Shown: positions 1 through 64,000 of the stretch, piece after piece | Layout: each line of letters starts with the position of its first letter | How positions within the stretch are numbered: position 1 is the stretch's first letter | Assembly: GCA_963847605.1 (NCBI GenBank) | Contig: CAWKAM010000009.1 | Location: forward strand, 12,028-76,027 | Direction: 5' to 3' | DNA from: an uncultured delta proteobacterium | GTDB taxonomy: Bacteria; Desulfobacterota; Desulfomonilia; UBA1062 | Length of the DNA stretch: 64,000 nt | The notes under the pieces: model-generated | What the model was told of the DNA's origin: nothing | The model's input: only the letters and a program-made list of their open reading frames with translations | The model's database searches: none | Program-made: the position numbers and the translations under genes

Positions 1-65
1 ATTAACGAAACGAACTACTAGTCATATTCCAGTAGAAAAACCCGGCCCCGGCCCGATTTCACACC

Positions 66-1196
66 TTACATATCAAACCACTGCTCCGCCGCTTTCCGGC
101 GCTCCCGGAATTTTGTGTACCTGTCGATCTGCTTTTTTGTGCTGTCGTTAACCGCAAAGGTAAACCCGCTGTATATTGACGGGCCGCCCTTTTTCGGCCA
201 GTTGTTGACATCGATAATGTCGGCTTTTAATACCCTTTTTAATGCATGGGTCATGTCTGCGGTGGTTGTCAGCGCCCAGTCGGGCCTGGCCTTTGAAAGG
301 GCGTCTATATATATGGAGCACTTGCCGAGAACCATGGCCTTCATGATATTGGCAGGATTAAAATAGGTCCTGTAGTTGGTTCGCATCATCACATAGTTAT
401 ACTCCTTCAAGGTGGTGTTCTCGTTGGGATTGGTTATGCAGCAGACCCCGCCGTCAGGGCGCAGGACCCTTGCGATCTCGGCGATATAAAACGGCCTTCT
501 GTGCCTGAAGTTAAGATAGGATGCGTCGGTCGTGTTGACAAGGTTCAATGAATCCGACGGAAAGGGGATTTGATTCATATCACGCGTAAAAAAGGTGATC
601 TCCGATCCCGTCTCTCGGTTTAATTTTTCTGCTTCTTCTATGTTGCCTTCCGATATATCCATGCCAAAGACCCTGTAGCCCTTTCCCCCCGCGTAAAGAG
701 AGCGCAATGTGTCTTCTATAACCCTTGCGAGCCTGCCGTACCCGGTGCCCACATCAAGGGCAGAATACTTACCGTCGGAAGATGGAAAATTTGAAAAAAG
801 GGCCAGTCTTGTCAGAACCTCTTGAAGCTGACGCGAGGGGTCACTGGTGATGACGCGGTAATAGCTTGGGTTTGTGGGAAAATCAACAAAGATAGGGGGG
901 CATATTTTTTCAAACGCCACCACCTTCTGCTGATAGCCCTCCGGATCTTCAAGGAGCTGTGCGAGCATCTCCTCAAGGTTTTCCGGGAAATACTTTTTGA
1001 ACTCTTCCCGCGCCAGCCGTGCCGCATCCTCGTCAATTTTGGGTTTTTTCCCAAGCACATCAAAATAAAATGTATAGAGTCCATCCACCAGAGCCTTCTG
1101 GATAAAGCTTAAGGGCTGGTTGAGCTCCCTGTGCAGGGATTCTTCCTTTTCTCTGGTTTGTTTCAGCAATTCTTTTGCCGATTCATCTTTTTTCAT
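66..1196 (-). CDS. Class I SAM-dependent methyltransferase
   Basis: 376 aa ORF. Gly-rich motif I 'LDVGTGYGRLA' is followed by the acidic motif 'VFGMDISE'. Confidence 0.7.
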   Translation of the reverse strand: MKKDESAKELLKQTREKEESLHRELNQPLSFIQKALVDGLYTFYFDVLGKKPKIDEDAARLAREEFKKYFPENLEEMLAQLLEDPEGYQQKVVAFEKICPPIFVDFPTNPSYYRVITSDPSRQLQEVLTRLALFSNFPSSDGKYSALDVGTGYGRLARVIEDTLRSLYAGGKGYRVFGMDISEGNIEEAEKLNRETGSEITFFTRDMNQIPFPSDSLNLVNTTDASYLNFRHRRPFYIAEIARVLRPDGGVCCITNPNENTTLKEYNYVMMRTNYRTYFNPANIMKAMVLGKCSIYIDALSKARPDWALTTTADMTHALKRVLKADIIDVNNWPKKGGPSIYSGFTFAVNDSTKKQIDRYTKFRERRKAAEQWFDM

Positions 1197-1399
1197 AGAT
1201 GTTTATTTATTCAAGTTTAATTGGACCATTACCATCGGATTATATTAAATAGCCCTTTCACAGGCCGATGTCAACCATCCTGAAACCTGTATTTTTTAAA
1301 AAAACTTACCCCGCAGCCGTCAAATTTTATCTGGACAAAGAAAAAGCTTAAAGGTATTAAGCTACAAGTCATTCGATTTATTCATAAAATATTTTTCAG

Positions 1400-2311
1400 A
1401 TGGGAGGCCAGATTATGCCCGGCAACCGGACGGAAGGAGTACGCGCTGTTCTCATAACAGGAACCTCAACCGGAATCGGCAAAGCCTGCGCACTTTACCT
1501 TGACAGCATAGGGTTTAACGTCTTTGCCGGGGTGCGCAGGGAGGCTGACGGCAACGCCTTGAGGAAAAACGCCTCCGGCAGACTCACCCCGGTTCACATA
1601 GACATCACCGATTCAGAATCCATCGATTCCGCCTTGAAGTTCGTATCCGGTGAGGTGGGCGGCGCCGGTCTGGCGGGGCTGGTTAACAATGCGGGCATTG
1701 TTACCGCGAGCGGCCTCCTGGAGTTTCTTTCCATCGCTGAAATCCGCAACCTGCTGGAGGTCAACCTCATCGGGAACATCGCCGTCACCCAGGCGTTTTT
1801 GCCCCTTATCCGGAAGGGGCATGGCCGCATCGTAAACATGGGTTCAATCGCCGGCATCATGCCCCAACCCTACCTGGCCCCGTATTCAGCCTCAAAAGCC
1901 GCTCTTGAAGCCATCACCGATTCGCTCAGACTGGAGCTTAAACCCTGGAAAATCCCGGTTTCAATCATCGAACCCGGAATCGTCTATACCCCCATGTGGG
2001 ACAAAGCTGAGACAGTAGCGGCAATCAAGGCAAAAAATTTCCCGCAGGAGGCCTTTGACCTCTATGGCCCCACCATCAACGAGGTCGTTGAAATCCTTAA
2101 AAATAAAAAAAGGATAAAAATGGTTGCGGTTTCCATTGATGTGGTTGCAAGGACGGTTGCCCGGGCGCTCACGGCAAAAAGGCCCGGGATACGTTACATC
2201 GTCGGCTGGGATGCCAGGTTGGCCGCTTTTCTTACCTGGGCGCTGCCCCACCGGGCGATAGATTGGCTCGCCATGCTGTTCTGGCGGCAGTTAGGATTAA
2301 AGCAAAGGTAG
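1400..2311 (+). CDS. Short-chain dehydrogenase/reductase (SDR) family oxidoreductase
   Basis: N-terminal 'VLITGTSTGIGKA' Rossmann motif. Catalytic 'YSASK' (YxxxK) and 'NNAG' motifs. Confidence 0.85.
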   Translation: MGGQIMPGNRTEGVRAVLITGTSTGIGKACALYLDSIGFNVFAGVRREADGNALRKNASGRLTPVHIDITDSESIDSALKFVSGEVGGAGLAGLVNNAGIVTASGLLEFLSIAEIRNLLEVNLIGNIAVTQAFLPLIRKGHGRIVNMGSIAGIMPQPYLAPYSASKAALEAITDSLRLELKPWKIPVSIIEPGIVYTPMWDKAETVAAIKAKNFPQEAFDLYGPTINEVVEILKNKKRIKMVAVSIDVVARTVARALTAKRPGIRYIVGWDARLAAFLTWALPHRAIDWLAMLFWRQLGLKQR

Positions 2312-2538
2312 CAGAAAGGAATAGGTATGAAACATTTCAGAGCCATTACAACAGTCGATTCTTACAGCAGCCCTTTTTTATTTGGCGTTTCCACAGACGT
2401 CTTATGCAGCTGCCGAGGAGGGGCACAGCATCACCCTGCTCCAATTGCTGATTCTCGGGTTTGTCCTGGGATTGTACCTCTACAACCACTTCAAGGGCAA
2501 AATCAAAGCCATGTTTACAAAAAAGCAATGACCGTTGA

Positions 2539-3052
2539 TCAGGGTATCGCCTCCCGGTAAAGGCTACGTACATACACGATATACTTCCACATGTAGTGAA
2601 GCATCACAACCGCAGTGAAAAGAAGCAGGATCCCGGCATATTGCCAGCCGATAATGTATGCCATGACCGTTGGATAAACCGCGGCAGCCAGCAGATTCGT
2701 CTCCAGATGCGGTATGTCCAGAATCCCGGCTTTCCGTGAGATAAGGATGATGATGGGGGTCCAGAAGGCTATTCCCGTCAGGGTGACGATCAGAAGCGGC
2801 CATGCCTTTGACACATAAACAACAACAAATATCGTCGTAAACCCGAAGAAAAAATCCGCCAGCGCATCAAAATTCGTGCCCGTACGTCACCTTCTTTTTG
2901 CTTCTTCTTGCAAAATAACCATCCAGGGTGTCGGTTATCGCCCCGGCGGCAAAAAGATAGTAGGCAACCACCCTTTCGTCATGTAATAGGAGCCATATAA
3001 TTACCGGGGTCATAATAATCCGCAAAGACGTCATGATATCCGCAATTCGCAT
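2539..3052 (-). CDS. CDP-alcohol phosphatidyltransferase family protein, interrupted by an apparent 1-nt frameshift at an A4 run (~2868-2872)
   Basis: ORF 2867..3052 carries 'DTLDGYFARR...TYGHEF'. The adjacent frame (continuous with ORF 2539..2814) continues 'FDALADFFFG'. Together these rebuild the D-G-x2-A-R ... G-x3-D-x3-D signature. Confidence 0.6.
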
Positions 3053-3103
3053 GGTTGATACACCTCTTAGTCGATCGTTTAATAGATAATTTTAAAGCAA
3101 ACC

Positions 3104-4282
3104 TTAATGGGCATTATTAAATCTAAAGTGATAAAAATAGACTGCGGCAACGAAAATGGCAACTATAACAGAAAGGATTGCCCAAAATATAAAGACATTG
3201 CCCCAGCCTCCCCCCTGTGATGTGACCAGAAGAGGAACAATCACACCGATCAGGACAGTGCCGATATAGCCCATGCCGTCTATAAACCCTGTAGACGCAG
3301 CCACCACCTGCTGATCAACGAAACGTGTCGGCATGGTTGTAACCAGAAAAACATGGGGTCCATACAAAAAGAAGCTGCCGACCAACAATACAAGTGTTGC
3401 CCAAAGGCCTTCTGTAAATGGGAGTATTGCGAAGCTCACCGCAAGGAAAATCAGGAAAATAATCGTCAGCACGTCCTTGCTGATTTTAAATCTGTTGTAC
3501 ACAAGGGTTCCTATCACGCCGGCAATAGGAATCAAAAACACCTTCAGGCCCACATCGCCCATATCTTTTACCATCAGATGCTGATGTTGAAAAAGATATA
3601 GAGGGATCCAGCTTATGACACCATATCTTACCATATTCAGTAGGCATAAAGATAACCCGCTGAAAACAATCGGCAAGGACAATGTGTTTTTGACCTGATT
3701 ATTTACTTTTTGAGGGGGTTCAATCTTCAGCTCCGGCTTTGTCAATAACAGCAATATTCCCCTTGCAAGCATGAAAGCCGAGGCCACAAAGAATCCTGCC
3801 CGCCATCCCCAGGCGCCCACAGCATACGCGGATACCAGCCACGCAACAGAATTGCCGACCTGATAGGATGTTCCTAATATTATCGATGTACGCTCTCTGT
3901 CTTCAGTACGCTGGGTAAGCGCATTTGCTCTCACGCAGGAGGACCAGCCCATGGACTGAAACAATCCCTCCACTATCTCCCCTGCAAATAATAGAGTAAA
4001 AAACCCGGCATAACAGCCGAGGAAAAAATTCATAAAAGCAGAGCAGATTAATCCTATGGAAATGTATACAAACGGATTATAGCGTTCTGAAACCTGACCG
4101 TGAAAAAACTGACCGAATGCATATGCAAAGAAAAAACCGCTGGTGACCAACCCAACGTTCATCATGCTCAAATCTTTATGCGTGGCCAATAACGCCGGCA
4201 CCACAATGCTCAGATTCACCTTGCCGAAATAGTACGTTGCATAAGATGACCAGATATTCCAGAATATAGGTTTGTTTTTCAT
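3104..4282 (-). CDS. MFS-type membrane transporter
   Basis: 392 aa, roughly 12 predicted hydrophobic helices and a Gly-rich MFS-like composition. Overlaps the upstream gene by 4 nt. Confidence 0.7.
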   Translation of the reverse strand: MKNKPIFWNIWSSYATYYFGKVNLSIVVPALLATHKDLSMMNVGLVTSGFFFAYAFGQFFHGQVSERYNPFVYISIGLICSAFMNFFLGCYAGFFTLLFAGEIVEGLFQSMGWSSCVRANALTQRTEDRERTSIILGTSYQVGNSVAWLVSAYAVGAWGWRAGFFVASAFMLARGILLLLTKPELKIEPPQKVNNQVKNTLSLPIVFSGLSLCLLNMVRYGVISWIPLYLFQHQHLMVKDMGDVGLKVFLIPIAGVIGTLVYNRFKISKDVLTIIFLIFLAVSFAILPFTEGLWATLVLLVGSFFLYGPHVFLVTTMPTRFVDQQVVAASTGFIDGMGYIGTVLIGVIVPLLVTSQGGGWGNVFIFWAILSVIVAIFVAAVYFYHFRFNNAH

Positions 4283-4710
4283 GTTTTTTTGTCTTTTGAT
4301 ATGCGTGATATTTCATTCTTGATGTTTGTTGAGGACTGGCCGGGAAAATAGGGAATTACAATAACTCTCCCGTTGATTTCTTCCAGAACCTTTCTTGCCT
4401 TTTCGATGTCCTGCTCATCGTGATTTGAACTTTCCATCAGTATATCCGGTCTAATCATCATCACATTCTGCAATGGCGAATAGGTTTCCTGGGCCACCAC
4501 CACATCCACATATTTTATCGCGGCCGCAAGCGCCATCCGGTCTTCAAAGGAAAGCAACGGCTTGGGCTTTTTCTCCATAACCGCCTCATCCGTCAGGATT
4601 CCCACAATCATTTTCCCGTCTTCTCCGGCGATCGCCTTTGCGTTTCTCATCATCATGAGATGACCTTTATGAACGATATCCAATACATAGTATGAATAAA
4701 CAATTTTCAT
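4279..4710 (-). CDS. Small cytidylyltransferase-fold (HxGH) nucleotidyltransferase, TagD/GCT-like
   Basis: 143 aa. 'YVLDIVHKGHL' HxGH motif near the N-terminus. Size matches glycerol-3-phosphate cytidylyltransferase-like enzymes. Confidence 0.65.
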   Translation of the reverse strand: MKIVYSYYVLDIVHKGHLMMMRNAKAIAGEDGKMIVGILTDEAVMEKKPKPLLSFEDRMALAAAIKYVDVVVAQETYSPLQNVMMIRPDILMESSNHDEQDIEKARKVLEEINGRVIVIPYFPGQSSTNIKNEISRISKDKKT

Positions 4711-4740
4711 TTTTATCTTTCCCTGATTGTCTGATTTCTG

Positions 4741-5169
4741 TTACGGTTTTTTAAAAGCACCCTTTGAAATAGCCATTGCAACAGACATCACCAGAATGCT
4801 GATCGCGATGCTCCATCCGGGTGAATGCACCCCTACCTCTATGGAAAAGGAGATAAATGTAATCGGAACAAGTGCCAAAAGCGACATCACTAGGATGATC
4901 CACCAGGCATACCTGTCCCCTCTGCTGAATTGAAACCTGATCATCATGACAAAACCGATACCCATGGATAACGCAAGGGCGCCCACCACCTTCATGGAGG
5001 CCACGCTGAGCGAAGCCATTTTCGGGTCCAACTCCTCAAACGTCTTGCCGAGAAACCTCTCATGATAAGGCATTATCCTTGGCCAAATTAAATATACCAG
5101 CCCGAACAGGATAATGTAAGCGGCAAACACATAAAGCATGATGGCCGCCACCTTCAATCTCTTTTCCAT
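4741..5169 (-). CDS. Hypothetical integral membrane protein
   Basis: 142 aa, about 4 hydrophobic segments. No recognisable catalytic motif. Confidence 0.45.
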   Translation of the reverse strand: MEKRLKVAAIMLYVFAAYIILFGLVYLIWPRIMPYHERFLGKTFEELDPKMASLSVASMKVVGALALSMGIGFVMMIRFQFSRGDRYAWWIILVMSLLALVPITFISFSIEVGVHSPGWSIAISILVMSVAMAISKGAFKKP

Positions 5170-5309
5170 AATTTATCCCATTGTTATTTTTGTTGCGTCA
5201 TTTTTGGCTGGACAGGAGGGTTTCAAAACCGCTGCCCGATTTTTTTCTTTTACATTATATCCAAAATGGCCCATGGGATCAATAGCCTTTGTTCTTTTAA
5301 ATCAAAATT

Positions 5310-5747
5310 TCAAGCATATTGCGCTTGACAACCATTTCTATAAAGCATGGCGAAGTGAAAAAGACGTATCGTTGGCGATCCTTGGGCGATCGTATACGAC
5401 TGGTAATGCACAAGAAAAGACATCAGCCAGGCGTCTACACGGAAGGTCTCAGCATCAGTCCTTTGTTGCAATCTGTCTAGACTTACAAGACCTGTTGGGA
5501 CTGGATTGCCGTCAACCTGGAGGTTGAATTTCCTTATGTCGAGATCCTCGCTCAAATAGGTATAATTCACTGCTAAGCCATAAGGGAGCGGCAGCTGGCT
5601 CCTTGTTTGCTCGGGGACAGATGACAGGTCAAGGGGCAATAACTGATTGTCTGCAGCGGTTGCAGTCCCGGAAAAAATGAATACAAAACTAATCACAAAG
5701 ATGAAATGGGAAAATCTTATCTTTCTTGGAAGAATAGCATTGAACAT
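5310..5747 (-). CDS. Hypothetical secreted protein
   Basis: Start trimmed to the internal Met. Hydrophobic signal-like N-terminus 'FIFVISFVFIFSGTATAADN'. AT-rich gene. Confidence 0.45.
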   Translation of the reverse strand: MFNAILPRKIRFSHFIFVISFVFIFSGTATAADNQLLPLDLSSVPEQTRSQLPLPYGLAVNYTYLSEDLDIRKFNLQVDGNPVPTGLVSLDRLQQRTDAETFRVDAWLMSFLVHYQSYTIAQGSPTIRLFHFAMLYRNGCQAQYA

Positions 5748-5894
5748 AGTGTGCCTCCTCTTTCTCAACAGATTTTATTAAACATTCATATTGCCAAGTA
5801 CTCTCTCGCGACCTGGTTTCCACAAGCAGAATGCCAACTCTGCTCTCAGAATAACGGCAAGGGATGATCCTCTAAAGGTGTCATGAACCTTGAA

Positions 5895-7793
5895 TTATTT
5901 ATTTCTAGCAACAACAAAATCAGCTACCCATCCGGGGATGAATGCCCAGGCACGATTATCTTTTGAGGTTCTTCCGAGATCCAGAGTCCCAACAAGCCAT
6001 ACTTTTGATTTGTAAGCAACACTGGCTCCATATGACTGCAGGCTATTGGCAAAAGATAGTATTCCAGGTTTTTTTATCATACCACATTCCCCTATGCTGT
6101 ACCCGGCACTATGTCCCTCGGAACCAGGCCACGCAGTAATATAGTGTGCAGCCAATGCCGGGGCCAGAGCCATGGTCCTGACAAACTCAGCTATTGTCTT
6201 ACATTTTAATCCATGCCTGAATGACAACCATGAAGCTATAATTCGGGGTAATGGTGTATATTCATCTTGAGGGTCCGGCACACCATGTATTGTTCTTAAG
6301 TATTCTTTTCCCCATCCATTTGTATCTCTGAAGAAATCATCTAATCTCCACATGGGCGAAGAAAAATCAACGGCATAAATCTTACTGCACTGCTTAAATA
6401 CTTCACGAGCCATGGCTTGTGCATATGTGGTCACATCATGATCAGATTGAATATCAAGGGCGCCTATTGTGTATGCAGTCATTCCCAGATAAATAGGTTG
6501 ATCGTGATAGTTTATGCCAAACTTGTTATGTATGCTTTTTAATTGATATTCGCTCAATGGCTTGGTTACATCACCTTTCATGAAAATGATTCTATCTTTG
6601 ATTCCTTGCAGTTCTGGTTTTTTGCCCATCACCTCAAATCTGTTCAGACCTGCTGCAAGCTGATCTTCCTCCAGGTCAATTACCACTGCTTTTACCTTGT
6701 TCAGTAATCTTGCTCGTAACTCATTATCCTCAAGAGAATAAATCATCTTCAACAATAACTCTGAAAGATTCCCTACTCCCCCGGCATAATCTAATACCAC
6801 TATGGATTTATTACGATCTCCTTGCATTATATCTGTAATGTCATCCAATATTCTCTTAACTAGTGCCTTCCTTCCAATCTGGTCTTGAGAAACGAATGTT
6901 GAGTCAAGAGTGACATGCTCTACAGGAACTTCTGCAACAGGGTATAACCCAAGAAACCTGCTGTTATCGTCAACAAGAAACCTGCCTACTCCGAGAATAG
7001 ACTTCCTATCTACGTTTTGATCTAATAAACAATCCAGGTTCTCTGCGATATAATGAGGAATCTGGCCAGTAATGCGCGCATGAAAAGCCGGATATAATTC
7101 CCTCAGTATTGCATATAAATCAATCCCGGCAGGCCAGATGGCACCAAAACATTGCCAGGCAACGTTTACTTCCACAGGAGTTCCCAACATCGTATGTATC
7201 TTATTGGATCTAAAAACGTTACCCACCCTTCTCAACAGATTTAAAATCTGAATTGTCTCCTGGATGAGTCGTTTCTGTTTATAGAACCCATTAACTTCCC
7301 TATTTTCCACATGTGATGTTATTGCTTTGAAAAATGGTGCCTTGCTGATTAATTTTGATTGTCTTATCAGCTGCCTACCTGTTAATTCCTGATGCGATAT
7401 TTCTTCAGGAACATACCCATTCTGAACTTTCATTTTGTTGATAGCTGAAATAGAGTCCGGTATGCATCCCTCTTTTTCATATTGTTTTATGGTTCTGCTG
7501 TAAGTCAATAGATCTTCCCATGCACTTTGATCATGAAACACCTGACGTGCTTCAACGGTATCTCTTTCCAACTTTAGCGGATACATGGTTGCAGGATCCA
7601 CAAGATCCTTGCTCGTGATAACATCATCTTTCATGGGATTCTTGATGTTGAAACTCACACCTTCTTCGATCTTCTTAAGGCTTCCAATGCTGTAAATCTT
7701 TCTGGGGGTAGTGGGGGGTACAGATACCGAGCTCTTGGTCTCCGATTCACCCCTGGTAGTCACAAAACTCAGATCTGTTTTTAGGTTTTTCAT
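5895..7793 (-). CDS. Hypothetical ~630 aa protein with a central class I SAM-methyltransferase-like core
   Basis: Start moved to Met16 because it is preceded by AGAGGAA. Motif I 'VVLDYAGGVGN', acidic motif 'AVVIDLEED' and motif 'IFMKGDV' lie in canonical order. 'GHSAG' sits near the C-terminus. No signal peptide. AT-rich. Confidence 0.5.
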   Translation of the reverse strand: MKNLKTDLSFVTTRGESETKSSVSVPPTTPRKIYSIGSLKKIEEGVSFNIKNPMKDDVITSKDLVDPATMYPLKLERDTVEARQVFHDQSAWEDLLTYSRTIKQYEKEGCIPDSISAINKMKVQNGYVPEEISHQELTGRQLIRQSKLISKAPFFKAITSHVENREVNGFYKQKRLIQETIQILNLLRRVGNVFRSNKIHTMLGTPVEVNVAWQCFGAIWPAGIDLYAILRELYPAFHARITGQIPHYIAENLDCLLDQNVDRKSILGVGRFLVDDNSRFLGLYPVAEVPVEHVTLDSTFVSQDQIGRKALVKRILDDITDIMQGDRNKSIVVLDYAGGVGNLSELLLKMIYSLEDNELRARLLNKVKAVVIDLEEDQLAAGLNRFEVMGKKPELQGIKDRIIFMKGDVTKPLSEYQLKSIHNKFGINYHDQPIYLGMTAYTIGALDIQSDHDVTTYAQAMAREVFKQCSKIYAVDFSSPMWRLDDFFRDTNGWGKEYLRTIHGVPDPQDEYTPLPRIIASWLSFRHGLKCKTIAEFVRTMALAPALAAHYITAWPGSEGHSAGYSIGECGMIKKPGILSFANSLQSYGASVAYKSKVWLVGTLDLGRTSKDNRAWAFIPGWVADFVVARNK

Positions 7794-8313
7794 TTGTGTT
7801 CCTCTTTCGTTGAAGCTGGATTGGGTACCAATGCACATTTGTCGAGGGTTTCAGATGATAACAGGATATGCATAGGTCAATTGTATCTTACAAAACATGT
7901 GCCAAATAATTGAGTTAGAGTTACCTAAATAACCTCGGGTTATTCACAGGCATAATCTAGTACTATTTAATAATAATCAGTATTACCGTTGTATTACATA
8001 TAGTTGAAAAAATTATAGGAAGAGAAACTTTTATGACTGTAGTAAATTAATCCTACCCCGAGAAGAAAAAGTTTTCCAATGATCGGTCCCTCTTATCACG
8101 CTGTTTGCCCATATTAGCGTATTGCAGACTTTTATCACTCTAAGCAATATTGGATATCTAATAATAATAAGTATAGCTTACGTGCCATAATTTCATTTCA
8201 AGATGTATTGATCTTGAGCGTAGATCTCTTTTTGAAACCTGTGATACATGAGTAATGAACCGGCTTTCAGCTCTTGCTTTCTTGTCATTTGAGAAACGAA
8301 AAGAGGAGGGACA

Positions 8314-8751
8314 ATGATGGAACAAGAAAGACTGCTTAAGACGGCATTTTTGGCGGGTGCGATAACCGATGCTCTGGCGGTGTTGCCGATGTTGGTTCCT
8401 GAACTTGCCCGTCTCCTTTGGGGATTCGACAATCAGTCCCATGCCTACCGGTTCGCCATGGGTTATGCTGCTTCTCTCATGCTGGGTTGGACAGGGCTTC
8501 TTATGTGGGCATACCGGCGTCCGATCGAAAGGCGCTTTGTCGCGGCTCTAACGGTCTTTGTCATTTACGGCCTTGCGTTGACCGAGGTCGTTGCCGTCCT
8601 TTCGGGCCGTCTCGCGGTATGGCGCATGGTTCCTACGTGGTGTCTTCAGGTGGCATTGCTCTGCCTCTTCGCAGGGGCTTATCACTATCATACTATTCGT
8701 GCATTCATGAGTATCCGCCCGGAGCGTTGCAGAAAAGACTACAACGTATAG
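8314..8751 (+). CDS. Hypothetical membrane protein
   Basis: 145 aa, 4 hydrophobic helices. Confidence 0.45.
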   Translation: MMEQERLLKTAFLAGAITDALAVLPMLVPELARLLWGFDNQSHAYRFAMGYAASLMLGWTGLLMWAYRRPIERRFVAALTVFVIYGLALTEVVAVLSGRLAVWRMVPTWCLQVALLCLFAGAYHYHTIRAFMSIRPERCRKDYNV

Positions 8752-8849
8752 CATCCGTGCCGTAATTGCCATATCCTTAGGGATGGGCATAATTATGCTA
8801 TGACTCATTGCCCGAGGCAAAACCGACATTATTATAGAGGTCGTATAAA

Positions 8850-9200
8850 ATGAAGAAGATACTCTTAGTAGACGATGATATACGCATCCAAAGGCTTATC
8901 AGGGAAGAGCTCGAAGAGGATGGGTATCATATATCGACCGCCTCCAATGGAAAGGAGGCACTTGCATGTATAAACAGGCCCGAAAAGCCCGATCTTATCA
9001 TCCTGGACCTCCGCATGCCCAGAATGAGCGGGCTTGATACCATGAAATTCATATCAAATCTCAAAGAAAAAGTCCCTGTGATCATTTTTACGGCATATGG
9101 CGCCTACAGGAATGATCCGTTGGCCAAGTCGGCGAATGCCTATGTTGTAAAGTCCTCCGACGTTTCGGAGTTGAAAAAGAAGGTCCATGATTTGCTATAG
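8850..9200 (+). CDS. Stand-alone response regulator receiver (CheY-like) protein
   Basis: 'KILLVDDD' region, phospho-acceptor context 'LIILDLRMP'. 116 aa with no output domain. Confidence 0.85.
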   Translation: MKKILLVDDDIRIQRLIREELEEDGYHISTASNGKEALACINRPEKPDLIILDLRMPRMSGLDTMKFISNLKEKVPVIIFTAYGAYRNDPLAKSANAYVVKSSDVSELKKKVHDLL

Positions 9201-9301
9201 CCTTGCCGTTATGTAAGTTTCTCCTGAGGAACGCATCTTTCCTCATACGATATCCCATTGATTATTGGCAGAAGACAACTAACATTGAAGTAAAAAGAGA
9301 C

Positions 9302-10288
9302 ATGAACATGACAGCGCCTGCGATCCACATCTGTGATCTGTCCAAAATCTATGTCGTGAACGAGCGTGAAGTCGGGGTGAAGGCCGCGCTCAAAAGCCTC
9401 GTGCACCGGCGCACGAGAGAAATACACGCCGTGGACGGCATCACGTTCGACCTTGCCCCCGGCGAGATCGTGGGGTTCTTAGGCCCCAACGGAGCAGGTA
9501 AGACGACCACGCTCAAGATGCTTTCGGGCCTGCTCCACCCCACTGCGGGCGAGGTCAGCGTGCTCGGCCATGTGCCGTGGAAGCGCGACAAAGAATATCT
9601 CCGCCGGATTACGCTCGTTATGGGGCAGCGTAACCAGTTGATCTGGGATATCCCGGCCCTGGATTCGTTCGAATTGAACCGGGCCGTCTACCGCATTCCG
9701 CTTGAGGACTATCGCCTCATGCTCGGCGAGCTGACCGAGCTCCTTGAGCTGGGGCCGCTTCTCCAGAAGCCTGTCCGTAACCTCTCTTTAGGTGAACGGA
9801 TGAAGTGCGAGATTGCATCCGCCCTCCTGCACCGGCCCCAGGTGGTTTTCCTCGACGAGCCCACCATAGGCCTTGATGTGACCATGCAGCGGCGCATCCG
9901 CACCTTTATTGCAGAGTACAACCGCCGCTTCGATGCGACCGTCCTGCTGACCAGCCACTACATGGCCGACGTCGAGGCGCTGTGCCGCCGCGTCGTCGTC
10001 ATCCACCACGGCAGGCTCCTCTTCGACGGCGACCTGTCGAATATGGTGCAGCAATTCACCGCCCATAAAACCATTGTGGTGCAATTGGGAAATTGCCAGA
10101 CAAACTTGAATTCCTACGGCGAGGTGGTCTCCTGTTCCGACGGCCTTGTTACGCTGCGCGTCCCGAAGGCTGAGACCGCCCATGTCACCGAGCGTCTGCT
10201 GGCCGATCTGCCGGTGATCGACCTGCTGGTAGAGGACCCGCCCATCGAGGAAGTAATCGAGCGGGTCTTTGCACAGGAGCCCATATGA
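9302..10288 (+). CDS. ABC transporter ATP-binding protein (ABC-2 exporter type)
   Basis: Walker A 'GPNGAGKTT', signature 'LSLGERMK', Walker B 'VVFLDEPT'. Start chosen at the internal Met. Confidence 0.85.
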   Translation: MNMTAPAIHICDLSKIYVVNEREVGVKAALKSLVHRRTREIHAVDGITFDLAPGEIVGFLGPNGAGKTTTLKMLSGLLHPTAGEVSVLGHVPWKRDKEYLRRITLVMGQRNQLIWDIPALDSFELNRAVYRIPLEDYRLMLGELTELLELGPLLQKPVRNLSLGERMKCEIASALLHRPQVVFLDEPTIGLDVTMQRRIRTFIAEYNRRFDATVLLTSHYMADVEALCRRVVVIHHGRLLFDGDLSNMVQQFTAHKTIVVQLGNCQTNLNSYGEVVSCSDGLVTLRVPKAETAHVTERLLADLPVIDLLVEDPPIEEVIERVFAQEPI

Positions 10289-11088
10289 AGGCGCTTAAGG
10301 AGCTCTATGTGCAGCAGTTTAAGACCACCTTCATCATGATGCTCCAGTACCGCGCCTCGCTCGTCATCTGGATGATGGGGCACGTCTTAGAGCCGCTCGT
10401 CTATCTCATAGTCTGGTCGGTCGTCTCGAATGGGGCGGGCGGCAGCGTCGGCGATTATACCGCACAGGGGTTCGCGGCCTATTTCATCGTGCTGATGCTG
10501 GTCAATCACCTCACCTACACCTGGATCATGTATGAATACGAATACCGCATCCGGGAAGGGGGGCTGTCGTTCGCCCTGCTGAGACCGGTGCATCCGATCC
10601 ACTCCGACATTGCCGACAATGTCTCGGCAAAGCTGGTCACCCTTCCCTTCATGCTGCTCATTGCGGCCGGGCTGGCAGCAATCTTCAAACCCGCCGCCAC
10701 TCCCGCTTTATGGGCCGTCGCAGCATTTGTCCCTGCGTTGCTGCTTGCCTTCATACTGCGGTTCCTCCTGGAGTGGACACTGGCGCTGGCCGCCTTCTGG
10801 ACCACGCGCACCGGCGCCATCAACCAGATCTATTTTGTCCTGGTGCTGTTCCTTTCCGGGCAGATCGCCCCGATTGCGCTTTTCCCCTATCCGATCCGGG
10901 TGGCGGCAACTGTCCTGCCCTTCCGATGGATGATCGGCTTTCCGGTGGAGCTCCTTCTCGGCCGTCTTACGTTAGGCGATGCACTGACAGGCCTTATGGC
11001 CCAGGCTGCATGGCTGGGTGTAAGCCTGGTACTGCTCCGGATCGTGTGGCGCGCGGGTGTGCGTGTCTACTCGGCGGTGGGCGCATGA
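10285..11088 (+). CDS. ABC-2 family transporter permease
   Basis: Polytopic 267 aa. ATGA overlap with the upstream ATPase gene. Confidence 0.75.
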   Translation: MKALKELYVQQFKTTFIMMLQYRASLVIWMMGHVLEPLVYLIVWSVVSNGAGGSVGDYTAQGFAAYFIVLMLVNHLTYTWIMYEYEYRIREGGLSFALLRPVHPIHSDIADNVSAKLVTLPFMLLIAAGLAAIFKPAATPALWAVAAFVPALLLAFILRFLLEWTLALAAFWTTRTGAINQIYFVLVLFLSGQIAPIALFPYPIRVAATVLPFRWMIGFPVELLLGRLTLGDALTGLMAQAAWLGVSLVLLRIVWRAGVRVYSAVGA

Positions 11089-11870
11089 GCTACCCTCGCC
11101 TCCTGGCTGTCTTTTTCAGGGTCAGCGTTATGGGCGAACTGGCCTACCGCATCAACTTTTTCGTGCAGCTGTTCCAGTCTGTCCTGGAATTGGCCACGGC
11201 AGTGGCCGGCCTGGCGGTGATCTTCTCACATACCAGCACCCTCGGTGGTTGGCGGCCCGACGAGGTGCTGGCACTGGTGGGGATTTACATCCTTGTCGGA
11301 GGTATAATCGGCTTTGTGATACAGCCGGGCATGGAGCAGCTCATTGCATCCGTCAGGAACGGGACGCTCGATTTCACGCTCACCAAGCCGGAAGACGCCC
11401 AACTCCTCGTCAGCATCCAGCAGGTGGAAATCTGGAAGCTGATTGATATCGTGTTGGGTTTCGCTGTTCTCGCAACAGCACTCGTGCGGCTGGGGGAGAA
11501 AATGGGGATGCAGCAGGCTGCGGAATTCACCGTGATGCTGCTCGCAGGCACGGTCATCATCTACAGCTTCTGGCTGCTCCTGGCCACGCTCTCATTCTGG
11601 TTTGTAAGGGTGGAGAATATCCTTATGATCTTCCAGAGCATGTACGAGGCAGGACGCTGGCCGGTGAGCCTGTATCCGGGGTGGCTGCGCTTCGCGCTTA
11701 CCTTCATCGTGCCGGTCGCCTTTGCCACGACAGTGCCCGCCGAGGCCTTGACCGGCCGTATGAACGAGGTCACCCTGGCAGGCGCGATAGTCATGGCTTT
11801 AGTCCTGTCAGTGATCTCACGGGTTTTCTGGCACCTGGGATTGCGCCATTATACTGGGACTTCGGCATAA
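11085..11870 (+). CDS. ABC-2 family transporter permease (second subunit)
   Basis: Start 'MSYPRLLAVFF' overlaps the previous stop (ATGA). The listed ORF 10710.. is an out-of-frame N-terminal extension. Confidence 0.75.
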   Translation: MSYPRLLAVFFRVSVMGELAYRINFFVQLFQSVLELATAVAGLAVIFSHTSTLGGWRPDEVLALVGIYILVGGIIGFVIQPGMEQLIASVRNGTLDFTLTKPEDAQLLVSIQQVEIWKLIDIVLGFAVLATALVRLGEKMGMQQAAEFTVMLLAGTVIIYSFWLLLATLSFWFVRVENILMIFQSMYEAGRWPVSLYPGWLRFALTFIVPVAFATTVPAEALTGRMNEVTLAGAIVMALVLSVISRVFWHLGLRHYTGTSA

Positions 11871-11997
11871 TGAAAGGGTCCCTGACAGCTCTGAAAAAAA
11901 TTTAAGGATAGGGAAAAACTTGCAAGTGATGGAAAAAAGTCATACGTGAAGGGAGAGTCGCTTCGATATCAGGAAACGGGTCAAGGGAGAGATACAC

Positions 11998-12915
11998 ATG
12001 AGTGTACTGGATGCCATAGGGAATACGCCTCTTGTGGAGATAAAAAATATCTGGGATTCCGCCAAGACGGGCGTGCGGATCATGGCCAAGCTGGAAGGCT
12101 CCAATCCGGGCGGCTCGGTCAAAGACCGGCCCGCACTCTTCATGCTGAGGGAGGCCGTGGAGTCGGGAAAGTTGACCCCGGGCAAGGTGATCCTGGAGCC
12201 CACATCAGGCAACACCGGCATAGGTATGGCCATGGTGGCCGCAGCCATGGGATTCAAGATCAAGCTGACCATGCCCACCTGCGTGAGTACCGAGCGCAGG
12301 GCGGTTCTCCAGGCACTCGGGGCCGAACTCGAGCTGACCCCGGGCTGCGACAAAACGGACGGTGCCATCAATCGGGCCCACCATATCATGGAATGCGACG
12401 GCAACCATTTCTTCATGCCAAACCAGTTCGATAACCCTCACAACTATCTGGCTCATTATAAAACCACCGGGCCCGAGATCTTTGAGCAAACAAAGGGCGA
12501 GGTCGATTGCTTTGTGGCAGGCATGGGCACTACCGGCACCCTCATGGGGTGCTCCATGTTCCTCAAGGAAAAGAGGCCTTCCATAAAGATCATCGGCGTC
12601 GAACCGACGCTGAACCATCGCATCCAGGGATTGAAAAATATGAATGAGGCCATTGTCCCCAAGATCTATGACCCGGCTCGGCTTGATGATAAAATTATCT
12701 GTTCCGACGAGGATGCCTTCGAGACTACCCGCGACCTCTCCATCCACGAAGGCCTGTTCTGCGGGGTCAGCTCGGGTGCGGCCATGTGGGGTGCGCTTCA
12801 GGTCGCACGCAACCTTAAACGCGGATCCACCGTTGTGGTCATCTTCCCGGACCGGGGCGACCGCTACCTTTCAACCGAGGTCTTCCGTTCCTTCTGCGCC
12901 CAGTGCCCGCCGTGA
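11998..12915 (+). CDS. cysK: Cysteine synthase (CysK/CysM family, PLP-dependent)
   Basis: PLP-lysine motif 'GGSVKDRPA', 'TSGNTGIG' and the 'G-T-G-G-T' loop. 305 aa. Confidence 0.85.
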   Translation: MSVLDAIGNTPLVEIKNIWDSAKTGVRIMAKLEGSNPGGSVKDRPALFMLREAVESGKLTPGKVILEPTSGNTGIGMAMVAAAMGFKIKLTMPTCVSTERRAVLQALGAELELTPGCDKTDGAINRAHHIMECDGNHFFMPNQFDNPHNYLAHYKTTGPEIFEQTKGEVDCFVAGMGTTGTLMGCSMFLKEKRPSIKIIGVEPTLNHRIQGLKNMNEAIVPKIYDPARLDDKIICSDEDAFETTRDLSIHEGLFCGVSSGAAMWGALQVARNLKRGSTVVVIFPDRGDRYLSTEVFRSFCAQCPP

Positions 12916-12945
12916 TGTGCAGGTTTCTCCCATGAGGGGTGTCAT

Positions 12946-13944
12946 TTGATGGAATATGCTCTCTTGGCCCAATCCGTCATTTCCGGCGAAATACTATCCC
13001 GCAAACAGGCCCTGGCCGTCCTGGCCGCTTCCGACGAGGATTCTCTTGGCCTGTTCGATGCGGCCTGGAGGGTACGCCGCCATTTTCATGGCAATCGCGT
13101 GCAGGTTCAGGTGCTGAGCAATGCCAAGAGCGGAATCTGCACGGAAGACTGCCACTACTGCTCACAGTCCTTAATCTCCAAGGCCGAGATCGCCCGCTAT
13201 CCGCTCAAGACCCGTGATGTACTGCTCGCCGAGGCCAGGGAAGCCCGGCGTCTCAAGGCCCACCGTTTCTGCATGGGCTTGAGCGGCCGCACGCTCAATG
13301 ATACCGAGGTGGATGCACTGTGTGGGGTAATCCGGGAAATTAAGGCCGGTACGGGCATCTCCGTCTGCTGCTCACTGGGGTTCCTGTCGCCGGAGCAGGC
13401 ACGACGACTGCAAGATGCCGGACTGGACCGTGTCAACCACAATATCAACACCAGCGAACGCCACTATCCCTCGATCTGCACGACCCATACCTGGTCCGAC
13501 CGCATGCATAACCTGAAGGTCTGCCGGGCAGCAGGGCTCGAGATATGCTCGGGCGGCATCATCGGCCAGGGCGAAACGGATGAAGACATCGTCGACATGT
13601 TGCTGGCGTTGAGGCAGATAAACCCCGAGTCGATCCCCATCAATTTTCTCATCCCTGTTCCCGGCACACCTTTCCAGATGTTGGACCCATGCCTGACGCC
13701 GCTGCGCTGCCTGCGGGTTCTTGCCTTGGCGCGCCTCCTTCATCCCGCAGCCGATATCAGGATGGCCGGCGGCCGAGAGGTACATCTCCGCAGCCTCCAA
13801 CCAATGGCGCTGTTCCTGGTCAATTCAATCTTCGTCAACGGTTATCTGACCGAAGGGGGACAGCCCCGGGACGAGGCCTTGAGAATGATAGAGGATCTGG
13901 GTTTCGAGCTTGAAGTGGAAGGCGCTGCAAGCTTCAGGGAGTAA
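12946..13944 (+). CDS. bioB: Biotin synthase
   Basis: Radical SAM 'CTEDCHYCSQS' (CxxxCxxC). BioB-like length. First gene of the bio operon. Confidence 0.9.
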   Translation: MMEYALLAQSVISGEILSRKQALAVLAASDEDSLGLFDAAWRVRRHFHGNRVQVQVLSNAKSGICTEDCHYCSQSLISKAEIARYPLKTRDVLLAEAREARRLKAHRFCMGLSGRTLNDTEVDALCGVIREIKAGTGISVCCSLGFLSPEQARRLQDAGLDRVNHNINTSERHYPSICTTHTWSDRMHNLKVCRAAGLEICSGGIIGQGETDEDIVDMLLALRQINPESIPINFLIPVPGTPFQMLDPCLTPLRCLRVLALARLLHPAADIRMAGGREVHLRSLQPMALFLVNSIFVNGYLTEGGQPRDEALRMIEDLGFELEVEGAASFRE

Positions 13945-13949
13945 TCATT

Positions 13950-15113
13950 ATGGATTTTCTGCAACGTGAACTCGAACAACTTGAACGCGCGGCACTGCGC
14001 CGCTGCACTGAGGCGTGGCCACAGTCCGGAGGGAGAATCGAGCTCACAGACGGCAGGACACTGCTCAACTTTTCCTCCAACGATTACCTTGGACTCGCCC
14101 GAGACCCGCATGTCAAGCGCCGGGCCATAGAGGTGATCGAACGTTGGGGTTGCGGGGCCACAGCCTCGCGCCTGATGTGCGGCACGCTTGAGTTACACGA
14201 GGAACTGGAAGCCGCTTTGGCCCGCCTTGTCGGGGGGGAAAAAGCGCTGGTTTTCAGCAGCGGTTTCGGCATGAATGTCGGTGTGGTGGCGGCGCTGGCA
14301 GGCCGCGACGACATCATTTTCTCAGACCGGCTGGTGCATGCCAGCCTGATCGATGGCGCCCGCCTGAGCCGAGCCACCATCAAACCCTTTTCACACAACG
14401 ACGTCGCCGGCTTGGCACACCTGATGGAGACTACACCCTGCCGGGGACGCCGGCTCATCGTGACCGAATCGGTATTCAGCATGGACGGCGATCTGGCACC
14501 CCTTGAGGAAATCCGAACCCTGGCGGCTCAATACCGGGCCGTCATGCTGGTGGATGAGGCGCATGCCGTAGGGGTCTGGGGAAAGGGCGGGGGCGTTTGC
14601 CGCCAACTGGGCAAGGGTATCCTGCCGGACTTCACAGCCGGTACGCTCGGCAAGGCTCTGGGCAGTATGGGCGGCTTTGTCGTCTGCTCGGAGATAAGCC
14701 GCGAGTTCCTGATCAATCGCGCACGCAGTTTCATTTTTGCAACGGCCCTGTCACCTGCCTGCCTGGGGGCCGCACTAGGGGCGATAGAGCGGATCAGTCA
14801 GGATCCTGATATGGGCGAGCGGCTGCTGGATCGTGCAAGGACCTTCCATGGCCTGTTGAAGGCCGAGGGGCTGAGACTCCCGGATTTCCGCTCCCAGATT
14901 CTTCCCGTGCCCGTCGGCGAGAATGAAGCTGCGCTGGAATTGGCGCAGCGCCTGCGCGGGCAAGGTCTGCTGGTAACCGCAATACGCCCCCCGACCGTAC
15001 CCCGCGGCACGGCACGCCTGCGCCTTTCAGTCACACTCTCTCATGAGATGCATGATCTCCAGTGGGCAGCAGCACAGATCGGCCGGGTGTCTAAGGGAAT
15101 GGGCCTGGTTTGA
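13950..15113 (+). CDS. bioF: 8-amino-7-oxononanoate synthase
   Basis: Class II aminotransferase-like AONS motifs 'DEAHAVG' and 'TLGKALGSMGG' (PLP Lys). Lies between bioB and bioD. Confidence 0.85.
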   Translation: MDFLQRELEQLERAALRRCTEAWPQSGGRIELTDGRTLLNFSSNDYLGLARDPHVKRRAIEVIERWGCGATASRLMCGTLELHEELEAALARLVGGEKALVFSSGFGMNVGVVAALAGRDDIIFSDRLVHASLIDGARLSRATIKPFSHNDVAGLAHLMETTPCRGRRLIVTESVFSMDGDLAPLEEIRTLAAQYRAVMLVDEAHAVGVWGKGGGVCRQLGKGILPDFTAGTLGKALGSMGGFVVCSEISREFLINRARSFIFATALSPACLGAALGAIERISQDPDMGERLLDRARTFHGLLKAEGLRLPDFRSQILPVPVGENEAALELAQRLRGQGLLVTAIRPPTVPRGTARLRLSVTLSHEMHDLQWAAAQIGRVSKGMGLV

Positions 15114-15133
15114 AAGGGGTGGAAGAAAACCGC

Positions 15134-15847
15134 ATGATCCCCGGGATCTTCGTCACCGGCACGGGCACCGATGTAGGCAAAACCATAACCGTTGCCGGTC
15201 TCATGCGCCGCCTTCTACGGCACGGTGTGGACGCCATGGTCATGAAGCCCGTGCAGACCGGTGCTTACCTCGATGCAACAGGGCATGCAACAGCCCCGGA
15301 TATCGACTTCGTACTTCAGGCAACCGGATTGCCCATGGATGATAAGACCATGCACCACCTTGCACCCTACCTCTATGAACCGGCCTGTTCGCCTCATCTG
15401 GCTGCCCGCCTGGCCGGTAGGCCGATCCGCCTGGAGGTCATCCTGGAGAGCGCCCGGGTGTTGGCAGGGTGTCACCGATTGCTGGTGGTCGAGGGCGCAG
15501 GAGGCCTTATGGTTCCGCTGAACGAATCCGAAACCATGCTGGATCTTGCCTCTGCGATGTCGATGCCGTTGCTGCTGGTGGGCCACTCGGGTCTGGGCAC
15601 GATCAATCACGTACTGCTTTCTCTCGAAGCCCTTCGCAGCCGCAATCTTAAGATCCTCGGGGTCATTCTCAATGATACCCGCCCCGTTGCGGAGCACAAC
15701 AGGTTTATTTACGACGACAACCTGCACGCCATCGAATCGTTCGGGAACATCCGGGTCCTGGCCCGTATCCCCTGGCTGGGAACCCCGCCCGACCCGGACC
15801 TGTTGGACCGGGCCCTGGGTGCGTGGGATCTTTATAAGGAGCTCTGA
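15134..15847 (+). CDS. bioD: Dethiobiotin synthetase
   Basis: P-loop 'GTGTDVGKT'. ATG start chosen downstream of the TTG-initiated listed ORF. Confidence 0.85.
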   Translation: MIPGIFVTGTGTDVGKTITVAGLMRRLLRHGVDAMVMKPVQTGAYLDATGHATAPDIDFVLQATGLPMDDKTMHHLAPYLYEPACSPHLAARLAGRPIRLEVILESARVLAGCHRLLVVEGAGGLMVPLNESETMLDLASAMSMPLLLVGHSGLGTINHVLLSLEALRSRNLKILGVILNDTRPVAEHNRFIYDDNLHAIESFGNIRVLARIPWLGTPPDPDLLDRALGAWDLYKEL

Positions 15848-15850
15848 ATC

Positions 15851-17176
15851 ATGCATTACCATGATATGCGCCGCCGGTCCGTCCAAGCCATATGGCATCC
15901 CTATACCGAGATCACTTCCTTCGAGCGGACCGAGTTTCCCATCATCGACAGGGCCGAAGGCTGCACACTCTACGAAATGAACGGCCGCGCATTGCTCGAC
16001 GGCATATCCTCATGGTGGTGCGTGAACCTGGGGCACAGCCACCCGAGGTTGGTACGGGCCATACAGGAACAGGCCGCACGCCTGCAGCACACGCTTCTGG
16101 GAGGCATGTCGCATCCCCTGGCCATCGAGCTGGCTGAGCGCCTCTCCCTTGTCGTCCCTTTCGGCCTGGGCCATGCCATGTTCGCAGCCGACGGTTCCAT
16201 GGCCGTAGAGGCAGCGCTCAAGATCGCCCTGCAGTACTGGACCAACCGTGGGGAGGCAGGCCGTACACGCTTCATCGCCCTGAAGGATGGATACCATGGC
16301 GACAGCCTGGGCGGTATCGGCGTGGGCTACATCGATACCTTCCATAAACCGTTCGGCCCTGCCGCCACGCCGTCGTGGCGGGCGATCTCGCCTCACTGCG
16401 CCCGTTGCCCCTTAAGCCTTCGACCCGGACGATGCGGCATCGAGTGCTTTGACTCGATGGCCGAGCTGGTTCATGAACATCACTCCGGGTGTGCTGCCGT
16501 GATCGTCGAGCCGCTCTGCCAGGCTGCTGCAGGGATGCGCATCTACCCTGCAGAATACCTGCGCCGCCTGCGCGAGCTTTGCGACGAGCACGGCCTCCTC
16601 CTCATCGCCGACGAGGTAGCAGTAGGTTTCGGTCGCACCGGGGCCATGTTCGCCTGTGAGAAGGCAGGCATCAAACCCGATATAATTACCCTGGGCAAGG
16701 GGCTGACCGGAGGTATGCTGCCCATGAGCGCTACGATGGTCACCGATGAGATATACGACACTTTCCGCGCCGACGGCGAGCTGACGCGAACCTTTCATCA
16801 CGGCACCACGTTCTGCGGTAACCCGATCACCAGTGCCGTTGCCCTGGCCGCGCTTAAGGTCTATGAAGAGGAACAGGTCATTGAGCGTCTGGCCGGCCCT
16901 GCAAGTATCCTTGAGGACGGCATGGGCCGTCTCGCAGTCCTGCTTGAAGATTCTCCCATGCAAGCGCTCGGGATGATTGCGGCCGTCGAGATCAAGGATT
17001 CGGCAGGTGGGACCTCCCGCGCCCGTGAAATAGTACGCCGGGCTTACGAGCTCGGCCTCTTCATCCGCCCCCTGGGGCCCACGATTTACCTATGGCCCCC
17101 GCTCAACATAGGCGAGTCGGATCTACGGAACATGATCGATATCCTGTTGGATGCGGCCCGAGCGCATCATGGATGA
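15851..17176 (+). CDS. bioA: Adenosylmethionine-8-amino-7-oxononanoate aminotransferase
   Basis: Class III aminotransferase, 441 aa, with 'TLGKGLTGG' PLP-lysine region. Confidence 0.9.
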   Translation: MHYHDMRRRSVQAIWHPYTEITSFERTEFPIIDRAEGCTLYEMNGRALLDGISSWWCVNLGHSHPRLVRAIQEQAARLQHTLLGGMSHPLAIELAERLSLVVPFGLGHAMFAADGSMAVEAALKIALQYWTNRGEAGRTRFIALKDGYHGDSLGGIGVGYIDTFHKPFGPAATPSWRAISPHCARCPLSLRPGRCGIECFDSMAELVHEHHSGCAAVIVEPLCQAAAGMRIYPAEYLRRLRELCDEHGLLLIADEVAVGFGRTGAMFACEKAGIKPDIITLGKGLTGGMLPMSATMVTDEIYDTFRADGELTRTFHHGTTFCGNPITSAVALAALKVYEEEQVIERLAGPASILEDGMGRLAVLLEDSPMQALGMIAAVEIKDSAGGTSRAREIVRRAYELGLFIRPLGPTIYLWPPLNIGESDLRNMIDILLDAARAHHG

Positions 17177-17226
17177 TATGGTTGATAATGCTAGTCAGCA
17201 CGAGTCGTCGGAGGAAAGTACCTCAG

Positions 17227-17880
17227 TCAGTAGTTCCAGCCGAGAAGGCCTAAGGATGTAATGTTGAGGGCAAAGGCGATGGCATAAATCGCACAGACCG
17301 TCTTCACCTTGCTGCTGTTGTTCCTCAGGCCGATGACCAGCATGGGACTGAGGAAGAGCGGGAAGTATGCGGCAAAGAAGATGGGCAGCACCCCCACAGG
17401 CGACAGCTTCCAGAAACGATACTCCCATACCAGATGGCCGCCGATGTTCAGCAGGCACTCGACAAAGACGCAGAAGGCCGCATATGCAATGACCCAGAAC
17501 AACCTGTCCGGTATCCCCAGGATCCTGGCATTCCTATTGCTGGAAAGCGTGTTGTAATAGATTATCCCGGCAATGGAGAACATGAACATGATCTAGATGT
17601 TCCATCCGACCATGGTGCGCAATGCCGTCTCCCCCGGGGTGGTCCACAAGGCGGAGTACTGTGTAAAATGGAATATCCAGCCGTTCATCGTTTCGAACAG
17701 GAAGTCCGTGCCGAAGAGAGCCAGACCTGCAAAGACTGCGTCCCAATTCCCCGACTCCCTGGCCTTCTTTATCTCGAATATGTAGATGTAGAACACCAGT
17801 GCAAACAGAGGGATTACATACCACTTAAGCGTTGAAAGGTCTCTGAGTCCATGGAATGCAAGCTCGGATGCCGGTGTCAT
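17227..17880 (-). CDS. Hypothetical polytopic membrane protein interrupted by an in-frame TAG
   Basis: ORFs 17593..17880 and 17227..17589 are in the same frame. Only TAG (17593-17595) plus one Ile codon separates them, and the downstream part has no RBS. Confidence 0.4.
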
Positions 17881-18086
17881 GATAACCTCCTTTGATAAAT
17901 GAGTGAAGGACAGAGAAACGGATTATCGCCCTCCCCTTCATCAATACCATGAATCGGAATTATAAATCTAAAAAAGACCCGGCCCCTCTCCCTTTCAAAC
18001 CTTCCGGACTTATATAAGCAATAGTCATACGGCGTAACAGATGGAACATATAAGCTGCCGATGATATGGCTGCAGGAGGAAGATTG

Positions 18087-19742
18087 ATGAGTAATGATGC
18101 GGATGTGATTATAGTCGGTGCAGGTCTTGCCGGCCTCGTTGCCGCCTCTGAGCTCACGGATGCGGGCAGGCGGGTGATCGTACTGGACCAGGAGCCGGAG
18201 GCGTCGCTTGGCGGGCAGGCATTCTGGTCCTTCGGCGGCCTGTTCTTCGTCAACTCGCCGGAGCAGCGCCGGCTGGGCATAAAAGATTCCTACGAGCTGG
18301 CCCTGCAGGACTGGCTCGGCACCGCAGGGTTTGACCGGGATGAAGACTACTGGCCGCGCCGATGGGCAGAGGCCTATGTCGGCTTCGCCTCCGGAGAGAA
18401 ACGCGCCTGGATGCAGGCCCTGGGTGTGAGGATATTTCCTATCGTGCAGTGGGCGGAGCGCGGCGGTTATCTGGCGACCGGGCCTGGCAACTCGGTCCCC
18501 CGCTTTCACGTGACATGGGGTACGGGCCCGGCTGTGCTTGAGCCGTTCATCCGGCGTGTGCGCGAGGGCGAGAAGCAGGGCCTGGTGACGTTTAGGTTCA
18601 GGCACCGGGTCACCGGGCTGAGCATGAGCGGCGATGCGGTCGAAGGCGTCCACGGTGATGTGCTGGAACCGAGCGAAGCAGTTCGCGGCGCGCCCAGCTC
18701 CCGTGTAGTAACAGGCGAGTTCGCGCTGAAGGCCCAGGCCGTGATCGTCACCTCCGGCGGGATCGGCGCCAACCACGACCTGGTGCGCCGCAATTGGCCG
18801 AAGCGTATGGGTGAGCCGCCGCGGCGCATGATATCGGGCGTGCCTGACCACGTGGACGGGCGCATGCTCGAGATCGTCGGCTTGAGCGGCGGCCGCATCA
18901 TCAACTCTGACCGGATGTGGCACTATCCCGAGGGCATACAAAACTACGCCCCGATCTGGAGCCGCCACGGCATCCGCATCCTGAGCGGCCCGTCGCCGCT
19001 GTGGCTGGACGCGAGAGGATATCGCCTGCCGATCCCCCTGTTCCCCGTGTTCGACACCCTGGGGGCGCTCCAGCATATCGCCACTACAGGTTACGATTAT
19101 TCGTGGTTCCTGCTTAATCAGCGCATCATTGCCCGCGAGTTCGCCCTGTCCGGCTCCGAGCAGAACCCCGACCTCACGGGCCGCAGCATCCTCAAAACCT
19201 TAAGCCGTGCACTACCCGGCGCACCGGGACCCGTGGAGGCATTCAAAAAGCGCGGTGCGGATTTTGTGGTTAGGCGCACGCTAAAGGAACTCGTGCAAGG
19301 GATGAACGCCCTGACCGGCGAGTCCCTTATCGATCCGATCGAGCTCGAACGGGAGATAGTCGGGCGCGACCGGCAGATCATCAACCCCTTCGGCAAGGAT
19401 GCACAGGTCACCTCGATCAGGGCGACGCGCGCCTATCTCGGCGACAAGCTGGTCCGGGTGGCAAAGCCGCACCGGATCCTCGACCCGGCTGCAGGCCCTC
19501 TGATTGCGGTGAGGCTGTGGATACTCACGCGCAAGACCTTAGGCGGCCTTGAGACCGACCTCTCCGGCCGAGTCCTGAACGCCGACGGCCAGCCTCTGCC
19601 CGGGGTATATGCAGCAGGAGAGGTGTCCGGATTCGGCGGCGGGGGCATGCACGGCTACCGTGCGCTGGAGGGGACGTTCCTCGGCGGATGCATGTTCTCA
19701 GGCCGGGCTGCAGGCCGGGCCGCGGCCAACGATGTGGCCTGA
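18087..19742 (+). CDS. FAD-binding dehydrogenase (KsdD-like)
   Basis: 'DVIIVGAGLAGLVAA' dinucleotide-binding motif. A C-terminal 'GEVSGFGGGGMHG' region typical of this FAD dehydrogenase family. Confidence 0.8.
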   Translation: MSNDADVIIVGAGLAGLVAASELTDAGRRVIVLDQEPEASLGGQAFWSFGGLFFVNSPEQRRLGIKDSYELALQDWLGTAGFDRDEDYWPRRWAEAYVGFASGEKRAWMQALGVRIFPIVQWAERGGYLATGPGNSVPRFHVTWGTGPAVLEPFIRRVREGEKQGLVTFRFRHRVTGLSMSGDAVEGVHGDVLEPSEAVRGAPSSRVVTGEFALKAQAVIVTSGGIGANHDLVRRNWPKRMGEPPRRMISGVPDHVDGRMLEIVGLSGGRIINSDRMWHYPEGIQNYAPIWSRHGIRILSGPSPLWLDARGYRLPIPLFPVFDTLGALQHIATTGYDYSWFLLNQRIIAREFALSGSEQNPDLTGRSILKTLSRALPGAPGPVEAFKKRGADFVVRRTLKELVQGMNALTGESLIDPIELEREIVGRDRQIINPFGKDAQVTSIRATRAYLGDKLVRVAKPHRILDPAAGPLIAVRLWILTRKTLGGLETDLSGRVLNADGQPLPGVYAAGEVSGFGGGGMHGYRALEGTFLGGCMFSGRAAGRAAANDVA

Positions 19743-19790
19743 TACCGGTTTGTATTCAAACTGCATATCAAACCTCCCTTTTCTCCCCTG

Positions 19791-20459
19791 CTACAGCCAG
19801 AGCTTTTCCTGCCAATATTTATATTCCCAGTCCCACCGTTCTTTCCGCTTTATCATGATATCACAGAAATATTGGCGCAGCTGGGATAATGTGTGGAGCT
19901 GTTCGGGGAAATCCTTCTTCTCACTGATAGCCGATACAAGGGTTTGGCCAAGCTCTCTTGCCTTCCTCATAACATCAGACCCGGCCGGGACAAGGCCGTC
20001 ATCCAGGGTGCAGGCCACCCGGCCCGTACACTGAACGCCCATACGGTTCAGGAGAGTTTCCATGTAATCTGCGGTCTCAACCTGCCCGGAGCCGCCGGCG
20101 GTGGCTACCACTGCACCGTACTTGCCCAGCAGGCGCTGGCAGTGGATGGCGTGGCCGAGGCGGTCTATGAAGGCCTTGAGCTGTGCCGTGACCTGGAAGA
20201 TATATACGGGGCTGCCGAGAATAAGGCCGTCACTGGCGAGCATCTTTTCAAACAGGTCATTGAAGTCGTCGTTCCGGGCACACCGGCCCAGATGATGGCA
20301 TTTGTCGCACCCGATGCAGCAGTCTATATTCAGGGTGGTTATATCTATGTATTCGATGTCGGAACCGGCGCCTTCCGTCCCGGAGAGGACCTCTCTGAGA
20401 ATCTGGCCGGTACGGCTCTGGCTTTTCCGGGGACTTCCGTTTATGGCCATGATCTTCAT
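19791..20459 (-). CDS. Iron-sulfur flavoprotein / NADPH-dependent FMN reductase-like
   Basis: Flavodoxin-like 'MKIMAINGSPRK' start plus a compact 'CCIGCDKCHHLGRC' cluster. Confidence 0.7.
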   Translation of the reverse strand: MKIMAINGSPRKSQSRTGQILREVLSGTEGAGSDIEYIDITTLNIDCCIGCDKCHHLGRCARNDDFNDLFEKMLASDGLILGSPVYIFQVTAQLKAFIDRLGHAIHCQRLLGKYGAVVATAGGSGQVETADYMETLLNRMGVQCTGRVACTLDDGLVPAGSDVMRKARELGQTLVSAISEKKDFPEQLHTLSQLRQYFCDIMIKRKERWDWEYKYWQEKLWL

Positions 20460-20478
20460 TGTTACGATCCTCCTTTTT

Positions 20479-20697
20479 TTAGAATTCTATTATCCTCTGC
20501 TCGAGCTCGTCCCATATATAGTATGGTGAGGTGATCCCTCCACATTGCTCGGCGCTTAAGATTTTGCCCTTGGCCTTTCTCGCATTTTCCAAGGAGATGT
20601 GCCTGGATACGACCCGGTCCCTGTGCACCGGCCCGCAGCCGGTTGCATTCAATATCTTGACCTTGTACCGGTATCTGTACATCTTATGAGCGTCCAT
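20479..20697 (-). CDS. Small hypothetical protein (72 aa) between the radical SAM gene and the flavoprotein gene
   Basis: GGAGG lies 6 nt upstream of ATG 'MDAHKMYRYRYKVKIL...'. Basic, with two Cys-Gly motifs. Confidence 0.4.
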   Translation of the reverse strand: MDAHKMYRYRYKVKILNATGCGPVHRDRVVSRHISLENARKAKGKILSAEQCGGITSPYYIWDELEQRIIEF

Positions 20698-20800
20698 AAG
20701 ACCTCCTGATTTACCAGGCGCTTTACAAACAGATAATAGGCAGCAGGGCCGGAGGCAATGGGTGACTTCTTGAATATTTAGATTACCAATGCCAAGATCT

Positions 20801-22111
20801 TCACTTTCTGAACGTCCTCCAGAGAGGGCCCCTTCGATAAAGGAAATGAAGGATCTTGAATCCAAAAGTAGAGCCCCAATCCCTTTTCCCCGGGAAGAAC
20901 CAGTTTCTCCTGTGTGCAGTCGCTTCGTGCACACAATCCAACAATGCAGACGGCCCCATATGCGGAAAATAGAATCGCGGCTCAAGGAGAGATTCCTCCT
21001 CGGCAAGGACGTCTTCTTCAATGGCAATACGCTCCATCTCCGTGCCTGGGTATATGCGAATACCTGTCATGGCAACCACTGCCCTAGGCGAGATCTCATC
21101 CATGAGGCCGACTGTTTCATGGATCGTATCTCTTGTTTCTCCGGGTCCGCCAAGGATGAGGGAGTGACAGAAATCTATTCCCGCCTCTTCGCATGCCCGG
21201 GATGCTCTTATGATGTCATCAATACCAAAAGGCTTTTTATAAGAAGCAAGCATTGCAGGGGAACCCGAGTCTGTACCGAAATCAACAGCCACAAATCCTG
21301 CCTTCCTCAGGAGATGGAAGATTGCAGGTTCCGAGGTCTTTGGCTGGAGATAACAGGAGATGCGCACCGGAATGTTAAGCGCTTCGATCTTTTCCGCAAG
21401 CCGAACCATGTGTTCCTCATCAGCATTGAACAATGAGTCCACGAGAAAAAAGTCTCTGAGATTGAAATCCTTGTGCAGCATGGCGATCTCTCCGGCAACG
21501 ACCTCCGGGCATCGTGTCCTTACTGTCCTTCCCTCAAGACATGGATACGTGCAGTAGATGCAATGATTGGGACATCCGCGCGTAGCCTGGATTCCTACGG
21601 CTCGATATCTGCGGAAACATGGGAACAGTTCACAGATGTTTATGGGAAATGCGACATCTTCGAATGCAGCGCGATGTAATGAAGGTATCTTTCCATGCTC
21701 AGGATTACGGAATACATCAAGGGCCCCTTCTCCATCACCCCTCACCCCTCCATCCGCTCCCAGGTATGCAGTGATCTCTCCAGGGAATAAAGAGAATGCC
21801 GAACCTCCCAGGATGATCGGCGCATAACAGAAAGCCCGCACCGACTTCACGAGGGATGCGTATGCCGGCAGATAAAAGCGGGTGGCGGGATATGCGGCGT
21901 TATCGACATTTCGTAAAGAAATCCCTATGCGGTCAGGATGAAAGGTTGCCAGCTCCTTCTTCAGCGACGCGCCGGAATTGTTGTGCCGTATGTCGAATAT
22001 CCTCACCTGGGCACCCGCCCGCTGCAGGGCATCAGCGACATAGACTGCTCCGATGGGGAACACTGGTTCAGGGAAGGGTTCTGTGTTTGCAGAGATCAGG
22101 AGAATGCGCAT
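20801..22111 (-). CDS. B12-binding domain radical SAM protein
   Basis: N-terminal cobalamin-binding-like domain 'MRILLISANTEPF...VRIFD'. Radical SAM 'CPNHCIYCTYP' (CxxxCxxC). Confidence 0.85.
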   Translation of the reverse strand: MRILLISANTEPFPEPVFPIGAVYVADALQRAGAQVRIFDIRHNNSGASLKKELATFHPDRIGISLRNVDNAAYPATRFYLPAYASLVKSVRAFCYAPIILGGSAFSLFPGEITAYLGADGGVRGDGEGALDVFRNPEHGKIPSLHRAAFEDVAFPINICELFPCFRRYRAVGIQATRGCPNHCIYCTYPCLEGRTVRTRCPEVVAGEIAMLHKDFNLRDFFLVDSLFNADEEHMVRLAEKIEALNIPVRISCYLQPKTSEPAIFHLLRKAGFVAVDFGTDSGSPAMLASYKKPFGIDDIIRASRACEEAGIDFCHSLILGGPGETRDTIHETVGLMDEISPRAVVAMTGIRIYPGTEMERIAIEEDVLAEEESLLEPRFYFPHMGPSALLDCVHEATAHRRNWFFPGKRDWGSTFGFKILHFLYRRGPLWRTFRK

Positions 22112-22153
22112 AGCAACACGCCTATAAGTTTCGGTAGGTGAATGAATGACATG

Positions 22154-23173
22154 TTAATCGAGAGGCTTGGCAATGTGAAGGACTTCCGGTGGCAGCTGCA
22201 TGCCCATGGCCTGCACGAGATTCATGTCCACCCAGACAGTGAAGTTTTGCTGCCTAACAATGGGCAGACTGCCCGGTTTCACGCCATCCTTAAGGATCTT
22301 GACCGCCTGTTGGCCGGAGAGAGTGCCGATAACCTCGAAGTCCACCCCTACATACAGGATTGCGCCGGGGATCCTGTCAATGACAAAACTGAAGGCCGGG
22401 ATCTTGTTGATCTTTGAGAACTCAATGAGCTCGCCGGCCTTCTCATGGTTACGTATCTCGTAGTAGGGGTCGGGAGGTACTACAAAGGCCTGCGCACCCT
22501 GTTTCTGAAGCTCATTAAGTGCGGGCACTATGTTATCTTTCATACCAACCTTTTTCGATATTACGGCAAAGCCCAGTGGGGGCCCTTCCTTTTTCGCCTC
22601 CTCCACATGGGTGATGCTGTTTGAATCGTCGCTATTTACGATGCCCAATGTCTTGATAGCGGGGAATGCCAGCCTCACAACCTTGAGCGCGTCTTTCATG
22701 TCCATGTGCGTGGTTACACCGGTAAAACCCGGGCCTGCCTCTGTCAAAGACTTGCAGCCTACAGCAGTGGGAAAGGCCAGCGCCGTGAACTCCAGCGGTA
22801 TACCCGCTGCAATGATCTTATCCTTGGAGTACTTTGTGACAGGGGTCCCCATGGTGAGGACCAGGTCAGGCTTCTCCTTTATGATACGCGAGGCCTCACT
22901 CTTAATCCTGAAATAGACATTGATCCTTTTCGTAAGTGTTGGGTTCTCCAGGTCGAAGTCGATGATAGTCCGCTTAACCGCAAGGTTCTTCCCCTGGATG
23001 AAGCCGCTCTTCTCCAACTCCTTGAGAAAACCGTCATATACCTCCTGGAGCTCTTCTATTGCAGTGATCTGGAGGACTTCCACCTTATAGGTCTTCTCCT
23101 GGGCGAGGCATGGGAGTGGGAGCCCGGTGATAAGGAAAAAGACACAGATGAAAGAAGTGATTGTTCTTCTCAT
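22154..23173 (-). CDS. ABC transporter substrate-binding protein (uncharacterised PF04392-like)
   Basis: Signal peptide 'FICVFFLITGLPLPCLA'. Periplasmic binding-protein-like fold. No cognate permease or ATPase adjacent. Confidence 0.55.
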   Translation of the reverse strand: MRRTITSFICVFFLITGLPLPCLAQEKTYKVEVLQITAIEELQEVYDGFLKELEKSGFIQGKNLAVKRTIIDFDLENPTLTKRINVYFRIKSEASRIIKEKPDLVLTMGTPVTKYSKDKIIAAGIPLEFTALAFPTAVGCKSLTEAGPGFTGVTTHMDMKDALKVVRLAFPAIKTLGIVNSDDSNSITHVEEAKKEGPPLGFAVISKKVGMKDNIVPALNELQKQGAQAFVVPPDPYYEIRNHEKAGELIEFSKINKIPAFSFVIDRIPGAILYVGVDFEVIGTLSGQQAVKILKDGVKPGSLPIVRQQNFTVWVDMNLVQAMGMQLPPEVLHIAKPLD

Positions 23174-23315
23174 ACGCGCTGTGTTTTTATAATATCAGCT
23201 TTGTCGCGGATTTGCATGACATATATAAAAATCCTTTAGAGTCTATTCAATCGCGAGGTGTATCTTTAGGCCGTGGCAATCTAAAAAAAGATACTAAGCT
23301 TTTTGCAATTTGGTA

Positions 23316-24593
23316 TCAGATCCCCTTCCCGCTCAAGGCTATGTCGATGAAGGCATCGATCTCGTGTTTAATGTCCTCGTGTGCAATTAACCCCTCGATA
23401 AGATGCCCCGGTATCTTGTCGTTGGCAGCCCCGAGGATGAGGCCCAGGAGCATGCCGCGGTGCACATTGTCACCGCCGGCATTTACATTGGCCAGCAGCG
23501 AGGGTTCCACTTCAAGGTTACGGCTCCAGGCGAGGTAAAGGAGCAACGGCAGGCCGTGCTCCGGATAACATGCTGTGGCAAGCAGATGAGCAATAACATC
23601 CTTGTCAGAATACTCCCGGACAAAGCGATCAATGGCAAACGGTTTATCGATGAATTCCGTATGCAGTCTCCACATTTCGTCCTTTGGAATGTTACCCGGG
23701 CCGTCATGGTCACGGTAAGCTCTAAACAATTCCTGGCCTGTTATGCGCGGTATGCGTATTGTTCGGGCATATGTGGATATTGTTTTACGCGGCTCGGCCC
23801 CTGATAATAACGCATTGAAGAGCGGGACCAGCACGCCCAGCGCACTGATTGAATTTTCTGCACGATGCGTCATATTCTGATGCTCGACGGCCAGGCCAAG
23901 GCCCTGGTAGGGGCTGTCAACGAGCGTGGAGAGCACCAGGGGCCTGATGATGCCGCCATGGGCGCTTATGGACCACACATTGCGCTGCAGCTCGGCGCAG
24001 GCATGGGGCGGCACGCCGCGTGAATAATTTTCGAACCACCGGCGGATATAGATCTCGGTATACGGGTCACGGTTCCTGCCGGGTGTGGTAAGGTGCGTGA
24101 TGAAGTCGTCTAAGAACGCATTATGGTCGTAGCGGCCTCTCCTGATCACCGAACGCATGAGCACACGCACGAGTTGTGCACCGAGGGTGTTCTCTCCGGC
24201 CTTCAGGCCGTAGTGGTAATGATAGCGGTCATCCAGCTCCGGAATGGTATTCCCGGTTACCTTTGCCTGATCGGAAAGCCGGATTTGAAGCGAGCTGTAG
24301 TTGGTCTTGTAAAAGCGGGCATGTTCGTGGAGGATATCGTACGCACGCCCAAGGCGATTGGCTGTTTCGATATCAGGGGTATAGTCCATGCCCACCATGA
24401 AGCTTTCAAGGTGAGGATTCGGCGGGTCTATATATCCCTGTACACCATTGTCAAAGACTTTTTGAATGTTCTCAAGGCTGTAGTACCAATGAGCCGGCAT
24501 GGCCAAAGCGTCTCCGATGAACATGGCCCATAGCGCATTGTGTAGCCGTCTTTTCTTGATTTCAGCCTTCTTGTGTTTTATTGGTCTCATCAA
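23316..24593 (-). CDS. ADP-ribosylglycohydrolase family protein
   Basis: N-terminal 'ALWAMFIGDALAMPAHWYY' motif, 425 aa. Confidence 0.7.
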   Translation of the reverse strand: MMRPIKHKKAEIKKRRLHNALWAMFIGDALAMPAHWYYSLENIQKVFDNGVQGYIDPPNPHLESFMVGMDYTPDIETANRLGRAYDILHEHARFYKTNYSSLQIRLSDQAKVTGNTIPELDDRYHYHYGLKAGENTLGAQLVRVLMRSVIRRGRYDHNAFLDDFITHLTTPGRNRDPYTEIYIRRWFENYSRGVPPHACAELQRNVWSISAHGGIIRPLVLSTLVDSPYQGLGLAVEHQNMTHRAENSISALGVLVPLFNALLSGAEPRKTISTYARTIRIPRITGQELFRAYRDHDGPGNIPKDEMWRLHTEFIDKPFAIDRFVREYSDKDVIAHLLATACYPEHGLPLLLYLAWSRNLEVEPSLLANVNAGGDNVHRGMLLGLILGAANDKIPGHLIEGLIAHEDIKHEIDAFIDIALSGKGI

Positions 24594-24736
24594 TCAATCC
24601 TCGATAAAGCTATAAACCGCTTTGTTTATTCGTGCGAATAATCTTCTAGTAATGCACTACTTCGAAAAAAAAAGGGGCACTATCAATAAATCTTTAAACT
24701 CGTAAGACCCCTGCGGGGATTCGCAACGACTCTTAA

Positions 24737-26299
24737 TCACTCGCCGAGTGCGGCCGGTCCCTGCCCTTCTTTGCTCTGTTTCATGAAGAGCACCAGGGGG
24801 ATAAGGATAAGGGTCATCACTGCGAGGGCATAAAAGACATCATCGAATGAGAGCATTGATGCCTGTCTGATCATATTCTCATATATGATGTCGAGCCCGC
24901 CCTGCCTTGCCGTAGATGGGTCCAAACCGCTTTGTTGCAGAAGATTGGCTCCCTGCTGGGCACGCTGGTAGTACATCGGGTCATAAGGGGTCATATGCTC
25001 CACCAAGCGCATCTGGTGGAACTGGGCCCTGCGGTTTACCATGGTAGTGACGATGGCGATGCCTATGCTGCCCCCGATATTCCTGATGAGATTATAGATG
25101 GCAGTGGCATTACCCATGTTTTCCTTGCTGATGCCGGAGACCGTCAGGGTTGTGAGCGGGATGAAGAGCATACCCATGCCCAGGCCCATGACAACCCTGG
25201 GCCACAGAACCGTCATAAAGTCTACACCCAGGGTAAAGCTGGCCATGAGGAGCGTGGAATATGCTGTGAGGAGAACTCCGGGTATGACAAAAATCTTCGG
25301 GTTGAATCGATGCAGGAACCTCCCCACGAGGGGCATGGCCACCAGGTTTGCAACGCCCCCGGGTGCAAGCACGATGCCGGACAGACTCGATGTATAACCC
25401 ATGAGGGTTTGTAGGTAGATAGGCAGCAGGACAAGCGTTCCAAAGAGGTTCACCATAAAAAAGAATATGGCCAGATTTCCGAGGCAGAAGGAATAGTTCC
25501 TAAATACCTTCAGATCAACAATGGGCCTTTCGGTGCGGCGCTCCACAACGATGAACAAGGCAAGGGAGAACACCGAGATGATCGCAAGGGCAAGCATGAG
25601 GTTGGAATTAAACCAGTCGTTCCTCTCGCCCCTGTCGAGGAGGAGTTGGAGGCACCCCACGCCGGAGGCGAGCAGGATGAGACCGAAATAGTCGATCTTC
25701 ATACGTATGCCCTTCATGTAGGGAGGGTCTACAATGAACAAGGTCGCCATGATGACGGAGACAATACCGATGGGGATATTGATGAAGAATATCCAGTGCC
25801 AGGTGAGGTTGTCGGTGATCCATCCTCCGAGAACCGGACCGATGATGGGCCCGAACGTAACGCCGATCCCGAAGATGGCCATGGCCATGCCGTATTGCTG
25901 AGGGGGGAATGACTCCAACAAAATAGCCTGGGACAGCGGCGGCATTGCCCCGCCGGTAAGACCCTGTATGACCCTGAAAATAATGAGGCTCTGAATGTTC
26001 CATGAGATCCCGCAGAGGAAAGAGCTCAGCGTAAACAGCACAATCGATAAAAGGAGGTATCGTTTCCGCCCGATGAGCCTGCTTATCCACCCTGACATGG
26101 GAATTATAACCGCATTCGCTGCAAGATACGCGGTGATGGACCAGGTCGCCTCATCGATGCCTGCAGAGAGACTTCCCCGGATATGATCCAGCGATACATT
26201 CACCACCGAGGTGTCGAGAACGACCATGAGCATGGGGAGCATCACGGTCGGGGCAACGAGCCATTTATTCGCCTGGGGCGGCGATGGCGCGGTTATCAT
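24737..26299 (-). CDS. MFS drug efflux transporter, DHA2 (EmrB/QacA-like, 14-TMS)
   Basis: 520 aa polytopic MFS motifs. Paired with an upstream HlyD-family gene. Confidence 0.85.
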   Translation of the reverse strand: MITAPSPPQANKWLVAPTVMLPMLMVVLDTSVVNVSLDHIRGSLSAGIDEATWSITAYLAANAVIIPMSGWISRLIGRKRYLLLSIVLFTLSSFLCGISWNIQSLIIFRVIQGLTGGAMPPLSQAILLESFPPQQYGMAMAIFGIGVTFGPIIGPVLGGWITDNLTWHWIFFINIPIGIVSVIMATLFIVDPPYMKGIRMKIDYFGLILLASGVGCLQLLLDRGERNDWFNSNLMLALAIISVFSLALFIVVERRTERPIVDLKVFRNYSFCLGNLAIFFFMVNLFGTLVLLPIYLQTLMGYTSSLSGIVLAPGGVANLVAMPLVGRFLHRFNPKIFVIPGVLLTAYSTLLMASFTLGVDFMTVLWPRVVMGLGMGMLFIPLTTLTVSGISKENMGNATAIYNLIRNIGGSIGIAIVTTMVNRRAQFHQMRLVEHMTPYDPMYYQRAQQGANLLQQSGLDPSTARQGGLDIIYENMIRQASMLSFDDVFYALAVMTLILIPLVLFMKQSKEGQGPAALGE

Positions 26300-26315
26300 G
26301 CATATGCTCCTGCTG

Positions 26316-27413
26316 CTACTTTCTTACTTTGATCGTGGGCTCCACCGACATGCCCACACGCAGGAGATGATCAGGATCCGTCCCTTTTTCCAGGATGATC
26401 TTCACCGGGACACGCTGCACCACCTTCACATAGTTGCCTGTGGCGTTTTCCGGAGGGAAAAGCGAGAAGACCGAGCCCGTGCCCGCCATGATGCTGTCCA
26501 CGGTCCCTGAGAAGGTCTTGCCGGGATAGGTGTCTACCTTAATATCTACCTTCTGGCCGGGCTTCACGTTTGTAAGCTGTGTCTCCTTATAATTGGCCAC
26601 AACCCATACATCAGTCAACGGAACAACCGCCATGACCGGCTGGCCCACCTGTATCTGGTTGCCGACCTCTACGTTCTTCTTGGTGATGTACCCGTCTGAA
26701 GGGGCGTATATCTTTGTATAGCTCTGCCGCAAGCTCTCGGTTGCGAGTAGCTGTTTTTTCTGTTCTACGACATATCCCTGGGACTTGAGGGCCGTATCAG
26801 ACTGCCGGACTACAAGCTTCTGCGTCTCCAGTGAGGCTAAAGCCTGCTTGATCTGCTCGCGGGCCGCATCCACCTGGGCCTTCGCTATATCATAAGCGGT
26901 TGTTGCCTTCTCGAGTGTTGCCTCGGCCAAGACCCCTTTGTTGTAGAGCTTCTGAGCACGGTTAAGGTCCTGCCTTGCCTGCTTTAGATTTGCCTCCTGT
27001 AAGGCATACGTTGCCCGGGCTGCATCGATCCTCGATTGGATCTCCGTGAGCTGCTTTTCGGCAACATCCACCCGAACCGAGAGCTCAAGGAGCTTCGATT
27101 GCTCGGACTCCATCGCAGCCTTGGCATCGCTTACCCTTACATCGTAATCCTTACTGTCAATCTCCAGAAGGAGGGCTCCATTCTTCACCAACTGGTTGTC
27201 TTCCGCATAGACCGCCTTTACCGTTCCAGCAACCTTCGGGGCTATTGAATGGATCCTACCGGTCACATAGGCATCATCCGTTGAAATGTAGTATTTGGTA
27301 TGTCTGATATAGAAATAGACACCGGTGACGATCATAACAGCAATGAGTGCAAAGACAACGAAGATCATCGATCTGTTGGAATTATTTCCGCTGCTGTTTT
27401 CCTCCTGTGCCAT
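26316..27413 (-). CDS. HlyD-family membrane fusion protein (EmrA-like)
   Basis: N-terminal TM, long coiled-coil and a beta-barrel C-terminus. Lies upstream of the MFS pump. Confidence 0.85.
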   Translation of the reverse strand: MAQEENSSGNNSNRSMIFVVFALIAVMIVTGVYFYIRHTKYYISTDDAYVTGRIHSIAPKVAGTVKAVYAEDNQLVKNGALLLEIDSKDYDVRVSDAKAAMESEQSKLLELSVRVDVAEKQLTEIQSRIDAARATYALQEANLKQARQDLNRAQKLYNKGVLAEATLEKATTAYDIAKAQVDAAREQIKQALASLETQKLVVRQSDTALKSQGYVVEQKKQLLATESLRQSYTKIYAPSDGYITKKNVEVGNQIQVGQPVMAVVPLTDVWVVANYKETQLTNVKPGQKVDIKVDTYPGKTFSGTVDSIMAGTGSVFSLFPPENATGNYVKVVQRVPVKIILEKGTDPDHLLRVGMSVEPTIKVRK

Positions 27414-27599
27414 GCACCCCTCCCCATTTGTTCATATGCAGTATGGATCTCTAAGCCGATGAATCAAGGGGTTAATAGGTTGCACATCAGGTGTCAAGTG
27501 ATAATATTGTCTGATGATCATAAGCTTCTTAATGAGGCTTGAAGCTTCAGGACACCCTCATGCTCCGGAAGTAAGCGTAATGTGCACGATACGATTTTT

Positions 27600-27615
27600 T
27601 TATGTGATATAATCA
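27600..27615 (+). promoter_or_regulatory. Putative sigma70 extended -10 element upstream of the kinase gene
   Basis: 'TATGTGATATAAT' lies inside the N-terminal extension of listed ORF 27582.., upstream of the likelier start at 27705. Confidence 0.3.
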
Positions 27616-27704
27616 ATTACCCTGTTCCCAAAAACGATATCCCCATTATAATATACGAGTGGAATGTAATTAAGTGCATGTATCCGATCTGCATTGGGAA
27701 TCGT

Positions 27705-29009
27705 ATGGAATTCAAAAACAGCGAGAAATCAAAATATCCTGTTCTTGATTATATTGAGGTGCCCAAGGACGTCCTCGGGGCATGGCAGGAGATCGTTGAC
27801 CTGATATCCGATATCTTCCATGTCCCGACAGCACTTATCATGAGGGCACATGAACGCCATATCGAGGTATTCGTTCGAAACCAGAATGCTGCGCACCCCT
27901 ATAACCCCGGTAATCAAGAGTTCTATGAAACGGGCCTGTATTGTGAATATGTCATGAGCAACAAAAAACCACTGCTCATGGCTGATGCCCTAAATGACCC
28001 GAGGTGGTGCCAAAATCCTTGGATCAAACGGGGTATGATCTCATACCTGGGTATGCCGCTTACTTGGCCTAGGGGTGAGATCTTCGGCACTATCTGCATA
28101 ATGGACACCAAGGAGAACCATTACTCCGAACAGCTCATTAAACTGCTCCAGAAGTTCTCGCGCCTTGTCATTTCGGACCTCCACGGGATCTGGGCAACCC
28201 TTGAACTCGAAAAGGCAAACGAACAGACCCGAGGGCTCAATAAGCAGATGCACCTGTTCCTGGGCATCGCAGCCCATGACCTAAAAAATTCCCTGAACGT
28301 TCTGCTTGGGTGCAGCAACATGCTCCTGGAAAAGGTAACGGCTCAGACAAAGAAAGAGCGCACATACCTTGAACTCATACACAGATCGGGTATTACCATG
28401 CAGAACCTGCTGGATGAGCTTCTGGATATTTCACGGATTGAGACTACGCGTTTTCCCTTAAGTACCCAGGAAATCGACCTGTTGGAGGTTGTAAAGGACG
28501 ATGTGCAATTTAATCAGCACCTGGCAGAGGCCAAAGGTATCCAGGTCAACCTGATAGCCCCTGCAGGACCGCTTATGGCAAGGATCGACCCTGCAAAGAT
28601 CGATCAGGTGCTCAACAACCTCATCTCTAATGCAATCAAGTTCTCTCCGAGATTCTCCACAATAACCGTTTCGGTTGATAACAGAGCCGATGAGATCGTG
28701 GTTGCCGTTCAAGACCAGGGGCCGGGGATTCCCATTGATGAGCAGTATAGCCTTTTCAGACCCTTCCAGACCACCAGCATTCATCCATCTTCGGGAGAGA
28801 CAAGCACGGGTCTCGGGCTGTATATCGCACGAAGGATCGTCGAGGAGCACGGGGGCCGGATATGGGTAGAGAGTGAAACGGGTACCGGCTCAATGTTCTG
28901 CTTCAGCCTGAAAAACATGCAGGATACAGTGAAGAAACCTGAAGCAACTTTAGACTATGATTCAGTAAAGCACCTTAAATATCAAGCTAGTAAACCAGCA
29001 GATCATTAA
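27705..29009 (+). CDS. GAF-domain sensor histidine kinase
   Basis: H-box 'LFLGIAAHDLKNSLNVL'. HATPase_c 'NAIKFS' N-box, 'DQGPGIP' G1 box and 'GTGLGL' G2 box. Confidence 0.8.
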   Translation: MEFKNSEKSKYPVLDYIEVPKDVLGAWQEIVDLISDIFHVPTALIMRAHERHIEVFVRNQNAAHPYNPGNQEFYETGLYCEYVMSNKKPLLMADALNDPRWCQNPWIKRGMISYLGMPLTWPRGEIFGTICIMDTKENHYSEQLIKLLQKFSRLVISDLHGIWATLELEKANEQTRGLNKQMHLFLGIAAHDLKNSLNVLLGCSNMLLEKVTAQTKKERTYLELIHRSGITMQNLLDELLDISRIETTRFPLSTQEIDLLEVVKDDVQFNQHLAEAKGIQVNLIAPAGPLMARIDPAKIDQVLNNLISNAIKFSPRFSTITVSVDNRADEIVVAVQDQGPGIPIDEQYSLFRPFQTTSIHPSSGETSTGLGLYIARRIVEEHGGRIWVESETGTGSMFCFSLKNMQDTVKKPEATLDYDSVKHLKYQASKPADH

Positions 29010-29109
29010 GGGTGTTATACCGGGACTTGCCAGGGGCAGGGGATATCCTTCATATGCCGGGACGGATCCTTGTTGAGCACTTTAAATAACAGACAAGACG
29101 TGCAATGAG

Positions 29110-31008
29110 TCAGCTGATGAGGGATACGACTGTTTGGGTGAGATACTTGGGATTACCCTCCTTGGGCAGCCAGATATTAACCTGTGTAGAAGGCCTCTTC
29201 ATCTTGGCCATCCATGCCCCTATCTGCTCGGGCTTAATGGAGATGCAGAAGAGCTCGTTCCATGTATTCATAAAGAGCACATCCAGCTCACGTATAGAAT
29301 GCAGACTGTCAGGGCATTCAATGTTTGCGACAATAACCACGTGCCTGGCGTATTTGTCTTCCATAAGAGATGAACGGTCAAGGCCGATGGAGCTGGCATC
29401 CGGGATCAGCGCGTTGAGCCTCCATAACAGAGATTGAATGTCGAACAGCACCACCTTGGATGCATTGGGGATCATGTGGAAGGCGGTGGATGCATCGAAG
29501 CGTTTGTTGTAGACAAGCCATGCAAGGATCTTGGTCACCCTGTCAGATTCCATGATGGGTGCAACATCGCTCATTTCCGGAGACCGCTCGAAAATGCTCC
29601 AGATACCCTTTTTATAAACAAAGAAAAGGTCTCGATATGCGGGCTCCTTTTTCTTCACCCGCTTTTCAGACTCGATCTTCCCGTCTTTTGATACATAAAA
29701 GGCCTCAACTCTCCGCCTGAGGACCTCTACTTCAACATCCTCGTCAAGGGCTGAATGAACCATGTATGACTTGGCCCTGCGTATGAGTTGTACGGTGGCC
29801 AGTTTGAGGTATGCATGGATATCATCTCCGAACTCCCGATACTTTTCCACCCCCCATTCAGAGAATTCATTCAGCTCCTTGACGGCGTGGTAAGACCACC
29901 CCCATGACTTAACAATGTCCACCATCATCGACGATTTACCATCACGCTCCAGCTTGATAAGATCGGTGCTGCGAATATTGGGGTTCACCTTCAGGTAAAA
30001 ACACTTCCTGAGCAGATCAACCGTACGGTCATCACCCCGTAAACGGTAATAGTCCTCCACGCGGCGAAGGATTTGGTAATATGGATCAACGATGTCTTGC
30101 CCTACGGCATGGAAAACGTTTTTCTTAAGGACATCGCATAAGAGCACGTCCTTTGCCGATGTGTCCAGATAACTGGCGACAAGGGCCATCTTGAGGACCG
30201 ATTTCAGAGGATCGTCGAGTGCCTTGTGCATCTGCCACAATGCCGCCCCCAGGAGCTCTTGTTCAGGTATGGATTCAAGATTGCCGAGATCGATGATATC
30301 TTCATCATTTGAGCTGGATTGCGAATGCACTATTGTTCGCATCTTTTCATAGGTATCTTTCTCCGTCTCAGGAGATACGACCCACCAAAGCGGTACCCTC
30401 CCTTCGATGAGGGTCAAGGTACGGTAGAACTCTTCCTTAAGGATGCTCTTCAGGGCCGAGCCGGAACCCTCCTGGGATACAGAGCCGAATTTGTTGGCTT
30501 TGATATCCTTAAGGTCCATGAGGAAAAAGTGAATATCGAGAAGGTATTTACCGGCAATCCACCGCTGGATAAGCTTCAGCTTCTTTTCGAGGGACCTGAG
30601 TCTATCAGGCTCGATGCGCTTGGCATCCACCACCACCCAGATGTCATAGTCCGATTCTCTCGTCTGAGCAAGGCTACCCACCGATCCAATGGTGAATAAC
30701 CCTTCGATCTCGTGCTGCCGAGGGATATAATCCTGTATTCTCCCTAGATTGACCCTGGAGGTGAGAAGCGACCCGATGTCTCTGAATGTCTGTGAAGGCC
30801 ACTCCATGTATTTGATGCCGCATGGGCAGTCCCCATGCTCCACATAACCGGGCAGATTGGGGTGATTGATATGTATCAGCAAGGGTAATAGTTCAAGGAT
30901 GACCCGCGCACCCCCCGGGTCACACTTGTACATAATGTCCTTCTTGTAGCGGTTGTAGCTTGTAAAGGCCCTCAGACCGCTTGAAACACTTGTATCCGGA
31001 TGTCTCAT
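29110..31008 (-). CDS. cyaA: Class I adenylate cyclase, catalytic region
   Basis: 'LLPLLIHINHPNLPGY', 'GSVGSLAQTRESDYDIWVV', 'HFFLMDL' and 'RCFYLKV' match enterobacterial CyaA catalytic-domain landmarks, recalled from memory. 632 aa, so shorter than E. coli CyaA. Confidence 0.75.
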   Translation of the reverse strand: MRHPDTSVSSGLRAFTSYNRYKKDIMYKCDPGGARVILELLPLLIHINHPNLPGYVEHGDCPCGIKYMEWPSQTFRDIGSLLTSRVNLGRIQDYIPRQHEIEGLFTIGSVGSLAQTRESDYDIWVVVDAKRIEPDRLRSLEKKLKLIQRWIAGKYLLDIHFFLMDLKDIKANKFGSVSQEGSGSALKSILKEEFYRTLTLIEGRVPLWWVVSPETEKDTYEKMRTIVHSQSSSNDEDIIDLGNLESIPEQELLGAALWQMHKALDDPLKSVLKMALVASYLDTSAKDVLLCDVLKKNVFHAVGQDIVDPYYQILRRVEDYYRLRGDDRTVDLLRKCFYLKVNPNIRSTDLIKLERDGKSSMMVDIVKSWGWSYHAVKELNEFSEWGVEKYREFGDDIHAYLKLATVQLIRRAKSYMVHSALDEDVEVEVLRRRVEAFYVSKDGKIESEKRVKKKEPAYRDLFFVYKKGIWSIFERSPEMSDVAPIMESDRVTKILAWLVYNKRFDASTAFHMIPNASKVVLFDIQSLLWRLNALIPDASSIGLDRSSLMEDKYARHVVIVANIECPDSLHSIRELDVLFMNTWNELFCISIKPEQIGAWMAKMKRPSTQVNIWLPKEGNPKYLTQTVVSLIS

Positions 31009-31024
31009 TAATGTGCTTATCGCA

Positions 31025-31804
31025 CTATACTTCCCGCGACTTTAGGCGCCAGCTTATGAGGATTAACCCAATGACTACCATGATCATGCAAAGAAGCTGT
31101 CCCATGGTAAAAGGCCCGATGATAAAACCGAGCTGTGGGTCAGGCTCCCTGAAGAACTCCAAGGAAAATCGAATGATTCCGTAGCAGGTAAGGAAAACGC
31201 CGAATAACATGCCATGAACGCTTACCTTCCTGCTGACGAGATAGACGATGATGAAAAGGAGAAGACCTTCAGACAGGGCCTCATAGATCTGGGAAGGATG
31301 CCTCGGCAAAGGCCCGCCATTGGGGAATATCATACCCCAGGGGGCGTTTGTCACCCTTCCATAGAGCTCGGCATTGATGAAGTTGCCGATGCGGCCGAAA
31401 AAGAGGCCGGGAGTTGCGCCTATTGCACCGATATCGGCCAGCATAAGGAACGGCTTCTTGCGTGATATCGAGAAGATCCACCCGGTGAGGACCAGGCCTG
31501 CCAGGCCTCCATGAAACGACATCCCACCTTCCCATACGGCAAGAAACTTTAAAGGGTGGGAAAGATAATATCCTGGATTGTAAATAAGGCAGTAACCCAC
31601 ACGAGCCCCTATAACGAGTCCAAGTATGCAGTAGGTGATGAGATCTTCCACCTCGGTCTTTGTCATGGGGAGCTTTCTGCGGCGGCAGAGATCCATTATG
31701 ACAAAGTACGCTACTATGAAGCCGATGATATACATAAGACCATACCATCTCAGCTGCAAAGGGCCCATATGGATAAGCACAGGATCAATCTGGGGGTATC
31801 TCAT
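31025..31804 (-). CDS. lgt: Prolipoprotein diacylglyceryl transferase
   Basis: 'LRWYGLMYIIGF', 'GGMSFHGGLAG' and 'GRIGNFINAELYGR' Lgt signature regions. Confidence 0.9.
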   Translation of the reverse strand: MRYPQIDPVLIHMGPLQLRWYGLMYIIGFIVAYFVIMDLCRRRKLPMTKTEVEDLITYCILGLVIGARVGYCLIYNPGYYLSHPLKFLAVWEGGMSFHGGLAGLVLTGWIFSISRKKPFLMLADIGAIGATPGLFFGRIGNFINAELYGRVTNAPWGMIFPNGGPLPRHPSQIYEALSEGLLLFIIVYLVSRKVSVHGMLFGVFLTCYGIIRFSLEFFREPDPQLGFIIGPFTMGQLLCMIMVVIGLILISWRLKSREV

Positions 31805-32016
31805 GGACTAAGGTGTTCTCATATCTCACACCTGTAAGTCAAGGATCTCGGTCCTTTGGGGTTAAAGGGGATCTCTTGAAGGTGGATACTTGATGATGGG
31901 TCTATTTACGATTTGTATTCCATAATTATTTATCTTTTATGGATAATTCCTCAGGTAGCCTTGACTAAATTGTGCTGAATTGCTATTGTTCCCTATACAG
32001 GAAAGGGAAATTGCTC

Positions 32017-32520
32017 ATGTTCAAGGTCGGAGATATAGTCGTATATCCAGCACATGGGGTTGCTGAAGTGGAATCGGTGGAGGACAGAGAGATCTCGGGC
32101 AGTAAAATGTCTTTCATCATACTGAAGATCATCGATACCCAGATGACAGTCATGGTCCCCGTGTCAAATGTAAAGAATGTCGGCATCCGAGAACTCATTA
32201 AAAATAAAGGGATCGATCAGGTCATTGACATCCTTAAACAGAGATCCGTTCATGTCGACAACCAGACATGGAACCGCCGGTATCGCGAGTACATGGAGAA
32301 GATCAAAAGCGGTTCGGCCTATGAGATCGCAGAGGTATTGAGGGACCTTAATATCCTCAAACGGGGGAAGGAACTCTCTTTCGGTGAGAGGAAGATGTAT
32401 GACACTGCCAAGAACCTCCTGGTTAACGAGATTTCGATATCAAAGAAAATTGAAAAAAAAGATGCTGAAAAGATGATCCTTTCCGCAATGGGGAAAATCG
32501 ACACGGCATCATCTTCTTAA
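32017..32520 (+). CDS. CarD/CdnL family transcriptional regulator
   Basis: AGGAAAGGGA RBS. N-terminal 'MFKVGDIVVYPAHGVAEV' RNAP-interacting domain. Confidence 0.8.
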   Translation: MFKVGDIVVYPAHGVAEVESVEDREISGSKMSFIILKIIDTQMTVMVPVSNVKNVGIRELIKNKGIDQVIDILKQRSVHVDNQTWNRRYREYMEKIKSGSAYEIAEVLRDLNILKRGKELSFGERKMYDTAKNLLVNEISISKKIEKKDAEKMILSAMGKIDTASSS

Positions 32521-32538
32521 ATAGGATAGGATATTGAT

Positions 32539-33525
32539 ATGAAATGGATGTTACGCATTCTCATTGCCTTGGTTGTCTTCTATGGATCCTTTCAGTATGC
32601 ATCTGAACAAATGAGAGGGGGGATCTGGATCATCGTCCTGCCGCTCATTTCCGAAATGTGTCTCATTGCCATTTTTTTCAGCGAAACAAAGGGCTTCAAG
32701 CTTCATCCCATGGCTTATGCAGGCGGCCTCGTCGGGACGATCCTTGGCCTTATCATCGGCAGCCTTTTAGGATATGTACTCATCGGGATCAATGCGAGTG
32801 GAATCTATCTCTTCATCCTCATCAATACCATGTTCGCCTATCTGGGCTACAGTGTCGGTCTCGCCTGGGGCAGAGAAATTTCCTCTCTCCCCATATTCCA
32901 TCAGAAATCAAAAGGCGAAAGCACCAGGCTGAAGATCCTCGATACGAGTGTTATCATTGACGGCAGGATTTCGGACATATCCGATGCCGGGTTCATCGAG
33001 GGGACATTGATCGCACCTCAGTTCATCCTGAACGAGCTGCAGCATATTGCCGATTCCTCCGACCCTCTCAAGCGAGCACGTGGAAGGCGTGGTCTCGATA
33101 TCCTCAACAAACTCCAGAAGAGCCCGAATGCCAAGATAGAGGTTATAGAGATAGACTTCCCCAAGATCAAAGAGGTCGACTCCAAGCTCATTGCTTTAGC
33201 CAAAGACCTCGGTGCAGATATCCTTACAAACGACTTCAACCTGAACAAGATCGCTCAGATCCAGGGTGTGGATGTTTTGAACATCAATCAGCTCGCCAAT
33301 GCGGTCAAACCCATTGTACTGCCTGGGGAAAGCCTGTCGGTAAATGTCACCAGAGCGGGTAAGGAGCGCGGTCAGGGTGTGGCGTACCTGGATGACGGGA
33401 CCATGGTCGTGGTAGAGCAAGGGGAGAGCCTTCTTAATCAGAGTATCGAAGTTGTTGTAACATCTATTCTCCAGACCCCCGCAGGCAGGATGATTTTCGC
33501 AGCACCTAAAAACAATGTCTCTTAG
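32539..33525 (+). CDS. PIN/TRAM-domain protein (YacL-like) with N-terminal membrane anchor
   Basis: Four N-terminal hydrophobic helices, a PIN-like 'LDTSVIIDGRI' region and a C-terminal TRAM-like barrel. Sits upstream of ispD, as in many genomes. Confidence 0.65.
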   Translation: MKWMLRILIALVVFYGSFQYASEQMRGGIWIIVLPLISEMCLIAIFFSETKGFKLHPMAYAGGLVGTILGLIIGSLLGYVLIGINASGIYLFILINTMFAYLGYSVGLAWGREISSLPIFHQKSKGESTRLKILDTSVIIDGRISDISDAGFIEGTLIAPQFILNELQHIADSSDPLKRARGRRGLDILNKLQKSPNAKIEVIEIDFPKIKEVDSKLIALAKDLGADILTNDFNLNKIAQIQGVDVLNINQLANAVKPIVLPGESLSVNVTRAGKERGQGVAYLDDGTMVVVEQGESLLNQSIEVVVTSILQTPAGRMIFAAPKNNVS

Positions 33526-34195
33526 CGCTCTCATCGTTGCCGGCGGCAGCGGAGCCCGGTTCGGCCTAAAAAAGCAGTTCCTCAATCTCCTCGGCGTTCC
33601 TGTCCTGAAGAGGTCGGTCTCCTGCTTCGATGCAACCACGGCAATCGACATGCTTGTTGTTGTCGTACCCGAAGAAGATATATCACAGACTCGGCAGATG
33701 CTCACTGATATGGGAAAAGAGCTTGTCATAACCAAAGGCGGCAGAACCAGGCAGGAATCGGTCATGAATGGATTGCGGTGCGCCCATGAAAGCCATGCAG
33801 TGCTTATCCATGACGGGGTAAGACCGCTTGTCTCCTCAAGCCTCATCGACCGAGTGATCGGGGGCCTAGAAGGTGTTGACGGGTGCATCCCCGTCCTTGA
33901 GATGACCGATACCTTGAAAAAGGCACATAATGGTATGGTAGTGGAAACCATACCACGGGGAGGCCTCTATCAGGTCCAGACCCCCCAGGCCTTTGTCACA
34001 AAAACACTTCTGGAGGCACATGAAAAGGCCCTTCAAGATGGCTCGTTCCAGTTCACCGACGACAGTGCCCTCTTGGAGGCAGCAGGAAAAACGGTAAGAA
34101 TCGTTGAGGGTGATCCGCTTAATGTAAAGATTACCTTCAAGGACGATATCATTATGGCGGAGGCAATCCTAAGATGCCGTACAGGGTTGGAATAG
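33515..34195 (+). CDS. ispD: 2-C-methyl-D-erythritol 4-phosphate cytidylyltransferase
   Basis: 'ALIVAGGSGARFG...KQFL' N-terminus. 226 aa. Confidence 0.9.
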   Translation: MSLSALIVAGGSGARFGLKKQFLNLLGVPVLKRSVSCFDATTAIDMLVVVVPEEDISQTRQMLTDMGKELVITKGGRTRQESVMNGLRCAHESHAVLIHDGVRPLVSSSLIDRVIGGLEGVDGCIPVLEMTDTLKKAHNGMVVETIPRGGLYQVQTPQAFVTKTLLEAHEKALQDGSFQFTDDSALLEAAGKTVRIVEGDPLNVKITFKDDIIMAEAILRCRTGLE

Positions 34196-34650
34196 GCTTC
34201 GACATTCATAGACTGGTTGAAGGCAGGTCCCTGATCCTCGGAGGTGTAACCATCCGACATGATAAAGGGCTGCTCGGCCATTCCGATGGTGACGTGATCA
34301 TCCACTCGGTGTGTGATGCAATCCTGGGCGCCCTTGCGAAGACAGACATCGGCGAGATGTATCCCGACACCTCACAAGAAACCGAGGGCATGAACTCTCT
34401 GAACATGCTGCAAGCTATCATGGAAACAGCGGCAAGCAATTATGCGCTTGTCAACATCGACATCAACTGCATCTGCGAAAGACCGAAACTGGCCGGCTAC
34501 CGGTCTGAAATGATCAACACCATTGCAATGGCGGCAGGTATTGATCCATCGGCTGTTTCAGTAAAATTCCGTACCCACGAGGGCCTCGGGGATATCGGCG
34601 AAGGCCGGGCCATCGCTGCTCAGGCCGTGGTGCTCCTGGACAAGAAGTAA
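34174..34650 (+). CDS. ispF: 2-C-methyl-D-erythritol 2,4-cyclodiphosphate synthase
   Basis: 'RVGIGFDIHRL' and 'GHSDGDV' metal-binding motifs. Overlaps ispD. Confidence 0.9.
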   Translation: MPYRVGIGFDIHRLVEGRSLILGGVTIRHDKGLLGHSDGDVIIHSVCDAILGALAKTDIGEMYPDTSQETEGMNSLNMLQAIMETAASNYALVNIDINCICERPKLAGYRSEMINTIAMAAGIDPSAVSVKFRTHEGLGDIGEGRAIAAQAVVLLDKK

Positions 34651-34740
34651 CCTCCAAAACCCTTTATCCTGAATCTCTCATGTGTTAACCTGTTATTCCC
34701 TGGAACGAACGTTACTTTAGGATGTACCTAAGGAGAAACC

Positions 34741-36174
34741 ATGGAACTGAACGTGTTCAACACCCCTTTCAAAAAAAAGAAAACCTTTGAGCCTCTGAAC
34801 GGCAATAACGTGGGCATGTACGTATGCGGGGTAACGGTCTACGACATGTGTCACATCGGTCATGCACGCTCTTTAATCGTCTTTGATGTCATATCACGGT
34901 TCTTAAGGAGTAAGGGTTATAAGCTTACCTATGTAAGAAACTTCACGGATATCGATGACAAGATTATTTCCAGGGCCAATGCACTCGGTACATCCTATCG
35001 AGAAGTGGCGGACCGCTACATCGATGAATTTAAGACCGACATGGAGATTTTAAAAGTACTGCCTGCCGATAGAGAACCCAAGGCTACGGACCACATTAAG
35101 GACATTATCGAGATGGTTCGCCGCCTCGAGGATAAAGGCTTTGCCTATAAGGCAGGTGACGGCAGCGTGTATTTCAGTGTTTCGAAGTTTAAGAGTTACG
35201 GGAGCCTCAGCGGGAGAAAGACAGAAGAAATGATCGCCGGTGCCAGGGTCGACATTGAGGAGCTGAAAAAGGACCCGCTTGATTTTGCATTATGGAAGCG
35301 AAGCAAGGAAGGCGAGCCCTGGTGGGAGAGCCCCTGGTCCAAGGGCAGGCCGGGGTGGCATATCGAGTGCTCGGCCATGAGCACGCATTTTTTAGGCCCC
35401 ACCCTTGATATCCACGGAGGTGGCAGAGACCTTATCTTTCCCCATCACGAGAATGAGACCGCCCAATCCGAATGTGCCTATGGGGTCCCCTTTGTCAGGC
35501 ACTGGATACACAATGGATTCGTTACCGTGGATGGGGAGAAGATGAGCAAGTCACTTGGCAACTTCATGACCATCCGCGAGCTCACCAAAGACGTACACCC
35601 TGAGATATTGAGGCTGCTTATGTTGTCTCACCATTATCGGAGCCCTATTGATTTCTCACATGATGCCCTGAGTACGGTAAGACATTCCCTAATACGTTTC
35701 TATGAGATGCTGGATAGGGTTGCCCATACTGCTGCAGACAGCCAGGATTCTCGCCTTGAAGGACACATCAATACCTTCATCGCAGAGTTGGATGAGGCCA
35801 TGGCTGATGATTTCAATACGGCTAAGGCCATTGCCTCCCTGCACGATCTCACTACAGAGATCAACCGGGCCCTGGACCAGTACCCCAAGGTATCCAAGCA
35901 AGACACAGCAAAACTTGCCAATGCGATTAAAGAGATCACCGAGGTTTTTGGCATACTCACGGAAGAACCGGCACTATTCCTGGAATCTATGAAAAGAGGC
36001 AGTGTACAGGTAACAGGCCTCACGGAACAGGAGATATGGAGACTTATCAATGAGAGAAACCTTGCCAGGAAGACACGAGACTTTAAAAAGGCTGATGAAA
36101 TAAGGGTCATGCTTAAGAACAAGGGCATTCAGCTGAAAGACTCCCCTGAAGGTACTGTCTGGGAAAGGATCTAA
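34741..36174 (+). CDS. cysS: Cysteinyl-tRNA synthetase
   Basis: 'CHIGHARS' HIGH motif and 'KMSKSLGN' KMSKS motif. Confidence 0.9.
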
Positions 36175-38168
36175 TGGGTTATAAACTCGTCTCGCCCTTC
36201 AGCCCGCAGGGCGACCAGCCTCAGGCAATAGATGCGCTATGCGAGGGTATTGAACGCGGTACGCGCGACCAGGTCCTCCTCGGGGTGACCGGTTCGGGTA
36301 AGACCTTTACCATGGCATGCGTGATCGAGCGTACCGGCAGGCCCGCCCTCGTAATCGCACCTAACAAGATTCTGGCGGCTCAGCTTTACGGGGAGTTCCG
36401 GGAGCTCTTCCCGGACAATGCGGTAGAATATTTTATCAGTTACTACGATTACTACCAGCCCGAGGCATATGTGCCATCACGGGACCTGTACATCGAGAAG
36501 GACTCCTCCATCAACGAAGATATCGACAAGCTCAGACACAGGGCTACACGCGCTCTATTCGAACAGCAGGAGTGCATCATCGTGGCCTCTGTTTCCTGCA
36601 TCTACGGCCTCGGCTCACCCGAGGCCTACCAGGGTATGCTCCTCTACCTGGAAGAAGGCCGTGCTTTTACGCGGGACGAGATCCTGAAAAAGCTCGTAGA
36701 GATCCAGTACGAGCGCAATGACCTTGATTTCCACCGAGGCACCTTCCGGGTCAGGGGTGATGTCATCGAGGTCTTTCCGGTTCACGAGGATGAGATCGCC
36801 ATCCGTATCGAGCTCTTTGGCGATGATATTGAGATGCTCTGGCAAATCGATACTATCCGTAACAAGAAGATCAAGCGGATAGGCCATTTTCCCATCTACC
36901 CGGCCTCTCACTACGTGACCCCGAGATCTATCCTGCTGGATGCCATCGATGCCGTCAAAGAAGAGCTGAAAGAACGGATCGCATTCTACCAGGCGCATAA
37001 CCGGCTCATCGAGGCGCAGCGTATCGAGGAAAGGACACGATACGACCTTGAAATGCTCATGGAAACCGGGAGTTGCAAGGGGATCGAGAACTATTCCAGG
37101 CACCTCACCGGGCGCAGACCGGGCGAGCCCCCACCTACCCTCATGGATTACCTTCCCAAAAACACCCTCGTGTTCCTGGATGAGTCACACGTGGGTGTAC
37201 CCCAGCTCATCGGCATGTACCGGGGCGACCACTCAAGAAAATCCACCCTCGTGGAATACGGGTTCAGGCTGCCGTCAGCCCTGGACAATCGGCCACTGCG
37301 GTTTGATGAGTTCAACCGGATCGTCAACTCAATCGTTTATGTCTCAGCCACCCCGGGTGACTATGAGCTGAAGCAGACCAAGGGGAACGTCGTGGAGCAG
37401 GTAGTGAGGCCTACGGGCCTGCTGGACCCGGTCGTTGAGATCAAACCCGCAACGGGCCAGGTGGATGATCTCTACCGCGAGATCAGGAAGACCGTGGATA
37501 ACGGGGGGCGAGTGCTTGTCACCACACTTACCAAAAGGATGTCAGAGGAGCTCACCGATTATTTTCAGGGGCTTGATATCAAGATAAAATACATGCACTC
37601 AGATATCGACACACTGGAGAGGATCGAGCTTGTCAAGGGCCTGAGGGAGGGCGTCTTTGACGTGCTGGTCGGCATTAACCTCTTACGGGAAGGGCTTGAC
37701 ATCCCTGAGGTGACGCTCGTCGCCATATTGGATGCCGACAAGGAAGGCTTCCTGCGATCCGAGCGCTCGCTCATTCAGACTTCAGGCAGGGCGGCCAGGA
37801 ACATCAACGGCAAGGTCATCATGTATGCCGACAGGAAGACTGCATCCATTGAGAAGGCATACTCCGAGACCATCAGGAGAAGACAGAAGCAAGAGCAGTA
37901 TAATAAGGCCAACAATATCACACCCAGGAGCATCCAGAAGAACATCCGGGATATCCTTGCATCCATATATGAGCGTGACTATCCTGACATCTCGGCGCAG
38001 ATCAAGACATCAATGGGTACGATCGAGATCAGGAGGGTAAAGGAGACGATAAAGGAACTGGAAAAAAAGATGATGAAGGCCGCCCAGGACCTTCGGTTTG
38101 AGGAGGCAGCCGAGATCAGGGATGAGATCAAGCGGCTGAAACGAATCCACCTGGCGGTGGAGGGATGA
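36174..38168 (+). CDS. uvrB: Excinuclease ABC subunit B
   Basis: Walker A 'GVTGSGKT', a helicase C domain and the C-terminal UvrB/UvrC-interaction motif '[11 protein letters not shown]'. Confidence 0.95.
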
Positions 38169-38878
38169 GCATGAGACTAGACTTGGAAGGGCTGGATTAC
38201 GATATCCGCAGGGAGGGAAATCTTACCTTCATCTATAGACCTGACATGGCTCAGTTGTGGGATATGGCTTGTAAACAGGAACCTCTCGGGAAAATCTCCT
38301 TGTTAAATGGGAGATCCCCTCTGAGGTACATAGAACCCGATATGGTAGTTCGGACCCTTATGCATGGCGGCCTCTTCAGGCATATCACAGGAAAGAGATT
38401 TTTAACTCCGAATCGGACCATAAGGGAACTCAAGGCGAGTGCCCATCTTATTTCTCGTGGCATACTCACACCGGAAATTATCGCTGTAAGGCTGATTAAA
38501 GAAGGGCCTTTTTACGCCATCGATGTGATTTCGAGGCTCATACCGGGCGCCATTGATCTCCTCATGTATCTTGAAACTGTGCGTGAAGACAGCGCAGAGC
38601 TGTTAAAAAAATCCGGTATGCTCATCAGAAAAATTCACGATTCAGGAGTATATCACGCGGATCTCCACATTAAAAATCTACTCTTGGATGACACCAAGAA
38701 CCTGTGGGTGCTCGATCTTGATAAGGCGCATCAGTTCGACAGGCTGCCTGGAATCATGAAACAGATGAATCTGAAACGTTTTATGAGGTCCGTAAAAAAA
38801 TGGCTGGCAAAAGGCCGGATCCATCTGCCTCATGAATGGACTTCTATATTTTTGAATGGGTATTATCGTTCATCATAG
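38165..38878 (+). CDS. Lipopolysaccharide kinase (Kdo/WaaP) family protein, KdkA-like
   Basis: 237 aa with '[12 protein letters not shown]' catalytic loop and 'VLDLDKA'. ATGA-coupled to uvrB. Confidence 0.55.
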
Positions 38879-38952
38879 TGATAAGCATGTGCGGCCGGCC
38901 GGATTCAGAGAATCAGGTTATCATTTTCTGCAGGAGCCTTCATCAGATATAT

Positions 38953-39783
38953 TTAGTTTTCCTCTGCCAATGCCAGGATCGCCTTTCGGACATCATCCAT
39001 CAGGCGATCCCGCTCATCCAGACTATAATGCGAGGCATCTATGGGTTCACCAATATTCACCTGGACCTGTTGCCCAAGATAGAATTCAAATCTATCAGGC
39101 TTGAGTATATTCTCCGAGCCTTTGATGCCGACTGGGATGATGACTGCACCTGTCTGAAGGGCGAGCATGAAACCACCCTTTTTGAATTCACCGAGTCTAC
39201 CGGTGCGCGATCTTGTACCCTCAGGTGCTACCCAGAGCACTATGCCGCCCTGCATCATTCTGCGTGCTTCATCAAGGTCTTTGAGGGCCTGCTCATGATC
39301 TTTCCGATCGATAGAAATAAATTCAGCCGCCTTCATACCTCTGCCCCATAGGGGGACCTTAAAGAGTTCTTTCTTGGTCAGCATACGTATGCTGCTGGGT
39401 AGAGAGACATAGATGAGAGGGATATCATAATGGCTCCGGTGGTTTGACATGATGATGTATGGCCGACCTGGTGTTATGCTGACATCATAGATTTTTTTTA
39501 CATCCCAGGATGCTTCTACAGACCGGAGAAGAAGGGCAGACCACCATCTGAGTACATTGTTTGCGTGTTCCCTGTCATAGGTATTGGTTAACCTCATGTA
39601 GAGCACATATATTGAGATTGCTAAAGTTGAGGCGATCGTTATTGCTATGATGGAGATCTTCTTTAGGAATGATGCCTTCATCGCGGAACCTCTCTTCTGT
39701 TCAGTATATGGATGACTCATGATGAGACCGGCTTCATGGAGGCGATCTTCTTGATGTTGCGGGGATGTAGGTTGGTTGTCCAA
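38953..39783 (-). CDS. 1-acyl-sn-glycerol-3-phosphate acyltransferase (PlsC/LPLAT family)
   Basis: N-terminal TM. 'NHRSHYD' HX4D motif and 'PEGTRS' motif. Confidence 0.75.
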   Translation of the reverse strand: MDNQPTSPQHQEDRLHEAGLIMSHPYTEQKRGSAMKASFLKKISIIAITIASTLAISIYVLYMRLTNTYDREHANNVLRWWSALLLRSVEASWDVKKIYDVSITPGRPYIIMSNHRSHYDIPLIYVSLPSSIRMLTKKELFKVPLWGRGMKAAEFISIDRKDHEQALKDLDEARRMMQGGIVLWVAPEGTRSRTGRLGEFKKGGFMLALQTGAVIIPVGIKGSENILKPDRFEFYLGQQVQVNIGEPIDASHYSLDERDRLMDDVRKAILALAEEN

Positions 39784-40176
39784 TCAGTTCTTCCTCCTTT
39801 TTTTCTCCTTTAGTTTCTTCTGGACAAATTCATGCTCTTTTTTTAGATGATCGACCAGGTCGCTGAACTTCCAGGAAATGTTCTCCCTGGTGACCATGGC
39901 AAAAATGGGTAGCGGAAGTTCTTTCTTCTTTGCCTCGTTCATGATCTTGTGGATGACTTCCGCAGGAACATTGAAGAAAAGCATTATCTTCTCGTCTGAG
40001 TCAAGGGGTTCCTCTCCCCTCTTGTCTGAAAAGAGGATCTCGTGGACCAGGAGATAGCCCTGATCAGGATCAATGATGACTGTCTGCGGAGCGGCGAGCC
40101 CCTGGAGAAACTTGTTGAACCTGTCCTTTTCATCGCTGTTGAAACCCCAGAATAGAATTTTCGGGCTTGTGTCCAT
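39784..40176 (-). CDS. Hypothetical protein
   Basis: 130 aa. Stop abuts the plsC-like start, implying co-translation. No motif recognised. Confidence 0.4.
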   Translation of the reverse strand: MDTSPKILFWGFNSDEKDRFNKFLQGLAAPQTVIIDPDQGYLLVHEILFSDKRGEEPLDSDEKIMLFFNVPAEVIHKIMNEAKKKELPLPIFAMVTRENISWKFSDLVDHLKKEHEFVQKKLKEKKRRKN

Positions 40177-40385
40177 ATCCTCTCCTTGATGAATGAAACT
40201 TGCTTAAGGCCTTGCATGATTCGCTCATATGATAACACGAGGGAACATATCTGGTACATCCCATCTTTATGCTTGATACTTGAGAATTCATCATTGAAAT
40301 CATACAGAGAACGGAAATGGCTTTACTAATGTAATTATTTCGTTATACCGATAAACTTAAGATATCACTTAGGAGGTTACCGTAC

Positions 40386-40673
40386 ATGAGGTGCCCAAAA
40401 TGTGGTTATATCAGTTATGATTACTTAGACCGATGCAAGAGCTGCGGGGAAGACCTTGTCCCCAGCAAGATAAAACTCAACATCTATACAAAACAGCCGG
40501 AAATCGAGATCAGCGATGAAGGCTTTGCGGTCGAAAAACTAGATGAAGAGCGCAAAGACCTTCTCGGCCAGGAAACACCCCGAAAAAGCAAGGAAGTTTC
40601 AATGGATGATGTTCTCAAAGAAGAGGGTGAAACCCTTGAAAGCTTTGATTTCAGCGAAGACGAAAAGTCTTGA
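40386..40673 (+). CDS. Small zinc-ribbon protein
   Basis: GGAGG RBS. 'CPKCGY...CKSCG' double CxxC at the N-terminus, with an acidic tail. Confidence 0.55.
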   Translation: MRCPKCGYISYDYLDRCKSCGEDLVPSKIKLNIYTKQPEIEISDEGFAVEKLDEERKDLLGQETPRKSKEVSMDDVLKEEGETLESFDFSEDEKS

Positions 40674-40710
40674 CAAGCCCCCCCAAATTCCAATACACAT
40701 CCAAGCGGTT

Positions 40711-40786
<76 letters not shown>

Positions 40787-41277
40787 GTCGTAAAGCCCCC
40801 CACAAGATATCCCCAATTCTTACTATGCTCCATTTATGGTATTTTGTCCCCACTCTGTCCCCTTTTGCCCCGTAATAAGAACCAGGGTCAATACCCTGTA
40901 TCTGTAAAGCCGTCCCCTGCTGAGTATGGCACGAACTCTATGGTTTTGAAAATCCCAACTCAGTTCATTGCCTTTGCACAAAATCTATAATTATTTAATA
41001 AAAGTAATAACCACCTAAGATAGTTAGGTGTGAAAATATATTCACAACAAAAGTAAAGTATCCCTCAAAAATAACGATAATAGTCTTTAATCGATCCAAT
41101 TAAGTGAATGATGCATATGAAAGAATGTAATAATATTTAAAGGATACTCAATTAGTTGAATATAAACATTGGATTGACCATTACTCTGCATTTGAATGGC
41201 TTAGAATTTGCAGAGAATAATTGTTCTCTAACTATCATACGTTTATGAGATTAATTCTCAGGGAGGGGATTTTCCAA

Positions 41278-41919
41278 ATGAAAAAAACTTTATCACTCAT
41301 AATTGTCATGTCAATATGCACCATCTTCACTTATGCACATGCAACAATAATTACATATAATATAACTGGTGGAGTGGATTCAGAGGGGAATAAATTTTCC
41401 GGCTTCGTAGATATAAATAGCGTTGCTTACACCATACCACCATCAGTGGATACAGGGTGATATATAGAATATTATATAACTGCCTTTAAATTCATATCTT
41501 CAGATGGGATGAACTATGGAGTCTCAGGAGATTTAATCTTCAATAAAATCATCTTAGATAACGTTGGTGCTGAGGGCGCTGATGCCAACTTTTATAATAC
41601 ATACACTGTAAATGATGTTGGGTTATTAAATAGACCGGTATGGGATAGGTATGGGATAGGTATGGGATAATTATATTAGTGGTGTTTGGTTTGTTGGTAC
41701 TGAACCCACATTTAGCGGTTATTTAACCCTTCCCGATGAATCATAATAAGTACATACTGTATGAGGGGAATGAGTAATTTGCAGGATTATTGGGATCCTT
41801 CTGATAGTCAATTTCTTACACTGGATAGATGCCCGCAACCTGTCCCTGAACCATGCACCATGTTCCTTTTGGGATTTGGATTACTAGGGTTCTTAGGATT
41901 TAGAAAGAGGCCAAAATAG
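41278..41919 (+). pseudogene. Degraded PEP-CTERM domain protein
   Basis: GGGAGGGG RBS and signal peptide 'MKKTLSLIIVMSICTIFTYAHA'. An in-frame TGA falls at 41458-41460 and the reading frame continues past it to a second stop at 41668-41670. A further frameshift precedes the C-terminal 'VPEPCTMFLLGFGLLGFLGFRKR'. Confidence 0.6.
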
Positions 41920-41961
41920 CTAATAAGAAATTAAGACAAGTAACACATCAGTGTCATTTGA

Positions 41962-42018
41962 ACTGAAAATCCTTGTGTCGGCGGTTCTACTCCGCCCCTT
42001 GGCACCAGTCGTGAAGCC
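41962..42018 (+). repeat. Degenerate direct repeat of the tRNA-Phe 3' half plus 11 nt of its downstream flank
   Basis: 'actgaaaatccttgtgtcggcggttctactccgccccttggcaccagtcgtgaagcc' matches 'actgaaaatccgcgtgtcggcggttcaactccgtccctcggcaccagtcgtaaagcc' at 40740-40797. Confidence 0.7.
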
Positions 42019-42340
42019 ATTCAATAAGGTTCTCATATAATCTAGGTTTATGTAAAAAAAATCTTATACTTATGTTGACTCCTCTTTGATTAGGGGATTA
42101 TAATTTTAATGGTAGTGTCAACAATGTTTCGCATTTTTGAGCAGGGTCTCTGTTCTCCGGAGTAGTGCCTCCTTTTTTTTTCAATATCCCTTTGTTTGAG
42201 GTCTAGAGAGGCCATCCCGCTGCCATCGGCCTGGTTCAATGCAACAAGCCAACGAATACTTTCTTGGGATCTCAATCAAATTCAAAATACCAAGATGCTT
42301 TTCTTGGAATGATTATGCAAACCCCAATTTTAGAGAAATA

Positions 42341-42568
42341 CTAACTACCTTTTGCTCCTATGGATTTCTTGATCTCCCTTAGTTGGATTGCTATTACGAA
42401 AAGTAAGGCTATTACTGAAAACTCTAATAGCTGCATGTTGGAGTAATACCCCCTCGTCAGCGTAAGCCCAATCAAATTTGCCAACTTTTCCCATAAGGCT
42501 ATGCCTGCGATTATAAATGAAGCGATGAAAAGAATCCGGCTGATAAGACTAGTAATTTTATTCATCAT
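42341..42568 (-). CDS. Small hypothetical membrane protein
   Basis: AAGGAGG RBS. 75 aa, two hydrophobic helices. Confidence 0.5.
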   Translation of the reverse strand: MMNKITSLISRILFIASFIIAGIALWEKLANLIGLTLTRGYYSNMQLLEFSVIALLFVIAIQLREIKKSIGAKGS

Positions 42569-42579
42569 TATAAACCTCC

Positions 42580-42882
42580 TTATCTGCGCTTCAGGAATCT
42601 ATAAGCATCAGAGAATTTATTTGTTTTCATATTATACCAGGCTATATAGATATTCCCTTCTTTATCTTGGAACCACCACCGAGTCCATTCAGGGTATTGT
42701 ATTGAATTACTCACCGCAATCAGATTCCCCCATTTTAATGGAATGGTATCACCTAGTTTTAGAGTCTCCATTCCAAACTTTCCTACAATTTCCGGAGCTT
42801 GAGATTCGGGTAGTTTGGTACAGGAAACAAGAAAAACCACCAGAGACACACCAACCAAACAGATCAACATCTTCTTAGCCAT
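42580..42882 (-). CDS. Hypothetical lipoprotein
   Basis: AGAGGAGGGG RBS. Signal peptide ending in lipobox 'LVSC'. Confidence 0.55.
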   Translation of the reverse strand: MAKKMLICLVGVSLVVFLVSCTKLPESQAPEIVGKFGMETLKLGDTIPLKWGNLIAVSNSIQYPEWTRWWFQDKEGNIYIAWYNMKTNKFSDAYRFLKRR

Positions 42883-43335
42883 AACCCCTCCTCTGATAGA
42901 TTTTTTTAGATCTATTTTAAATCATGATGCTTAAATTCATTTACTGGTATAAAAACAATATCATATAAATTGAACTAAGATGAGTATCAGATCGCAAGAT
43001 GTGAACTATATGACATTATGAAACCAATGAATTCAATGCACTGAACTTTATTAAAATATACAGAGTCTACAGAAAAAATCAAGTATCTCTATAATAATGT
43101 TAGCATGAGAAAGCTGCTATAAGTTGTGTTGAATTTCAATTTCTCCTCATTTCCTTAGGAAATAATCATATGCCCAATTCAAATGACTTCCACTGTCAAT
43201 TTCTATTTGTAGTGATAGTCTTCATAACGCGTTTGTATCAGTAGATCCCAGATCACATCAAAAAATCATGGTTGATTTGGGAGACAAACACATATAGGAC
43301 TACTTTCGATCTGACTTTACAACTTGGGGGCTTAC

Positions 43336-44661
43336 ATGAAAATCTGTATGATCGGCAGCGGATATGTGGGGCTTGTAACCGGGGCATGCCTGGCTGAGAT
43401 GGGAAATGATATTATCTGTGTGGATGAGAACCCGAAAAAGATTTCATCTCTCCAACGTGGAGAGATCCCTATTTATGAACCTGGACTCAAGGAGATCGTT
43501 GCCCGTAACACAGAAGAGGGTCGGATAAAATTCACTACCGATATGAAGGAGGGTGTCTCTCAGAGCTTGCTCTGCTTCATCTGTGTCGGCACACCTCAGG
43601 ACAAAGACGGGTCGGCTGACCTCACCTGTGTCCTTACCGTTGCATCCCAGCTGGGCGATATCATCGATGAATACAAGATCATCGTGGATAAGTCCACCGT
43701 GCCGGTAGAGACAGCGGAAAAGGTCCGCACAACCATCCAGGAAAAAATCGATGCACGCGGTTTGAAAGACATAGAATTCGACGTGGTCTCCAACCCTGAA
43801 TTTCTCAAGGAGGGCAACGCAATTCAGGACTTTATGCGGCCTGATCGAGTGATCATCGGCACGGATAATGTCCGCACTGCTGAACTCCTAAAGGAACTCT
43901 ATAGCCCTTTCATGCGGACAACCAACAACCCCATCTTAGTAATGGACATCAGAAGCGCAGAGCTCACGAAATATGCATCGAACTGCTTCCTGGCAACAAA
44001 AGTATCATTTATTAACGAACTTGCAATCCTTTGTGACAAGCTTGGTGCGAACATAGATCTTATCAGGGAAGGCATGGGAACCGATGACCGGATTGGTCCA
44101 CGTTTTCTCCTGGCCGGCCCGGGGTTCGGGGGATCATGCTTCCCAAAGGATATACAGGCCCTCATTGCAACTGCAAGGAACAGTAATCATACCCTTGAGA
44201 TCTGTGAAGCAACCTGGCGTGCAAATATCCGCCAGAAACAATATGTTGCAGCAAAAATTCTCGATTACTTCAAAGACGAAGACTTAAAGAAACTTACTGT
44301 GGCGATATGGGGTCTCACCTTCAAGCCGAAGACGGATGATGTGAGGGAATCGCCGGCCATTGATATTATCAATATGCTCATCAATCATGGAATAAAGATC
44401 AAGGCATATGACCCGAAAGGTGTAGAAAACGCCCGGGAGATCTTCAAAGATAATATTCAATACGTCAATGACGCCTACGAGGCCCTGGAAGGATCTGATT
44501 GCCTTGCAATCATAACAGAGTGGAATATGTTCAAGAGTCCGGATATTGGGCGCATAAGATCACTTCTGAAAAGGCCTGTGATATTCGACAGCAGAAATAT
44601 TCTCTATGCATCCGAGCTGCGTTCTGCTGGTTTTACCTATTTCAGCATAGGAAGACCATAA
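43336..44661 (+). CDS. ugd: UDP-glucose 6-dehydrogenase
   Basis: 'MKICMIGSGYVGLVTG' NAD-binding start. Catalytic 'GGSCFPKD' Cys motif. Confidence 0.9.
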   Translation: MKICMIGSGYVGLVTGACLAEMGNDIICVDENPKKISSLQRGEIPIYEPGLKEIVARNTEEGRIKFTTDMKEGVSQSLLCFICVGTPQDKDGSADLTCVLTVASQLGDIIDEYKIIVDKSTVPVETAEKVRTTIQEKIDARGLKDIEFDVVSNPEFLKEGNAIQDFMRPDRVIIGTDNVRTAELLKELYSPFMRTTNNPILVMDIRSAELTKYASNCFLATKVSFINELAILCDKLGANIDLIREGMGTDDRIGPRFLLAGPGFGGSCFPKDIQALIATARNSNHTLEICEATWRANIRQKQYVAAKILDYFKDEDLKKLTVAIWGLTFKPKTDDVRESPAIDIINMLINHGIKIKAYDPKGVENAREIFKDNIQYVNDAYEALEGSDCLAIITEWNMFKSPDIGRIRSLLKRPVIFDSRNILYASELRSAGFTYFSIGRP

Positions 44662-44687
44662 TCGTTTTTCATGTAAACAAAAAAACA

Positions 44688-44720
44688 ACCCCGCAGCGTG
44701 TCGCGGGGTTGTTTTTATCT
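44688..44720 (+). terminator. Rho-independent terminator after ugd
   Basis: GC hairpin 'caaccccgc-agcgtgtc-gcggggttg' followed by TTTTTAT. Confidence 0.7.
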
Positions 44721-44936
44721 ATCGGAGGGTCACTCGTGCCGAGCTGCAAGACAGTGTTTTATAAGAATCCTGATCCGTTTATTTCATGTGACCGCAAGTA
44801 CATCTCCCTTTATCCTTTCCTTAAAGAATCATCAATGTGCTTTCTTAAAGGATCTCTAGCAGGCCGTTGAGATAAAATCAAACAGATACGTTATGAACAG
44901 CAGCTCCCTATAATTGTGAACAATTCCCTGGTTTGG

Positions 44937-46178
44937 TCAAAAACAATATCCTCCAGACCCGGCCAGATATATCTTGATACTATGAATGACATTGTTTATG
45001 TCATACTGCCGAGCAACAACCGAGCGGGCATTTTCACCAATTTTAACCGCAAGATCTTTATCTTTCATAAGTCGTATGCAGGCTTCGGCGAAGGACTTTG
45101 GATCATCACACAACAATATCTCTTCTCGATCCCGCAGGTTTATTCCTTCTGCACCTATGGTTGTCGAAACAATAGGTTTTCCGTACGCTGCTGCTTCCAG
45201 TATTTTAATGCGTGTGCCGCCGCCGGAGAGAATCGGGCAACAGACTACAGCGGCATCTTGATACAGTTCTCCAAGGTCATTGACGAACCCAAGAAATTCC
45301 ACGCCGGGAGGCCTGGCTGTAAAACTTGCAATATTATCAGGATTCGATCCTGCAATGAGTAATTTGGATTCCGGTACAGCGGATAAAATTATGGGCCATA
45401 TCTTGCTGATTAAGTAATCGGCAGCCACTGTATTCGGTAGATAAGACATCTGGCCTAAGAACAGCAAGTTCGGCTTATTCGGTATTTTTTGCCTTTCATG
45501 GATGTCAATTGCATTTGGAATTACCGTCACGTTTTTCGAGCAATAGACTTTTGAAAGATAATGCCTATCGTTTTCCGAACAAACAAATGTAGTGTGGGAA
45601 AAACGAACAGCACGTCGCTCCCACAACATAAGAATCGGCAGTTTTAAATAGTATAGCCATTTACCGGGCCACCATGGCGGTTGTCTTATAGAGCGGATAA
45701 AGGCCATATGCTCGATATCATCCAAGTCAAAGTAAACTCCTGGATGGTGCACTTTAGAGAGCAAAACCGGTATCATAGAGGTAAGTCTGTGAACGAACAA
45801 AATATCAGGCTTCCTTGAAAGCATTCGATGGACTGCATTGATTTGTTCTCTTTGGGCAGTGTACATATAGGGAGGATAATCGGTAATGCTCAAGGCCGGA
45901 CTGATGTATTCCTGCCAGCGCCCTTTTGCCGGCCTTTCAGGTGCCAACTTACAGAGATCCAATCGTAGTCGTGCATCCCAGTGTTCTGCTAACCGTTCCT
46001 CCATTTCGGCTATAGAGTGTGCATTTACCTCCAACTCCGGACGCACATAAAAGAGCATGTCCAGCTCACCCATTTCCTTCATTGCCTGGATGAACATGCC
46101 CATGCGCTTATACATACCGGAAACGCTCGTCCCGAGGTTTTCAGGAAATACCCTGGAAATAAAGCCTATTTTTATCAC
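44937..46178 (-). CDS. Glycosyltransferase family 4 (GT-B, retaining)
   Basis: C-terminal 'EAAAYGKPIVSTTIGAEGI' donor-binding region. Confidence 0.85.
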   Translation of the reverse strand: MIKIGFISRVFPENLGTSVSGMYKRMGMFIQAMKEMGELDMLFYVRPELEVNAHSIAEMEERLAEHWDARLRLDLCKLAPERPAKGRWQEYISPALSITDYPPYMYTAQREQINAVHRMLSRKPDILFVHRLTSMIPVLLSKVHHPGVYFDLDDIEHMAFIRSIRQPPWWPGKWLYYLKLPILMLWERRAVRFSHTTFVCSENDRHYLSKVYCSKNVTVIPNAIDIHERQKIPNKPNLLFLGQMSYLPNTVAADYLISKIWPIILSAVPESKLLIAGSNPDNIASFTARPPGVEFLGFVNDLGELYQDAAVVCCPILSGGGTRIKILEAAAYGKPIVSTTIGAEGINLRDREEILLCDDPKSFAEACIRLMKDKDLAVKIGENARSVVARQYDINNVIHSIKIYLAGSGGYCF

Positions 46179-46194
46179 GTGTCTCTGTAAACGA

Positions 46195-47229
46195 TCATAT
46201 CATGCGTTTACGCACCCTTTGCCAGATGCTTTCTATGGTATGCTTCGGGTTCATTGCTGCATCCGCAATGATCAGGAGTGCATGGAATGCGACCCGCCGG
46301 TATGAGAGTTTCTGCCCAACACTTTCCAGTCCCTTCCGGTGGAACTCCCAGAAGCTTCTCCCATATCCGAGCAGGGCACACCGTGCAAGAAATCGGTAAT
46401 AGCGCGCCTCGACTTCATGGACACGGCGGACAAGTTCCTCACGCTCGAGAAAATCCGGAGCAGCAAGATGGATAAACATGACCTCATAGAGCATAAGGGG
46501 GTCGTGCGGTTCCAATTTAGCCCACGTACCTTCGTTGTCGCGCCTGCTGAAGGTGAGGATTTGGGGGACGAACCCGAAGTCATGGTCTCGAAGTATTTCG
46601 AAACATATATCCGTGTCTTCAAAATAGAGCGTGGTAGTGGAGTAGAATGGATCGTGTGATCGAACGATGTCGCTCAGATACATCACGCCTGTAGGAGATC
46701 CGAAAAGCATAGTGCCGGACAGCTGGACCCTCGCAACATCACGACCCGGGTAAACCGGCCCCTGACCGAGAGACAGGCCGGCATGAGCAGGATAATTACC
46801 ATACAGACAGAAAGACGAAACCAGGCCCACATTATCGCGAGATTCTGCAACGGCTATCATCTCCTCAAGACAATGCGGATACATCAAATCGTCGGCTTGC
46901 ACTATCTTGCAATACTTGCTTTTCAGAGAAATGTAGCGGAGCGCTCGGTTGTAGTTTTCGACCTGGCTCAGGAACTCGGTTTCTCGGATTACACGGATTC
47001 TTGGATCCAATGCAGCATATTTTTCAGCAATGTCGAGCGATCCGTCCGTGCTGCAGTTGTCGGCAAGGATATACTCCCAGTTCGTATGCGTCTGTCCAAG
47101 CACGCTCAGTATGCACTCCTCCAGGTGATCAGCCGTATTGTAGAATGGGGTTACCACCGAGACAAGTATGTCTTTCGACATTGGATCTTTTTGGGGGGGA
47201 ACATAATATTTTGAATCCATTTCGCTCAC
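46195..47229 (-). CDS. Glycosyltransferase family 2
   Basis: '[25 protein letters not shown]...DNCSTDGS' GT-A signature. Confidence 0.85.
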
Positions 47230-47239
47230 CGTTCCTCTC

Positions 47240-48655
47240 TCATTGTTCGGAACCTCGGCATCCCAGATTTAATGCCAATTCATTACTGATGGCTGCGAAT
47301 TCCTGTTCCACCGCCTCGCGCTTGTCGATGCATCTGCTGCGAAGTGCGGAAACTATTCTGCCGTGCTCTGTCAGTATGCTGGACAAGGATTCCTGGGCTT
47401 GAAAAGAGGTGAAGGTTTCTAGATTCAGACAGAATCGCTCTTGCCCCATGTCTTCCATGTGGACCATCACCTTCCTGCGGTATGAGATAGCCAGCACAGG
47501 TACCCCGCTGATATGGCTCAATAGGACACCATGCAGACGGCTCGCAACCACGGCGTCGCAGGATCTCAGTAAGTTTGTTAGTTCCTGAAGCTTCAACAAG
47601 GGGAAAAGCTGGACGTGTCCCCCGTTAGAACCCGCGCTCACAAGTTGATCGTAGAGTAACTTCGCCAATTTAGTATCCCCGCCATCGGTGATGAATATCT
47701 TCAGGGAGTGGTTTGCTTTGAGAAGGGAAGCAGCGAAAACCCTTAACTCATGCCAGTATCGTTCGAAAACATCTCTATGAATCGTAGGCCAGCTGCCCTC
47801 GAGACCGAAAGAGATAGGGCTCAAGCCGATAGTGAGGTGTGATTGTGCCGGAGCTTCTGTAAACGGTGTATCGCCGTTCAGTGTCGACATTCCGAAGGCT
47901 AAATCGGGACAAGAGATAAGCTCGCGTTGAATGCCCAACCTGCGAAGAATTTCGAGGGACCCGGCATCACGCAGCGACACCCGGCGAGCCTGTACAAGTA
48001 TACGTCGCAAAAACCACCCGCTGAGTGAATGGTGGAGATCATCGACCCCGACACCAACAAAGAAAACAGGTACATGTGCGATACGAGCCAGGGTGATCCA
48101 CTTGAACATTGAATATGGATGGCCCCATGGGCCGCCATACTCGTCATCAAATTGACCACCTCCAGCGATAATCAATGCGTTCAGGGAGCGGACTACTCTG
48201 CGGGCTTGAAGCAAATGACGCGATTCAAGTGCAATCATTTGCATGCTATCCCGTAGACGCCTTGCTACTGGCAGAACCAAAGGTATGCGCCCGGCAGTCT
48301 TCTTGAGCACGGTCCTCAAGTCAAGGCGTGGGGATGCAACGCCAGTGGTGTGGGGTAAAGGCATAGTTTGCTCGGAAGGCTTCAACATCCATGTACTAAA
48401 ATAGTATGGCCGAGGAATGGCGGCAAGAGGAAAGCCCTCCAGGCCGTGAAGTTTTGAGGCATACTCGTAATCCAAGACAATCAAGAGAACTTCGGCCTTC
48501 GGGGATAGCCGGATCAAGTGAGTTCGCGCCGATTCAATGATAGCTGCATCTCCCAAGTTTGTGCCCCAATAGGGACTTATCAATCCTATGCGTGGGCTCT
48601 TTTCGGTTTGATTCGAAGGGATTTCCATGTTGTTTTGGGTGCATTTACCAAACAT
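47240..48655 (-). CDS. Polysaccharide pyruvyl transferase family protein
   Basis: '[16 protein letters not shown]' Gx-N-x-GD motif. 471 aa, larger than typical family members. Confidence 0.55.
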
Positions 48656-48719
48656 TATATCCCGTCTCCTGAACCGTTCATAAGATCTTCAATCTATTCG
48701 GGACTTCCTGGTGCGAATC

Positions 48720-50300
48720 TTAGTAACTATAAGCAGCTCTTTTCAGTGTACTTATGGAAAGATACAGTACCGCATCGCTGTGGAATGGTGCGGCAAACGA
48801 CCGGGAGGCACCGCCCTCGATAGTATCGCCTGACTGTGTAATTCCTGATATGGGGTTGAGCCACTCTACATCGAGCTTCCCGGATGAATGAGAGAGGTCT
48901 ACGGTAACTTTGCCATCTTGAGGTGCATAAATCAGATATTCTTTCCCATTTTCGGCGAGACAGTATCCGGAAGAGGCCAGATCCGGCCGGGGCACCATAC
49001 CCACCAGATGAATCCTCTTGGCGAAGGTTAGCGTATACCCCATGTTCCTGCGCATGAGTTCCCATTCCGGGCTGGCTGGATCACAATAATATTCTGGAGG
49101 GTTATGAAGTACGTTCGCGTTATAAGGATCCATGAAAATCGGGTTCAGGCCCCTGAGGAAACTTTCCCATATCCACCGGTAGTCTCCGCCCATCCCCCAT
49201 AAATGGTCCGTGTCACTAATGATGATCTTTCGTCCGTCCGCCACGGGCGGATTGTCTTTATACCCGCCCTGAGAATTCGGGGATACCGCCTCAGCAGGAC
49301 TTTTAAAGAGGGCACTGTTCTCTCCTCCCGGCCATTGTGCGGTCATCCACACCGGGTGTCTCCTGCCCTTCTTCCCCTCGTAGGCATGAATGAAATTGAT
49401 CATGTGGTACTGCCACAGAGTTGAATCGCTGTGGCCTTCATTGGATATCTCCCACAATACATTATCCAGGTCATTCAATGTATCTATGACTTTTTTAACG
49501 TATTCTTCCTGCAGCTTTGTTATACGGGGCAAGTTCATGGTATGAATTTCTCGGCCGTCACCCTTCCCCAGAGGATCTCCATCGATTCCATTGATATTGT
49601 TTCTGGCATTAAACGGATGTCCTCTCCATGGGTTGTTTTCTTCGGTGAGCATTGCCCCTAAACGCACCTTTCGAAGCATCCTCCTAAGATACCATTTTAA
49701 CTTGCTGTCAGTATTTACCCCCTTGATCTCAATGCTGAAACCTTGAAACAGCATAATGGAAACATAAATGCCCTTCCCCTGTGCCGAGATCACCCGTGCA
49801 CGCAATCTGTCAAAAAATTTCTGATTGAACCTGGTAAGGTCGAATTTTGGTTTTCCATCAAGGGCTTCCCCCGGCCCGGTTCTCTCATAGGGCATAGGGC
49901 TGAACACAATCTTTTCCTTTGTGCCCTGGAACCACGCAGCATGTTCCCATACCCATAGACGGATGAAGTTGTGATTATGCTTCTTAAGAGAATCAAGGTA
50001 AGCTGCGTAATTGAAAGGAGGTGTATTTTCATCCCCTATCTCCTGGAAATTGTTCCACGTGTGCGACCCGGTCAGATAGACGGCTTTCCCTGTTCCGTCG
50101 GTAAAATATCTCGGGTTGGTAGGATTTACCGTAAGTGGTCCCATGGGTAAGACACCTCTTGTTTTGGTCAGGGTTGCCCGACTACCGGCCATCAGTTGCG
50201 TGCTATCTGCGGCCAATAGCACTAGCGCAATCAATAATATTAAGCTATAAGCCGACGGCTGCTTCACATCATTCACAATCTCAGTATCAATGCGAATCAA
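48720..50300 (-). CDS. Membrane-anchored or secreted glycoside-hydrolase-like protein (GH5-like/DUF4038-type)
   Basis: N-terminal TM/signal 'LILLIALVLLAA'. 'NPRYFTDGTGKAVYLTGSHTWNNFQ' resembles cellulase-like putative glycosidases. Family assignment is tentative. Confidence 0.45.
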   Translation of the reverse strand: MIRIDTEIVNDVKQPSAYSLILLIALVLLAADSTQLMAGSRATLTKTRGVLPMGPLTVNPTNPRYFTDGTGKAVYLTGSHTWNNFQEIGDENTPPFNYAAYLDSLKKHNHNFIRLWVWEHAAWFQGTKEKIVFSPMPYERTGPGEALDGKPKFDLTRFNQKFFDRLRARVISAQGKGIYVSIMLFQGFSIEIKGVNTDSKLKWYLRRMLRKVRLGAMLTEENNPWRGHPFNARNNINGIDGDPLGKGDGREIHTMNLPRITKLQEEYVKKVIDTLNDLDNVLWEISNEGHSDSTLWQYHMINFIHAYEGKKGRRHPVWMTAQWPGGENSALFKSPAEAVSPNSQGGYKDNPPVADGRKIIISDTDHLWGMGGDYRWIWESFLRGLNPIFMDPYNANVLHNPPEYYCDPASPEWELMRRNMGYTLTFAKRIHLVGMVPRPDLASSGYCLAENGKEYLIYAPQDGKVTVDLSHSSGKLDVEWLNPISGITQSGDTIEGGASRSFAAPFHSDAVLYLSISTLKRAAYSY

Positions 50301-50403
50301 TTATCCAAAATCTGTTTCAACGGGTCTGGAAAATTGGGATAACACATAACGTCGGATAAAGACTTTATTGCCGGAGGCTCATGGACATCATCTTCCCGGC
50401 TCA

Positions 50404-51558
50404 TCAATCAGCCATTGATTGCATCCAGTGCGTAAGGACCCTCTCGCGCCCGCTGCCTTCCGCAGCAAGCGCCTTTGCAAGGTCCGCTTCGATGGCCACT
50501 TGCGCCTCTCGACCATGCAAATACAACTGCCAGAGCGGTGTTGCATGGAGAGTATTCATCTTACCCATGGCCTTGGCTAGGGAGAGACGGTCCACCATCT
50601 CATCGTACCGTGCGATCTCTCGCTGATACGTCTCGTACAGTTCTGTCCGGAGCACATGAGAGAGAGGTTCATAGTCGCTGTATTCACCCGGCTGATGACG
50701 TTCAATACCCGTGGGTGCAGGATCGAACAGACAGAAGAGCGATACGTACCCGTCGACAATGTGAACTTCGTGCTTATTGCGAAGGAATTGCTTGGCCTGG
50801 GTTTTCTCGTCGATGCGGCATTCCTCTTCGGAGCTCCCGGCGGCTTCGTTCAGATGATAGGTGGAGTCGCCATCGAGTGACAACCACGGGCCCCATAGCT
50901 GGTTCGTATACTGGTACGGGTGCTTCGCCATACGCACGCGGGCGGTCCCTTTCACGTCGTAGCATATGTTGAACTCGGTTCGGGAGTTGTATGACATCTT
51001 GAACACCGGCTCCCCGTCCTCGTTTCCGGGGAGACCGGCCACGTCGAACATTGTGGTGCGAAACCAGGAGACGGGATTCCCGGATCTAGATAGAAGAATC
51101 GGGTCATGATGCAGAAAGATACGGCGGCTCAAATACTGGGGGGTGAGGATCCACCGAAGTAACTGAGATCCCGAAGCACAGGCCGCAAGAAATGTTTCGT
51201 CGCGAAGCAGCAGCCTTTTGCCGCGGGTCTGTGAGGCAGTTGGACTCGATACGCGCAAGACTTCGGTCTCCGGTTCCGCTTCGAGGGCGGTCTCCAGCCC
51301 GGGCGGAAGATAGAGGTGCACGCCTGCCTCCAGGTGAAGCGGTTGTTTGCCGTCACCCGGAACGTATAGGTTCCCTCTTCCTCGAAGAACGCTGATGATG
51401 TGGCCGACGCTTGCTCCCGGTGTGAGGCGCCCGGCCTCGGAGAACCGGATACGATCGACGTCCAGCCCCTCGGGATGTATGTCGTGCTTCAGGATTTGAG
51501 CACGGGCAAAGGGCTCTCCTGATTCACGACGCCATTCGTTCTTGATGAGCTTTTGCAT
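50404..51558 (-). CDS. Hypothetical protein
   Basis: 384 aa, no motif recognised. Embedded in the polysaccharide locus. Confidence 0.4.
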   Translation of the reverse strand: MQKLIKNEWRRESGEPFARAQILKHDIHPEGLDVDRIRFSEAGRLTPGASVGHIISVLRGRGNLYVPGDGKQPLHLEAGVHLYLPPGLETALEAEPETEVLRVSSPTASQTRGKRLLLRDETFLAACASGSQLLRWILTPQYLSRRIFLHHDPILLSRSGNPVSWFRTTMFDVAGLPGNEDGEPVFKMSYNSRTEFNICYDVKGTARVRMAKHPYQYTNQLWGPWLSLDGDSTYHLNEAAGSSEEECRIDEKTQAKQFLRNKHEVHIVDGYVSLFCLFDPAPTGIERHQPGEYSDYEPLSHVLRTELYETYQREIARYDEMVDRLSLAKAMGKMNTLHATPLWQLYLHGREAQVAIEADLAKALAAEGSGRERVLTHWMQSMAD

Positions 51559-51860
51559 TAAATTACTTCTCCTTAGAATAAAATTTGCACCATACTGATA
51601 AGGTCGATATTATTCAGCGTCCGGATGATACTATGAGGCCTTGCACAACCCTTATGTTGTCTATTGGATTGTTTTCATAGAAGGTCTGTTCATTTCGTAC
51701 ATCTCATTTAACTCTAAATAGCAGTACGAAATAAATGGATCAGATTACTAAGTATTTCAAACAGGTACATCTTAAAGTTATGCAAAGATCTTACTACCTC
51801 GTTCATGCCTGTCTCAAAAAAACGTGGCTCCTTACCTAATTAGCAGAACAAGAAGCTGTT

Positions 51861-53444
51861 TCATTTAAGCGCGCTCAACTTTTTTCTATCTATCTTTCCG
51901 GATGAAGTTGTAGGCAGGGAGTCGCGGAATTCAATAATCTCCGGGATCATGTACTTCGGCAGTTGTCTGGAACAATACTTCAGAATGTCTTCCTTTTCGA
52001 TCTTACCTGGTGTCAATGGAACTATGACCGCCGAGATTCTATTCCCTATTAGCTCGTCCGGGATCGGGATGATAACGGCATTCTTAATATCCGGATGATT
52101 GCACAGGACAGTTTCAATTTCTCCGATCTCAATCCTGTACCCCCGGCTTTTTATCATATGATCTTTCCGGCCAAGGAAAACATAGTTTCCATCAGTATCC
52201 AGGCGGACCAAATCGCCGGTTCTGTAAACTATTTCATTCAAGTCAGGCCTGAGGGGGTTTTTCACAAAGCACTCTTGACTTTTTTCAATATCGTCCCAAT
52301 ATCCTGCTGCAACCGAAGCAGCCCTCACATATAATTCTCCTTTTTCTCCAGGCTTTTTAACCTTTTTTCCCTCTTCGTCCAGGGCAAAAATCTCGAAATT
52401 CGGGAATGATCTACCTATTGGAAGTACTGCTGCGTCATCCGATGGAATTTGTTCAACCCGATAATACATTGAAGAATTCGCTTCCGTTTGTCCGTATATA
52501 TTGTAAAATTTCCCTCCGGGGACTGCTTTCTGGACTCGCCGCAGATATTTTATGGGGAATACCTCACCTGCGAACAGAATCAATCGTAGAGAAGAAAAAT
52601 CATACTTATCCAGATTCGTAAAGTTCGCCAAAAGAGTGAGCGCCGACGGCACCGAATTCCATACCGAGATTTTTTTCTTCTCTATGTATTCAGCCAGCTG
52701 AGACGGAAAGATGGACGTGCTCTCTGGGATGATGACAACAGAAGCCCCTGCCTTGAATGCAACGAAGATGTCAAACACGGACATGTCAAAGTGCAGGGGG
52801 CAGATGTTGGAAACCCTGTCATTCGTTTCTATTCCAAAAAAGTCATGCACCGAATTCACAAATGTCAAAGAGTTGCGATGCGATATCATGACCCCTTTGG
52901 GATTGCCTGTTGACCCGGAAGTAAAGAGGATATACGCTAAATCCGAATCTATCGTGTTCATGCATGGAGTCTCACTCCTTGCAGCCTCCCTCATCTGATG
53001 CCAGTCAATCAATTTCACGGATCCGAGTGACCCGGAATCTGAATCCAAGCCATTCATGACAAGAACACTTTCCAAAGGCGATGATCCGGGAAACGCCCGC
53101 TCTACATTTGTCAGCTTTTCTTGAGAAGTTAACAGCAACTTAATTCCACATCTGTTGACAATATAACTGAGACGGCTGAGCGGGCACATGGGATCTATGG
53201 GAACATACGTGGCCCCTGCTTTCAGGATCCCCAAAGCCCCGGCTATTGAATTTATGCTCCTGTTCATGTGTATCCCGACCCGTGCCCCTCTTTCTATGCC
53301 GATTTCTGAGAGACAATGAGCCAGTTTGTCGGTTTCCTTCTCCAATTCGGCATAGGTTATGGACTTGTCTTTAAAAGCCAATGCCTCCTTTTCCGGATAT
53401 TTCGCCGCACTCTCAGACAATAATTGGTGCAGTAGGTAGACCAT
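51861..53444 (-). CDS. AMP-dependent ligase, DltA-like carrier-protein ligase / adenylation enzyme
   Basis: 'YILFTSGSTGNPKGVMISHRN', 'FDMSVFDIF' and C-terminal 'SSGKIDRKKL' closely parallel DltA landmarks (from memory). Confidence 0.8.
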   Translation of the reverse strand: MVYLLHQLLSESAAKYPEKEALAFKDKSITYAELEKETDKLAHCLSEIGIERGARVGIHMNRSINSIAGALGILKAGATYVPIDPMCPLSRLSYIVNRCGIKLLLTSQEKLTNVERAFPGSSPLESVLVMNGLDSDSGSLGSVKLIDWHQMREAARSETPCMNTIDSDLAYILFTSGSTGNPKGVMISHRNSLTFVNSVHDFFGIETNDRVSNICPLHFDMSVFDIFVAFKAGASVVIIPESTSIFPSQLAEYIEKKKISVWNSVPSALTLLANFTNLDKYDFSSLRLILFAGEVFPIKYLRRVQKAVPGGKFYNIYGQTEANSSMYYRVEQIPSDDAAVLPIGRSFPNFEIFALDEEGKKVKKPGEKGELYVRAASVAAGYWDDIEKSQECFVKNPLRPDLNEIVYRTGDLVRLDTDGNYVFLGRKDHMIKSRGYRIEIGEIETVLCNHPDIKNAVIIPIPDELIGNRISAVIVPLTPGKIEKEDILKYCSRQLPKYMIPEIIEFRDSLPTTSSGKIDRKKLSALK

Positions 53445-53694
53445 CCTTATAACCTCCCTAAGAAATAATTCTGCTCATCGAACGTGTTTGGGGGAAACTG
53501 GACGTACTATCTGACGGGGCAATGCATGCCTCTGTTTGGTGGAAACCACTGAAAATCAAATTGAGTGGATGTGATTAATAAATTTTAGATGCGGCCACAG
53601 CCGGGCTCCGTGCCCTACTCTACCCCATTTGTCTCATATGGATGTCACCTTTGCTTCATTATCCCGGGTTACCAAGACCACCATTAATACTCTT

Positions 53695-56600
53695 TTATTG
53701 GGCCGGCTGTAAGGTGGCATACAAGGACCAATGAACCGTGGCGCTTGTGGGCGATGTGGAGAAGGTGCCGGGCATATCCGCGTAGGTGTAGCTGTAAAAT
53801 CTGGCCGATCCTGTGAGCGCATCCCTGAAACCCAGGCTGTTGCTTGATGGGAGATAGGCCAGCCAGTATGTACCCGCCGGCAGCGACACTTGTGAAATTA
53901 CATTCGCAGTGTTCCATCCGCTTACCGGTGTAAATGAGGCTGTCCGGGCTTTGAGAGTTCCAGGGCCACCGTTGGGTCCGGTGGCGTCATAGATACCCAG
54001 CTCCAGGCTGCCAGCCGCGGTCGTGACGTAGAAACTCATGCTCACTACAGTGCCGGTTTGCCCGAGGCTCGCCTGCTGGGCAATAAGCCCATTGCCATTC
54101 CCATTATCGTTGGTGCTCAGGATGCTGGTTTCTCCAATGGTAAAGGAACTGGCTGCCGTGACGGTCACGCTGGCCGTTCCGCTCACACCACCGCTCGCGG
54201 CGGTAACCGTGTACGGCCCACCCGCCGTGCTGCCTGCGGTGAAAAGGCCACTGCTCGTGATCGTTCCACCACCACTCACCGTCCAGCTGAAGCTGGGCTG
54301 CGGCACCATGGCGTTACCCGACTGATCATTCGCCGTCGCGGTGAACTGCTGTGTTCCATTCACCGCTACACTGGCCGATGACGGTGTTACGCTGATGCTG
54401 GTTAGGATCGAGCCCGTCCCGGCGAAGCTCGCCGCGATCGTATGGTTGCTGCTGACACTGCTGAAGGTATAGGTACCCACCGCTCCAACCGATGCCCCGT
54501 CAACGGTAACGGCGCTGATGGCATATCCGCTGCTGGCCGTGATGGTGAAGGTCTTGCTTGACCCGCTACTCACCGAGACGCTCCCCGAGGGGGAGATAGA
54601 CCCGCCCGTGCCTGCAGTGGCGGTAATGGTATAGGTCTGGGCAGCAACAAAGCTCGCCGCGATCGTATGGTTGCTCCTGACACTGCTGAAGGTATAGGTA
54701 CCCACCGCTCCCACCGATGCCCCGTCAACGGTAACGGCGCTGATGGCATATCCGCTGCTGGCCGTGATGGTGAAGGTCTTGCTTGACCCGCTACTCACCG
54801 AGACGCTCCCCGAGGGGGAGATAGACCCGCCCGTGCCTGCAGTGGCGGTAATGGTATAGGTCTGGGCAGCAACGAAGCTCGCCGCGATCGTATGGTTGCT
54901 CCTGACACTGCTGAAGGTATAGGTACTCACAGCTCCCACCGATGTCCCATCCACGGTAACTGAGCTGATAGTATATCCGCTCTTCGCAGTGATGGTGAAG
55001 GTCTTGCTTGACCCCCCACTCACCGAGACGCTTCCCGAGGGAGAAATGGTGCCGCCTGTGCCTGCGGTGGCGGTGATGGTGTAGGTCTGGACAGCGAAGC
55101 TTGCCTTGATCGTATGTTTGGCTGTCACGTTACTGAAGGTATAGGACCCCACCTTACCCACCGATTTCCCATCCACGGTAACGGAGCTGATGGCATATCC
55201 GCTGTTCGGTGTGATGGTGAAGGTCTGATTTGACCCTGAATTCACCGAGACGCTCCCCGAGGGGGAGATGGACCCGCCCGTGCCTGCGGTGGCGGTGATG
55301 GTGTAGGTCGTGGTAGCAACGAAATTCGCAGCGATACTATGGTTGCTGGTTACGTTTGTGAAGGTATAGGAACTCACCGCTCCTACCGATGTCCCATCCA
55401 CGAGAACTGAGCTGATGGCATATCCGCTGTTCGATGTGATGGTGAAGGTCTGGTTTGATCCTCCACTCACCGATACGCTTCCCATGGGGGAGATGGAACC
55501 GCCTGAGCCTGCGGTTGCAGTAATAATAATTGACCCATGATCAGGAAACAGGCTCGTAAATGTATATGTCTGTGGCTGAACATTCGCTGCGGTTTGAACA
55601 CTGCCATTAACGATTGTGGCAAATGAGACATCAAAATCCATCGTGTTTGGCCGGACTACAGTGGTCATTATTGTCGGGGCTACAATATCGGCAACTTCCT
55701 CCAGAAGATACCATGACTCCAAAGAATCCACAACTTTATCGCCGGCACTATAAAGACTGATCAGTCCATTATTCAACGTGTTGTAACGCGTGATGGTATC
55801 ACCCGATGAAGGGGGTGGGCTTATCTCAATAAAGTGATTCGTGGCTATGATTTGGTCGTAGTTGGGATTAGTATACGCGGCCCAGCGGATTAAAGCCCCC
55901 AAGATAGGAGAATTTTCAATGTAATAAACAGGATCGCTGGACCCTTGGTAGGGACTGCCGATCAGGATAATAGTCGGCGTGTAACTATATACCGAATTTA
56001 CAATAGACAGCGGTTGAGTTAAGTAACTGTCATATGTAGTGTTCTCAAGAATATAGCGGAGAGTTTCAGTTATTGGATGGAATGGTCCATTGCTGGTTGC
56101 ATTGTTGCCATTGCCTGAATTCACCATCACGACGATGCCGTCTTCGTTCATGCCCGATGTAACACCAAACCAGCCGGGCCAGCCAAAGGAAACAAGCTTT
56201 GGCATGCCGGTCGGCTCGTAGGTGATCAGCATCTGGTCTTTGAGAAGATTTCCTTGACTATCATAGGGAAAGTCATAATCTCTTGCTACAATCGTATCTC
56301 CGTTTCCAGTCGAGTTTCCCCAAACGCCGAAAGAGGAGCAGCTGAACCAATATTCAACAAAGAGGTTGAGGCACTCGATGTCCAGAGCACCGATATTTCT
56401 CCCCAGACTCGTAACATAGAGATTTTTGCCGCTGGCATTCATGCCATCCACCATGCCGCTTATTTCGTCCAGATATTGAGGGAAAAAGGTATGAACGGTG
56501 GGGATCAGGGTAAGACGATTGTTATAATCCGAAACATTGCCGTTGGCTATCACACCGATCAACCAGGTATCAATCAGGTCGCGGATCTTATCAGCCATCA

Positions 56601-56796
56601 AGTAGCCATGGGCATAACCCATCTCATAATATGAACCCCAGAGGTTGAGAACATTCTGATTGCCGACTTTCTCGAAACTGCCATTGATCGACGTTTGAGC
56701 TAAAGATTCATCTATAAAGCCATTCCCAAAAACAAGAAAACAAGAAAATAACAATAAAAGAAATGGCTTCAACACTCTCCTATGAAAAATTATCAT
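53695..56796 (-). CDS. Large secreted multidomain protein: Ntn-hydrolase (C45/choloylglycine-hydrolase-like) domain + 6 tandem 75-aa repeats + Big_2-like domain
   Basis: GGGAGG RBS and signal peptide 'MIIFHRRVLKPFLLLLFSCFLVFG'. 'YEMGYAHGY' and 'CSSFGVWG...ARDYDFP' suggest an Ntn-hydrolase Cys nucleophile. 'SISVTPSSASVAVNGTQQFTATANDQSGN' is Big_2-like. Confidence 0.6.
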   Translation of the reverse strand: MIIFHRRVLKPFLLLLFSCFLVFGNGFIDESLAQTSINGSFEKVGNQNVLNLWGSYYEMGYAHGYLMADKIRDLIDTWLIGVIANGNVSDYNNRLTLIPTVHTFFPQYLDEISGMVDGMNASGKNLYVTSLGRNIGALDIECLNLFVEYWFSCSSFGVWGNSTGNGDTIVARDYDFPYDSQGNLLKDQMLITYEPTGMPKLVSFGWPGWFGVTSGMNEDGIVVMVNSGNGNNATSNGPFHPITETLRYILENTTYDSYLTQPLSIVNSVYSYTPTIILIGSPYQGSSDPVYYIENSPILGALIRWAAYTNPNYDQIIATNHFIEISPPPSSGDTITRYNTLNNGLISLYSAGDKVVDSLESWYLLEEVADIVAPTIMTTVVRPNTMDFDVSFATIVNGSVQTAANVQPQTYTFTSLFPDHGSIIITATAGSGGSISPMGSVSVSGGSNQTFTITSNSGYAISSVLVDGTSVGAVSSYTFTNVTSNHSIAANFVATTTYTITATAGTGGSISPSGSVSVNSGSNQTFTITPNSGYAISSVTVDGKSVGKVGSYTFSNVTAKHTIKASFAVQTYTITATAGTGGTISPSGSVSVSGGSSKTFTITAKSGYTISSVTVDGTSVGAVSTYTFSSVRSNHTIAASFVAAQTYTITATAGTGGSISPSGSVSVSSGSSKTFTITASSGYAISAVTVDGASVGAVGTYTFSSVRSNHTIAASFVAAQTYTITATAGTGGSISPSGSVSVSSGSSKTFTITASSGYAISAVTVDGASVGAVGTYTFSSVSSNHTIAASFAGTGSILTSISVTPSSASVAVNGTQQFTATANDQSGNAMVPQPSFSWTVSGGGTITSSGLFTAGSTAGGPYTVTAASGGVSGTASVTVTAASSFTIGETSILSTNDNGNGNGLIAQQASLGQTGTVVSMSFYVTTAAGSLELGIYDATGPNGGPGTLKARTASFTPVSGWNTANVISQVSLPAGTYWLAYLPSSNSLGFRDALTGSARFYSYTYADMPGTFSTSPTSATVHWSLYATLQPAQ

Positions 56797-57213
56797 GGCA
56801 GGTCCTCCCTTTCCCGTAAGGAACTTCAAAGAGATCCTTGTGATCCAAATTCATAATAATACCTTGTCTCCTGTAAAACAAGCCCCTCACAAGTGCCTGA
56901 ACGAATAATGTGCGTTTATCATTTATTATAATCTACCTCTTTATATTTTATTATAAAATATATCTTTTGTCAATATTTATTTTACTATTCTTAAATCAAA
57001 ACCCTTCATAAAAGAATCTAAAATATTGAAAAGATACAATGAGAACAGTAGCCGTATTACTGATATGCACCATAATATAACGCAATGGAGGTGCCAAGGG
57101 CCGTAATTGTCCAACATAATGATTATACTTATAAATAAATCTTAACTTCGATTGCCGATTATTGGGTAAGTGAAAAGAAATGCCCATTTTCCGTAAGGGA
57201 TTCCCAATATTTA

Positions 57214-58359
57214 TTAAAGCCCCAAGTACCGGGCGATGATATTCCTCTGTATCTCAGAGGTCCCGGAATAGAGAGTACTTCCAATGGAATCTCGTAAATC
57301 GCGTTCCAATTCATATTCAGTGGTATAACCGTAACCCCCGTGAATCTGAATGGCATCAAGGCAAGACTTTATCCATGATTCACTCAGATAAAGCTTTGTG
57401 ATGGCAGCCTCCATGGTCGCCTTGCCATGGGTCTTCTTCATCCAGGCCAGTTTGTATAACATCAGTCTGGCCGTTTCCATTCTCACCTTCATGTCAACGA
57501 TCTTATTGGCAACAGACTGATACTTACCGATTGATTTACCAAATTGCTTCCGTTCCTTGGAATATTTTATACATCTCTCCAGTTGCCTTTCCATGCCACC
57601 CAGTAAACTGGCCAAAATGCAACTCCTCTCCCATTCTATTGAGTCATCGAATATTGCCGCACCATTGCCTTCTTTTCCAAGACGATTCTCTGCGGGAACT
57701 TTGCAATCTTCAAGAATCAATTCGGCAAAAGGAGCCGTTCGTAAACCCATTTTTCCTATGTCCTTGCTTACACAAAAACCAGGATAATCTCTTTCAATAA
57801 TGAATGCAGTCACACCCATAAATCCCTTCCGCTTATCTACAGTAGCAAATACTACAAATACATCGGCCAACGGCGCCATGGTGCAGAACGTTTTTGTCCC
57901 ATTTAAGATATAATAATTACCGTCCAACCTCGCTGTTGTTCGAAGGCTGTAGGCATCGGAACCCGAGTCCGGCTCGGTAATGCTGTCAGCTCCGATCAAT
58001 TCGCCACTGCAAAGTCTAGGTAAATACCTGTTTTTCTGTGCTTCGGAACCAAACTTCAATATCGGCATTTGAACGGACCACATCTGGCCGTTGATTGCGA
58101 ATATCAACCCACTGTCTTTGCATCCATATCCCAATCCTTCCATGAGGAGCAGGGTGCTCATGATATCAGCGTTGTTTCCTCCGTACTGTTCCGGAAACGC
58201 AGAGCCCTGTATTCCGAAATTTGCACATTTTTTCCAGAGTTCACGGGGGAAGACAGCATCTCTGTCCCTTTCAATGACCCCATCGTTGAGCGCCTTCTGA
58301 GCAAAACGGATAGCCCTTTCCTTGTATTCTAACTGCTCTTTGCTAAATTCAAAATCCAT
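57214..58359 (-). CDS. Acyl-CoA/acyl-ACP dehydrogenase family protein
   Basis: 381 aa. ACAD fold with C-terminal 'IYSGTSEIQRNIIAR' signature. Confidence 0.85.
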   Translation of the reverse strand: MDFEFSKEQLEYKERAIRFAQKALNDGVIERDRDAVFPRELWKKCANFGIQGSAFPEQYGGNNADIMSTLLLMEGLGYGCKDSGLIFAINGQMWSVQMPILKFGSEAQKNRYLPRLCSGELIGADSITEPDSGSDAYSLRTTARLDGNYYILNGTKTFCTMAPLADVFVVFATVDKRKGFMGVTAFIIERDYPGFCVSKDIGKMGLRTAPFAELILEDCKVPAENRLGKEGNGAAIFDDSIEWERSCILASLLGGMERQLERCIKYSKERKQFGKSIGKYQSVANKIVDMKVRMETARLMLYKLAWMKKTHGKATMEAAITKLYLSESWIKSCLDAIQIHGGYGYTTEYELERDLRDSIGSTLYSGTSEIQRNIIARYLGL

Positions 58360-58605
58360 AATGTCACCTCATTCTCCATTTCTTTGCATCATAAGGTATT
58401 ACTGCTAAAATCTTAAGGATTCTTATATGCTGGAATATCTTTGACTAAAAGCCTTCTTACAATACATTTTAAACAGACCACCGTTCAGAGGGTTTTTTCT
58501 TTCTCCCGGGATTGTCAAAAACCTGAAGTCATTATGGCTGAGCCGGTGGCTTGCCCGGATTACGTATCTGTGTAAGAGTGCATGACTTTAGACCATAAGT
58601 GTAAA

Positions 58606-58857
58606 CTACTTATTCCCCATTTTCTGTTCGACAAACTTGACCATGTTATTAAGAGTTTGAAAGTTCTCTGGGACGATTTCATCGTCAGTGACAGCTATAC
58701 TAAAGGTTTCCTCCATAAAAAGTATCAACTTCATGATCCCTAAAGAATCAATAATTCCCTTCTCAAGAAGATCTTCATCAGGTGTCAGGGATTTTTTATC
58801 AAGATTGACAGCAATCTCATTAATCAAAAATCTTTCAAGATCTTTTATAATGCTCAT
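58606..58857 (-). CDS. Acyl/aminoacyl carrier protein
   Basis: 83 aa. 'GIIDSLGIMKL' phosphopantetheine-attachment Ser. Confidence 0.85.
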   Translation of the reverse strand: MSIIKDLERFLINEIAVNLDKKSLTPDEDLLEKGIIDSLGIMKLILFMEETFSIAVTDDEIVPENFQTLNNMVKFVEQKMGNK

Positions 58858-59027
58858 TGGAATATCACCTCACTTTTTATATATTCGTAGATATACATTT
58901 TCTCAATAATTATTGTTACTATATTCCTCTTATAATTTAAGCATATTCAATAACTTGTACTATCCTCAATTAAGATGTTTTCCTCTTGATTCATTTCTAA
59001 TCTAAAAGACGCAACAGCCATTATGAC

Positions 59028-59921
59028 CTACACACCTTCAGGAAAGATTCCAAAAGCTTCAACATACTGACTTGGACGCCACGACGGTCCTCTTACCATG
59101 AGAATATCTATACAATAGAGTTTAAAGCCCAACTCTTGAAGTGCTTTAACAAGCATAAAATCTCTAGCCATGACACGCGTTCGACAAGATCGCTTTTTGA
59201 AAGTTTCTAGTGCCTGTCGAAACAAAAACTCAGCTTCCTCTTCTCCTTCGGCAAGCAAGGGACCGAGCTGAACCCCTCTCGGTCCGGGAAGACATGCCAG
59301 ATAACCTTTGATATGCGAGTGACTTCGATAAACAAAAATCTTGCCCCACCGGGAAAAATATCTGAGGTCTGTTCGTCGGTCAAATTTACTTCGCGGAAAG
59401 TCATATGCACAAAGCTCATCGAGATCATTTGCGCTTAATTCGTTTACACTGCTGCAAAGATCCGGATTCCGTTCAACTCCCTTATCCAGGATTAAATCCA
59501 TTAGAGTTGCCACTGGCATATACTTGAATGAATATAGGAAAGAAAAGGTTTCAGGATTGTAGGCCTCCTGGATACATCTCGTACTTTGCAACCCTTCCAC
59601 CCTCTTGAAACAAGCATTCATGAGTTCCCGTCCAACACCACCGCCTTGAGAATAAGGATCAATGGCAAGAGGTCCATGACCTCCATTTTCACCCCTTGGG
59701 TTCAGACAAATTATTCCTACGACCCGATCCCCCACCTCAGCAACCAAACGTACACACGGTCCATGGTGGAGCATTGCCCAGGCCCAGGACTTTCCTTCAT
59801 TGACACTCTGTATTTGCGGGGCATAACCATATTTCAATGCATTTTTATTAAACGCTTCATGAAAAATTTCTCCTACCCGGTCTATATCCGCCTTAGTCAT
59901 ATCACGTATTTGAGGCCTCAT
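59028..59921 (-). CDS. GNAT-family N-acyltransferase
   Basis: AAGGAG RBS before the internal Met. 'VGIICLNP...GPLAIDPYSQGGGVGRELM' acyl-CoA-binding GNAT core. Confidence 0.65.
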   Translation of the reverse strand: MRPQIRDMTKADIDRVGEIFHEAFNKNALKYGYAPQIQSVNEGKSWAWAMLHHGPCVRLVAEVGDRVVGIICLNPRGENGGHGPLAIDPYSQGGGVGRELMNACFKRVEGLQSTRCIQEAYNPETFSFLYSFKYMPVATLMDLILDKGVERNPDLCSSVNELSANDLDELCAYDFPRSKFDRRTDLRYFSRWGKIFVYRSHSHIKGYLACLPGPRGVQLGPLLAEGEEEAEFLFRQALETFKKRSCRTRVMARDFMLVKALQELGFKLYCIDILMVRGPSWRPSQYVEAFGIFPEGV

Positions 59922-60137
59922 CGTAATCTCCTTAACGTTACATAACAATTAACCTCAATCTGCTTGGAAAAACCTTTAAGACCCTCAATCTTTAAAACTT
60001 TGAACACACGCCCCATAAATATATTGCTTTGATCGATCACAAACAGAAAACTCCTTTCTGTTTAGACACCTATCAGTTTAGTCCGAAAGTCATTCTTTGA
60101 ATAATTTGATGAGTAACGTATTATCTTTGTTCGTTTT

Positions 60138-61172
60138 TTAGACTTTATATCCACGCAGGAAACTATTTGTGTTAAGATAAGTCATAGCGCAGAATTCTAT
60201 GTTTCTGAAGCCAGCTTCTTGGAACCAACGTGTAGTTTCCACCTGAGAGTGGTTCTTTCCTTCAGCTGTAACACAAAGCATCATAAGATCCAGGAAGATC
60301 GGCCATCTTCCGCCAAGACGATCGTCCCGTAGATATTGGGCCTGAATAACCAGTGACCCGCCATAATTAATGGAGTTATATAAGCGCTTAATGAGCATGC
60401 GGCTTGCATTCTCCCCTAGTCCATGCAGTGTGTTAGAGACAAGTATCATATCATACGAACCGGGAATATCATCTTTCAGAGCATCCAATGGCAGATATTG
60501 AATTTTGTTCTTGAGGGAGTATCTTGTCTGAACCTCTTTTGCATTTTCCAGAACCTCAGAGAGGTCCAGAAGATAGAGCTCTAAGTCTGGGTTATACATA
60601 CCTAAATGAAAGGCATATGTTCCAGGACCACAACCAAGATCAAGTAACGACTTACATCTATCCGTGCTAAGGAATTTGGCCAATTCCTTTCCCCGCAGTG
60701 AAGCATAGTTGTGCATACCCAGTGTGAATTCCCGCGTACTTTCTTTGTCACCCCTGACATGCTTTGACGGATCAATGGTTGGTCCAGATTTTAATATTGC
60801 TTCATCAAGTTTTGATAGTGCTGCATAAAAGATTTCCAAACTGCTGATCCAGTTGCCGATATAATGTTCACCGGCAGAAGGTGACAATACTGTGCGACAC
60901 ATTGGTGCTATGCTGAAATTGATGCCATCTGCGGATTCAAGTAGTTTCAAAACAACCCCTGCATTCAATAATCGCGAAAGTGTCTCCGGCCGTGTATGCA
61001 ACTCCTCGGCAAGCTCATGCAAAGTTTTACTACCATTGTCTATACGTTCAAAAACTTTCAGCTTTAACAAAGCAAACAAAATACTGGACTGATAAAATCC
61101 CTCTGCGATAGAGAGTACTGCAATTTGGTTTCTTTTAACTGTCAGGTCCGATATTGGTTCGTCTTGAGACAT
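60138..61172 (-). CDS. SAM-dependent O-methyltransferase (dimerisation domain + class I MTase)
   Basis: 'LLDLGCGPGTYAF' motif I. N-terminal winged-helix-like region. Confidence 0.75.
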   Translation of the reverse strand: MSQDEPISDLTVKRNQIAVLSIAEGFYQSSILFALLKLKVFERIDNGSKTLHELAEELHTRPETLSRLLNAGVVLKLLESADGINFSIAPMCRTVLSPSAGEHYIGNWISSLEIFYAALSKLDEAILKSGPTIDPSKHVRGDKESTREFTLGMHNYASLRGKELAKFLSTDRCKSLLDLGCGPGTYAFHLGMYNPDLELYLLDLSEVLENAKEVQTRYSLKNKIQYLPLDALKDDIPGSYDMILVSNTLHGLGENASRMLIKRLYNSINYGGSLVIQAQYLRDDRLGGRWPIFLDLMMLCVTAEGKNHSQVETTRWFQEAGFRNIEFCAMTYLNTNSFLRGYKV

Positions 61173-61186
61173 AGTACCCCCACTAA

Positions 61187-62188
61187 TCATTCAGTTAAGT
61201 TTTCCCATCGCTTGTTTCGCGTATTCCAGCGTCGGCCACTCCCAATCTCATATATGCTCTGTGTCGGGTTCTCTCCGATTGCGACTTCCAGTGTATCGAT
61301 CAGTTTATCCATCACATCAACATCATTGCCCGCCTCATTACCAATGTTGCGAATTGGAACTCCCCAGTCCAGCACTATAGTTCCATCACTCTCCAGAAGA
61401 GAAACGCAGCTAATGATTGGGCATTTAGCTAAACGAGCTAACTGTGCAGCCCCTGTTGAAAACACTCGGTTTTTATGTCCCGCAAAGGGTCTTTCGTAAG
61501 ATCCTGTCGGAGTTTTATGCCAGAGCGCGTCAACGGCCATGTAAACGACATTTTCTCGTTCGTAGAGCCGCTTATAAAGTGTCCTGGCAGTACGCAGGTC
61601 AGATCCCATAAATACGATTTCAATATCCCTTTTCCAGCAAGAAGATAAGGCCTGCAGCAATGCCCCATATTGAATACGAATACGCAGATCATAAAGGCTC
61701 CGAATTCGCTTCCGAGGTTCACTACCAACATTGATAGGGTGACCATAAGTGACGCCGGGAGAAAATATACTCAGACCAGGTTCTTTAGGAAAATGCGCAC
61801 TGGCTATGATGTACGAATCACCAGACTCCCTCAGACTGTTTATACCATCAACATTTTTCTCAACGATTCGCCAGTTGGACGGATCTTCGCGCCGGTAAAT
61901 CAAACGTTTAAGCTTGACGAAATCGCTCAGTGGCCTGGCCAGCCAGCCCCAGGCGAGAAAGAACGATTCAAGGCGGCCCTTTCCGAAAGCGCTTCGCATC
62001 TGCCAATATGCATGAAAGCCCGGTACTGGTAAAACCGCCAGTGATAGTGCAAGGGCATCGGCGATTCCCAGGGCCCATTTTCTCGGCAGTGCATACGCAG
62101 CCGGTGCAAGGATGAATTGCATACTCACAATGCGTATGAACTGTTCGACGTGGTAGCTTATCCGGATTATCTGTTCTCTCATATTCAT
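61187..62188 (-). CDS. Putative LpxL/HtrB-like membrane acyltransferase
   Basis: N-terminal hydrophobic anchor. 'YIIASAHFPKEPGL' resembles the lipid A late acyltransferase H-F/G-x-WE region. Weak call. Confidence 0.35.
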   Translation of the reverse strand: MNMREQIIRISYHVEQFIRIVSMQFILAPAAYALPRKWALGIADALALSLAVLPVPGFHAYWQMRSAFGKGRLESFFLAWGWLARPLSDFVKLKRLIYRREDPSNWRIVEKNVDGINSLRESGDSYIIASAHFPKEPGLSIFSPGVTYGHPINVGSEPRKRIRSLYDLRIRIQYGALLQALSSCWKRDIEIVFMGSDLRTARTLYKRLYERENVVYMAVDALWHKTPTGSYERPFAGHKNRVFSTGAAQLARLAKCPIISCVSLLESDGTIVLDWGVPIRNIGNEAGNDVDVMDKLIDTLEVAIGENPTQSIYEIGSGRRWNTRNKRWENLTE

Positions 62189-62341
62189 GTTGCCTTACAA
62201 TTATGTTTAACACATACAGCAGTCATTCATGGACTTTCTGAGTCTGCTCCAGTCTTGAAAACTTTGCACCCTTTCTTCTCACACAGCATCCACATAAAGG
62301 ATACATGATATTCCCAGCCCCGATAAGTTACCCATATCGAT

Positions 62342-63532
62342 TCACTCAATGACCGCCTTGGGATACAGATTAACAACACCCTGCACATCCCTCTCCGATC
62401 TTATCTGCAGTGTCGCGGCAGGATTCCGCGTATCATACATTTTCTGAATGTCATATCGGTAGATATGCGCACCGACATGGTATGTCCCGGGCACAAGGTG
62501 AAGATTCAACTCAAACGTCACCTTCTTTTTTTCGCCGGGCTCCAAAGAAAATGTTGTGTTATTCAGCCGCTGGGTTGAGGTGTCGAATACATGGTAATTG
62601 TCGTCATTTTTCATGAGCACCGTTACCGATAGATTTTTGCAATTCACGTTTCCCGTGACTTCGACCTCTAAGAAAACTTTCTCTCCGGTCTCAAACAAGA
62701 GTTCTTTATTTCTTTCACCCTTGAGAATCACATTGGAAATATATGCCTCTTTCCTCTCATCTGCTTCACTGACCCATTCTCTGGGATTCATATAATTGTG
62801 GACGACATCAACAGACGGTCCATCACTGATCTTTTTACCGTGATCAAGCAAGATGCATCGATGGCACAGGTCCGTTACAGCCCGCAGATTATGGGACACG
62901 AACAACAACGTCGTACCGCTGCTTAGAACCGATTTCATTTTCTCTATACATTTTTTTTGAAAAGAGTAATCACCTACACTGAGCACCTCATCCACAACGA
63001 GTATCTCCGGGTCGACATGAGCTGCAACAGAAAACCCAAGCCGTGCGTACATTCCGGATGAATAACGTTTCACCGGGGTGTCTATGAAATCAGCCAGACC
63101 GGAGAAATCCACAATCTCATCAAATTTCTTTATGATCTGTTCCTTTTTCATACCGAGTATTGTTCCATTGAGAAAAATGTTTTCACGTCCGGTCAGATCC
63201 GGGTGGAAACCCGCGCCTACTTCGATGAGCGCTGATAACGTACCGTTTACTGTTATATTGCCTTTTGTAGGTTTCATGATACCGGTCAACAGTTTGAGCA
63301 TTGTGCTCTTTCCTGCGCCGTTGGGCCCGATGATACCTAAGGCTTCTCCTTTGTTGACTTGGAATGAGATATCATATAATGCCCAGAATTCATTTTCTCC
63401 CAGAGAAGATTCTTTCCGGCCCCTGAAAAGACTGCCGAACATGGCGGGTATGAGATCCCGCAGGGAGTCGTACAATTGACCTTTTCTGAATTTCTTATAC
63501 ACACGATCCATTTCGAATGCAAAACTGGACAT
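62342..63532 (-). CDS. wzt: Polysaccharide/O-antigen ABC exporter ATP-binding protein with C-terminal glycan-binding domain
   Basis: Walker A 'GPNGAGKST', signature 'YSSGMYARL', Walker B 'ILVVDEVLSVGD'. Carries a ~150 aa C-terminal beta-rich extension. Confidence 0.8.
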   Translation of the reverse strand: MSSFAFEMDRVYKKFRKGQLYDSLRDLIPAMFGSLFRGRKESSLGENEFWALYDISFQVNKGEALGIIGPNGAGKSTMLKLLTGIMKPTKGNITVNGTLSALIEVGAGFHPDLTGRENIFLNGTILGMKKEQIIKKFDEIVDFSGLADFIDTPVKRYSSGMYARLGFSVAAHVDPEILVVDEVLSVGDYSFQKKCIEKMKSVLSSGTTLLFVSHNLRAVTDLCHRCILLDHGKKISDGPSVDVVHNYMNPREWVSEADERKEAYISNVILKGERNKELLFETGEKVFLEVEVTGNVNCKNLSVTVLMKNDDNYHVFDTSTQRLNNTTFSLEPGEKKKVTFELNLHLVPGTYHVGAHIYRYDIQKMYDTRNPAATLQIRSERDVQGVVNLYPKAVIE

Positions 63533-63541
63533 AACGGCACC

Positions 63542-64000
63542 TTATAGATTTTCAGCGAATTTTGGCTCGAGATTCTTAAAGAACCTCAAAGAAAAATAAA
63601 CCCCGAGTACAGATATCGTCGTACTATAACAAACCCAAATAATGTTGGGGGAAGAGTGAAGCACGATGCTGGAACTCAATCCCTCGAGGATAGGGGCAAC
63701 AGGGTTCAGGAAGAGAACCCATTTATACTTTCCTGCTAAGTCGGCCTCATAGAATACCGGGGTAAAGAAGATTGCAAAACCGGTTATGACCTCTACAAGA
63801 TATTTCACGTCACGTAAAAAGAGGTTGGCAGCGGAAAGTAATAGTGCCAATGCAATCAACAAAAGAACAAGGTCCAGTATTAACGGCAAAACCCACAACA
63901 GGTATATGCTCAACCCTGTCCCTGCAATTGCCAGTAAAATAATCAGGACACATGAGGCGATAATAAAATCAAACAACTGGGACAATACTGCCGATATCGG
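63542..64000 (-). CDS. wzm: ABC-2 polysaccharide exporter permease, 5' end beyond the window
   Basis: Polytopic protein. Lies upstream of wzt in the same orientation. The listed Met is probably internal. Confidence 0.55.
   Translation of the reverse strand, partial: PISAVLSQLFDFIIASCVLIILLAIAGTGLSIYLLWVLPLILDLVLLLIALALLLSAANLFLRDVKYLVEVITGFAIFFTPVFYEADLAGKYKWVLFLNPVAPILEGLSSSIVLHSSPNIIWVCYSTTISVLGVYFSLRFFKNLEPKFAENL

Follow-up and report, generated by a model that had tools for sequence, protein, structure and literature searches.

The gene cluster at the beginning of the window (the whole 64-kb stretch of DNA analysed, from a Smithella-like bacterium) most likely serves to activate a phosphonate, or a similar phosphorus compound, with CTP and to put it as a head group on a membrane lipid, as judged from the predicted proteins and their relatives. 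For the more specific reading, a Kennedy-like route to a phosphonolipid with the head group imported by the MFS transporter, we consider the chances about even. The grouping of these genes is more than chance, given that the start region of the MFS gene overlaps the stop of the cytidylyltransferase (CT) gene by 4 bp and that the same gene set, in varying order, is kept in 10 other Desulfobacterota loci (transferase identity 62-99%), with intact copies of the cluster in relatives (L090, 91.6% DNA identity). The features are as follows:

66-1196, reverse strand: class I SAM-dependent methyltransferase, 376 aa (SAM domain matches)
1400-2311, forward strand: SDR, classical oxidoreductase, 303 aa (PF00106, 3.6e-45)
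2327-2531, forward strand: small conserved ORF, 67 codons once repaired, with a +1 insertion at 2357 (tblastn and alignment)
2539-3052, reverse strand: CDP-alcohol phosphotransferase family gene, disrupted, with a +1 insertion at 2875 (ORFs 2867-3052 and 2539-2814)
3104-4282, reverse strand: MFS transporter of the OPA (GlpT/UhpT/SLC37) type, 392 aa, intact (PF07690, 5e-32)
4279-4710, reverse strand: cytidylyltransferase (CT), 143 aa, intact (PF01467, 2.2e-12; HKGH and ISST-like motifs)
4741-5169, reverse strand: membrane protein, 142 aa, of a family without a name, first gene of the CT operon

Domain matches confirmed the methyltransferase, MFS, CT and SDR genes listed in the original prediction, whereas the CDP-alcohol phosphotransferase gene has no intact ORF, the frameshift at 2875 having been overlooked. 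The SDR had also been placed in the same strand block as the methyltransferase, MFS and CT genes, but it lies on the opposite strand. The 67-codon membrane ORF at 2327-2531 had escaped that earlier reading. The gene of the 142-aa membrane protein, for which a Pfam search returned no match, belongs to the same operon as CT, 30 bp upstream of it; every Smithella-like locus has it immediately next to CT on the upstream side (75-96% identity), and L005 and L089 lack it. A promoter-like site precedes it at 5282-5254, the number of such sites being that expected by chance.

The transferase gene is split on the reverse strand into ORFs of 61 aa (2867-3052) and 91 aa (2539-2814), with an extra G at position 2875 (CAC[G]AATTTTGAT on that strand) inside the catalytic motif DGx2ARx8Gx3Dx3D, between the G and the first D. 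Without this base the reading frame encodes a protein of 170 aa, which aligns to PF01066 (1.5e-17) at positions 1-150 of the 152 in the profile and is 98-99% identical to intact metagenome proteins, such as the 170-aa P0001 (L001, 2028-2540); in the alignment, 7 relatives lacked the extra G. The small ORF, which follows the SDR gene in the same direction after a 15-bp gap, converges on the transferase gene with 7 bp between their stops, and removal of base 2357 restores MKHFRAITTVILTAALFYLAFPQTSYAAAEEGHSITLLQLLILGFVLGLYLYNHFKGKIKAMFTKKQ. Its product has a signal-peptide-like N-terminus, one TM helix and a YNHFK motif. By tblastn and alignment, this ORF adjoins the transferase in most Desulfobacterota and Dehalococcoidia loci, with no match in L018, L020 and L022.

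With a one-base insertion in each of two genes, the transferase gene and the small ORF, the module has been either freshly inactivated in this genome or mis-sequenced at two sites. It is a toss-up whether the frameshifts are real, in which case the transferase and its small partner would be fresh pseudogenes and the module would do nothing in this genome. Inactivation is favored by the fact that both insertions occur in the window and in none of the 6-8 relatives aligned with it, lie outside homopolymer runs and affect precisely the gene pair that makes up the family core in the different phyla, with no frame-breaking indel in the other coding regions of the 5.4-kb block. On the other hand, the repaired transferase shows a dN/dS of 0.07 against its L001 relative and thus no sign of relaxed selection, the CT, MFS, methyltransferase and SDR genes are intact, and assembly or consensus errors could also account for the insertions.

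The CT gene adjoins the transferase gene in 11 of 11 Desulfobacterota loci, the window counted. The two-step logic proposed originally holds: the CT would supply a small molecule in CMP- or CDP-activated form, and a membrane enzyme of the CDP-OH family would transfer it. The best solved relative of the CT is the 2-hydroxyethylphosphonate cytidylyltransferase domain of Fom1 from the fosfomycin pathway (PDB 5X3D, 62 bits), followed by ECT (47 bits) and TagD (42 bits), and the protein falls below the NCBIfam cut-offs for TagD (55.7 vs 165.4 bits) and RfaE domain II (77 vs 181 bits). Unlike the Fom1 domain, it stands alone and is not fused to PEP mutase (Ppm), and the Ppm-fused CT domains found in its relatives share only about 30-33% identity with it. 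A specificity for phosphonates is putative, and by sequence HldE-type heptose-phosphate adenylyltransferase domains and Ppm-fused domains are equally near to the CT (68-77 bits in a representative library), which counts against the phosphonolipid reading. Four of 10 Dehalococcoidia/Chloroflexi loci (L016, L020, L023, and L092) have, in place of the CT, one to three LicC/PntC-type NTP transferases adjoining the same transferase family, and both types occur in the Desulfobacteraceae locus L005; we read this exchange between unrelated folds as a non-orthologous replacement. The Dehalococcoidia NTP transferase scored highest against the AEP cytidylyltransferase Tde1415 PntC (PDB 6PD1/6PD2; 55 bits with 6PD1), compared with LicC (47 bits) and IPCT (26 bits). 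The kinetics of PntC, set against LicC, favor phosphonates by orders of magnitude over the matching phosphate esters. On these scores, each nucleotidyltransferase type has as its nearest solved relative one of the two known phosphonate cytidylyltransferases, Fom1 for the CT and PntC for the NTP transferases, both of which act on C2 phosphonates (PMC6697681).

The proposal that the MFS supplies the head group is plausible, since this protein belongs to the organophosphate:phosphate antiporter family. Its best NCBIfam matches are PgtP, UhpC and GlpT, all under cut-off, and its best PDB match is GlpT (1PW4, 67 bits), followed by SLC37A2 and SLC37A4. The arginine equivalent to GlpT R269 is kept (R219), whereas GlpT R45 is replaced by lysine (K21) and the protein is shorter (392 aa). 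Members of the GlpT/UhpT/SLC37 family carry phosphate esters and also the phosphonate fosfomycin. An intact MFS copy is present in L090 (90% identity), and the gene is reduced to an N-terminal remnant of 34-57 codons in L001, L002-L004, L010, and L013. Across loci the type of transporter at the cluster varies, being OPA-MFS in the window, L090, L005, L016 and L092, EamA in L089 and L020 (59% identical across phyla) and PhnCDE in L023, where a PhnD-type phosphonate-binding protein (PF12974 at 1e-71; TIGR03431 at 261 bits, 0.1 bit under the cut-off of 261.1), an ABC ATPase and a permease sit between the NTP-transferase genes; each of these types could plausibly carry a phosph(on)ate. It counts against the phosphonolipid reading that phosphite and phosphate esters, too, are handled by PhnD-family proteins and OPA carriers.

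Genes for Ppm, with the Ppm-specific EDKxxxxxNS motif, and for phosphonopyruvate decarboxylase (Ppd) flank the cluster in five Desulfobacterota loci (L001, L009, L010, L011, and L089; the L010 Ppd is cut by the contig end), in three different arrangements and with two Ppm fusions (PF01467 and PF12804). In L089 the genes run Ppm::NTP-Ppd-CT-transferase (gaps, 33 and 71 bp). None of these five loci has an intact MFS (remnants in L001 and L010, none in L009 and L011, EamA in L089). The 64-kb window contains no Ppm, Ppd or other phosphonate genes, the side that carries them in relatives ending at base 1, and within the DNA seen Ppm was not found in L002, L090, L005, L012, L013 or any Dehalococcoidia locus. 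Moreover, AEP aminotransferase and Fe-alcohol dehydrogenase genes were found in none of the clusters, and the step from phosphonoacetaldehyde to the head group is therefore left unexplained. That Ppm already has its own fused nucleotidyltransferase, so that the stand-alone CT could serve another substrate, also counts against the phosphonolipid reading.

The best solved relatives of the SDR are lipid-type SDRs, namely DHRS9 (137 bits) and 17-beta-HSDs, and it reached 139 bits against the NCBIfam model of 3-ketodihydrosphingosine reductase (cut-off 400). Every Desulfobacterota locus has the SDR, whereas the Dehalococcoidia clusters lack it. The methyltransferase, which had no equivalog match in NCBIfam, matches Methyltransf_25, _11 and _31 at residues 142-263, between N- and C-terminal extensions without assigned function, and is kept in all Desulfobacterota loci with enough flank (65-98% identity). 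The next genes after it in relatives are a KAS III-like pair, whose counterpart here would fall beyond the left edge of the window; the lipid-type neighbours among the loci are this pair, ACP, KAS, and the lipid-type SDR.

The AF2 model of the transferase (pLDDT 85.7) has six helices and its best fold match is S. aureus PgsA (7DRK, TM 0.72; range with 7DRJ 0.70-0.72), an enzyme with which it shares size, fold and the DGx2ARx8Gx3Dx3D motif. However, it is only about 20% identical to PgsA, carries family-specific motifs (RRSKK, after the DG..AR motif, and PHLDTN) and sits in an accessory cluster with a cytidylyltransferase, whereas PgsA stands alone as a housekeeping gene. Scores within the family are 111 bits or more, except for one marginal match at 71 bits with no Pfam domain on record, and PgsA-like proteins reach about 40 bits. 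The family is rare, its hosts being Smithella, Desulfobacteraceae and Dehalococcoidia, and most of its loci also hold a cytidylyltransferase of either fold and a transporter. Scoring far under the NCBIfam cut-offs for PgsA (30.7 bits; TIGR00560 cut-off 109) and PssA (37.4 bits; cut-off 107), the transferase is clearly not a housekeeping PgsA or PssA, and it is also far from DIPPS; the firm grouping with housekeeping PgsA/PssA that would have spoken against the original prediction is therefore not seen. We consider it improbable that the enzyme nonetheless works as these do, with a CDP-diacylglycerol donor and, as acceptor, a small hydroxylated molecule that may be 2-hydroxyethylphosphonate or some other alcohol phosphate brought in by import, while the CT serves a separate step. 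Its 170 aa and best fold would fit such a role, its best curated-model matches are PssA, ClsA and PgsA, and JGI automatic names include 'phosphatidylglycerophosphate synthase' and 'cardiolipin synthase'; that the closest fold has a CDP-diacylglycerol donor also counts against the phosphonolipid reading. Yet every such match lies far below the family cut-offs, the constant presence in the same operon of a soluble cytidylyltransferase of either of two unrelated folds is left unexplained, and the fold likeness is mostly that of a minimal six-helix core also present in DIPPS and AF2299, which use CDP-alcohol donors.

The same Kennedy-like logic could also act on an ordinary phosphate ester (glycerol-3-phosphate, phosphoethanolamine, phosphocholine or similar), imported by the MFS, converted by the CT to a CDP-alcohol and attached by the transferase to a lipid such as diacylglycerol. 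N-methylation of the head group by the methyltransferase might follow, and the phosphonate genes of relatives would serve another product. We regard this as rather unlikely, even though the CT falls in the TagD/ECT/CCT superfamily with ECT and TagD among its PDB matches, the closest solved relative of the MFS transports glycerol-3-phosphate, L002, L090 and L005 have no Ppm within 10 kb, and the Ppm genes bear a nucleotidyltransferase of their own. Against it, Ppm-Ppd adjoins CT and transferase in three independent arrangements, once apparently as one operon, the Dehalococcoidia version has PhnCDE within it, phosphonate-specific enzymes are the best solved relatives of either nucleotidyltransferase type, and the TagD equivalog model is missed widely. 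A soluble phosphodiester compatible solute, such as the di-myo-inositol phosphate or glycerophosphoinositol suggested originally, is very improbable. The two-enzyme logic is that of IPCT/DIPPS and weak matches to the NCBIfam IPCT-DIPPS model exist (transferase 16 bits, Dehalococcoidia NTP transferases 56-62 bits), but these scores are far under the cut-off of 580, IPCT structures match much more weakly than PntC, no inositol-phosphate synthase domain was listed in the loci whose gene tables gave domains, and the neighbours are of lipid type. Besides, the host MAGs, named Smithella and Dehalococcoidia, come from peat, sediment and digesters, and these groups are not known to be hyperthermophilic. 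Those products are thus unsupported, and the context favors phosphonates.

The gene identities, the operon structure, the conserved synteny, the exchange of nucleotidyltransferase and transporter types and the adjacency to Ppm/Ppd in relatives are direct observations. For the phosphonolipid route, we infer what the substrate and acceptor are and which parts the methyltransferase, SDR and small ORF play, as follows. The head group would be a small phosphonate, probably C2, for example 2-aminoethyl- or 2-hydroxyethylphosphonate or a derivative, either imported by the OPA-type MFS (in relatives, by the EamA or PhnCDE ABC system at that position) or, in cells that have the genes, synthesised internally by PEP mutase and phosphonopyruvate decarboxylase. 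The 143-aa CT would couple it to CMP from CTP, and the six-helix CDP-OH-family enzyme, probably partnered by the conserved 67-aa single-pass membrane protein, would move the phosphonyl group onto a lipid alcohol with release of CMP. The methyltransferase may tailor the head group or the lipid, and the SDR, with the off-window KAS III-like pair, may shape the lipid part or reduce phosphonoacetaldehyde. As in the eukaryotic Kennedy pathway (ECT/CCT and CDP-ethanolamine/choline phosphotransferase) and the bacterial LicC/PntC step, an enzyme of PF01467 or PF12804 would use CTP to activate a phospho- or phosphono-alcohol, which, as in the former, a CDP-OH-family membrane enzyme would transfer to a lipid alcohol; in contrast, the transferase has only six helices and 170 aa, like PgsA, instead of the larger CPT/EPT architecture, the cluster has no kinase gene and a phosphonate is the probable head group. 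CMP-AEP can serve as a substrate for the ethanolamine phosphotransferases of eukaryotes.

Ppm neighbourhoods with CDP-OH transferase and PntC genes have already been predicted to make phosphonolipids; these are the 'Burkholderiales_CDP-OH', or Group 1, clusters of Yu et al. 2013 (as summarised in PMC8942020), with a product never characterised. They share with the window-type clusters a CDP-OH-family gene and phosphonate-type cytidylyltransferases and, with the relatives of the window, nucleotidyltransferase-fused Ppm and Ppd. They differ in that window-type clusters lack an AEP aminotransferase and an alpha-ketoglutarate oxygenase, have in the Smithella versions a stand-alone CT of PF01467 and not PntC (PF12804), and add the 67-aa membrane ORF, SDR, 376-aa methyltransferase, KAS III-like pair and a transporter (OPA-MFS, EamA or PhnCDE), in anaerobic Syntrophales, Desulfobacterales and Dehalococcoidia. 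By gene content, the window cluster may be classed as a variant of the predicted 'CDP-OH' phosphonolipid clusters, and the many loci without Ppm nearby suggest that the head group is salvaged.

The genes of the cluster at the left end of the window were determined by a six-frame ORF listing together with domain scans, and comprise the following features:

66-1196, minus strand: class I SAM methyltransferase, 376 aa (class I SAM domains)
1400-2311, plus strand: classical SDR, 303 aa (PF00106, 4e-45)
2327-2531, plus strand: small ORF of 67 codons between the SDR and the transferase, conserved among relatives
2867-3052 and 2539-2814, minus strand: CDP-alcohol phosphotransferase, split in two ORFs in the ORF listing
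3104-4282, minus strand: MFS transporter, 392 aa (PF07690; best NCBIfam matches PgtP, UhpC and GlpT)
4279-4710, minus strand: HxGH cytidylyltransferase (CT), 143 aa (PF01467; HKGH motif)
4741-5169, minus strand: memb142, a 142-aa membrane-protein gene 30 bp upstream of CT

Four members of the gene set named in the original prediction (methyltransferase, SDR, MFS transporter and cytidylyltransferase) were recovered as ORFs with the corresponding domains, while an intact ORF for the CDP-alcohol phosphotransferase was absent, and the SDR, which had been placed in the same strand block as the other genes, is encoded on the opposite strand. Considering the 4-bp overlap shared by the MFS and CT genes and the short distance between CT and memb142, these genes form an operon memb142-CT-MFS-transferase, convergent with the SDR and the small ORF. 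An Rfam search of positions 1-12,000 retrieved no riboswitch or known RNA at E <= 0.1, and the count of promoter-like sites was not above that of shuffled sequence; terminator-like sites reached about twice the shuffled count, yet they did not mark the operon ends. Elsewhere, the window carries a single tRNA-Phe (40711-40786) and, judging from the N-terminal sequences of the ORFs, apparent biotin-synthesis and isoprenoid-precursor genes (12946-17176 and 33515-38168), so that its remainder looks like ordinary chromosome.

The break in the transferase lies inside the catalytic motif D-G-x2-A-R-x8-G-x3-D-x3-D, which is not encoded in one frame in the window and is unbroken in the PF01066-family transferases of the relatives. 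A +1 frameshift at 2875 introduces a stop after ...YGHEF, and the extra G responsible (minus strand CAC[G]AATTTTGAT) is absent from all seven aligned relatives; removal of one base restores the full motif, DGYFARRSKKKVTYGH(N/E)FDALAD. The repaired protein has 170 aa and is 98-99% identical to P0001, an intact metagenomic transferase encoded at L001, one of the relatives' loci carrying the same family. The small ORF also contains a window-specific one-base insertion, at 2357, and in an alignment with five relatives these two sites were the sole frame-breaking indels in 5.4 kb. Both insertions fall in the transferase and the small ORF, the conserved core of the family, and neither lies within a homopolymer. 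A homopolymer sequencing error was considered for position 2875 and rejected, since the alignment of seven relatives places the extra G between CAC and AAT, outside any run. The dN/dS between the repaired transferase and that of L001 was 0.07, thus any inactivation would be very recent, and the two explanations, fresh pseudogenes or assembly errors, appear about equally probable. Independently of its mechanism, the module is thus about as likely as not to be inactive in this genome.

The repaired transferase matched PF01066 over profile positions 1-150 of 152 (1.5e-17, 64.9 bits, cut-off 22), and its AF2 model (pLDDT 85.7) has six helices, with PgsA of S. aureus as the top Foldseek match (TM 0.72), followed by AF2299, IPCT-DIPPS and PIP synthase. 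This predicted fold confirms membership of the superfamily and carries no information on substrates. Scores against curated models were far below the cut-offs for pgsA (TIGR00560, 30.7 bits against 109.1), pssA (TIGR00473, 37.4 against 107) and ClsA (NF053678, 35.2 against 240), as well as for the archaeal synthases. Moreover, of its 95 matches among 5.8 billion proteins, 90 belong to the family and five are PgsA-like at about 40 bits; the family members scored at least 111 bits, save one marginal 71-bit match lacking a Pfam domain on record. On these curated cut-offs and the score gap a housekeeping PgsA/PssA identity was rejected, and the gene annotated in the window as "phosphatidylglycerophosphate synthase" is not PgsA, besides being broken as sequenced. 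Among 185,579 species genomes, true members were confined to 15 loci in 14 MAGs, with identities to the window transferase of 83-94% in Smithella, 82% in Desulfonema, 62% in a Desulfobacteraceae MAG and 38-56% in Dehalococcoidia or Chloroflexi; the values for Smithella mark the window organism as Smithella-like.

The HxGH and C-terminal (R)TxGISTT-like motifs found in CT mark the PF01467 superfamily and not TagD in particular, and CT scored lower against TagD (TIGR01518, 55.7 bits, cut-off 165.4) than against RfaE domain II (77 bits, cut-off 181.5). Its HKGH (residues 14-17) and GQSSTNI (close to the C-terminus) both align with the motifs of the Fom1 CyTase, and its best solved relative is the 2-hydroxyethylphosphonate (HEP) cytidylyltransferase domain of Fom1 (62 bits). 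Among 1.84 billion representatives, PfkB-fused (HldE-type) domains and domains fused to PEP mutase (Ppm) matched CT alike, at 68-77 bits, and because this search and Pfam left both types equidistant, the assignment of a CT substrate by homology was dropped. The automatic JGI name of CT, 'HEP cytidylyltransferase', carries no evidential weight. Four Dehalococcoidia loci (L016, L020, L023 and L092) have two or three LicC/MobA-type NTP transferases in place of the TagD-like CT, and their closest solved relative is the 2-aminoethylphosphonate (AEP) cytidylyltransferase Tde1415 PntC (55 bits), with LicC lower; a Desulfobacteraceae locus (L005) combines both nucleotidyltransferase types with an OPA-type MFS.

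Comparison with the relatives revealed a conserved genomic context. The small ORF, whose product starts with a signal-peptide-like segment and has a single transmembrane helix and a YNHF(K/R) motif, lies beside the transferase in most loci, including most of those from Dehalococcoidia, with no match in L018, L020 and L022. Every Desulfobacterota locus has CT directly upstream of the transferase and contains the SDR, and all those with enough flanking sequence also carry a pair of KAS III-like genes along with the methyltransferase of 376 aa. In L001 this pair (5467-7497) comes right after the methyltransferase, as it does in L002, L005, L009-L012 and L090; its first gene has the Cys-His-Asn triad and the second is devoid of the active-site Cys, which brings to mind heterodimers such as PqsBC. 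By comparison with these relatives, the pair would sit past base 1 of the window. The L090 locus is colinear with window positions 13-5410 (91.6% DNA identity), and its CT, MFS, transferase and small ORF are all intact, so the arrangement found in the window exists in working order elsewhere. In Dehalococcoidia, an LCM-family methyltransferase occupies the diverging strand in all but one of the loci, and some also contain ACP, KAS and KAS III genes. In L001, and in no other locus, an inserted BrnT/BrnA-type toxin-antitoxin pair (7736-8297) separates the KAS III-like genes from those for phosphonate synthesis.

On its right-hand side the cluster ends at a synteny break (window 5410-5895, approximately), L001 and L090 aligning only up to 5410, and GC content is low around it (0.34-0.45 over 4.0-8.3 kb). 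Next to the break is a 647-aa ORF (5895-7838, minus strand; 632 aa if started at the second Met) with a motif-I-like VLDYAGGVG and no significant Pfam match or PDB sequence match; its family, which occurs in Smithellaceae, Desulfobacterales and one Anammoxibacter MAG, consists of about 75 'hypothetical proteins' with lengths of 520-650 aa. Another locus, L093, has a 97%-identical copy of this gene with the same right-hand neighbours as the window, and pentose-phosphate genes on the side where the window has the cluster. The AT-rich region upstream of the ORF, together with its first 13 codons (window 7799-8162), recurs with 90% identity in L001 (5109-5478), where 370 bp separate the methyltransferase from the first of the KAS III-like genes. 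This stretch is missing at the equivalent place in L009 and L010 and looks like a rearrangement remnant or else a shared segment of a mobile or regulatory nature.

Genes of phosphonate biosynthesis, Ppm and phosphonopyruvate decarboxylase (Ppd), were found beside the cluster in five Desulfobacterota loci (L001, L009, L011, L089 and, partly, L010). Their placement takes three forms: past the downstream end of the KAS pair, in convergent orientation, in L001, L009 and L010; directly upstream and co-directional in L011; and, in L089, within what appears to be one operon, EamA / Ppm::NTP_transf_3 / Ppd / CT / transferase, in which the genes from Ppm::NTP to the transferase are packed in about 4 kb. 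Both Ppm types contain the EDKxxxxxNS motif (EDKIGLKMNS and EDKKFPKVNS), the criterion that separates true Ppm (PMC6697681), and the Ppm genes of the relatives already carry a fused nucleotidyltransferase of their own. No Ppm or Ppd occurs in the 64-kb window, where the cluster is truncated on the left, 65 bp past the methyltransferase, and a tblastn search of these 64 kb with the L001 Ppm, Ppd and radical SAM proteins detected no counterpart, the CT domain alone matching at the window CT. Three of the relatives' loci, L002, L005 and L090, likewise have no Ppm over 10 kb on either side. No aminotransferase domain, such as the AEP aminotransferase of Group 1, is listed beside the cluster in any locus, and no cluster contains an Fe-alcohol dehydrogenase. 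In the Smithella loci L001, L009 and L011, CT::Ppm and Ppd are accompanied by a 339-aa radical SAM/SPASM gene (L001 11279-12298, minus strand), which lacks a B12-binding domain and is thus unlike Fom3; orthology between the radical SAM/SPASM genes of L001 and L020 was not detectable.

The transporters of these loci are variable. All top NCBIfam and PDB matches of the window MFS were OPA or SLC37 proteins, below cut-offs (TIGR00881, 107 against 408), with GlpT and SLC37 exchangers as best solved relatives; of the substrate-binding arginines of GlpT, the R269 position is kept (R219) and the R45 position is Lys (K21). The L090 MFS is intact (90% amino-acid identity), and six loci (L001-L004, L010 and L013) retain only the first 34-57 MFS codons between CT and the transferase, with these coordinates in four of them:

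L001, 1875-1976
L002, 9801-9914
L010, 4410-4547
L013, 9779-9940

The end-points of the deletions differ among loci, which suggests that the transporter was lost repeatedly. A reciprocal pattern, with the MFS intact where the transferase is broken and vice versa, was abandoned because both are intact in L090. The equivalent slot is occupied by an OPA-MFS in L016 and L092 and by EamA in L020 (59% identical to the EamA carrier of L089), while the Dehalococcoidia locus L023 has a PhnD-type phosphonate-binding protein between its NTP-transferase genes, with an ABC ATPase and permease (PF12974, 1e-71; TIGR03431, 261 bits, 0.1 under the cut-off of 261.1). Both PhnD and OPA proteins handle more than phosphonates.

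We consider it an even chance that the cluster encodes a Kennedy-like head-group pathway using a C2 phosphonate. The phosphonate would be imported, by the OPA-MFS in the window, or synthesised by Ppm/Ppd; CT would activate it with CTP, and the six-helix transferase, probably with its 67-aa partner, would move it to a lipid alcohol. Head-group tailoring or synthesis of the lipid would fall to the methyltransferase, SDR and KAS III-like genes. The choice of substrate depends mainly on gene context, given the window and relatives without Ppm, the lack of aminotransferase and Fe-alcohol dehydrogenase genes, the nucleotidyltransferases already fused to Ppm, the equidistance of CT and the non-exclusive carriers. 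The same two-step logic acting on an ordinary phosphate ester, against which stand the Ppm/Ppd neighbours and the PhnD-type protein, is a distinctly less probable reading. A PgsA-like reaction, with CDP-diacylglycerol as donor and a small alcohol as acceptor, would agree with the best structural match and poorly with the curated models, and we regard it as improbable. Least credible is a soluble solute of the di-inositol phosphate (DIP) or glycerophosphoinositol (GPI) type, which the original prediction had offered as an example of the product: the transferase scored 16.4 bits against the IPCT-DIPPS model NF041135 (cut-off 580), no inositol-phosphate synthase domain is listed among the relatives' loci for which gene tables were returned, the partner NTP transferases matched IPCT (2XME) with 26 bits against 55 for PntC, and the neighbours are of lipid type, on which grounds this pathway was rejected.

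About half of the phosphonate clusters in bacteria are presumed to modify lipids or glycans, and the bacterial enzyme moving a CMP-activated phosphonate to a lipid is still uncharacterised (PMC6697681, PMC8942020); for Ppm neighbourhoods bearing a CDP-OH transferase, phosphonolipid products have been predicted only (PMC8942020). The cluster described here shares its working logic with the Kennedy pathway and the predicted "CDP-OH" phosphonolipid clusters of Burkholderia, and differs from them in having no aminotransferase or oxygenase, in its stand-alone cytidylyltransferase type and hosts, in the addition of the small membrane ORF, SDR, methyltransferase, KAS III-like pair and interchangeable transporters, and in the apparent salvage versions without Ppm. 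It appears to be a variant of this predicted kind of cluster, with a predicted function and a window copy that is broken as sequenced. The literature searched contained no description of the cluster, nor of phosphonates in Smithella or Dehalococcoidia.

More tentatively, the transferase family and its 67-aa single-pass partner could represent an unrecognised type of bacterial phosphonolipid synthase in strict anaerobes (Syntrophales, Desulfobacterales and Dehalococcoidia), with a head group either home-made by Ppm/Ppd or scavenged, environmental phosphonates being brought in by OPA-MFS, EamA or PhnCDE for incorporation into membrane lipids. The anchor of such a lipid might be of a non-glycerol type and could derive from the KAS III-like genes linked to the cluster and from the lipid-type SDR. 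Two loci of the family, L089, with its set of about 4 kb, and L090, which preserves the window arrangement intact, provide compact candidates in the search for the phosphonolipid synthase still missing. If the transporter-bearing versions without Ppm do salvage phosphonates into membranes, the environmental phosphonates of anoxic peat, sediments and digesters would have a new sink there, and such salvage could spare phosphate or shield the membranes from phospholipases.

Follow-up and report, generated by a model that had tools for sequence, protein, structure and literature searches.

An undescribed class I methyltransferase family of anaerobic bacteria and its recurrent fatty acyl-CoA reductase neighbour

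The locus and its base composition

An orphan gene for a SAM-dependent methyltransferase lies on the minus strand of the window, that is, the whole 64,000-nucleotide stretch of DNA from an uncultured delta proteobacterium that was analysed (Table 1). The full open reading frame covers 5895-7838, and translation likely starts at the ATG at 7793, preceded at a distance of 7 nt by the ribosome-binding site AAAGAGGA; if translation began instead at the ATG at 7838, farther upstream, the protein would have 647 aa, and residue numbers below are those of this 647-aa frame. In the window, its neighbours encode an ABC transporter and a response regulator or are lipid head-group genes; of the latter, the CDP-alcohol phosphatidyltransferase gene is broken across two reading frames. 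Neither a fatty acyl-CoA reductase (FAR) nor an HMG-CoA reductase (HMGR) nor a DUF2156 gene is present within the window.

Table 1. Features of the methyltransferase locus (positions in the window)
Feature	Position	Strand	Details and basis
Orphan SAM-dependent methyltransferase gene	5895..7793	-	632 aa; ORF list and ribosome-binding site
PF25653 'HMG-CoA_red_N' remnant	7611..7793	-	N-terminal 61 aa; Pfam and HMGR similarity
All-alpha N-terminal domain, family-specific	6939..7607	-	aa 78-300
Class I (Rossmann-type) SAM-methyltransferase core	5898..6938	-	aa 301-647
Motif I, glycine-rich SAM loop	6768..6791	-	D350-Y-A-G-G-V-G-N357; alignment
Motif II	6675-6677	-	D388; alignment of 30 homologues
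Motif III	6570-6572	-	D423; alignment of 30 homologues
'GHSAG', conserved family loop	6102..6116	-	G575-H576-S-A-G579; alignment and AF2 model
ORF with N-terminal signal peptide	5310..5747	-	145 aa; ribosome-binding site GAGGAGG
Left synteny breakpoint	5874..5894	.	blastn
Divergent intergenic region	7794..8313	.	520 bp, 35% GC; neighbour gene at 8314
Cytidylyltransferase	4279-4710	-	downstream of methyltransferase, same lower-GC tract
GlpT-like MFS transporter	3104-4282	-	downstream of methyltransferase, same lower-GC tract
CDP-alcohol phosphatidyltransferase	2539-3052	-	downstream of methyltransferase, same lower-GC tract

A first-pass annotation had described this region as a low-GC islet with GC-rich sides. 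This is true of the right side (40.5% GC in 5170-8310 vs 58.5% in 8314-20000) but not of the left, where GC content is 47.4% for 1-5169 and 44.4% for 2750-5894; across the whole window, GC content is heterogeneous, ranging from 36 to 62%. The compositional anomaly of the gene itself is nevertheless real because its GC3, 0.38, is the joint lowest value of any long ORF in the window, which answers the call for a GC and codon analysis. The AT-rich upstream region, put at 470 bp, measures 475 bp with 34% GC when counted from the upstream ATG. The intergenic region contains a single pair of 20-nt direct repeats (7964-7983 and 8155-8174), and no Rfam family was detected in 5000-8600. A scan for sigma-70 promoters returned 10 sites compared to 8.9 ± 3.2 in shuffled sequence, that is, no excess. 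A sigma-54-like element, TGGCAC-N5-TTGT, 67 nt upstream of the gene was dropped as a candidate; apart from the window, it is present in the near-identical locus L001 alone.

The small ORF has a signal peptide and a ribosome-binding site, as expected of the small secreted protein proposed at first. Its homologues are just two in number, and the resemblance to them ends near residue 113 (nt 5403), beyond which the sequences are unrelated, so that it is a truncated or C-terminally replaced copy. The same ORF follows the 3' end of the methyltransferase gene in just one other contig (L042), with 91.8% nucleotide identity over window positions 6020-5403. No similarity was found to the Phenol_MetA_deg outer-membrane protein of the Smithellaceae loci or to the ORF downstream of the gene in L001.

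Architecture of the methyltransferase

None of the 74 homologues in the family carries an informative name, and the protein itself has no match to a Pfam methyltransferase, NCBIfam, or PADLOC family. PDB sequences searched with the protein alone and with profiles of the whole family and of the core yielded nothing significant, the best match being to motif I of KsgA (E 0.25), with which the motif I region aligns; the orphan status originally assigned to the protein is thus maintained. It is also large, at 632 aa from the ATG at 7793, and soluble, given that it has no hydrophobic segment (maximum Kyte-Doolittle value 1.23), in agreement with the predicted cytoplasmic location.

The AF2 model of the protein (pLDDT 85.6, falling below 50 for aa 1-76) provides the structure prediction that had been recommended, and both the model and the Foldseek search yield a methyltransferase fold, with small-molecule methyltransferases as the best structural matches. 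The core contains the seven-stranded beta-sheet with the C-terminal beta6/beta7 hairpin, the motif I loop, and two acidic positions, one closing beta2 and the other, an Asp, following beta3; since the protein has no curated methyltransferase HMM match in Pfam or NCBIfam, its class I membership rests on fold and motifs. Motifs I, II, and III occur in canonical order, as already noted in the first-pass annotation, and are conserved across 30 homologues: D350, G353, G354, G356, N357, and D423 are invariant down to 27% identity, and D388 is kept in at least 90%. Remote members of the family (E values between 1e-6 and 1e-9 in a family-profile search of a library of 1.84 billion) have Pfam matches to Methyltransf_25/31/UbiE. 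Together, these observations define a methyltransferase fold with invariant or near-invariant SAM-binding residues, joined by a helical domain of ~220 aa and an insertion of ~100 aa.

The insertion follows beta5 (aa 486-492) and precedes the beta6/beta7 hairpin (aa 606-645), so the C-terminal region that had been considered unrecognised consists of the hairpin of the methyltransferase fold and this insertion. The all-alpha domain, in which Q160, Y242, Y249, H253, and P261 are invariant, has no known fold relative and is presumed to be a substrate-binding or lid domain. The GHSAG sequence, likened initially to a nucleophile elbow, is indeed present at aa 575-579, inside the insertion, and G575, H576, G579, and Y580 are invariant; the serine, however, is not conserved, position 577 being Asn in most of the 30 aligned homologues, so the nucleophile-elbow idea fails. 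In the model, the segment is coil rather than strand-turn-helix, the protein lacks the conserved elbow Ser between strand and helix of alpha/beta-hydrolases, and no hydrolase fold was found among its structural neighbours.

The N-terminal 61 aa, predicted to be disordered, show 50.8% identity to the N-terminus of the HMGR of the same contig (P0078), with homology starting from Met1, and there is 80% nucleotide identity over 71 nt to the 5' coding region of the HMGR in L036. The Pfam match in this segment (PF25653; aa 46-75) spans model positions 3-32 of 115; its score of 23.3 bits does not reach the cut-off of 27, and it falls short of a complete ~115-aa domain, whereas the sister proteins P0009 and P0011 contain the full domain (8.6e-21). 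The window copy is a PF25653 remnant that resulted from a ~106-aa deletion. In the clade of the window, the domain is common to methyltransferases (P0009, P0011, L045) and HMGR (P0075-78); no mevalonate-pathway genes adjoin HMGR in the HMGR-linked loci examined.

Among characterized enzymes, UbiE/Coq5/MenG (PF01209) is the best structural neighbour and has a lipid substrate. The remote relatives show sub-threshold UbiE/MenG matches, and the protein itself has no PF01209 match at the gathering score. By eye, its motif pattern is similar to that of Escherichia coli UbiE: VLDxAGGxG, xxDxxxxxL, a beta5 'xxDFSxP'-like motif, and then a lid insertion. The protein is ~2.7 times longer than UbiE, its insertion is more extended, it carries the novel helical domain of ~220 aa, and it has no quinone-biosynthesis context. 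Other near systems are C-methyltransferase domains of polyketide synthases (PKS) and natural-product methyltransferases with helical lids (CurJ, DszA/DisA, AprA MT, PsoF, Fur6); compared with these, the window protein is stand-alone, with no PKS or ACP neighbours, its N-terminal domain does not match the CurJ/DszA-type lids, and no counterpart of the catalytic His-Glu dyad was mapped in it. A further, tentative parallel is PhcB of Ralstonia, a SAM-dependent enzyme that makes 3-hydroxy fatty acid methyl-ester signals; it too is a large, free-standing methyltransferase, and its substrate is a fatty-acyl derivative. No NCBIfam match points to PhcB.

Phyletic distribution, synteny, and gene neighbourhoods

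The protein belongs to a rare, undescribed methyltransferase family. Its members come from anaerobic Thermodesulfobacteriota (Smithellaceae, Desulfomonilia, Desulfobacterales), and further members are found in metagenome-assembled genomes labelled Planctomycetaceae, Leptospirales, and Ca. Anammoxibacter.

The gene and ~335 nt upstream of it form a module of ~2.25 kb, and relatives with 92-97% identity carry it in three different settings. One locus (L007, 92% nucleotide identity) shares only this module, its upstream part covering 7794-8129, and its context is unlike the window on both sides; in L001 (96%), the shared upstream part runs to 8186. On the other side, similarity to L007 ends at the stop codon itself, similarity to L001 ends 21 nt past it, and synteny with L042 and L041 ends at 5403. 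The GC content of the gene is ~12 points below that of its flanks in the window, L001, and L007 and equals that of the host in most other lineages. Horizontal acquisition of the gene, which had been suspected from the outset, is plausible, as suggested by the GC offset, the sharing of the module alone with L007, and the synteny break with L001, that is, by compositional anomaly and variable context. No integrase, transposase, tRNA attachment site, or flanking repeats were detected in 1-9000, so that nothing there marks a genomic island or mobile element, and no terminal repeats that would delimit the module emerged from a repeat search.

The recurrent neighbour of the family, revealed by the homologue-context comparison that had been advised, is FAR (called as NAD_binding_4 plus Sterile), which is encoded directly downstream and on the same strand in 33 of the 54 non-redundant loci. 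These loci span four identity bins, which include a Planctomycetaceae-type lineage (L022, L071, L072, L077) and a clade at 35% identity (L087). Because most of the pairs come from a single family, Smithellaceae, they amount to about 4 independent observations rather than 33. The remaining 21 loci, all close relatives of the window copy among them, have no FAR directly downstream. In L026, HMGR ends 10 nt ahead of the methyltransferase start, and L075 has the same arrangement; the link to HMGR thus consists of adjacency in one lineage and domain sharing in one clade. Further neighbours likewise belong to acyl or lipid metabolism, namely an acyl-CoA synthetase with an enoyl-CoA hydratase (L070), a lipid A acyltransferase (L009), FadL/Toluene_X (L003-6), and orthologous DUF2156 proteins near both HMGR and the methyltransferase-FAR pair, and in Smithellaceae, PAS-LuxR-type regulators and FadL adjoin the methyltransferase-FAR pair. 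The remote relatives P0099, P0103, and P0082 have no informative neighbours. In L021, an AdoMet decarboxylase gene lies downstream, and an aminopropyltransferase reading was rejected: this is a single locus, and motif I is, by eye, unlike that of spermidine synthases.

Proposed function and alternatives

We propose, with moderate confidence, that the family comprises soluble, catalytically competent class I methyltransferases that act on a small hydrophobic substrate derived from an acyl thioester, in conjunction with a reductase, and that the window copy was acquired horizontally. Catalytic competence is predicted from the conserved SAM residues and the methyltransferase fold. SAM would bind to the Rossmann core, and the helical domain and the insertion would form the substrate pocket, lined by the invariant residues Y242, Y249, H253, R323, Y456, D491, Y513, H518, H576, and Y580, which are inferred to be pocket residues from conservation. 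The methyltransferase and an NAD(P)H-dependent acyl-CoA-to-alcohol reductase, probably FAR in most lineages and HMGR in some, would make up a two-step module, in which the methyl group may be transferred to the substrate of the reductase or to its alcohol product. The window copy would be a single-gene, AT-rich version of ~2.25 kb, with no adjacent reductase and a ~60-aa remnant of the N-terminal domain.

An extension of this proposal, rather unlikely in our estimate, is an undescribed lipid-tailoring pathway of two or three enzymes, in which FAR or a recruited archaeal-type HMGR would produce a lipid alcohol, followed by methylation of the alcohol or of an aminoacyl ester made by DUF2156. This might give rise to methylated or cationic lipids of a new class, serving in membranes or as signals, and the shared PF25653 domain would co-localise or co-regulate the methyltransferase and HMGR. 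The version in which DUF2156 esterifies an amino acid to the FAR or HMGR alcohol and the methyltransferase methylates the amine is distinctly unlikely. DUF2156 enzymes are known to aminoacylate lipid alcohols, sterols included (PMC7334510, PMC8913301), and orthologous DUF2156 proteins (46% identity, 4e-114) are encoded both directly after HMGR with the N-domain (L036-38) and ~3 kb after methyltransferase-FAR pairs (L003, L018); the latter, however, are the only two such loci of the genome scan, both from one lineage. We found no relevant literature on HMGR with DUF2156, HMGR with Syntrophales, FAR with a methyltransferase and Smithella, ether-lipid gene clusters, or brGDGT methyltransferases.

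The head-group genes at 2539-4710, on the same strand downstream of the methyltransferase and in the same lower-GC tract, raise the possibility of a Kennedy-type CDP-alcohol head-group N-methyltransferase, like phosphoethanolamine N-methyltransferase or PmtA. This is quite improbable: the adjacency is unique to the window and is not kept in relatives (synteny ends at 5874 in L001 and at 5403 in L042 and L041, and neither side of L007 matches), the remnant of a truncated gene lies between the methyltransferase and the head-group genes, and the CDP-alcohol transferase is split. Moreover, matches to N-methyltransferases are no better than those to C- or O-methyltransferases, and there is no sequence-level match to the phospholipid and phospho-base enzymes PmtA, PfPMT, and AtPMT2.

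A defence, toxin, or nucleic acid modification enzyme on a genomic island, that is, a DNA or RNA modifier or an effector, was the function initially suggested. The gene is AT-rich and compositionally foreign, its location varies among close relatives, and a second methyltransferase in the window, at 66-1196, gives a weak PADLOC match to mad2. This function is nonetheless very unlikely: the protein itself has no PADLOC match, a search of 50,697 phage and 72,556 plasmid records yielded no homologues, the surroundings contain neither a tRNA, flanking repeats, nor a partner gene of the restriction, toxin, or integrase kind, DPPY/NPPY-type and cytosine-C5 motifs are absent from the alignment, and the closest structural neighbours are small-molecule methyltransferases. 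Because FAR adjoins the gene in other anaerobes, the enzyme most likely modifies a lipid-type molecule instead. A catalytically inert protein with a binding or regulatory role, akin to GRAS proteins, is highly improbable, given that conservation of every canonical SAM-contact position is complete or almost complete among homologues as distant as 27% identity and that GRAS matches rank below some 30 true methyltransferases.

The analysis gives an unnamed family of 'hypothetical proteins' a definition, as methyltransferases that carry a novel accessory domain, and, in the window, removes the tentative defence or toxin label. It also delineates a defined gene pair, methyltransferase and FAR, with a domain-sharing tie to HMGR. 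Unusual methylated and ether lipids from peat, sediments, and digesters serve as biomarkers, and to our knowledge, the genes for their biosynthesis are largely unknown. If the coupling to the reductase is functional, the family would mark an uncharacterised modification of lipids or fatty alcohols in the syntrophic and sulfate-reducing bacteria of these habitats.

A methyltransferase-fold protein with a novel helical domain

Within the ORF of the orphan methyltransferase (MT; see table), the second ATG, at 7793, is preceded at 7 nt by the ribosome-binding site AAAGAGGA and is the start used by most database copies, in agreement with the 632-aa length given in the first-pass annotation; residues are numbered here in the 647-aa frame of the alignment. 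Searches of Pfam, NCBIfam and PADLOC with the protein assigned no family, and PDB sequence searches, profiles included, gave no significant match. None of the 74 full-family relatives found by homologue search, which come from Smithellaceae/Smithella, Desulfomonilia and Desulfobacterales as well as MAGs labelled Planctomycetaceae, Leptospirales and Ca. Anammoxibacter, is informatively named. When 1.84 billion cluster representatives were searched exhaustively with a profile, only 51 proteins were recovered at E<=1e-3, the most remote of which match Methyltransf_25/31/UbiE. The family is rare and is matched by no curated library.

Structure prediction settles the methyltransferase fold: an AlphaFold2 model built from 30 homologues is confident (mean pLDDT 85.6, core >90), and Foldseek agrees with the predicted fold. 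The SAM-contact positions, namely D350, G353, G354 and G356 in motif I, D388 at the end of beta2 and D423 after beta3, are all invariant or nearly so in the homologue alignment, down to 27% identity, which bears out the earlier recognition of motifs I, II and III. The GHSAG motif fares differently as a supposed nucleophile elbow: G575, H576, G579 and Y580 are invariant, whereas most members have Asn in place of the serine; the motif is a conserved loop characteristic of the family, not a hydrolase nucleophile. The protein lacks a hydrophobic segment and combines a methyltransferase fold and intact cofactor motifs with a novel helical domain.

Features of MT and of the genes to its left
Feature	Position	Strand	Remark
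Second, conventional class I methyltransferase, 376 aa	66-1196	-	Methyltransf_25/11; long N-terminal extension
CDP-alcohol phosphatidyltransferase	2539-3052	-	split over two frames
TagD-like cytidylyltransferase, 143 aa	within 3104-4710	-	
GlpT-like MFS transporter, 392 aa	within 3104-4710	-	GlpT/PgtP-like
Membrane protein, 142 aa	left of 5403	same as MT	
MT ORF	5895-7838	-	from the ORF list
MT, disordered segment	aa 16-76		
MT, all-alpha domain	aa 78-300		
MT, Rossmann core	aa 301-647		insertion of ~100 aa between beta5 and the beta6/beta7 hairpin

A relocating single-gene module

The mean GC content of the window is 49.5% (36% to 62% in 2-kb windows). The stretch 5170-8310, originally described as AT-rich with high GC on both sides, has 40.5% GC; the contrast holds for the right flank (8314-20000, 58.5%) but not for the left, which reaches merely 44-47%. 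The GC3 of the MT gene (0.38) is the joint lowest among the long ORFs of the window, with its right-hand neighbours at 0.57-0.75, and 520 bp of 35% GC separate its start codon from the divergent gene at 8314.

In blastn comparisons with the closest relatives, locus L001 (96% nt identity) matches the window solely from 5874 rightwards, the match breaking 21 nt past the MT stop codon, and locus L007 (92%) matches only 5895-8129, that is, the MT gene and ~335 nt upstream, with both flanks unrelated to the window. In the window and in L001, L007 and L008, the GC of the gene is ~7-12 points lower than that of the surrounding DNA; in most other lineages it is that of the host. No integrase, tRNA, terminal repeat or Rfam element was found at the module borders. 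The synteny breaks and the GC contrast give good support to horizontal acquisition, as initially proposed, or to the relocation of a 2.25-kb module made up of the gene and its promoter. MT is foreign in composition and forms a single-gene module that relocates.

A 20-nt AT-rich direct repeat, TATTTAATAATAATCAGTAT, occurs upstream of MT at 7964-7983 and 8155-8174 (90% identical copies, 191 nt apart), the distal copy falling between the similarity end-points of L007 (8129) and L001 (8186); it could be an operator or a chance occurrence in AT-rich DNA. At the right edge of the module, a 197-bp segment (8187-8383) is replaced relative to L001, a third small rearrangement that alters the N-terminal 20 aa of the divergently encoded 145-aa membrane protein (8314-8751). 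Farther right, a 5.1-kb block (12917-18076) with bioB, bioF, bioD and bioA (Radical_SAM+BATS, Aminotran_1_2, AAA_26, Aminotran_3) is missing from L001, where the flanking sequences are only ~10 nt apart. Within 40711-43300, a tRNA-Phe gene (40711-40786) precedes the tract of the window that is richest in AT (36% GC), which contains small ORFs only and no long ORF able to encode an integrase; hydrophobic N-termini in some suggest secreted or lipoprotein products.

The small secreted protein reported beside MT (5310-5747) is preceded by a good ribosome-binding site, bears a signal peptide and has just two homologues in 5.8 billion clusters. Similarity to both ends at ~aa 113 (nt 5403), beyond which the relatives continue with mutually shared sequence and the window copy ends in 30 aa unrelated to it; the window copy is therefore C-terminally replaced, with 5403 as a second rearrangement point. 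On the short contig L042, the MT 3' end is followed by the small ORF (91.8% nt identity over window 6020-5403), and L041 carries the ORF without MT.

The genes downstream of MT had prompted its reading as a Kennedy-pathway enzyme. This is undermined by the synteny breaks between them: the same-strand genes to the left of the small ORF lie beyond the 5403 break, and linkage to the four genes from the phosphatidyltransferase to the membrane protein was seen in no relative. A defence or toxin enzyme, as first suggested, has no support, with no PADLOC match and no homologues of MT in phage and plasmid searches.

The left-hand genes have features of their own. The cytidylyltransferase gene overlaps the start of the transporter gene by 4 nt; such a pairing is unusual and suggests that an organophosphate head group is taken up and CDP-activated. 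The split phosphatidyltransferase, a frameshift, pseudogene or assembly error, comprises a 61-aa ORF (2867-3052) covering Pfam model positions 1-60 of 152 and a 91-aa hydrophobic ORF (2539-2814) with no Pfam match, which may be the displaced C-terminal part. The class I methyltransferase has a weak PADLOC 'mad2' match (7e-11), and a fragment with 79% identity to it lies upstream of MT in the Smithella-type locus L010.

Association with thioester reductases

We gathered 88 loci from genomes and metagenomes, screened them by tblastn and counted adjacency over the 54 non-redundant ones that extend 700 nt or more downstream, accepting starts within 400 nt on the same strand. A fatty acyl-CoA reductase (FAR; Pfam NAD_binding_4 + Sterile) follows MT in 33 of the 54. 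These MT-FAR pairs are spread over four bins of MT identity and occur also in the Planctomycetaceae-type lineage (L022, L071, L072, L077) and in L087, one member of the most distant clade, whose FAR has 36% identity. In one Desulfohalobiaceae lineage (L026, L075), an HMG-CoA reductase (HMGR) gene ends 10 nt before the MT start. The window's own clade has no adjacent reductase. Among the other neighbours of MT are genes for FadL-type porins, an acyl-CoA synthetase with an enoyl-CoA hydratase, a lipid A acyltransferase and alpha/beta-hydrolases.

The N-terminal extension of the window-clade MT, beginning at Met1, is homologous to the N-terminal end of P0078, the class I HMGR of the organism itself (50.8% identity over 61 aa), which is recorded on a contig equal in length to that of MT and presumably identical with it. 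The MT 5' end is 80% identical over 71 nt to the 5' end of the HMGR gene of L036 (window 7630-7700, L036 10094-10164), a segment encoding KKIYSIGSLK..GVSFNIKNPMK. Three database proteins have their break points near this segment, the truncated P0144 and P0145 as well as P0146, which is fused to an MreB-like fragment; these may reflect recombination or assembly chimeras at the repeat. The full 115-aa PF25653 (HMG-CoA_red_N) domain is present in the sister proteins P0009 and P0011 and in L045 (8.6e-21); in the window lineage ~106 aa of this domain have been lost, and disorder is predicted for what is left.

Genes for HMGR with this N-domain are followed by a DUF2156/LPG_synthase_C gene, whose product is 46% identical (4e-114) to one whose gene, in two genomes of Smithellaceae, lies ~3 kb past MT-FAR. 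Enzymes of the DUF2156 type attach amino acids to lipid alcohols (PMC7334510, PMC8913301). In L036-L038 (~10001-12712), an archaeal-type class I HMGR with the extra PF25653 N-domain (best PDB match 6hr7, 1.7e-87) and a stand-alone DUF2156 aminoacyl-tRNA-transferase-like gene form an apparent operon; the absence of further genes of the mevalonate pathway from the neighbourhood suggests that the role of this HMGR is non-canonical.

With moderate confidence, we infer that the substrate methylated by MT is a small molecule, either hydrophobic or derived from an acyl thioester, and that MT works together with a four-electron thioester reductase (FAR or HMGR). Methylation might precede the reduction, at a C or O position of an acyl-CoA, or follow it, with the alcohol or one of its derivatives as the target.

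The finding of the MT gene is real, and its initial description was partly good. Nothing about it is mechanistically surprising so far, and its lipid context is intriguing but unproven; MT-FAR offers specialists in bacterial lipid biosynthesis a concrete gene pair.

What the first reader, a model, noticed from the sequence alone, without database searches (positions are those of the whole stretch)
51861..59948. Dlt-like ligase/carrier pair with ACAD and GNAT embedded in a Wzm/Wzt polysaccharide locus
A DltA-like AMP-ligase (51861-53444) and an 83-aa carrier protein with a DSLG phosphopantetheine site (58606-58857) share one strand with an acyl-CoA dehydrogenase, a GNAT and a surface Ntn-hydrolase protein. 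They are flanked by glycosyltransferases and an ABC glycan exporter. In Gram-positives DltA/DltC D-alanylate teichoic acids. Similar ligase/ACP sets load unusual acyl groups onto amino sugars, for example the Vibrio cholerae O1 perosamine tetronate genes. I also recall exosortase/PEP-CTERM-associated ligase/ACP families. Here DltB/DltD are absent, and a dehydrogenase, a GNAT and an LpxL-like enzyme are present instead. This points to an uncharacterised acyl or aminoacyl decoration of an exported glycan.
Basis: partly seen in the sequence, partly recalled or inferred. Interest (0 to 1): 0.75.

Follow-up and report, generated by a model that had tools for sequence, protein, structure and literature searches.

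The report
Proline-type carrier-protein cassette in glycan locus
Inside a polysaccharide-export gene cluster sits a small enzyme set related to the one that turns proline into a pyrrole or pyrroline ring on a carrier protein, plus an uncharacterised bicupin protein, and it recurs in sugar-polymer loci of many uncultured bacteria, so it probably adds an unusual, so far undescribed ring-shaped acyl group to an exported sugar polymer.

Summary
The "Dlt-like" label is wrong.

- **Dehydrogenase (57214-58359):** its best solved relatives are the prolyl-carrier-protein dehydrogenases AnaB (478 bits, ungapped, 53% identity), Bmp3 and PigA.
- **Ligase (51861-53444):** a stand-alone amino-acid adenylation enzyme. 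Its best single-domain match is the proline ligase PltF.
- **83-aa protein (58606-58857):** a type II carrier protein.

Ligase, carrier and dehydrogenase therefore resemble the known proline-to-pyrrol(in)e-2-carboxyl-S-carrier cassette. Two points differ from it:

- The ligase pocket code is DMFNLAISSK, not the published stand-alone proline code DL(L/F)YLALVCK.
- The variant code was found only next to a fourth, overlooked gene (50404-51558). This is a bicupin of unknown function, from a small family with no Pfam or NCBIfam model.

The cassette recurs in more than 25 loci from uncultured Nitrospirota, Desulfobacterota, Omnitrophota and others. It nearly always sits inside Wzm/Wzt or XrtA/PEP-CTERM polysaccharide loci. 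A dedicated double-GNAT gene lies directly upstream of the carrier gene in 11 of 11 loci inspected.

Most likely function (inferred, not shown): an oxidised proline-like acyl group is made on the carrier and moved onto a sugar of an exported glycan. I rate this a new variant of a known kind.

The parts
63542..64000 (-). Wzm-like ABC-2 permease. The gene runs off the window end, so only the C-terminal 147 aa are seen.
   Evidence: 60-63% identical to the 261-aa proteins in L005 and L012 that carry PF01061 ABC2_membrane.
62342..63532 (-). Wzt ATPase with a C-terminal glycan-binding domain.
   Evidence: ABC_tran 76 bits and Wzt_C 66.9 bits (cut-off 30.4). Best NCBIfam matches are teichoic-acid and galactan exporters.
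61187..62188 (-). Membrane-anchored divergent LpxL/LPLAT-like acyltransferase (weak assignment).
   Evidence: PF03279 18.4 bits, below the 22.3 cut-off. Three of 5 orthologues hit the model, best E 1.2e-5. Follows Wzt directly in the window, L005 and L012, and is present elsewhere in the locus in L008 and L013. His132 is invariant.
60138..61190 (-). Small-molecule-type O-methyltransferase. Accessory, not universal.
   Evidence: Methyltransf_2 71.5 bits plus the dimerisation domain. Orthologues sit next to the cassette in L049 (72% identity), L041 and L046.
59028..59948 (-). Double-GNAT protein (GNAT2), the candidate acyl transferase. The probable start is the ATG at 59921.
   Evidence: Acetyltransf_1 plus Acetyltransf_18. 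The family has only 102 proteins in 5.8 billion. It lies directly upstream of the carrier gene in 11 of 11 loci inspected.
58606..58857 (-). Stand-alone carrier protein, with the phosphopantetheine serine in GIIDSLG.
   Evidence: PP-binding 30.3 bits. PDB matches include type II peptidyl carrier proteins (PigG, PltL, the Bmp1 carrier domain) and DltC. Sequence shown.
57214..58359 (-). Prolyl-carrier-protein-dehydrogenase-like flavoenzyme (ACAD fold).
   Evidence: 4IRN AnaB 478 bits, ungapped over 380 aa, 53% identity. Bmp3 348 bits and PigA 330 bits. NCBIfam PigA model 458 bits (cut-off 500) and RedW model 398.
53695..56829 (-). Secreted C45-family Ntn acyltransferase/hydrolase with five InlB B-repeats and other Ig-like domains. 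A recurrent accessory. The probable start is the ATG at 56796.
   Evidence: NF040521 121.5 bits against 85. Residues 12-429 are 63% identical to the L086 827-aa protein. A C45 protein also follows the cassette on the contig carrying P0412. An 11/12 promoter-like site lies at 56973-56945. 225-nt tandem repeats at 54420-55616.
51861..53444 (-). Stand-alone amino-acid adenylation enzyme (type II NRPS A domain) with the variant pocket code DMFNLAISSK.
   Evidence: TIGR01733 381 bits against 317. Best single-domain PDB match is PltF, 297 bits. Code extracted and validated against relatives that carry the published proline code.
50404..51558 (-). Bicupin with a C-terminal helical hairpin and no known function. 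Fourth core gene of the cassette.
48720..50300 (-). Secreted glycosidase-like protein.
   Evidence: Apiosidase-like, DUF6298 and Collagen_bind_2 domains. Orthologues in L012 and L013.
47240..48655 (-). Polysaccharide pyruvyl transferase.
   Evidence: PS_pyruv_trans 112.5 bits.
46195..47229 (-). Family 2 glycosyltransferase.
   Evidence: Glycos_transf_2 91.4 bits.
44937..46178 (-). Family 4 glycosyltransferase, the last gene of the minus-strand block.
   Evidence: Glyco_trans_1_4 95 bits.
44681..44716 (.). Bidirectional terminator-like hairpin (15 pairs) between the GT4 gene and the convergent UDP-glucose dehydrogenase gene.
43324..44661 (+). UDP-glucose/GDP-mannose dehydrogenase, convergent with the glycan block.
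   Evidence: All three UDPG_MGDP_dh domains.

Best explanation
The core is a four-gene module: a stand-alone adenylation enzyme, an 83-aa carrier protein, a flavin dehydrogenase of the prolyl-carrier-protein type, and a bicupin of unknown function.

Proposed steps:
1. The ligase adenylates an alpha-amino or imino acid and loads it as a thioester on the phosphopantetheine arm of the carrier. Family membership is shown; the substrate is inferred to be proline or, more likely, a ring-substituted or otherwise modified proline-like acid.
2. The dehydrogenase oxidises the tethered ring. The product is a pyrroline-carboxyl thioester (two electrons, as in AnaB) or a pyrrole-2-carboxyl thioester (four electrons, as in PltE, PigA and RedW). 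This is inferred from homology.
3. The dedicated double-GNAT encoded just upstream of the carrier moves the acyl group to an amino group of a sugar. Less likely, the LpxL-like enzyme moves it to a hydroxyl. This is inferred from gene order only.
4. In this window the O-methyltransferase may add a methyl group.
5. The decorated, lipid-linked glycan is exported by Wzm/Wzt.

The bicupin is tied to the ligase and to its altered pocket. It probably makes or edits the unusual substrate. The secreted C45 Ntn enzyme may later trim or transfer the acyl group outside the cell; this last point is speculative.
For: Dehydrogenase:
- The three best solved relatives are all prolyl-carrier-protein dehydrogenases. 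AnaB scores 478 bits and aligns without gaps.
- The ...EWER... glutamate (E244) is conserved in the window protein, AnaB, Bmp3 and PigA.
- The top NCBIfam models are PigA (458 bits) and RedW (398 bits).

Ligase:
- It passes the amino-acid adenylation model.
- It keeps the Asp and Lys at the two ends of the 10-residue pocket code, positions that are highly conserved in amino-acid adenylation domains.
- PltF is its best single-domain structure match.

Relatives:
- Relatives whose dehydrogenase is 57-73% identical have ligases with exactly the published stand-alone proline code L(L/F)YLALVC (PMC3874040).
- Nine such loci carry a Trp-halogenase-family FAD enzyme beside the trio. From my own knowledge, halogenases of this kind (PltA, Bmp2) act on pyrrolyl-S-carrier.

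Glycan link:
- The cassette lies between Wzt and glycosyltransferases here.
- In more than 25 independent loci it sits with Wzm/Wzt, DegT aminotransferases, NeuD/PglD-like acetyltransferases, initiating sugar transferases, Wzz, Wza, or a full XrtA/PEP-CTERM set above NCBIfam cut-offs.
- No condensation, ketosynthase or thioesterase domain lies next to it in the window clade.
- There is no strong terminator inside the block 44937-64000; one lies at 44681-44716.

GNAT2:
- The family has 102 members, and it was next to the carrier gene in 11 of 11 loci inspected.

Bicupin and pocket:
- All 13 bicupin-linked ligases have F239, N278, S/T330 and S331.
- None of the 27 primary ligases in loci without a detected bicupin has N278 or S/T330.
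Against: - The ligase code matches the stand-alone proline consensus at only 3 of 8 inner positions, so proline itself is not established.
- The PigA equivalog cut-off is missed (458 against 500).
- No acceptor sugar pathway (DegT and similar) is visible inside this window, because the operon continues past 64000.
- Intergenic gaps inside the cassette are large (170-417 nt), and the C45 gene has its own promoter-like site, so a single transcript is not shown.
- Many host lineages are anaerobes. AnaB is described as an oxidase, so the electron acceptor here is unknown.
- The donor specificity of GNAT2 (acyl-carrier or acetyl-CoA) is unknown.
- No polysaccharide carrying such an acyl group turned up in the two literature searches aimed at it.
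Confidence: 0.55

Rival explanations
1. Dlt-like aminoacylation. The ligase loads an amino acid such as D-alanine on the carrier, and it is transferred unoxidised to a glycan or teichoic-acid-like polymer.
For: DltA and DltC models give partial scores (288.6 and 38.1 bits). DltA and DltC structures appear among the PDB matches. The Wzt protein resembles TagH.
Against: - Both scores are far below the equivalog cut-offs.
- No DltB-like or DltD-like protein appeared in the Pfam scans of the window's 43 longest ORFs.
- A prolyl-carrier dehydrogenase homologue is conserved immediately beside the carrier in every locus, which a plain aminoacyl transfer would not need.
- The closest ligase structure is PltF, not DltA (297 against 211 bits).
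Confidence: 0.05
2. The cassette makes a free or lipid-bound small molecule, such as a pyrrole-containing metabolite, an aminolipid or an N-acyl amino acid. It is merely co-located with envelope genes.
For: - All characterised relatives (the Plt, Pig, Red, Bmp and Ana pathways) make small molecules.
- Acidobacterial relatives have NRPS modules next to the trio.
- An LpxL-like lipid acyltransferase homologue is present.
- The carrier weakly resembles the ornithine-lipid ACP model (40.8 bits).
- PEP-CTERM loci are known to hold acyl-ACP-dependent N-acyl amino acid synthases. This is my own knowledge; the papers found were not read.
Against: - No condensation, ketosynthase or thioesterase partner lies in the window clade.
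- The cassette is interleaved with Wzm/Wzt, sugar aminotransferases and sugar N-acetyltransferases in the same orientation in many lineages.
- The Wzt here has a glycan-binding Wzt_C domain.
Confidence: 0.2
3. The substrate is not an imino acid at all. The variant pocket takes another polar amino acid; the first seven code positions resemble the cysteine code as I recall it. The flavoenzyme then desaturates or oxidises that aminoacyl thioester.
For: - The code DMFNLAISSK / DLFNHSISSK differs from both published proline codes.
- Asn278 and Ser330/331 make the pocket more polar and roomier.
- The dehydrogenase shows clade-specific changes to smaller residues (A91G, T68S, P54A).
Against: - The dehydrogenase is 73% identical to those paired with canonical proline-code ligases (L015, L016, L018). 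It aligns without gaps to AnaB.
- The bicupin-linked ligases branch inside the stand-alone proline-type ligase tree.
Confidence: 0.15
4. The acyl group is put on a surface protein rather than on a glycan. Candidates are the large Ig-repeat proteins encoded inside several cassettes, or PEP-CTERM proteins.
For: Large, variable Ig-repeat surface proteins are inserted between the dehydrogenase and ligase genes in the window, L002, L014 and L049. Some loci are XrtA/PEP-CTERM loci.
Against: - The inserted proteins are not homologous to one another across loci, and many loci lack them.
- The carrier-bound donor is cytoplasmic, while these proteins are secreted.
Confidence: 0.05

Closest known systems
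Type II NRPS proline-to-pyrrole cassettes: PltF/PltL/PltE (pyoluteorin), PigI/PigG/PigA (prodigiosin), RedM/RedO/RedW, Bmp4/Bmp1/Bmp3
   Same: The same three protein types occur as separate genes: a stand-alone adenylation enzyme, a small carrier protein and an ACAD-fold dehydrogenase. PltF, PigA, Bmp3, PigG and PltL are among the best structure-database matches.
   Different: - The ligase pocket code is DMFNLAISSK, not DL(L/F)YLALVCK.
- The PigA model cut-off is missed (458 against 500).
- There is no downstream PKS, NRPS or halogenase in the window.
- The cassette is embedded in a glycan-export operon.
- A bicupin and a double-GNAT are added.
AnaC/AnaD/AnaB of anatoxin-a biosynthesis
   Same: AnaB is the closest characterised relative of the dehydrogenase (53% identity, no gaps). 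The logic of proline activation, loading and oxidation on an ACP is the same (PMC6053186).
   Different: - AnaB stops at pyrroline-5-carboxyl-ACP and hands it to a PKS; no PKS is present here.
- Whether this enzyme performs a two- or a four-electron oxidation cannot be told from sequence.
CloN4/CloN5/CloN3 with CloN1, CloN2 and CloN7 (CouN1 and CouN7 in coumermycin): transfer of pyrrole-2-carboxyl to the deoxysugar noviose (from my own knowledge)
   Same: This is the only precedent I know in which a carrier-bound pyrrolyl-2-carboxyl group ends up acylating a sugar.
   Different: - The acceptor there is a small-molecule antibiotic, not a polymer.
- The transferases belong to other families, not GNAT or LpxL-like.
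- None of this was tested here.
DltABCD D-alanylation of teichoic acids
   Same: An adenylation enzyme plus a small carrier protein modify a cell-envelope polymer.
   Different: - DltA and DltC model scores are far below their cut-offs.
- No DltB or DltD is present.
- A dehydrogenase is present.
- The hosts here are probably diderm.
Exosortase-A/PEP-CTERM-associated ligase family TIGR03098, and the Vibrio cholerae O1 perosamine tetronate genes
   Same: Ligase/ACP sets lie inside polysaccharide loci. TIGR03098 is the top-scoring NCBIfam model for the ligase, and relatives of the cassette lie in genuine XrtA loci.
   Different: - The score of 400.7 is below the 592.35 cut-off.
- Those sets are not known to include a prolyl-carrier dehydrogenase or this bicupin.

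Membership tests
Type II NRPS prolyl-to-pyrrol(in)yl-S-carrier cassette | Stand-alone amino-acid adenylation enzyme | tested here: met
   TIGR01733 scores 381.5 against a cut-off of 317.4. PltF is the best single-domain PDB match at 297 bits. The Asp and Lys at the two ends of the pocket code are present.
Type II NRPS prolyl-to-pyrrol(in)yl-S-carrier cassette | Pocket code of stand-alone L-proline ligases, L(L/F)YLALVC between the conserved Asp and Lys (PMC3874040) | tested here: not met
   The window has MFNLAISS, with 3 of 8 positions identical. Relatives in 24 other loci match the consensus exactly or nearly, which validates the column mapping.
Type II NRPS prolyl-to-pyrrol(in)yl-S-carrier cassette | Small stand-alone carrier protein with a phosphopantetheine serine | tested here: met
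   PP-binding 30.3 bits against 20.8. The GIIDSLG motif is present. PigG and PltL are among the PDB matches.
Type II NRPS prolyl-to-pyrrol(in)yl-S-carrier cassette | ACAD-fold dehydrogenase orthologous to PigA/RedW/AnaB | tested here: inconclusive
   The best PDB relatives are AnaB (478 bits), Bmp3 and PigA. However, the NCBIfam PigA model scores 458 against 500, and the RedW model 398 against 650.
Type II NRPS prolyl-to-pyrrol(in)yl-S-carrier cassette | Demonstrated loading of proline and oxidation on the carrier | not testable with these tools
   This needs biochemistry.
DltABCD D-alanylation system | DltA and DltC equivalogs | tested here: not met
   TIGR01734 scores 288.6 against 559.85. 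The DltC model scores 38.1 against 68.
DltABCD D-alanylation system | DltB (MBOAT) and DltD present | tested here: not met
   Neither family appeared in the Pfam scans of the 43 longest ORFs of the window.
Exosortase-A-associated acyl-CoA ligase (TIGR03098) | Score above the model cut-off | tested here: not met
   400.7 against 592.35 for the window ligase, and 342.7 for the L086 ligase.
Exosortase-A-associated acyl-CoA ligase (TIGR03098) | Location in an XrtA/PEP-CTERM polysaccharide locus | tested here: inconclusive
   Met in relative L086: TIGR03007, TIGR03018, TIGR03015, TIGR03016 and TIGR03006 all score above their cut-offs. No such genes were seen within the 64-kb window.
ABC-transporter-dependent (Wzm/Wzt) glycan pathway | Wzt ATPase with a C-terminal glycan-binding domain, plus an ABC-2 permease | tested here: met
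   ABC_tran plus Wzt_C (66.9 against 30.4). A partial Wzm gene lies adjacent.
C45 autoproteolytic acyltransferase/hydrolase family | Score above the model cut-off and a conserved nucleophile cysteine | tested here: met
   NF040521 scores 121.5 against 85. The Cys in WFSCSSFG aligns with FFGCSSLG in the L086 orthologue.
LpxL/LPLAT lipid A late acyltransferases | Pfam PF03279 above cut-off and an HX4D/E motif | tested here: inconclusive
   18.4 bits against 22.3. Three of 5 orthologues match, best E 1.2e-5. The His is invariant, but the acidic residue at +5 is not conserved.

The most novel reading that the evidence does not exclude
A widespread, previously unrecognised class of polysaccharide decoration. 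Uncultured, mostly anaerobic bacteria (Nitrospirota, Desulfobacterota, Omnitrophota and others) would N-acylate an amino sugar of an exported, often PEP-CTERM-type, polysaccharide with a pyrrole- or pyrroline-carboxyl group. That group would derive from a non-standard proline analogue. A new bicupin enzyme family would supply or edit the substrate, a dedicated double-GNAT would take the acyl group from the carrier protein, and a surface Ntn enzyme would remodel it. Relatives with halogenases would then imply halogenated pyrroles on glycans.
Probability: 0.4. Interest if true: 0.8.

Novelty: new variant of a known kind. Interest (0 to 1): 0.68.

Why it matters
Carrier-protein pyrrole chemistry is known only from small-molecule antibiotics, pigments and toxins. 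Finding it wired into polysaccharide export would have three consequences:

- **A new acyl group for glycans.** It would add a heterocyclic acyl group to the known repertoire of bacterial glycan decorations, in abundant environmental lineages that have never been cultured.
- **Concrete assignments to test.** It gives hypotheses for three uncharacterised families: the bicupin, the double-GNAT and the C45 surface enzyme.
- **A marker for mining.** The ligase code signature D-x-F-N-x-x-(I/M)-(S/T)-S-K is a simple sequence marker for such loci. The substrate question can be answered directly with recombinant proteins.

Tried and rejected
**Structure and family searches**
- The first structure prediction of the bicupin, from a shallow alignment, gave pLDDT 58.7 and was discarded. 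The deeper alignment gave 93.7.
- Fold searches returned only generic bicupins at about 10% identity, so no function could be read from them. The afdb50 library was unavailable.
- PDB sequence searches for GNAT2 and the LpxL-like protein gave nothing useful.
- Profile comparison of the alternative small upstream proteins (c25, c40 and the L084 227-aa protein) with GNAT2 was not significant. The idea that every variant has a GNAT upstream rests on Pfam for c40 only.

**Source and wider context**
- The source contig of the window could not be fetched. The organism name and the genes beyond 64000 remain unknown. The closest genome relatives are Thermodesulfovibrionales/Nitrospirota MAGs.
- The plasmid collection holds only distant homologues, below 54% identity.
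- Rfam found only a tRNA.
- No shared intergenic repeat was found inside the cassette.

**Literature**
- The two searches aimed at a pyrrole-2-carboxyl group on a polysaccharide found nothing relevant. A search on PEP-CTERM ligase/ACP sets returned papers that were not read.
- The AnaB structure paper is not in the library. Naming E244 as the catalytic base rests on my memory.

**A corrected conclusion**
- I first judged the C45 gene to be a non-conserved insertion, on the basis. I revised this.

Full report
**1. The observation**

ORF listing and translation confirm an uninterrupted run of minus-strand genes from the window end down to 44937. In the direction of transcription they are:

| Gene | Coordinates |
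|---|---|
| Wzm (partial) | 63542 to window end |
| Wzt | 62342-63532 |
| LpxL-like protein | 61187-62188 |
| O-methyltransferase | 60138-61190 |
| Double GNAT (GNAT2) | 59028-59948 |
| 83-aa carrier protein | 58606-58857 |
| ACAD-fold dehydrogenase | 57214-58359 |
| 1044-aa secreted C45 protein | 53695-56829 |
| Ligase | 51861-53444 |
| Glycosidase-like protein | 48720-50300 |
| Pyruvyl transferase | 47240-48655 |
| GT2 | 46195-47229 |
| GT4 | 44937-46178 |

Pfam and NCBIfam support each assignment. A 15-pair bidirectional hairpin at 44681-44716 closes the block against a convergent UDP-glucose dehydrogenase gene. Terminator-like hits inside the block are at chance level (18 found, 17.7 expected).

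**2. What the three central proteins are**

*Dehydrogenase.* It is not a generic acyl-CoA dehydrogenase.
- Its best solved relative is AnaB, the prolyl-ACP dehydrogenase of anatoxin synthesis (4IRN). The match is 478 bits over 380 aligned residues without a gap, at 53% identity.
- Next come Bmp3 (348 bits) and PigA (330 bits), both prolyl-carrier-protein dehydrogenases. Ordinary butyryl-CoA dehydrogenases follow only after these.
- The NCBIfam models for PigA (458 bits) and RedW (398 bits) are its top hits, but both fall below their equivalog cut-offs.
- The glutamate in ...EWER... (E244) is conserved in the window protein, AnaB, Bmp3 and PigA. That this residue is the catalytic base of AnaB is my recollection; I could not verify it.

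*Ligase.* It passes the amino-acid adenylation model. Its best single-domain structure match is the proline ligase PltF at 297 bits; DltA scores 211.

*Carrier.* It has the GIIDSLG serine motif. Its PDB matches include type II peptidyl carrier proteins (PigG, PltL, the Bmp1 carrier domain) as well as DltC.

Together these are the parts of the known cassette in which proline is loaded on a carrier and oxidised to pyrroline-5-carboxyl (AnaB; PMC6053186) or to pyrrolyl-2-carboxyl (Plt, Pig and Red pathways; PMC7723355).

**3. A variant pocket and a fourth gene**

I extracted the 10-residue specificity code by motif anchoring and a MAFFT alignment of 42 ligases from related loci.
- Twenty-four ligases from other clades read DL(F/L)YLALVCK or differ from it at one or two positions. 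This is the published consensus for stand-alone L-proline ligases, L(L/F)YLALVC (PMC3874040), so the column mapping is sound.
- The window ligase and its close relatives read DMFNLA(I/M/L)(S/T)SK.
- A second, more distant group (L084, L086, L087) reads DLFNHSISSK.

Every one of these 13 variant-code ligases lies in a locus with a homologue of the 384-aa protein at 50404-51558. None of the 27 primary ligases in loci without a detected bicupin has Asn278 or Ser/Thr330.

In a neighbour-joining tree the variant-code ligases form one clade inside the proline-type ligases. The association could therefore be a single ancient event. It has nonetheless been kept while the ligase diverged to 45-53% identity and the dehydrogenase to 51-55%. 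The 384-aa protein stayed at 67-70% in L086 and L087 and 48% in L084.

The dehydrogenase of the window clade also shows clade-specific replacements by smaller residues: A91G, T68S and P54A.

Read together, the pocket looks roomier and more polar. This points to a substituted or otherwise non-standard proline-like acid rather than proline itself. That is an inference, not a demonstration.

**4. The 384-aa protein**

- It has no Pfam match above cut-off and no NCBIfam match.
- It has only 76 representatives at the 50% identity level among 1.84 billion proteins.
- With a diverse alignment, AlphaFold gives a confident model (pLDDT 93.7, pTM 0.92) of two cupin barrels followed by a long helical hairpin.
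- Residues invariant across the family include five arginines together with E238, H263, E264, E286 and H288.

Because its distribution tracks the ligase, I propose that it makes or edits the ligase substrate. I hold this with low confidence.

**5. Genomic context elsewhere**

The dehydrogenase family is abundant in metagenomes. At least 120 clusters are 79% or more identical to the window protein. In species-representative genomes it occurs only in uncultured lineages, apart from the most distant hits: Thermodesulfovibrionales/Nitrospirota, Syntrophobacteraceae, Smithellaceae, Omnitrophota, Gemmatimonadota, Acidobacteriota, Krumholzibacteriia, Anaerolineae and others.

In the window clade the order carrier, dehydrogenase, ligase, bicupin is conserved. 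It is flanked by:
- Wzm/Wzt;
- DegT aminotransferases;
- NeuD/PglD-like hexapeptide acetyltransferases;
- initiating sugar transferases;
- glycosyltransferases.

I then picked three further loci only because their GNAT2 homologues lay on contigs absent from my earlier lists. All three show the same layout: Wza, chain-length determinant, tyrosine kinase, PEP-CTERM ATPase, outer-membrane protein, deacetylase, Wzm, Wzt, hexapeptide acetyltransferase, GNAT2, carrier, dehydrogenase, ligase, bicupin. In L086 the five flanking proteins tested pass NCBIfam's XrtA/PEP-CTERM cut-offs.

The clades with the canonical proline code also sit in glycan-type contexts:
- GT87, GT2-GtrA, a MurJ-like flippase, a FemAB-like protein and a deacetylase in L015 and L018;
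- Wzz and an initiating transferase in Acidobacteria;
- a sulfotransferase and a Wzx-like flippase next to a halogenase-bearing cassette in L030.

This breadth is the main argument that the product ends up on a glycan.

**6. Who transfers the acyl group?**

*GNAT2.* It belongs to a family of only 102 proteins. It lies immediately upstream of the carrier gene in all 11 loci where I could look. It is often preceded by DegT and a sugar N-acetyltransferase. From my own knowledge, GNAT-fold enzymes that take acyl groups from ACPs are well known: AHL synthases, the N-acyl amino acid synthases of PEP-CTERM loci, and OlsB. GNAT2 is therefore my first candidate for N-acylation of an amino sugar.

*Alternative accessories.* Some loci replace GNAT2 with another set: a 220-aa protein, a glyoxalase-fold protein, a 605-aa protein and a second carrier-like protein (L005, L013, L057). 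Another has two KAS III-like proteins (L084).

*LpxL-like protein.* It follows Wzt directly in the window, L005 and L012, and its family assignment is weak. It may acylate a hydroxyl or the lipid anchor.

*O-methyltransferase.* It is present in only a few loci.

**7. The C45 protein**

I first took it for an insertion. Large, mutually unrelated Ig-repeat proteins occupy the same slot in L002, L014 and L049, and it has its own 11/12 promoter-like site.

However, its catalytic N-terminal 420 residues are 63% identical to a protein that follows the bicupin in L086. A similar protein follows it on the contig carrying P0412. It is therefore a recurrent accessory. The protein is secreted and belongs to a family of amide-cleaving or acyl-transferring Ntn enzymes. 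A role in trimming or moving the acyl group outside the cell is possible, but untested.

**8. Comparison with known systems**

- The module works like the Plt, Pig, Red and Ana cassettes. It fails one defining test for membership, the proline code, and narrowly misses another, the PigA equivalog cut-off.
- It is not a Dlt system.
- It is not a member of the exosortase-A ligase family TIGR03098.
- The closest functional precedent for a carrier-bound pyrrole ending on a sugar is the clorobiocin/coumermycin pathway. This is from my own knowledge and was not tested here.
- The two literature searches aimed at such a group on a polysaccharide found nothing.

**9. Verdict**

The finding is a new variant of a known enzymatic cassette, recruited to polysaccharide loci and extended by an orphan bicupin and a dedicated GNAT.

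Shown here:
- the family relationships;
- the code difference;
- the gene associations.

Inferred:
- the identity of the substrate;
- the oxidation state of the product;
- the transfer step;
- the glycan as acceptor.

Noticed in passing
window 40711-40786 and 40000-43300: A tRNA-Phe (GAA) lies at the edge of an ORF-poor stretch of about 40% GC. The stretch separates housekeeping genes (cysS, uvrB, a WaaP-like kinase, a PlsC-like acyltransferase) from the glycan block. This may mark an integration or recombination boundary.
   Followed up: partly
window 9200-20000: This block has 58-62% GC, against 40-50% in the rest of the window. It holds an ABC transporter, a cysteine-synthase-like PLP enzyme and bioB-bioF-bioD-bioA (12946-17176). 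The composition jump is unexplained.
   Followed up: no
window 54420-55616: There are five tandem 225-nt (75-aa) repeats inside the C45 gene, encoding InlB B-repeat domains. Two copies are 97% identical, which suggests recent duplication or a risk of assembly collapse.
   Followed up: no
window 56945-56973 (minus strand): The best sigma-70-like match in the region (11 of 12 positions) lies just upstream of the C45 gene, next to two 25-nt AT-rich direct repeats at 56915-56964. The C45 gene may be transcribed on its own.
   Followed up: no
L002 11172-15317; L014 11516-18490; L049 12982-14961: In three relatives the same slot between the dehydrogenase and ligase genes holds very large (659-2324 aa), mutually unrelated surface proteins rich in TIG/Ig repeats. 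This recurrent insertion point is unexplained.
   Followed up: partly
L005 6396-9508; also L013 and L057: An alternative accessory set replaces GNAT2 upstream of the carrier gene: a 220-aa protein, a glyoxalase-fold protein, a 605-aa protein with no family, and a second weak carrier-like 83-aa protein.
   Followed up: partly
L030 13482-14852; also L022, L032, L034, L035, L036: Relatives with the canonical proline code carry a tryptophan-halogenase-family flavoenzyme beside the trio. In L030 this sits next to a sulfotransferase and a Wzx-like flippase, which hints at halogenated pyrroles in a glycan context.
   Followed up: partly
L084 521-9152: A distant bicupin (48% identity) sits with the carrier, dehydrogenase and ligase, together with two KAS III-like proteins and a TylF-type methyltransferase. 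From my own knowledge, KAS III-like enzymes are known ACP-to-sugar acyltransferases.
   Followed up: partly
L004 8849-9868: A radical SAM enzyme is inserted between the carrier and dehydrogenase genes in one Nitrospirota relative. In that genome the bicupin is elsewhere on the same 369-kb contig.
   Followed up: no
window 51861-60138, intergenic gaps: Gaps between cassette genes are 170-417 nt here, against 14-30 nt for the GNAT2, carrier, dehydrogenase and ligase junctions in L087. No shared repeat or Rfam element was found in them.
   Followed up: partly

Follow-up and report, generated by a model that had tools for sequence, protein, structure and literature searches.

The window, by which we mean the whole 64,000-nucleotide stretch of DNA analyzed, contains a run of genes on the minus strand (the strand of every feature given below) in which a Wzt ABC-transporter ATPase with a C-terminal glycan-binding domain (62342..63532; ABC_tran and Wzt_C domains) marks an ABC-exported O-polysaccharide-type locus. 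The same run holds a cassette of carrier protein, flavoenzyme, adenylation enzyme, and a conserved 384-aa protein, and, between the flavoenzyme and adenylation genes, the gene of a large C45-repeat protein. Other members of the locus are a small-molecule-type O-methyltransferase (60138..61190; Methyltransf_2 and Dimerisation domains), whose like adjoins the cassette in other phyla, a two-domain GNAT-like acyltransferase (59028..59948; Acetyltransf_1 and Acetyltransf_18), whose gene accompanies the cassette in many loci and which is a candidate for the cytoplasmic acyl-transfer step, and an apiosidase/DUF6298-like glycosidase identified via Pfam (48720..50300), which, given its hydrophobic N-terminus, would be the second exported enzyme of the locus. 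In one related locus (L002), the glycosidase-like gene overlaps the end of the C45 gene.

The carrier protein of the cassette (PCP/ACP; 58606..58857) displayed a PP-binding domain, with stand-alone carriers as its best NCBIfam matches. The two genes flanking the C45-repeat gene were described in the first-pass annotation as an acyl-CoA dehydrogenase-type enzyme (ACAD) and a ligase; a closer description of their products is a prolyl-carrier-protein dehydrogenase-like flavoenzyme (57214..58359) and a stand-alone amino-acid adenylation (A) enzyme (51861..53444). The flavoenzyme matched the NCBIfam models PigA and RedW at scores below their equivalog cutoffs (458 bits vs. 500 and 398 bits vs. 650, respectively), and its best PDB matches were AnaB, Bmp3-type, and prolyl-PCP dehydrogenases, headed by the prolyl-ACP dehydrogenase 4irn at 478 bits (next match, 348 bits). 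The A enzyme scored 381.5 bits with TIGR01733 (cutoff 317.4), has Asp235 and Lys517, and in its pocket region best matched PltF, an L-Pro carrier-protein ligase, among PDB entries (E = 1.7e-27). Its specificity code (DMFNLAISSK) agrees with that of PltF (DLLYLALVCK) at 4 of 10 positions, with three conservative and three polar differences, the latter at positions 278, 330, and 331, where N, S, and S replace the Y, V, and C of PltF.

A stand-alone A enzyme, a carrier, and an ACAD-type dehydrogenase form the same trio as PltF/PltL/PltE, PigI/PigG/PigA, and AnaC/AnaD/AnaB, although those sets lie in natural-product clusters and the trio of the window lies in a glycan locus. Unlike the Plt, Pig, and Ana pathways, the cassette also has its 384-aa partner (50404..51558), which gave no Pfam or NCBIfam match and which a homologue search revealed as a hallmark of the cassette, with more than 600 homologues (60–89% identity) across phyla; in the majority of loci, its gene adjoins those for A, ACAD, and PCP. 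We know of no prolyl-carrier pathway of the Plt, Pig, or Ana kind that includes a C45 enzyme. The four cassette genes recur across many phyla in glycan loci, most of which have no C45 gene beside them. On these sequence comparisons, the cassette probably makes an acyl group from proline that is destined for a surface polysaccharide, where we infer both what this group is and that it is linked to a sugar.

The C45-repeat gene lies in an open reading frame of 1044 codons (53695..56829), which the ORF listing confirmed, as annotated at first, and which mechanically extends to a TTG at 56829. The gene likely starts at an ATG at 56796 (53695..56796, 1033 aa); a GGGAGG ribosome-binding site lies 8 nt upstream of this codon, the public record holds the exact 1033-aa product, and a homologue with 76% identity (P0284) also begins at the matching position. 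At ~1030 aa, the protein is large and not, as previously described, giant. The 385-nt gap upstream of the gene is AT-rich (31% GC) and contains a promoter-like site (TTGACA-17-TAAAAT, 56945..56973), a consensus match only, at 11 of 12 positions. Given the AT-rich flanks and this promoter-like site of its own, co-transcription with the neighboring genes is not required.

The N-terminal catalytic domain (ORF residues 46–430, 55540..56694; all residue numbers below are those of the ORF unless attributed to the AF2 model) matched the NCBIfam profile NF040521 (C45_proenzyme) at 121.5 bits against a cutoff of 85 (E = 4.5e-35, residues 65–356), and the protein matched the Pfam AAT profile PF03417 at 28.3 bits against 23.2. 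A family profile in turn matched the isopenicillin N acyltransferase IAT (PenDE; MEROPS C45; PDB 2x1c/2x1d) at E = 7e-7 (2x1c). The AF2 model of the domain (pLDDT 87, pTM 0.86) has the Ntn alpha-beta-beta-alpha sandwich, a predicted and not a solved structure, and is closest to IAT, as Foldseek placed 2x1c first among PDB entries (E = 5e-16, TM 0.75), followed by acid ceramidase, NAAA, and bile-salt hydrolases (E between 1e-13 and 1e-7). Profile, predicted fold, and aligned nucleophile all support placing the protein in the C45 Cys-Ntn family. The motifs previously noted in the domain, YEMGYAHGY (residue 68), CSSFGVWG (164), and ARDYDFP (182), are family landmarks; the G-Y-x-H-G and C-S-S...R-[ND]-x-D-F patterns are invariant or nearly so in 20 relatives, and both align to IAT.

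The predicted nucleophile is Cys164 (codon 56338..56340), which is invariant in the 20 relatives, opens β-strand 152–158 of the AF2 model, and aligns with Cys103 of IAT by both hmmalign and mafft; for the IAT stretch used there (residues 85–112), the flanking residues were checked against the family-profile match. Conservation, model, and alignment also make the Ser163–Cys164 bond the predicted autoprocessing site, in keeping with the first-pass suggestion of a processed cysteine. Asp186 aligns to Asp121 of IAT and Thr330-Asn331-His332 to its TNH motif, and these positions, too, are invariant or nearly so in the relatives. The likeness to IAT has clear limits, however: sequence identity is ~15%, the residue before the nucleophile is Gly in IAT and Ser in the window's enzyme, and IAT is an intracellular (peroxisomal) enzyme that uses acyl-CoA, whereas the enzyme of the window carries an export signal and is fused to ~600 aa of surface-type domains.

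The domain was earlier likened to choloylglycine hydrolase as an alternative to C45. We rejected a choloylglycine hydrolase/penicillin V acylase (C59) identity, given that a Pfam search of the protein with the CBAH profile returned no match at E ≤ 1 and that Cys164 sits behind a ~120-aa alpha chain, whereas C59 enzymes carry theirs at the N-terminus or close to it. The C89 enzymes acid ceramidase and NAAA, like the C59 enzymes bile-salt hydrolase and penicillin V acylase, share the alpha-beta-beta-alpha fold and Cys chemistry, and the two C89 enzymes further resemble what is predicted for the window's enzyme in that self-cleavage exposes an internal Cys and in that they work outside the cytosol. 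Their structural agreement with it is nonetheless only TM 0.4–0.66, with the C59 likeness at the fold level only (TM 0.36–0.53).

The protein was annotated as secreted, and the N-terminus bears this out. A Sec-type signal peptide (MIIFHRRVLKPFLLLLFSCFLVFGNGFIDESLA, followed by Q; residues 12–45, 56695..56796) displays positive charges, a hydrophobic helix, and an A-x-A-like putative cleavage site, forms the sole hydrophobic segment of the protein, and appears in the AF2 model as a helix (9–24) followed by a disordered linker. All relatives compared have an equivalent N-terminus, some also bear CARDB, Big_9, or cadherin-like domains, and distant relatives bear T9SS sorting domains. The signal and the extracellular-type domains predict that the enzyme is located outside the cytoplasm. 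An exported enzyme cannot take an acyl group directly from a cytoplasmic carrier protein or CoA, so direct transfer in the manner of IAT, one literal reading of the initial proposal that the protein transfers or trims the acyl group on the cell surface, is topologically unlikely. A cytoplasmic or inward-facing IAT-like acyltransferase, moving the acyl group from carrier protein or CoA onto a sugar, would suit the position of the gene between those of the dehydrogenase and the adenylation enzyme, as well as the name of the Pfam family (acyl-CoA:6-APA acyltransferase). We nevertheless consider it highly improbable in view of the charged N-terminus with its single hydrophobic helix, the extracellular type of the remaining domains, the T9SS and other surface-sorting modules in relatives, and the fact that most cassettes are without C45 and yet retain the GNAT-like transferase.

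Downstream of the catalytic domain lie five tandem InlB B-repeat (Flg_new_2) modules of 74–75 aa (54412..55530), and not six of 75 aa as first counted; Pfam PF18998 matched five stretches (66.6 bits vs. 23.6, E = 1.9e-18), TRF found 4.9 copies of a 225-nt unit, and manual parsing agreed. At the DNA level, the fourth and fifth repeats share 95% identity. The next domain (54151..54411) is Ig-like and resembles Big_2, as had been proposed, with a match to PF02368 that covers all 79 profile positions (E = 1e-4) but is borderline at 22.5 bits, just under the cutoff of 22.8; a LigA Ig-like domain matched the same region weakly (E = 0.027). The C-terminal 150 aa (residues 894–1044, 53698..54150) form a further, widespread domain, without a Pfam family, that the first-pass annotation had missed. 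It has 157 homologues at 55–78% identity, which have no Pfam annotation over it and which are small proteins or fusions to dockerin, TIG, fn3, PKD, or InlB repeats, and it is probably a binding module. DUF4082 (PF13313) was considered for this region and rejected (15.2 bits vs. 28.4, E = 0.02).

With two thirds of the protein made up of repeat, Ig-like, and binding-type domains, and with a recent repeat duplication typical of surface proteins, one might suspect a surface adhesin with a C45 domain that has lost catalytic activity. This, however, is hardly credible when the nucleophile Cys, the Asp186 equivalent, R-x-x-D, N228, E305, and TNH are all invariant or nearly so among relatives that share only 25–60% identity.

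The proposed tie between the C45 gene and the acylation genes held up across genomes, as a C45 homologue adjoins the carrier-protein cassette in about a dozen lineages and in three gene orders: after the 384-aa protein gene (L003, L006–L009, L011, L015, L111, and L126), after the A gene (L002), and between the ACAD and A genes (the window, L147, and L148). The linkage covers two diverged cassette types (ACAD identity of ~54% vs. 76–96%), and the ACAD–C45–A order is shared by genomes with C45 domains that are now only 76% identical. The C45 gene is at the same time optional, being present in 2 of 33 sampled cassette loci. In the close relative L068, the ACAD and A genes are separated by 197 nt where the window has a 3.7-kb C45 segment (53469..57211, delimited by blastn synteny), with nucleotide identities of 91% for the ACAD gene and 87% for the A gene by blastn; we found no flanking repeats or mobility genes for the segment.

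Homologues also occur away from the cassette. Two of the nearest (L014 and L005), which share the C45 and InlB-repeat architecture and group with the window's enzyme in an NJ tree (drawn without support values), lie in neighborhoods of amino-acid and aromatic catabolism that lack the cassette and include genes for a 2-oxoacid dehydrogenase, an aminotransferase, an aldehyde dehydrogenase, and a beta-eliminating lyase, and for a CoA transferase, an HpaB-like enzyme, and an enoyl-CoA hydratase; a secreted sedolisin-like peptidase gene lies beside one of the two C45 genes. Distant C45 relatives show no cassette linkage, within a wider family of ~1500 cluster representatives that is exported. These observations, together with the indel relative to L068, the AT-rich flanks, and the promoter-like site, would suit a general-purpose exported acylase or amidase that serves to scavenge nutrients or to degrade extracellular amides, signals, or antibiotics, with no functional tie to the cassette and placed where it is by the movement of genes through a hypervariable island of surface-glycan genes. 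We give this reading a modest chance only, as a C45 gene would rarely come by chance to lie beside the same 4–6 gene cassette in three positions, two cassette types, and about a dozen lineages, or keep the ACAD–C45–A order through its divergence.

Our tentative preference, held at somewhat less than even confidence, is that the C45 enzyme plays an accessory part and, once exported, would take off or edit the acyl group. In the cytoplasm, the PltF-like A enzyme and the PCP would load a proline-like amino acid onto the carrier, and the AnaB/PigA-like flavoenzyme would then oxidize it in its carrier-bound form. The acyl group would be passed to an amino sugar of the polysaccharide, and the polymer exported by Wzm/Wzt. 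The C45 proenzyme, itself exported, would cleave itself before Cys164 into a ~13-kDa alpha chain that stays bound to the beta chain, whose new N-terminal Cys would serve as the nucleophile, while the five InlB-type repeats, the Ig-like domain, and the terminal binding-type domain may hold the catalytic head in the periplasm or on the surface near the polysaccharide. There, where present, the enzyme would act on the exported amino-acid-derived amide, most likely by hydrolysis, i.e., trimming or editing. We favor post-export editing because of the C45 family and fold, the predicted export, the recurrent cassette linkage, the prolyl-carrier-like chemistry, the amino-acid-derived amides used by IAT and Drosophila Tan, and the second exported, glycosidase-like enzyme. 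Against it count the rarity of C45 among cassettes and its absence from L068, the catabolic settings of L014 and L005 and the unlinked distant relatives, the differences of the A-enzyme code from PltF at 6 of 10 positions, and the AT-rich flanks with their promoter-like site.

An extracytoplasmic transamidase would draw on the same cassette linkage. Here, the Cys164 acyl-enzyme would be resolved by an amine and not by water, with an amide on the exported glycan or some other donor supplying the acyl group; the outcome would be a shift of that group or a cross-link from the glycan to another envelope component. The founding C45 enzyme, IAT, does swap acyl groups via a Cys acyl-enzyme, and its fold and catalytic residues are present in the window's enzyme. 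However, no activated donor (CoA or a carrier-protein thioester) is available outside the cytoplasm, the nearby genes encode no candidate acceptor, and transfer and hydrolysis look alike in sequence, and we regard this reading as unlikely.

The characterized C45 enzymes known to us, IAT and Drosophila Tan, work inside eukaryotic cells, and their substrates are amides that join an amino-acid-derived group to a small amine. Bacterial C45 enzymes are, to our knowledge, almost uncharacterized, and we know of no substrate for bacterial members of the clade of the window's enzyme, of which an exported, surface-tethered form recurs beside the carrier-protein cassette in polysaccharide loci. If this link is functional, it would represent a new kind of post-export glycan editing and an undescribed amino-acid-derived glycan modification across many anaerobe phyla; if not, the protein is one more secreted acylase. 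At its broadest, the post-export editing proposal would have the cassette decorating glycans across phyla with an undescribed proline-derived acyl group (dehydroprolyl or pyrrole-2-carbonyl, possibly O-methylated) and the C45 protein as the first Ntn-type enzyme dedicated to editing such a glycan, taking that group off or moving it elsewhere outside the cell and thereby switching surface chemistry, a version we consider rather unlikely. Nearly the same locus occurs in nature both with and without a C45 gene, which opens the question to a direct test.

In its logic, post-export editing would resemble the periplasmic de-N-acetylases PgaB, PelA, and IcaB, which are likewise exported, encoded in glycan loci next to glycosidases, and remove N-acyl groups after export. 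A Pfam search of the C45-repeat protein returned no CE4 domain, and the likeness is one of analogy and not homology, as PgaB, PelA, and IcaB are metal-dependent CE4 deacetylases of an unrelated fold.

The open reading frame at 53695..56829 on the minus strand of the window, which encodes the exported C45-family protein, is real and spans 1044 a.a. counted from a TTG codon. The start codon is probably the ATG at 56796 (ORF residue 12), which is preceded by a GGGAGG ribosome-binding site, gives the 1033 a.a. product found in the public record, and matches the start of P0284, a 76%-identical homologue; residues are given throughout in ORF (TTG) numbering, i.e., ATG numbering plus 11. The motifs cited in the first-pass annotation as C45/choloylglycine-hydrolase-like landmarks were all located (residues 68, 164, and 182), and residues 65-356 matched the NCBIfam model NF040521 ("C45 family autoproteolytic acyltransferase/hydrolase") at 121.5 bits (cutoff 85, E = 4.5e-35), with the Pfam AAT model also above its cutoff. 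Given that the CBAH profile had no match in the protein via Pfam search, we have retained the C45 part of that description and dropped choloylglycine hydrolase.

We found 43 homologues of the N-terminal domain, and in an alignment of 20 of these, Cys164, Ser166, Trp170, Arg183, Asp186, Asn228, Glu305, Thr330-Asn331-His332, Arg348, and a G-Y-x-H-G motif are invariant or nearly so. Single-sequence searches of the PDB with the whole protein or the Cys region returned only repeat or spurious matches, hence a family profile was needed; with a profile of the 20-homologue alignment, the sole match was the Penicillium acyl-CoA:isopenicillin N acyltransferase (IAT; PDB 2x1c/2x1d, E = 7e-7). The AlphaFold model of the domain, built from the alignment, is confident (pLDDT 87, pTM 0.86), and as a Foldseek query against the PDB it again placed IAT first (E = 5e-16, TM 0.75), followed by acid ceramidase, NAAA, bile-salt hydrolases, and penicillin V acylase. 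In a forced alignment (hmmalign and mafft), IAT Cys103, Asp121, and TNH correspond to Cys164, Asp186, and TNH; the residues on either side of IAT 85-112 agree with the profile match to 2x1c/2x1d. Cys164, which aligns with IAT Cys103, is predicted to open a beta-strand. With both a C45 profile match and an IAT-like model, the Ntn-hydrolase identity holds, and we regard the domain assignment as well supported.

The remainder of the protein is built of surface-type domains. Pfam placed Flg_new_2 (divergent InlB B-repeat) on five stretches, and since Tandem Repeats Finder returned 4.9 copies of a 225-nt unit in the gene and a manual parse gave five units of 74–75 a.a., there are five repeats and not the six first counted. 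The DNA of repeats 4 and 5 (54412-54861, minus strand) is 95% identical, which points to a duplication not long ago; strains could differ in the number of repeats, or the count could reflect mis-assembly. The Big_2-like domain noted earlier corresponds to residues 807-893, although its score (22.5 bits) lies just below the cutoff of 22.8, and the same residues weakly match a LigA Ig-like domain. The last 150 a.a. (53698-54150, minus strand), absent from the first-pass annotation, form a widespread domain without a Pfam family and with a weak resemblance to DUF4082; its 157 detected homologues (55–78% identity) occur in lineages as different as Paceibacterota, Anaerolineales, and Omnitrophota, either stand-alone or joined to dockerin, TIG, fn3, PKD, or InlB repeats. 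That the C45 domain is a catalytically dead part of an adhesin is unlikely, given the invariant or nearly invariant residues listed above.

The only hydrophobic segment of the protein lies at the N-terminus, with HRRVLK before it and ...ESLA|Q after it (the bar marks the putative cleavage site), and is modeled as a helix leading into a disordered linker. Every relative starts with a comparable N-terminal region, and the C-terminal half is in each case made up of exchangeable surface modules (CARDB, DUF11, Big_9, cadherin-like, or T9SS sorting domains). As the helix is conserved and accompanied by surface modules, the catalytic domain is, judging from sequence and model, almost certainly outside the cytoplasm, in agreement with the secretion first claimed, a position from which it cannot draw directly on a thioester of CoA or of a carrier protein in the cytoplasm. 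A cytoplasmic IAT-like transferase is therefore unlikely. An L-F-S-C stretch in the signal peptide was considered as a lipobox, but the lipoprotein reading was dropped: relatives keep an A-x-A-type site and not this Cys.

The surrounding locus is an ABC-transporter-type polysaccharide cluster, encoding a Wzt with a Wzt_C domain, GT2 and GT4 glycosyltransferases, a pyruvyl transferase, a UDP-glucose dehydrogenase, and an exported apiosidase/DUF6298-like glycosidase. The dehydrogenase-like flavoenzyme encoded beside the C45 gene, first labeled an ACAD, reached 458 bits with the PigA model, short of its cutoff of 500, and 398 bits with RedW. Among solved structures, the prolyl-ACP dehydrogenase 4irn comes out clearly nearest to it (478 bits versus 348 for the next). 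The other flanking gene, first labeled a ligase, encodes an A enzyme above the threshold of the amino-acid adenylation domain model, the pocket region of which is most similar to PltF, an L-proline carrier-protein ligase (E = 1.7e-27). Its specificity code, DMFNLAISSK by pairwise alignment with PltF, is related to that of PltF (DLLYLALVCK), with Asp235 and Lys517 kept and three positions smaller and polar. Asp235 and Lys517 of adenylation enzymes mark alpha-amino-acid substrates, and the substrate here is likely a proline-like amino acid. Three further members of the set are a carrier protein, a two-domain GNAT-like protein, and a small-molecule-type O-methyltransferase. The gene at 61187-62188 (minus strand), which separates that of the O-methyltransferase from Wzt, encodes a 333 a.a. 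membrane-type protein with only a sub-threshold lipid A acyltransferase match (18.4 bits, cutoff 22.3) and homologues in some related loci (L002, L068, L108, and L110).

A further protein of 384 a.a. (50404-51558, minus strand) matched no Pfam or NCBIfam family, and its predicted structure (pLDDT 53) has reasonable confidence only in an N-terminal cupin-like barrel. Its homologues number in the hundreds (60–89% identity; Bacteroidota, Thermodesulfovibrionales, Nitrospirota, Omnitrophota, and others), and in glycan loci (L063-L146) its gene almost always adjoins those of a carrier protein, a prolyl-carrier-type dehydrogenase, and a PltF-like A enzyme. Among the 33 loci of at least 8 kb retrieved through this protein, the A enzyme is present in 29, the dehydrogenase in 26, and the carrier protein in 25, usually amid genes for sugar aminotransferases, FdtA, and glycosyltransferases. 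These four genes constitute a mobile cassette, which we infer may supply an amino sugar with an oxidized acyl group of proline type. Its gene content suggests a glycan-acylation cassette, so far undescribed and widely transferred, and it may be a more interesting object than the C45 gene.

The first-pass annotation had placed the C45 gene inside an acylation module. Viewed from the cassette, it is not a part, being present in only two of the 33 loci; viewed from C45 homologues of at least 50% identity, the link is strong. The gene follows that of the 384 a.a. protein in L003/L004, L006-L009, L011, L015, L111, and L126, follows the A gene in L002, and lies between the dehydrogenase and A genes in the window, L147, and L148. 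Adjacency extends across two diverged cassette types (dehydrogenase identity ~54% versus 76–96%), while distant relatives (25–32% identity) showed no linkage. The C45 gene is thus a recurrent neighbor, in three positions, and we consider the recurrent linkage well supported.

Several observations weaken this link. In L068, a homologous locus with dehydrogenase and A genes 91% and 87% identical in nucleotides to those of the window, only 197 nt separate the two, so that 53469-57211 is a presence/absence polymorphism and the cassette stands without the C45 gene. The DNA on either side of the gene is also rich in AT (31% GC upstream), and the gene has a good promoter-like site of its own. In a neighbor-joining tree, drawn without support values, the enzyme groups with those of L014 and L005, which likewise carry InlB repeats but lie amid catabolic genes, with a secreted sedolisin-like peptidase gene near the latter. 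These observations would suit the main rival reading, in which the enzyme is a secreted acylase with no tie to the cassette whose gene came to rest in a variable glycan island, albeit a rather unlikely reading beside the recurrent linkage.

The 3.7-kb indel was rejected as a mobile element, as neither repeats (direct or inverted) at its ends nor a transposase or integrase gene turned up. PADLOC defense models gave no match. The shared genes of L068 are 77–91% identical in nucleotides to the window; unrelated DNA replaces the O-methyltransferase and GNAT segment (58884-61185), and an additional ORF (291 a.a.) separates the carrier-protein gene from that of the dehydrogenase. The locus is a mosaic. 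In L148 (8001-10226), which comes from a strain 96% identical, the called C45 gene encodes 741 a.a. and is cut at both ends. Alignment shows all five repeats kept, which excludes a repeat-number variant; the neighboring GNAT and PIG-L genes are split, and the short form is probably a frameshift error or decay.

The evidence for the C45 domain, its export, and its repeated linkage to the cassette is good, but the reaction of the enzyme is not well supported. We tentatively favor an accessory post-export amidase that would trim or edit an amino-acid-derived acyl group on the polysaccharide, a possibility we hold at somewhat short of even. It is favored because two C45 enzymes of known function (IAT and Drosophila Tan) act on amino-acid-derived amides, we know of no activated acyl donor outside the cell, and an exported glycosidase is encoded in the same locus. 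The pairing of this glycosidase with the C45 enzyme recalls, at most by analogy, exopolysaccharide systems in which a hydrolase and a deacetylase are partnered in the periplasm. A variant in which the enzyme is a transamidase appears improbable.

The C45 domain family is already known and automatically annotated. In our literature search, we found no description of the exported stalked C45 architecture, nor of its repeated pairing with a cassette of prolyl-carrier type in glycan loci. A genome scan using close relatives found most close C45 homologues in Geobacterales-type MAGs, whereas UvrB of the window falls into a 90%-identity cluster with proteins of Desulfomonilia MAGs. In an exhaustive search, the wider family of exported C45 proteins came to ~1500 cluster representatives, only 45 of which fall at E<=1e-30, and the clade of the window's enzyme is therefore small.

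Elsewhere in the window, a tRNA-Phe gene (40711-40786, plus strand) marks where housekeeping genes (CarD, IspD, IspF, CysS, UvrB, a WaaP-like kinase, and an acyltransferase) meet the lower-GC polysaccharide locus, and the 3.5 kb after it (39.8-43.3 kb) contain only small ORFs. A biotin-synthesis operon (11998-17176, plus strand), comprising a PALP enzyme followed by BioB-, BioF-, BioD-, and BioA-like genes, stands at 58–62% GC in a window mostly of 40–52% GC. A 647 a.a. ORF (5895-7838, minus strand) had no Pfam match at E<=1e-5. Finally, a class I (enterobacterial-type) adenylate cyclase gene (29110-31008, minus strand) is present in this apparent Desulfomonilia genome.
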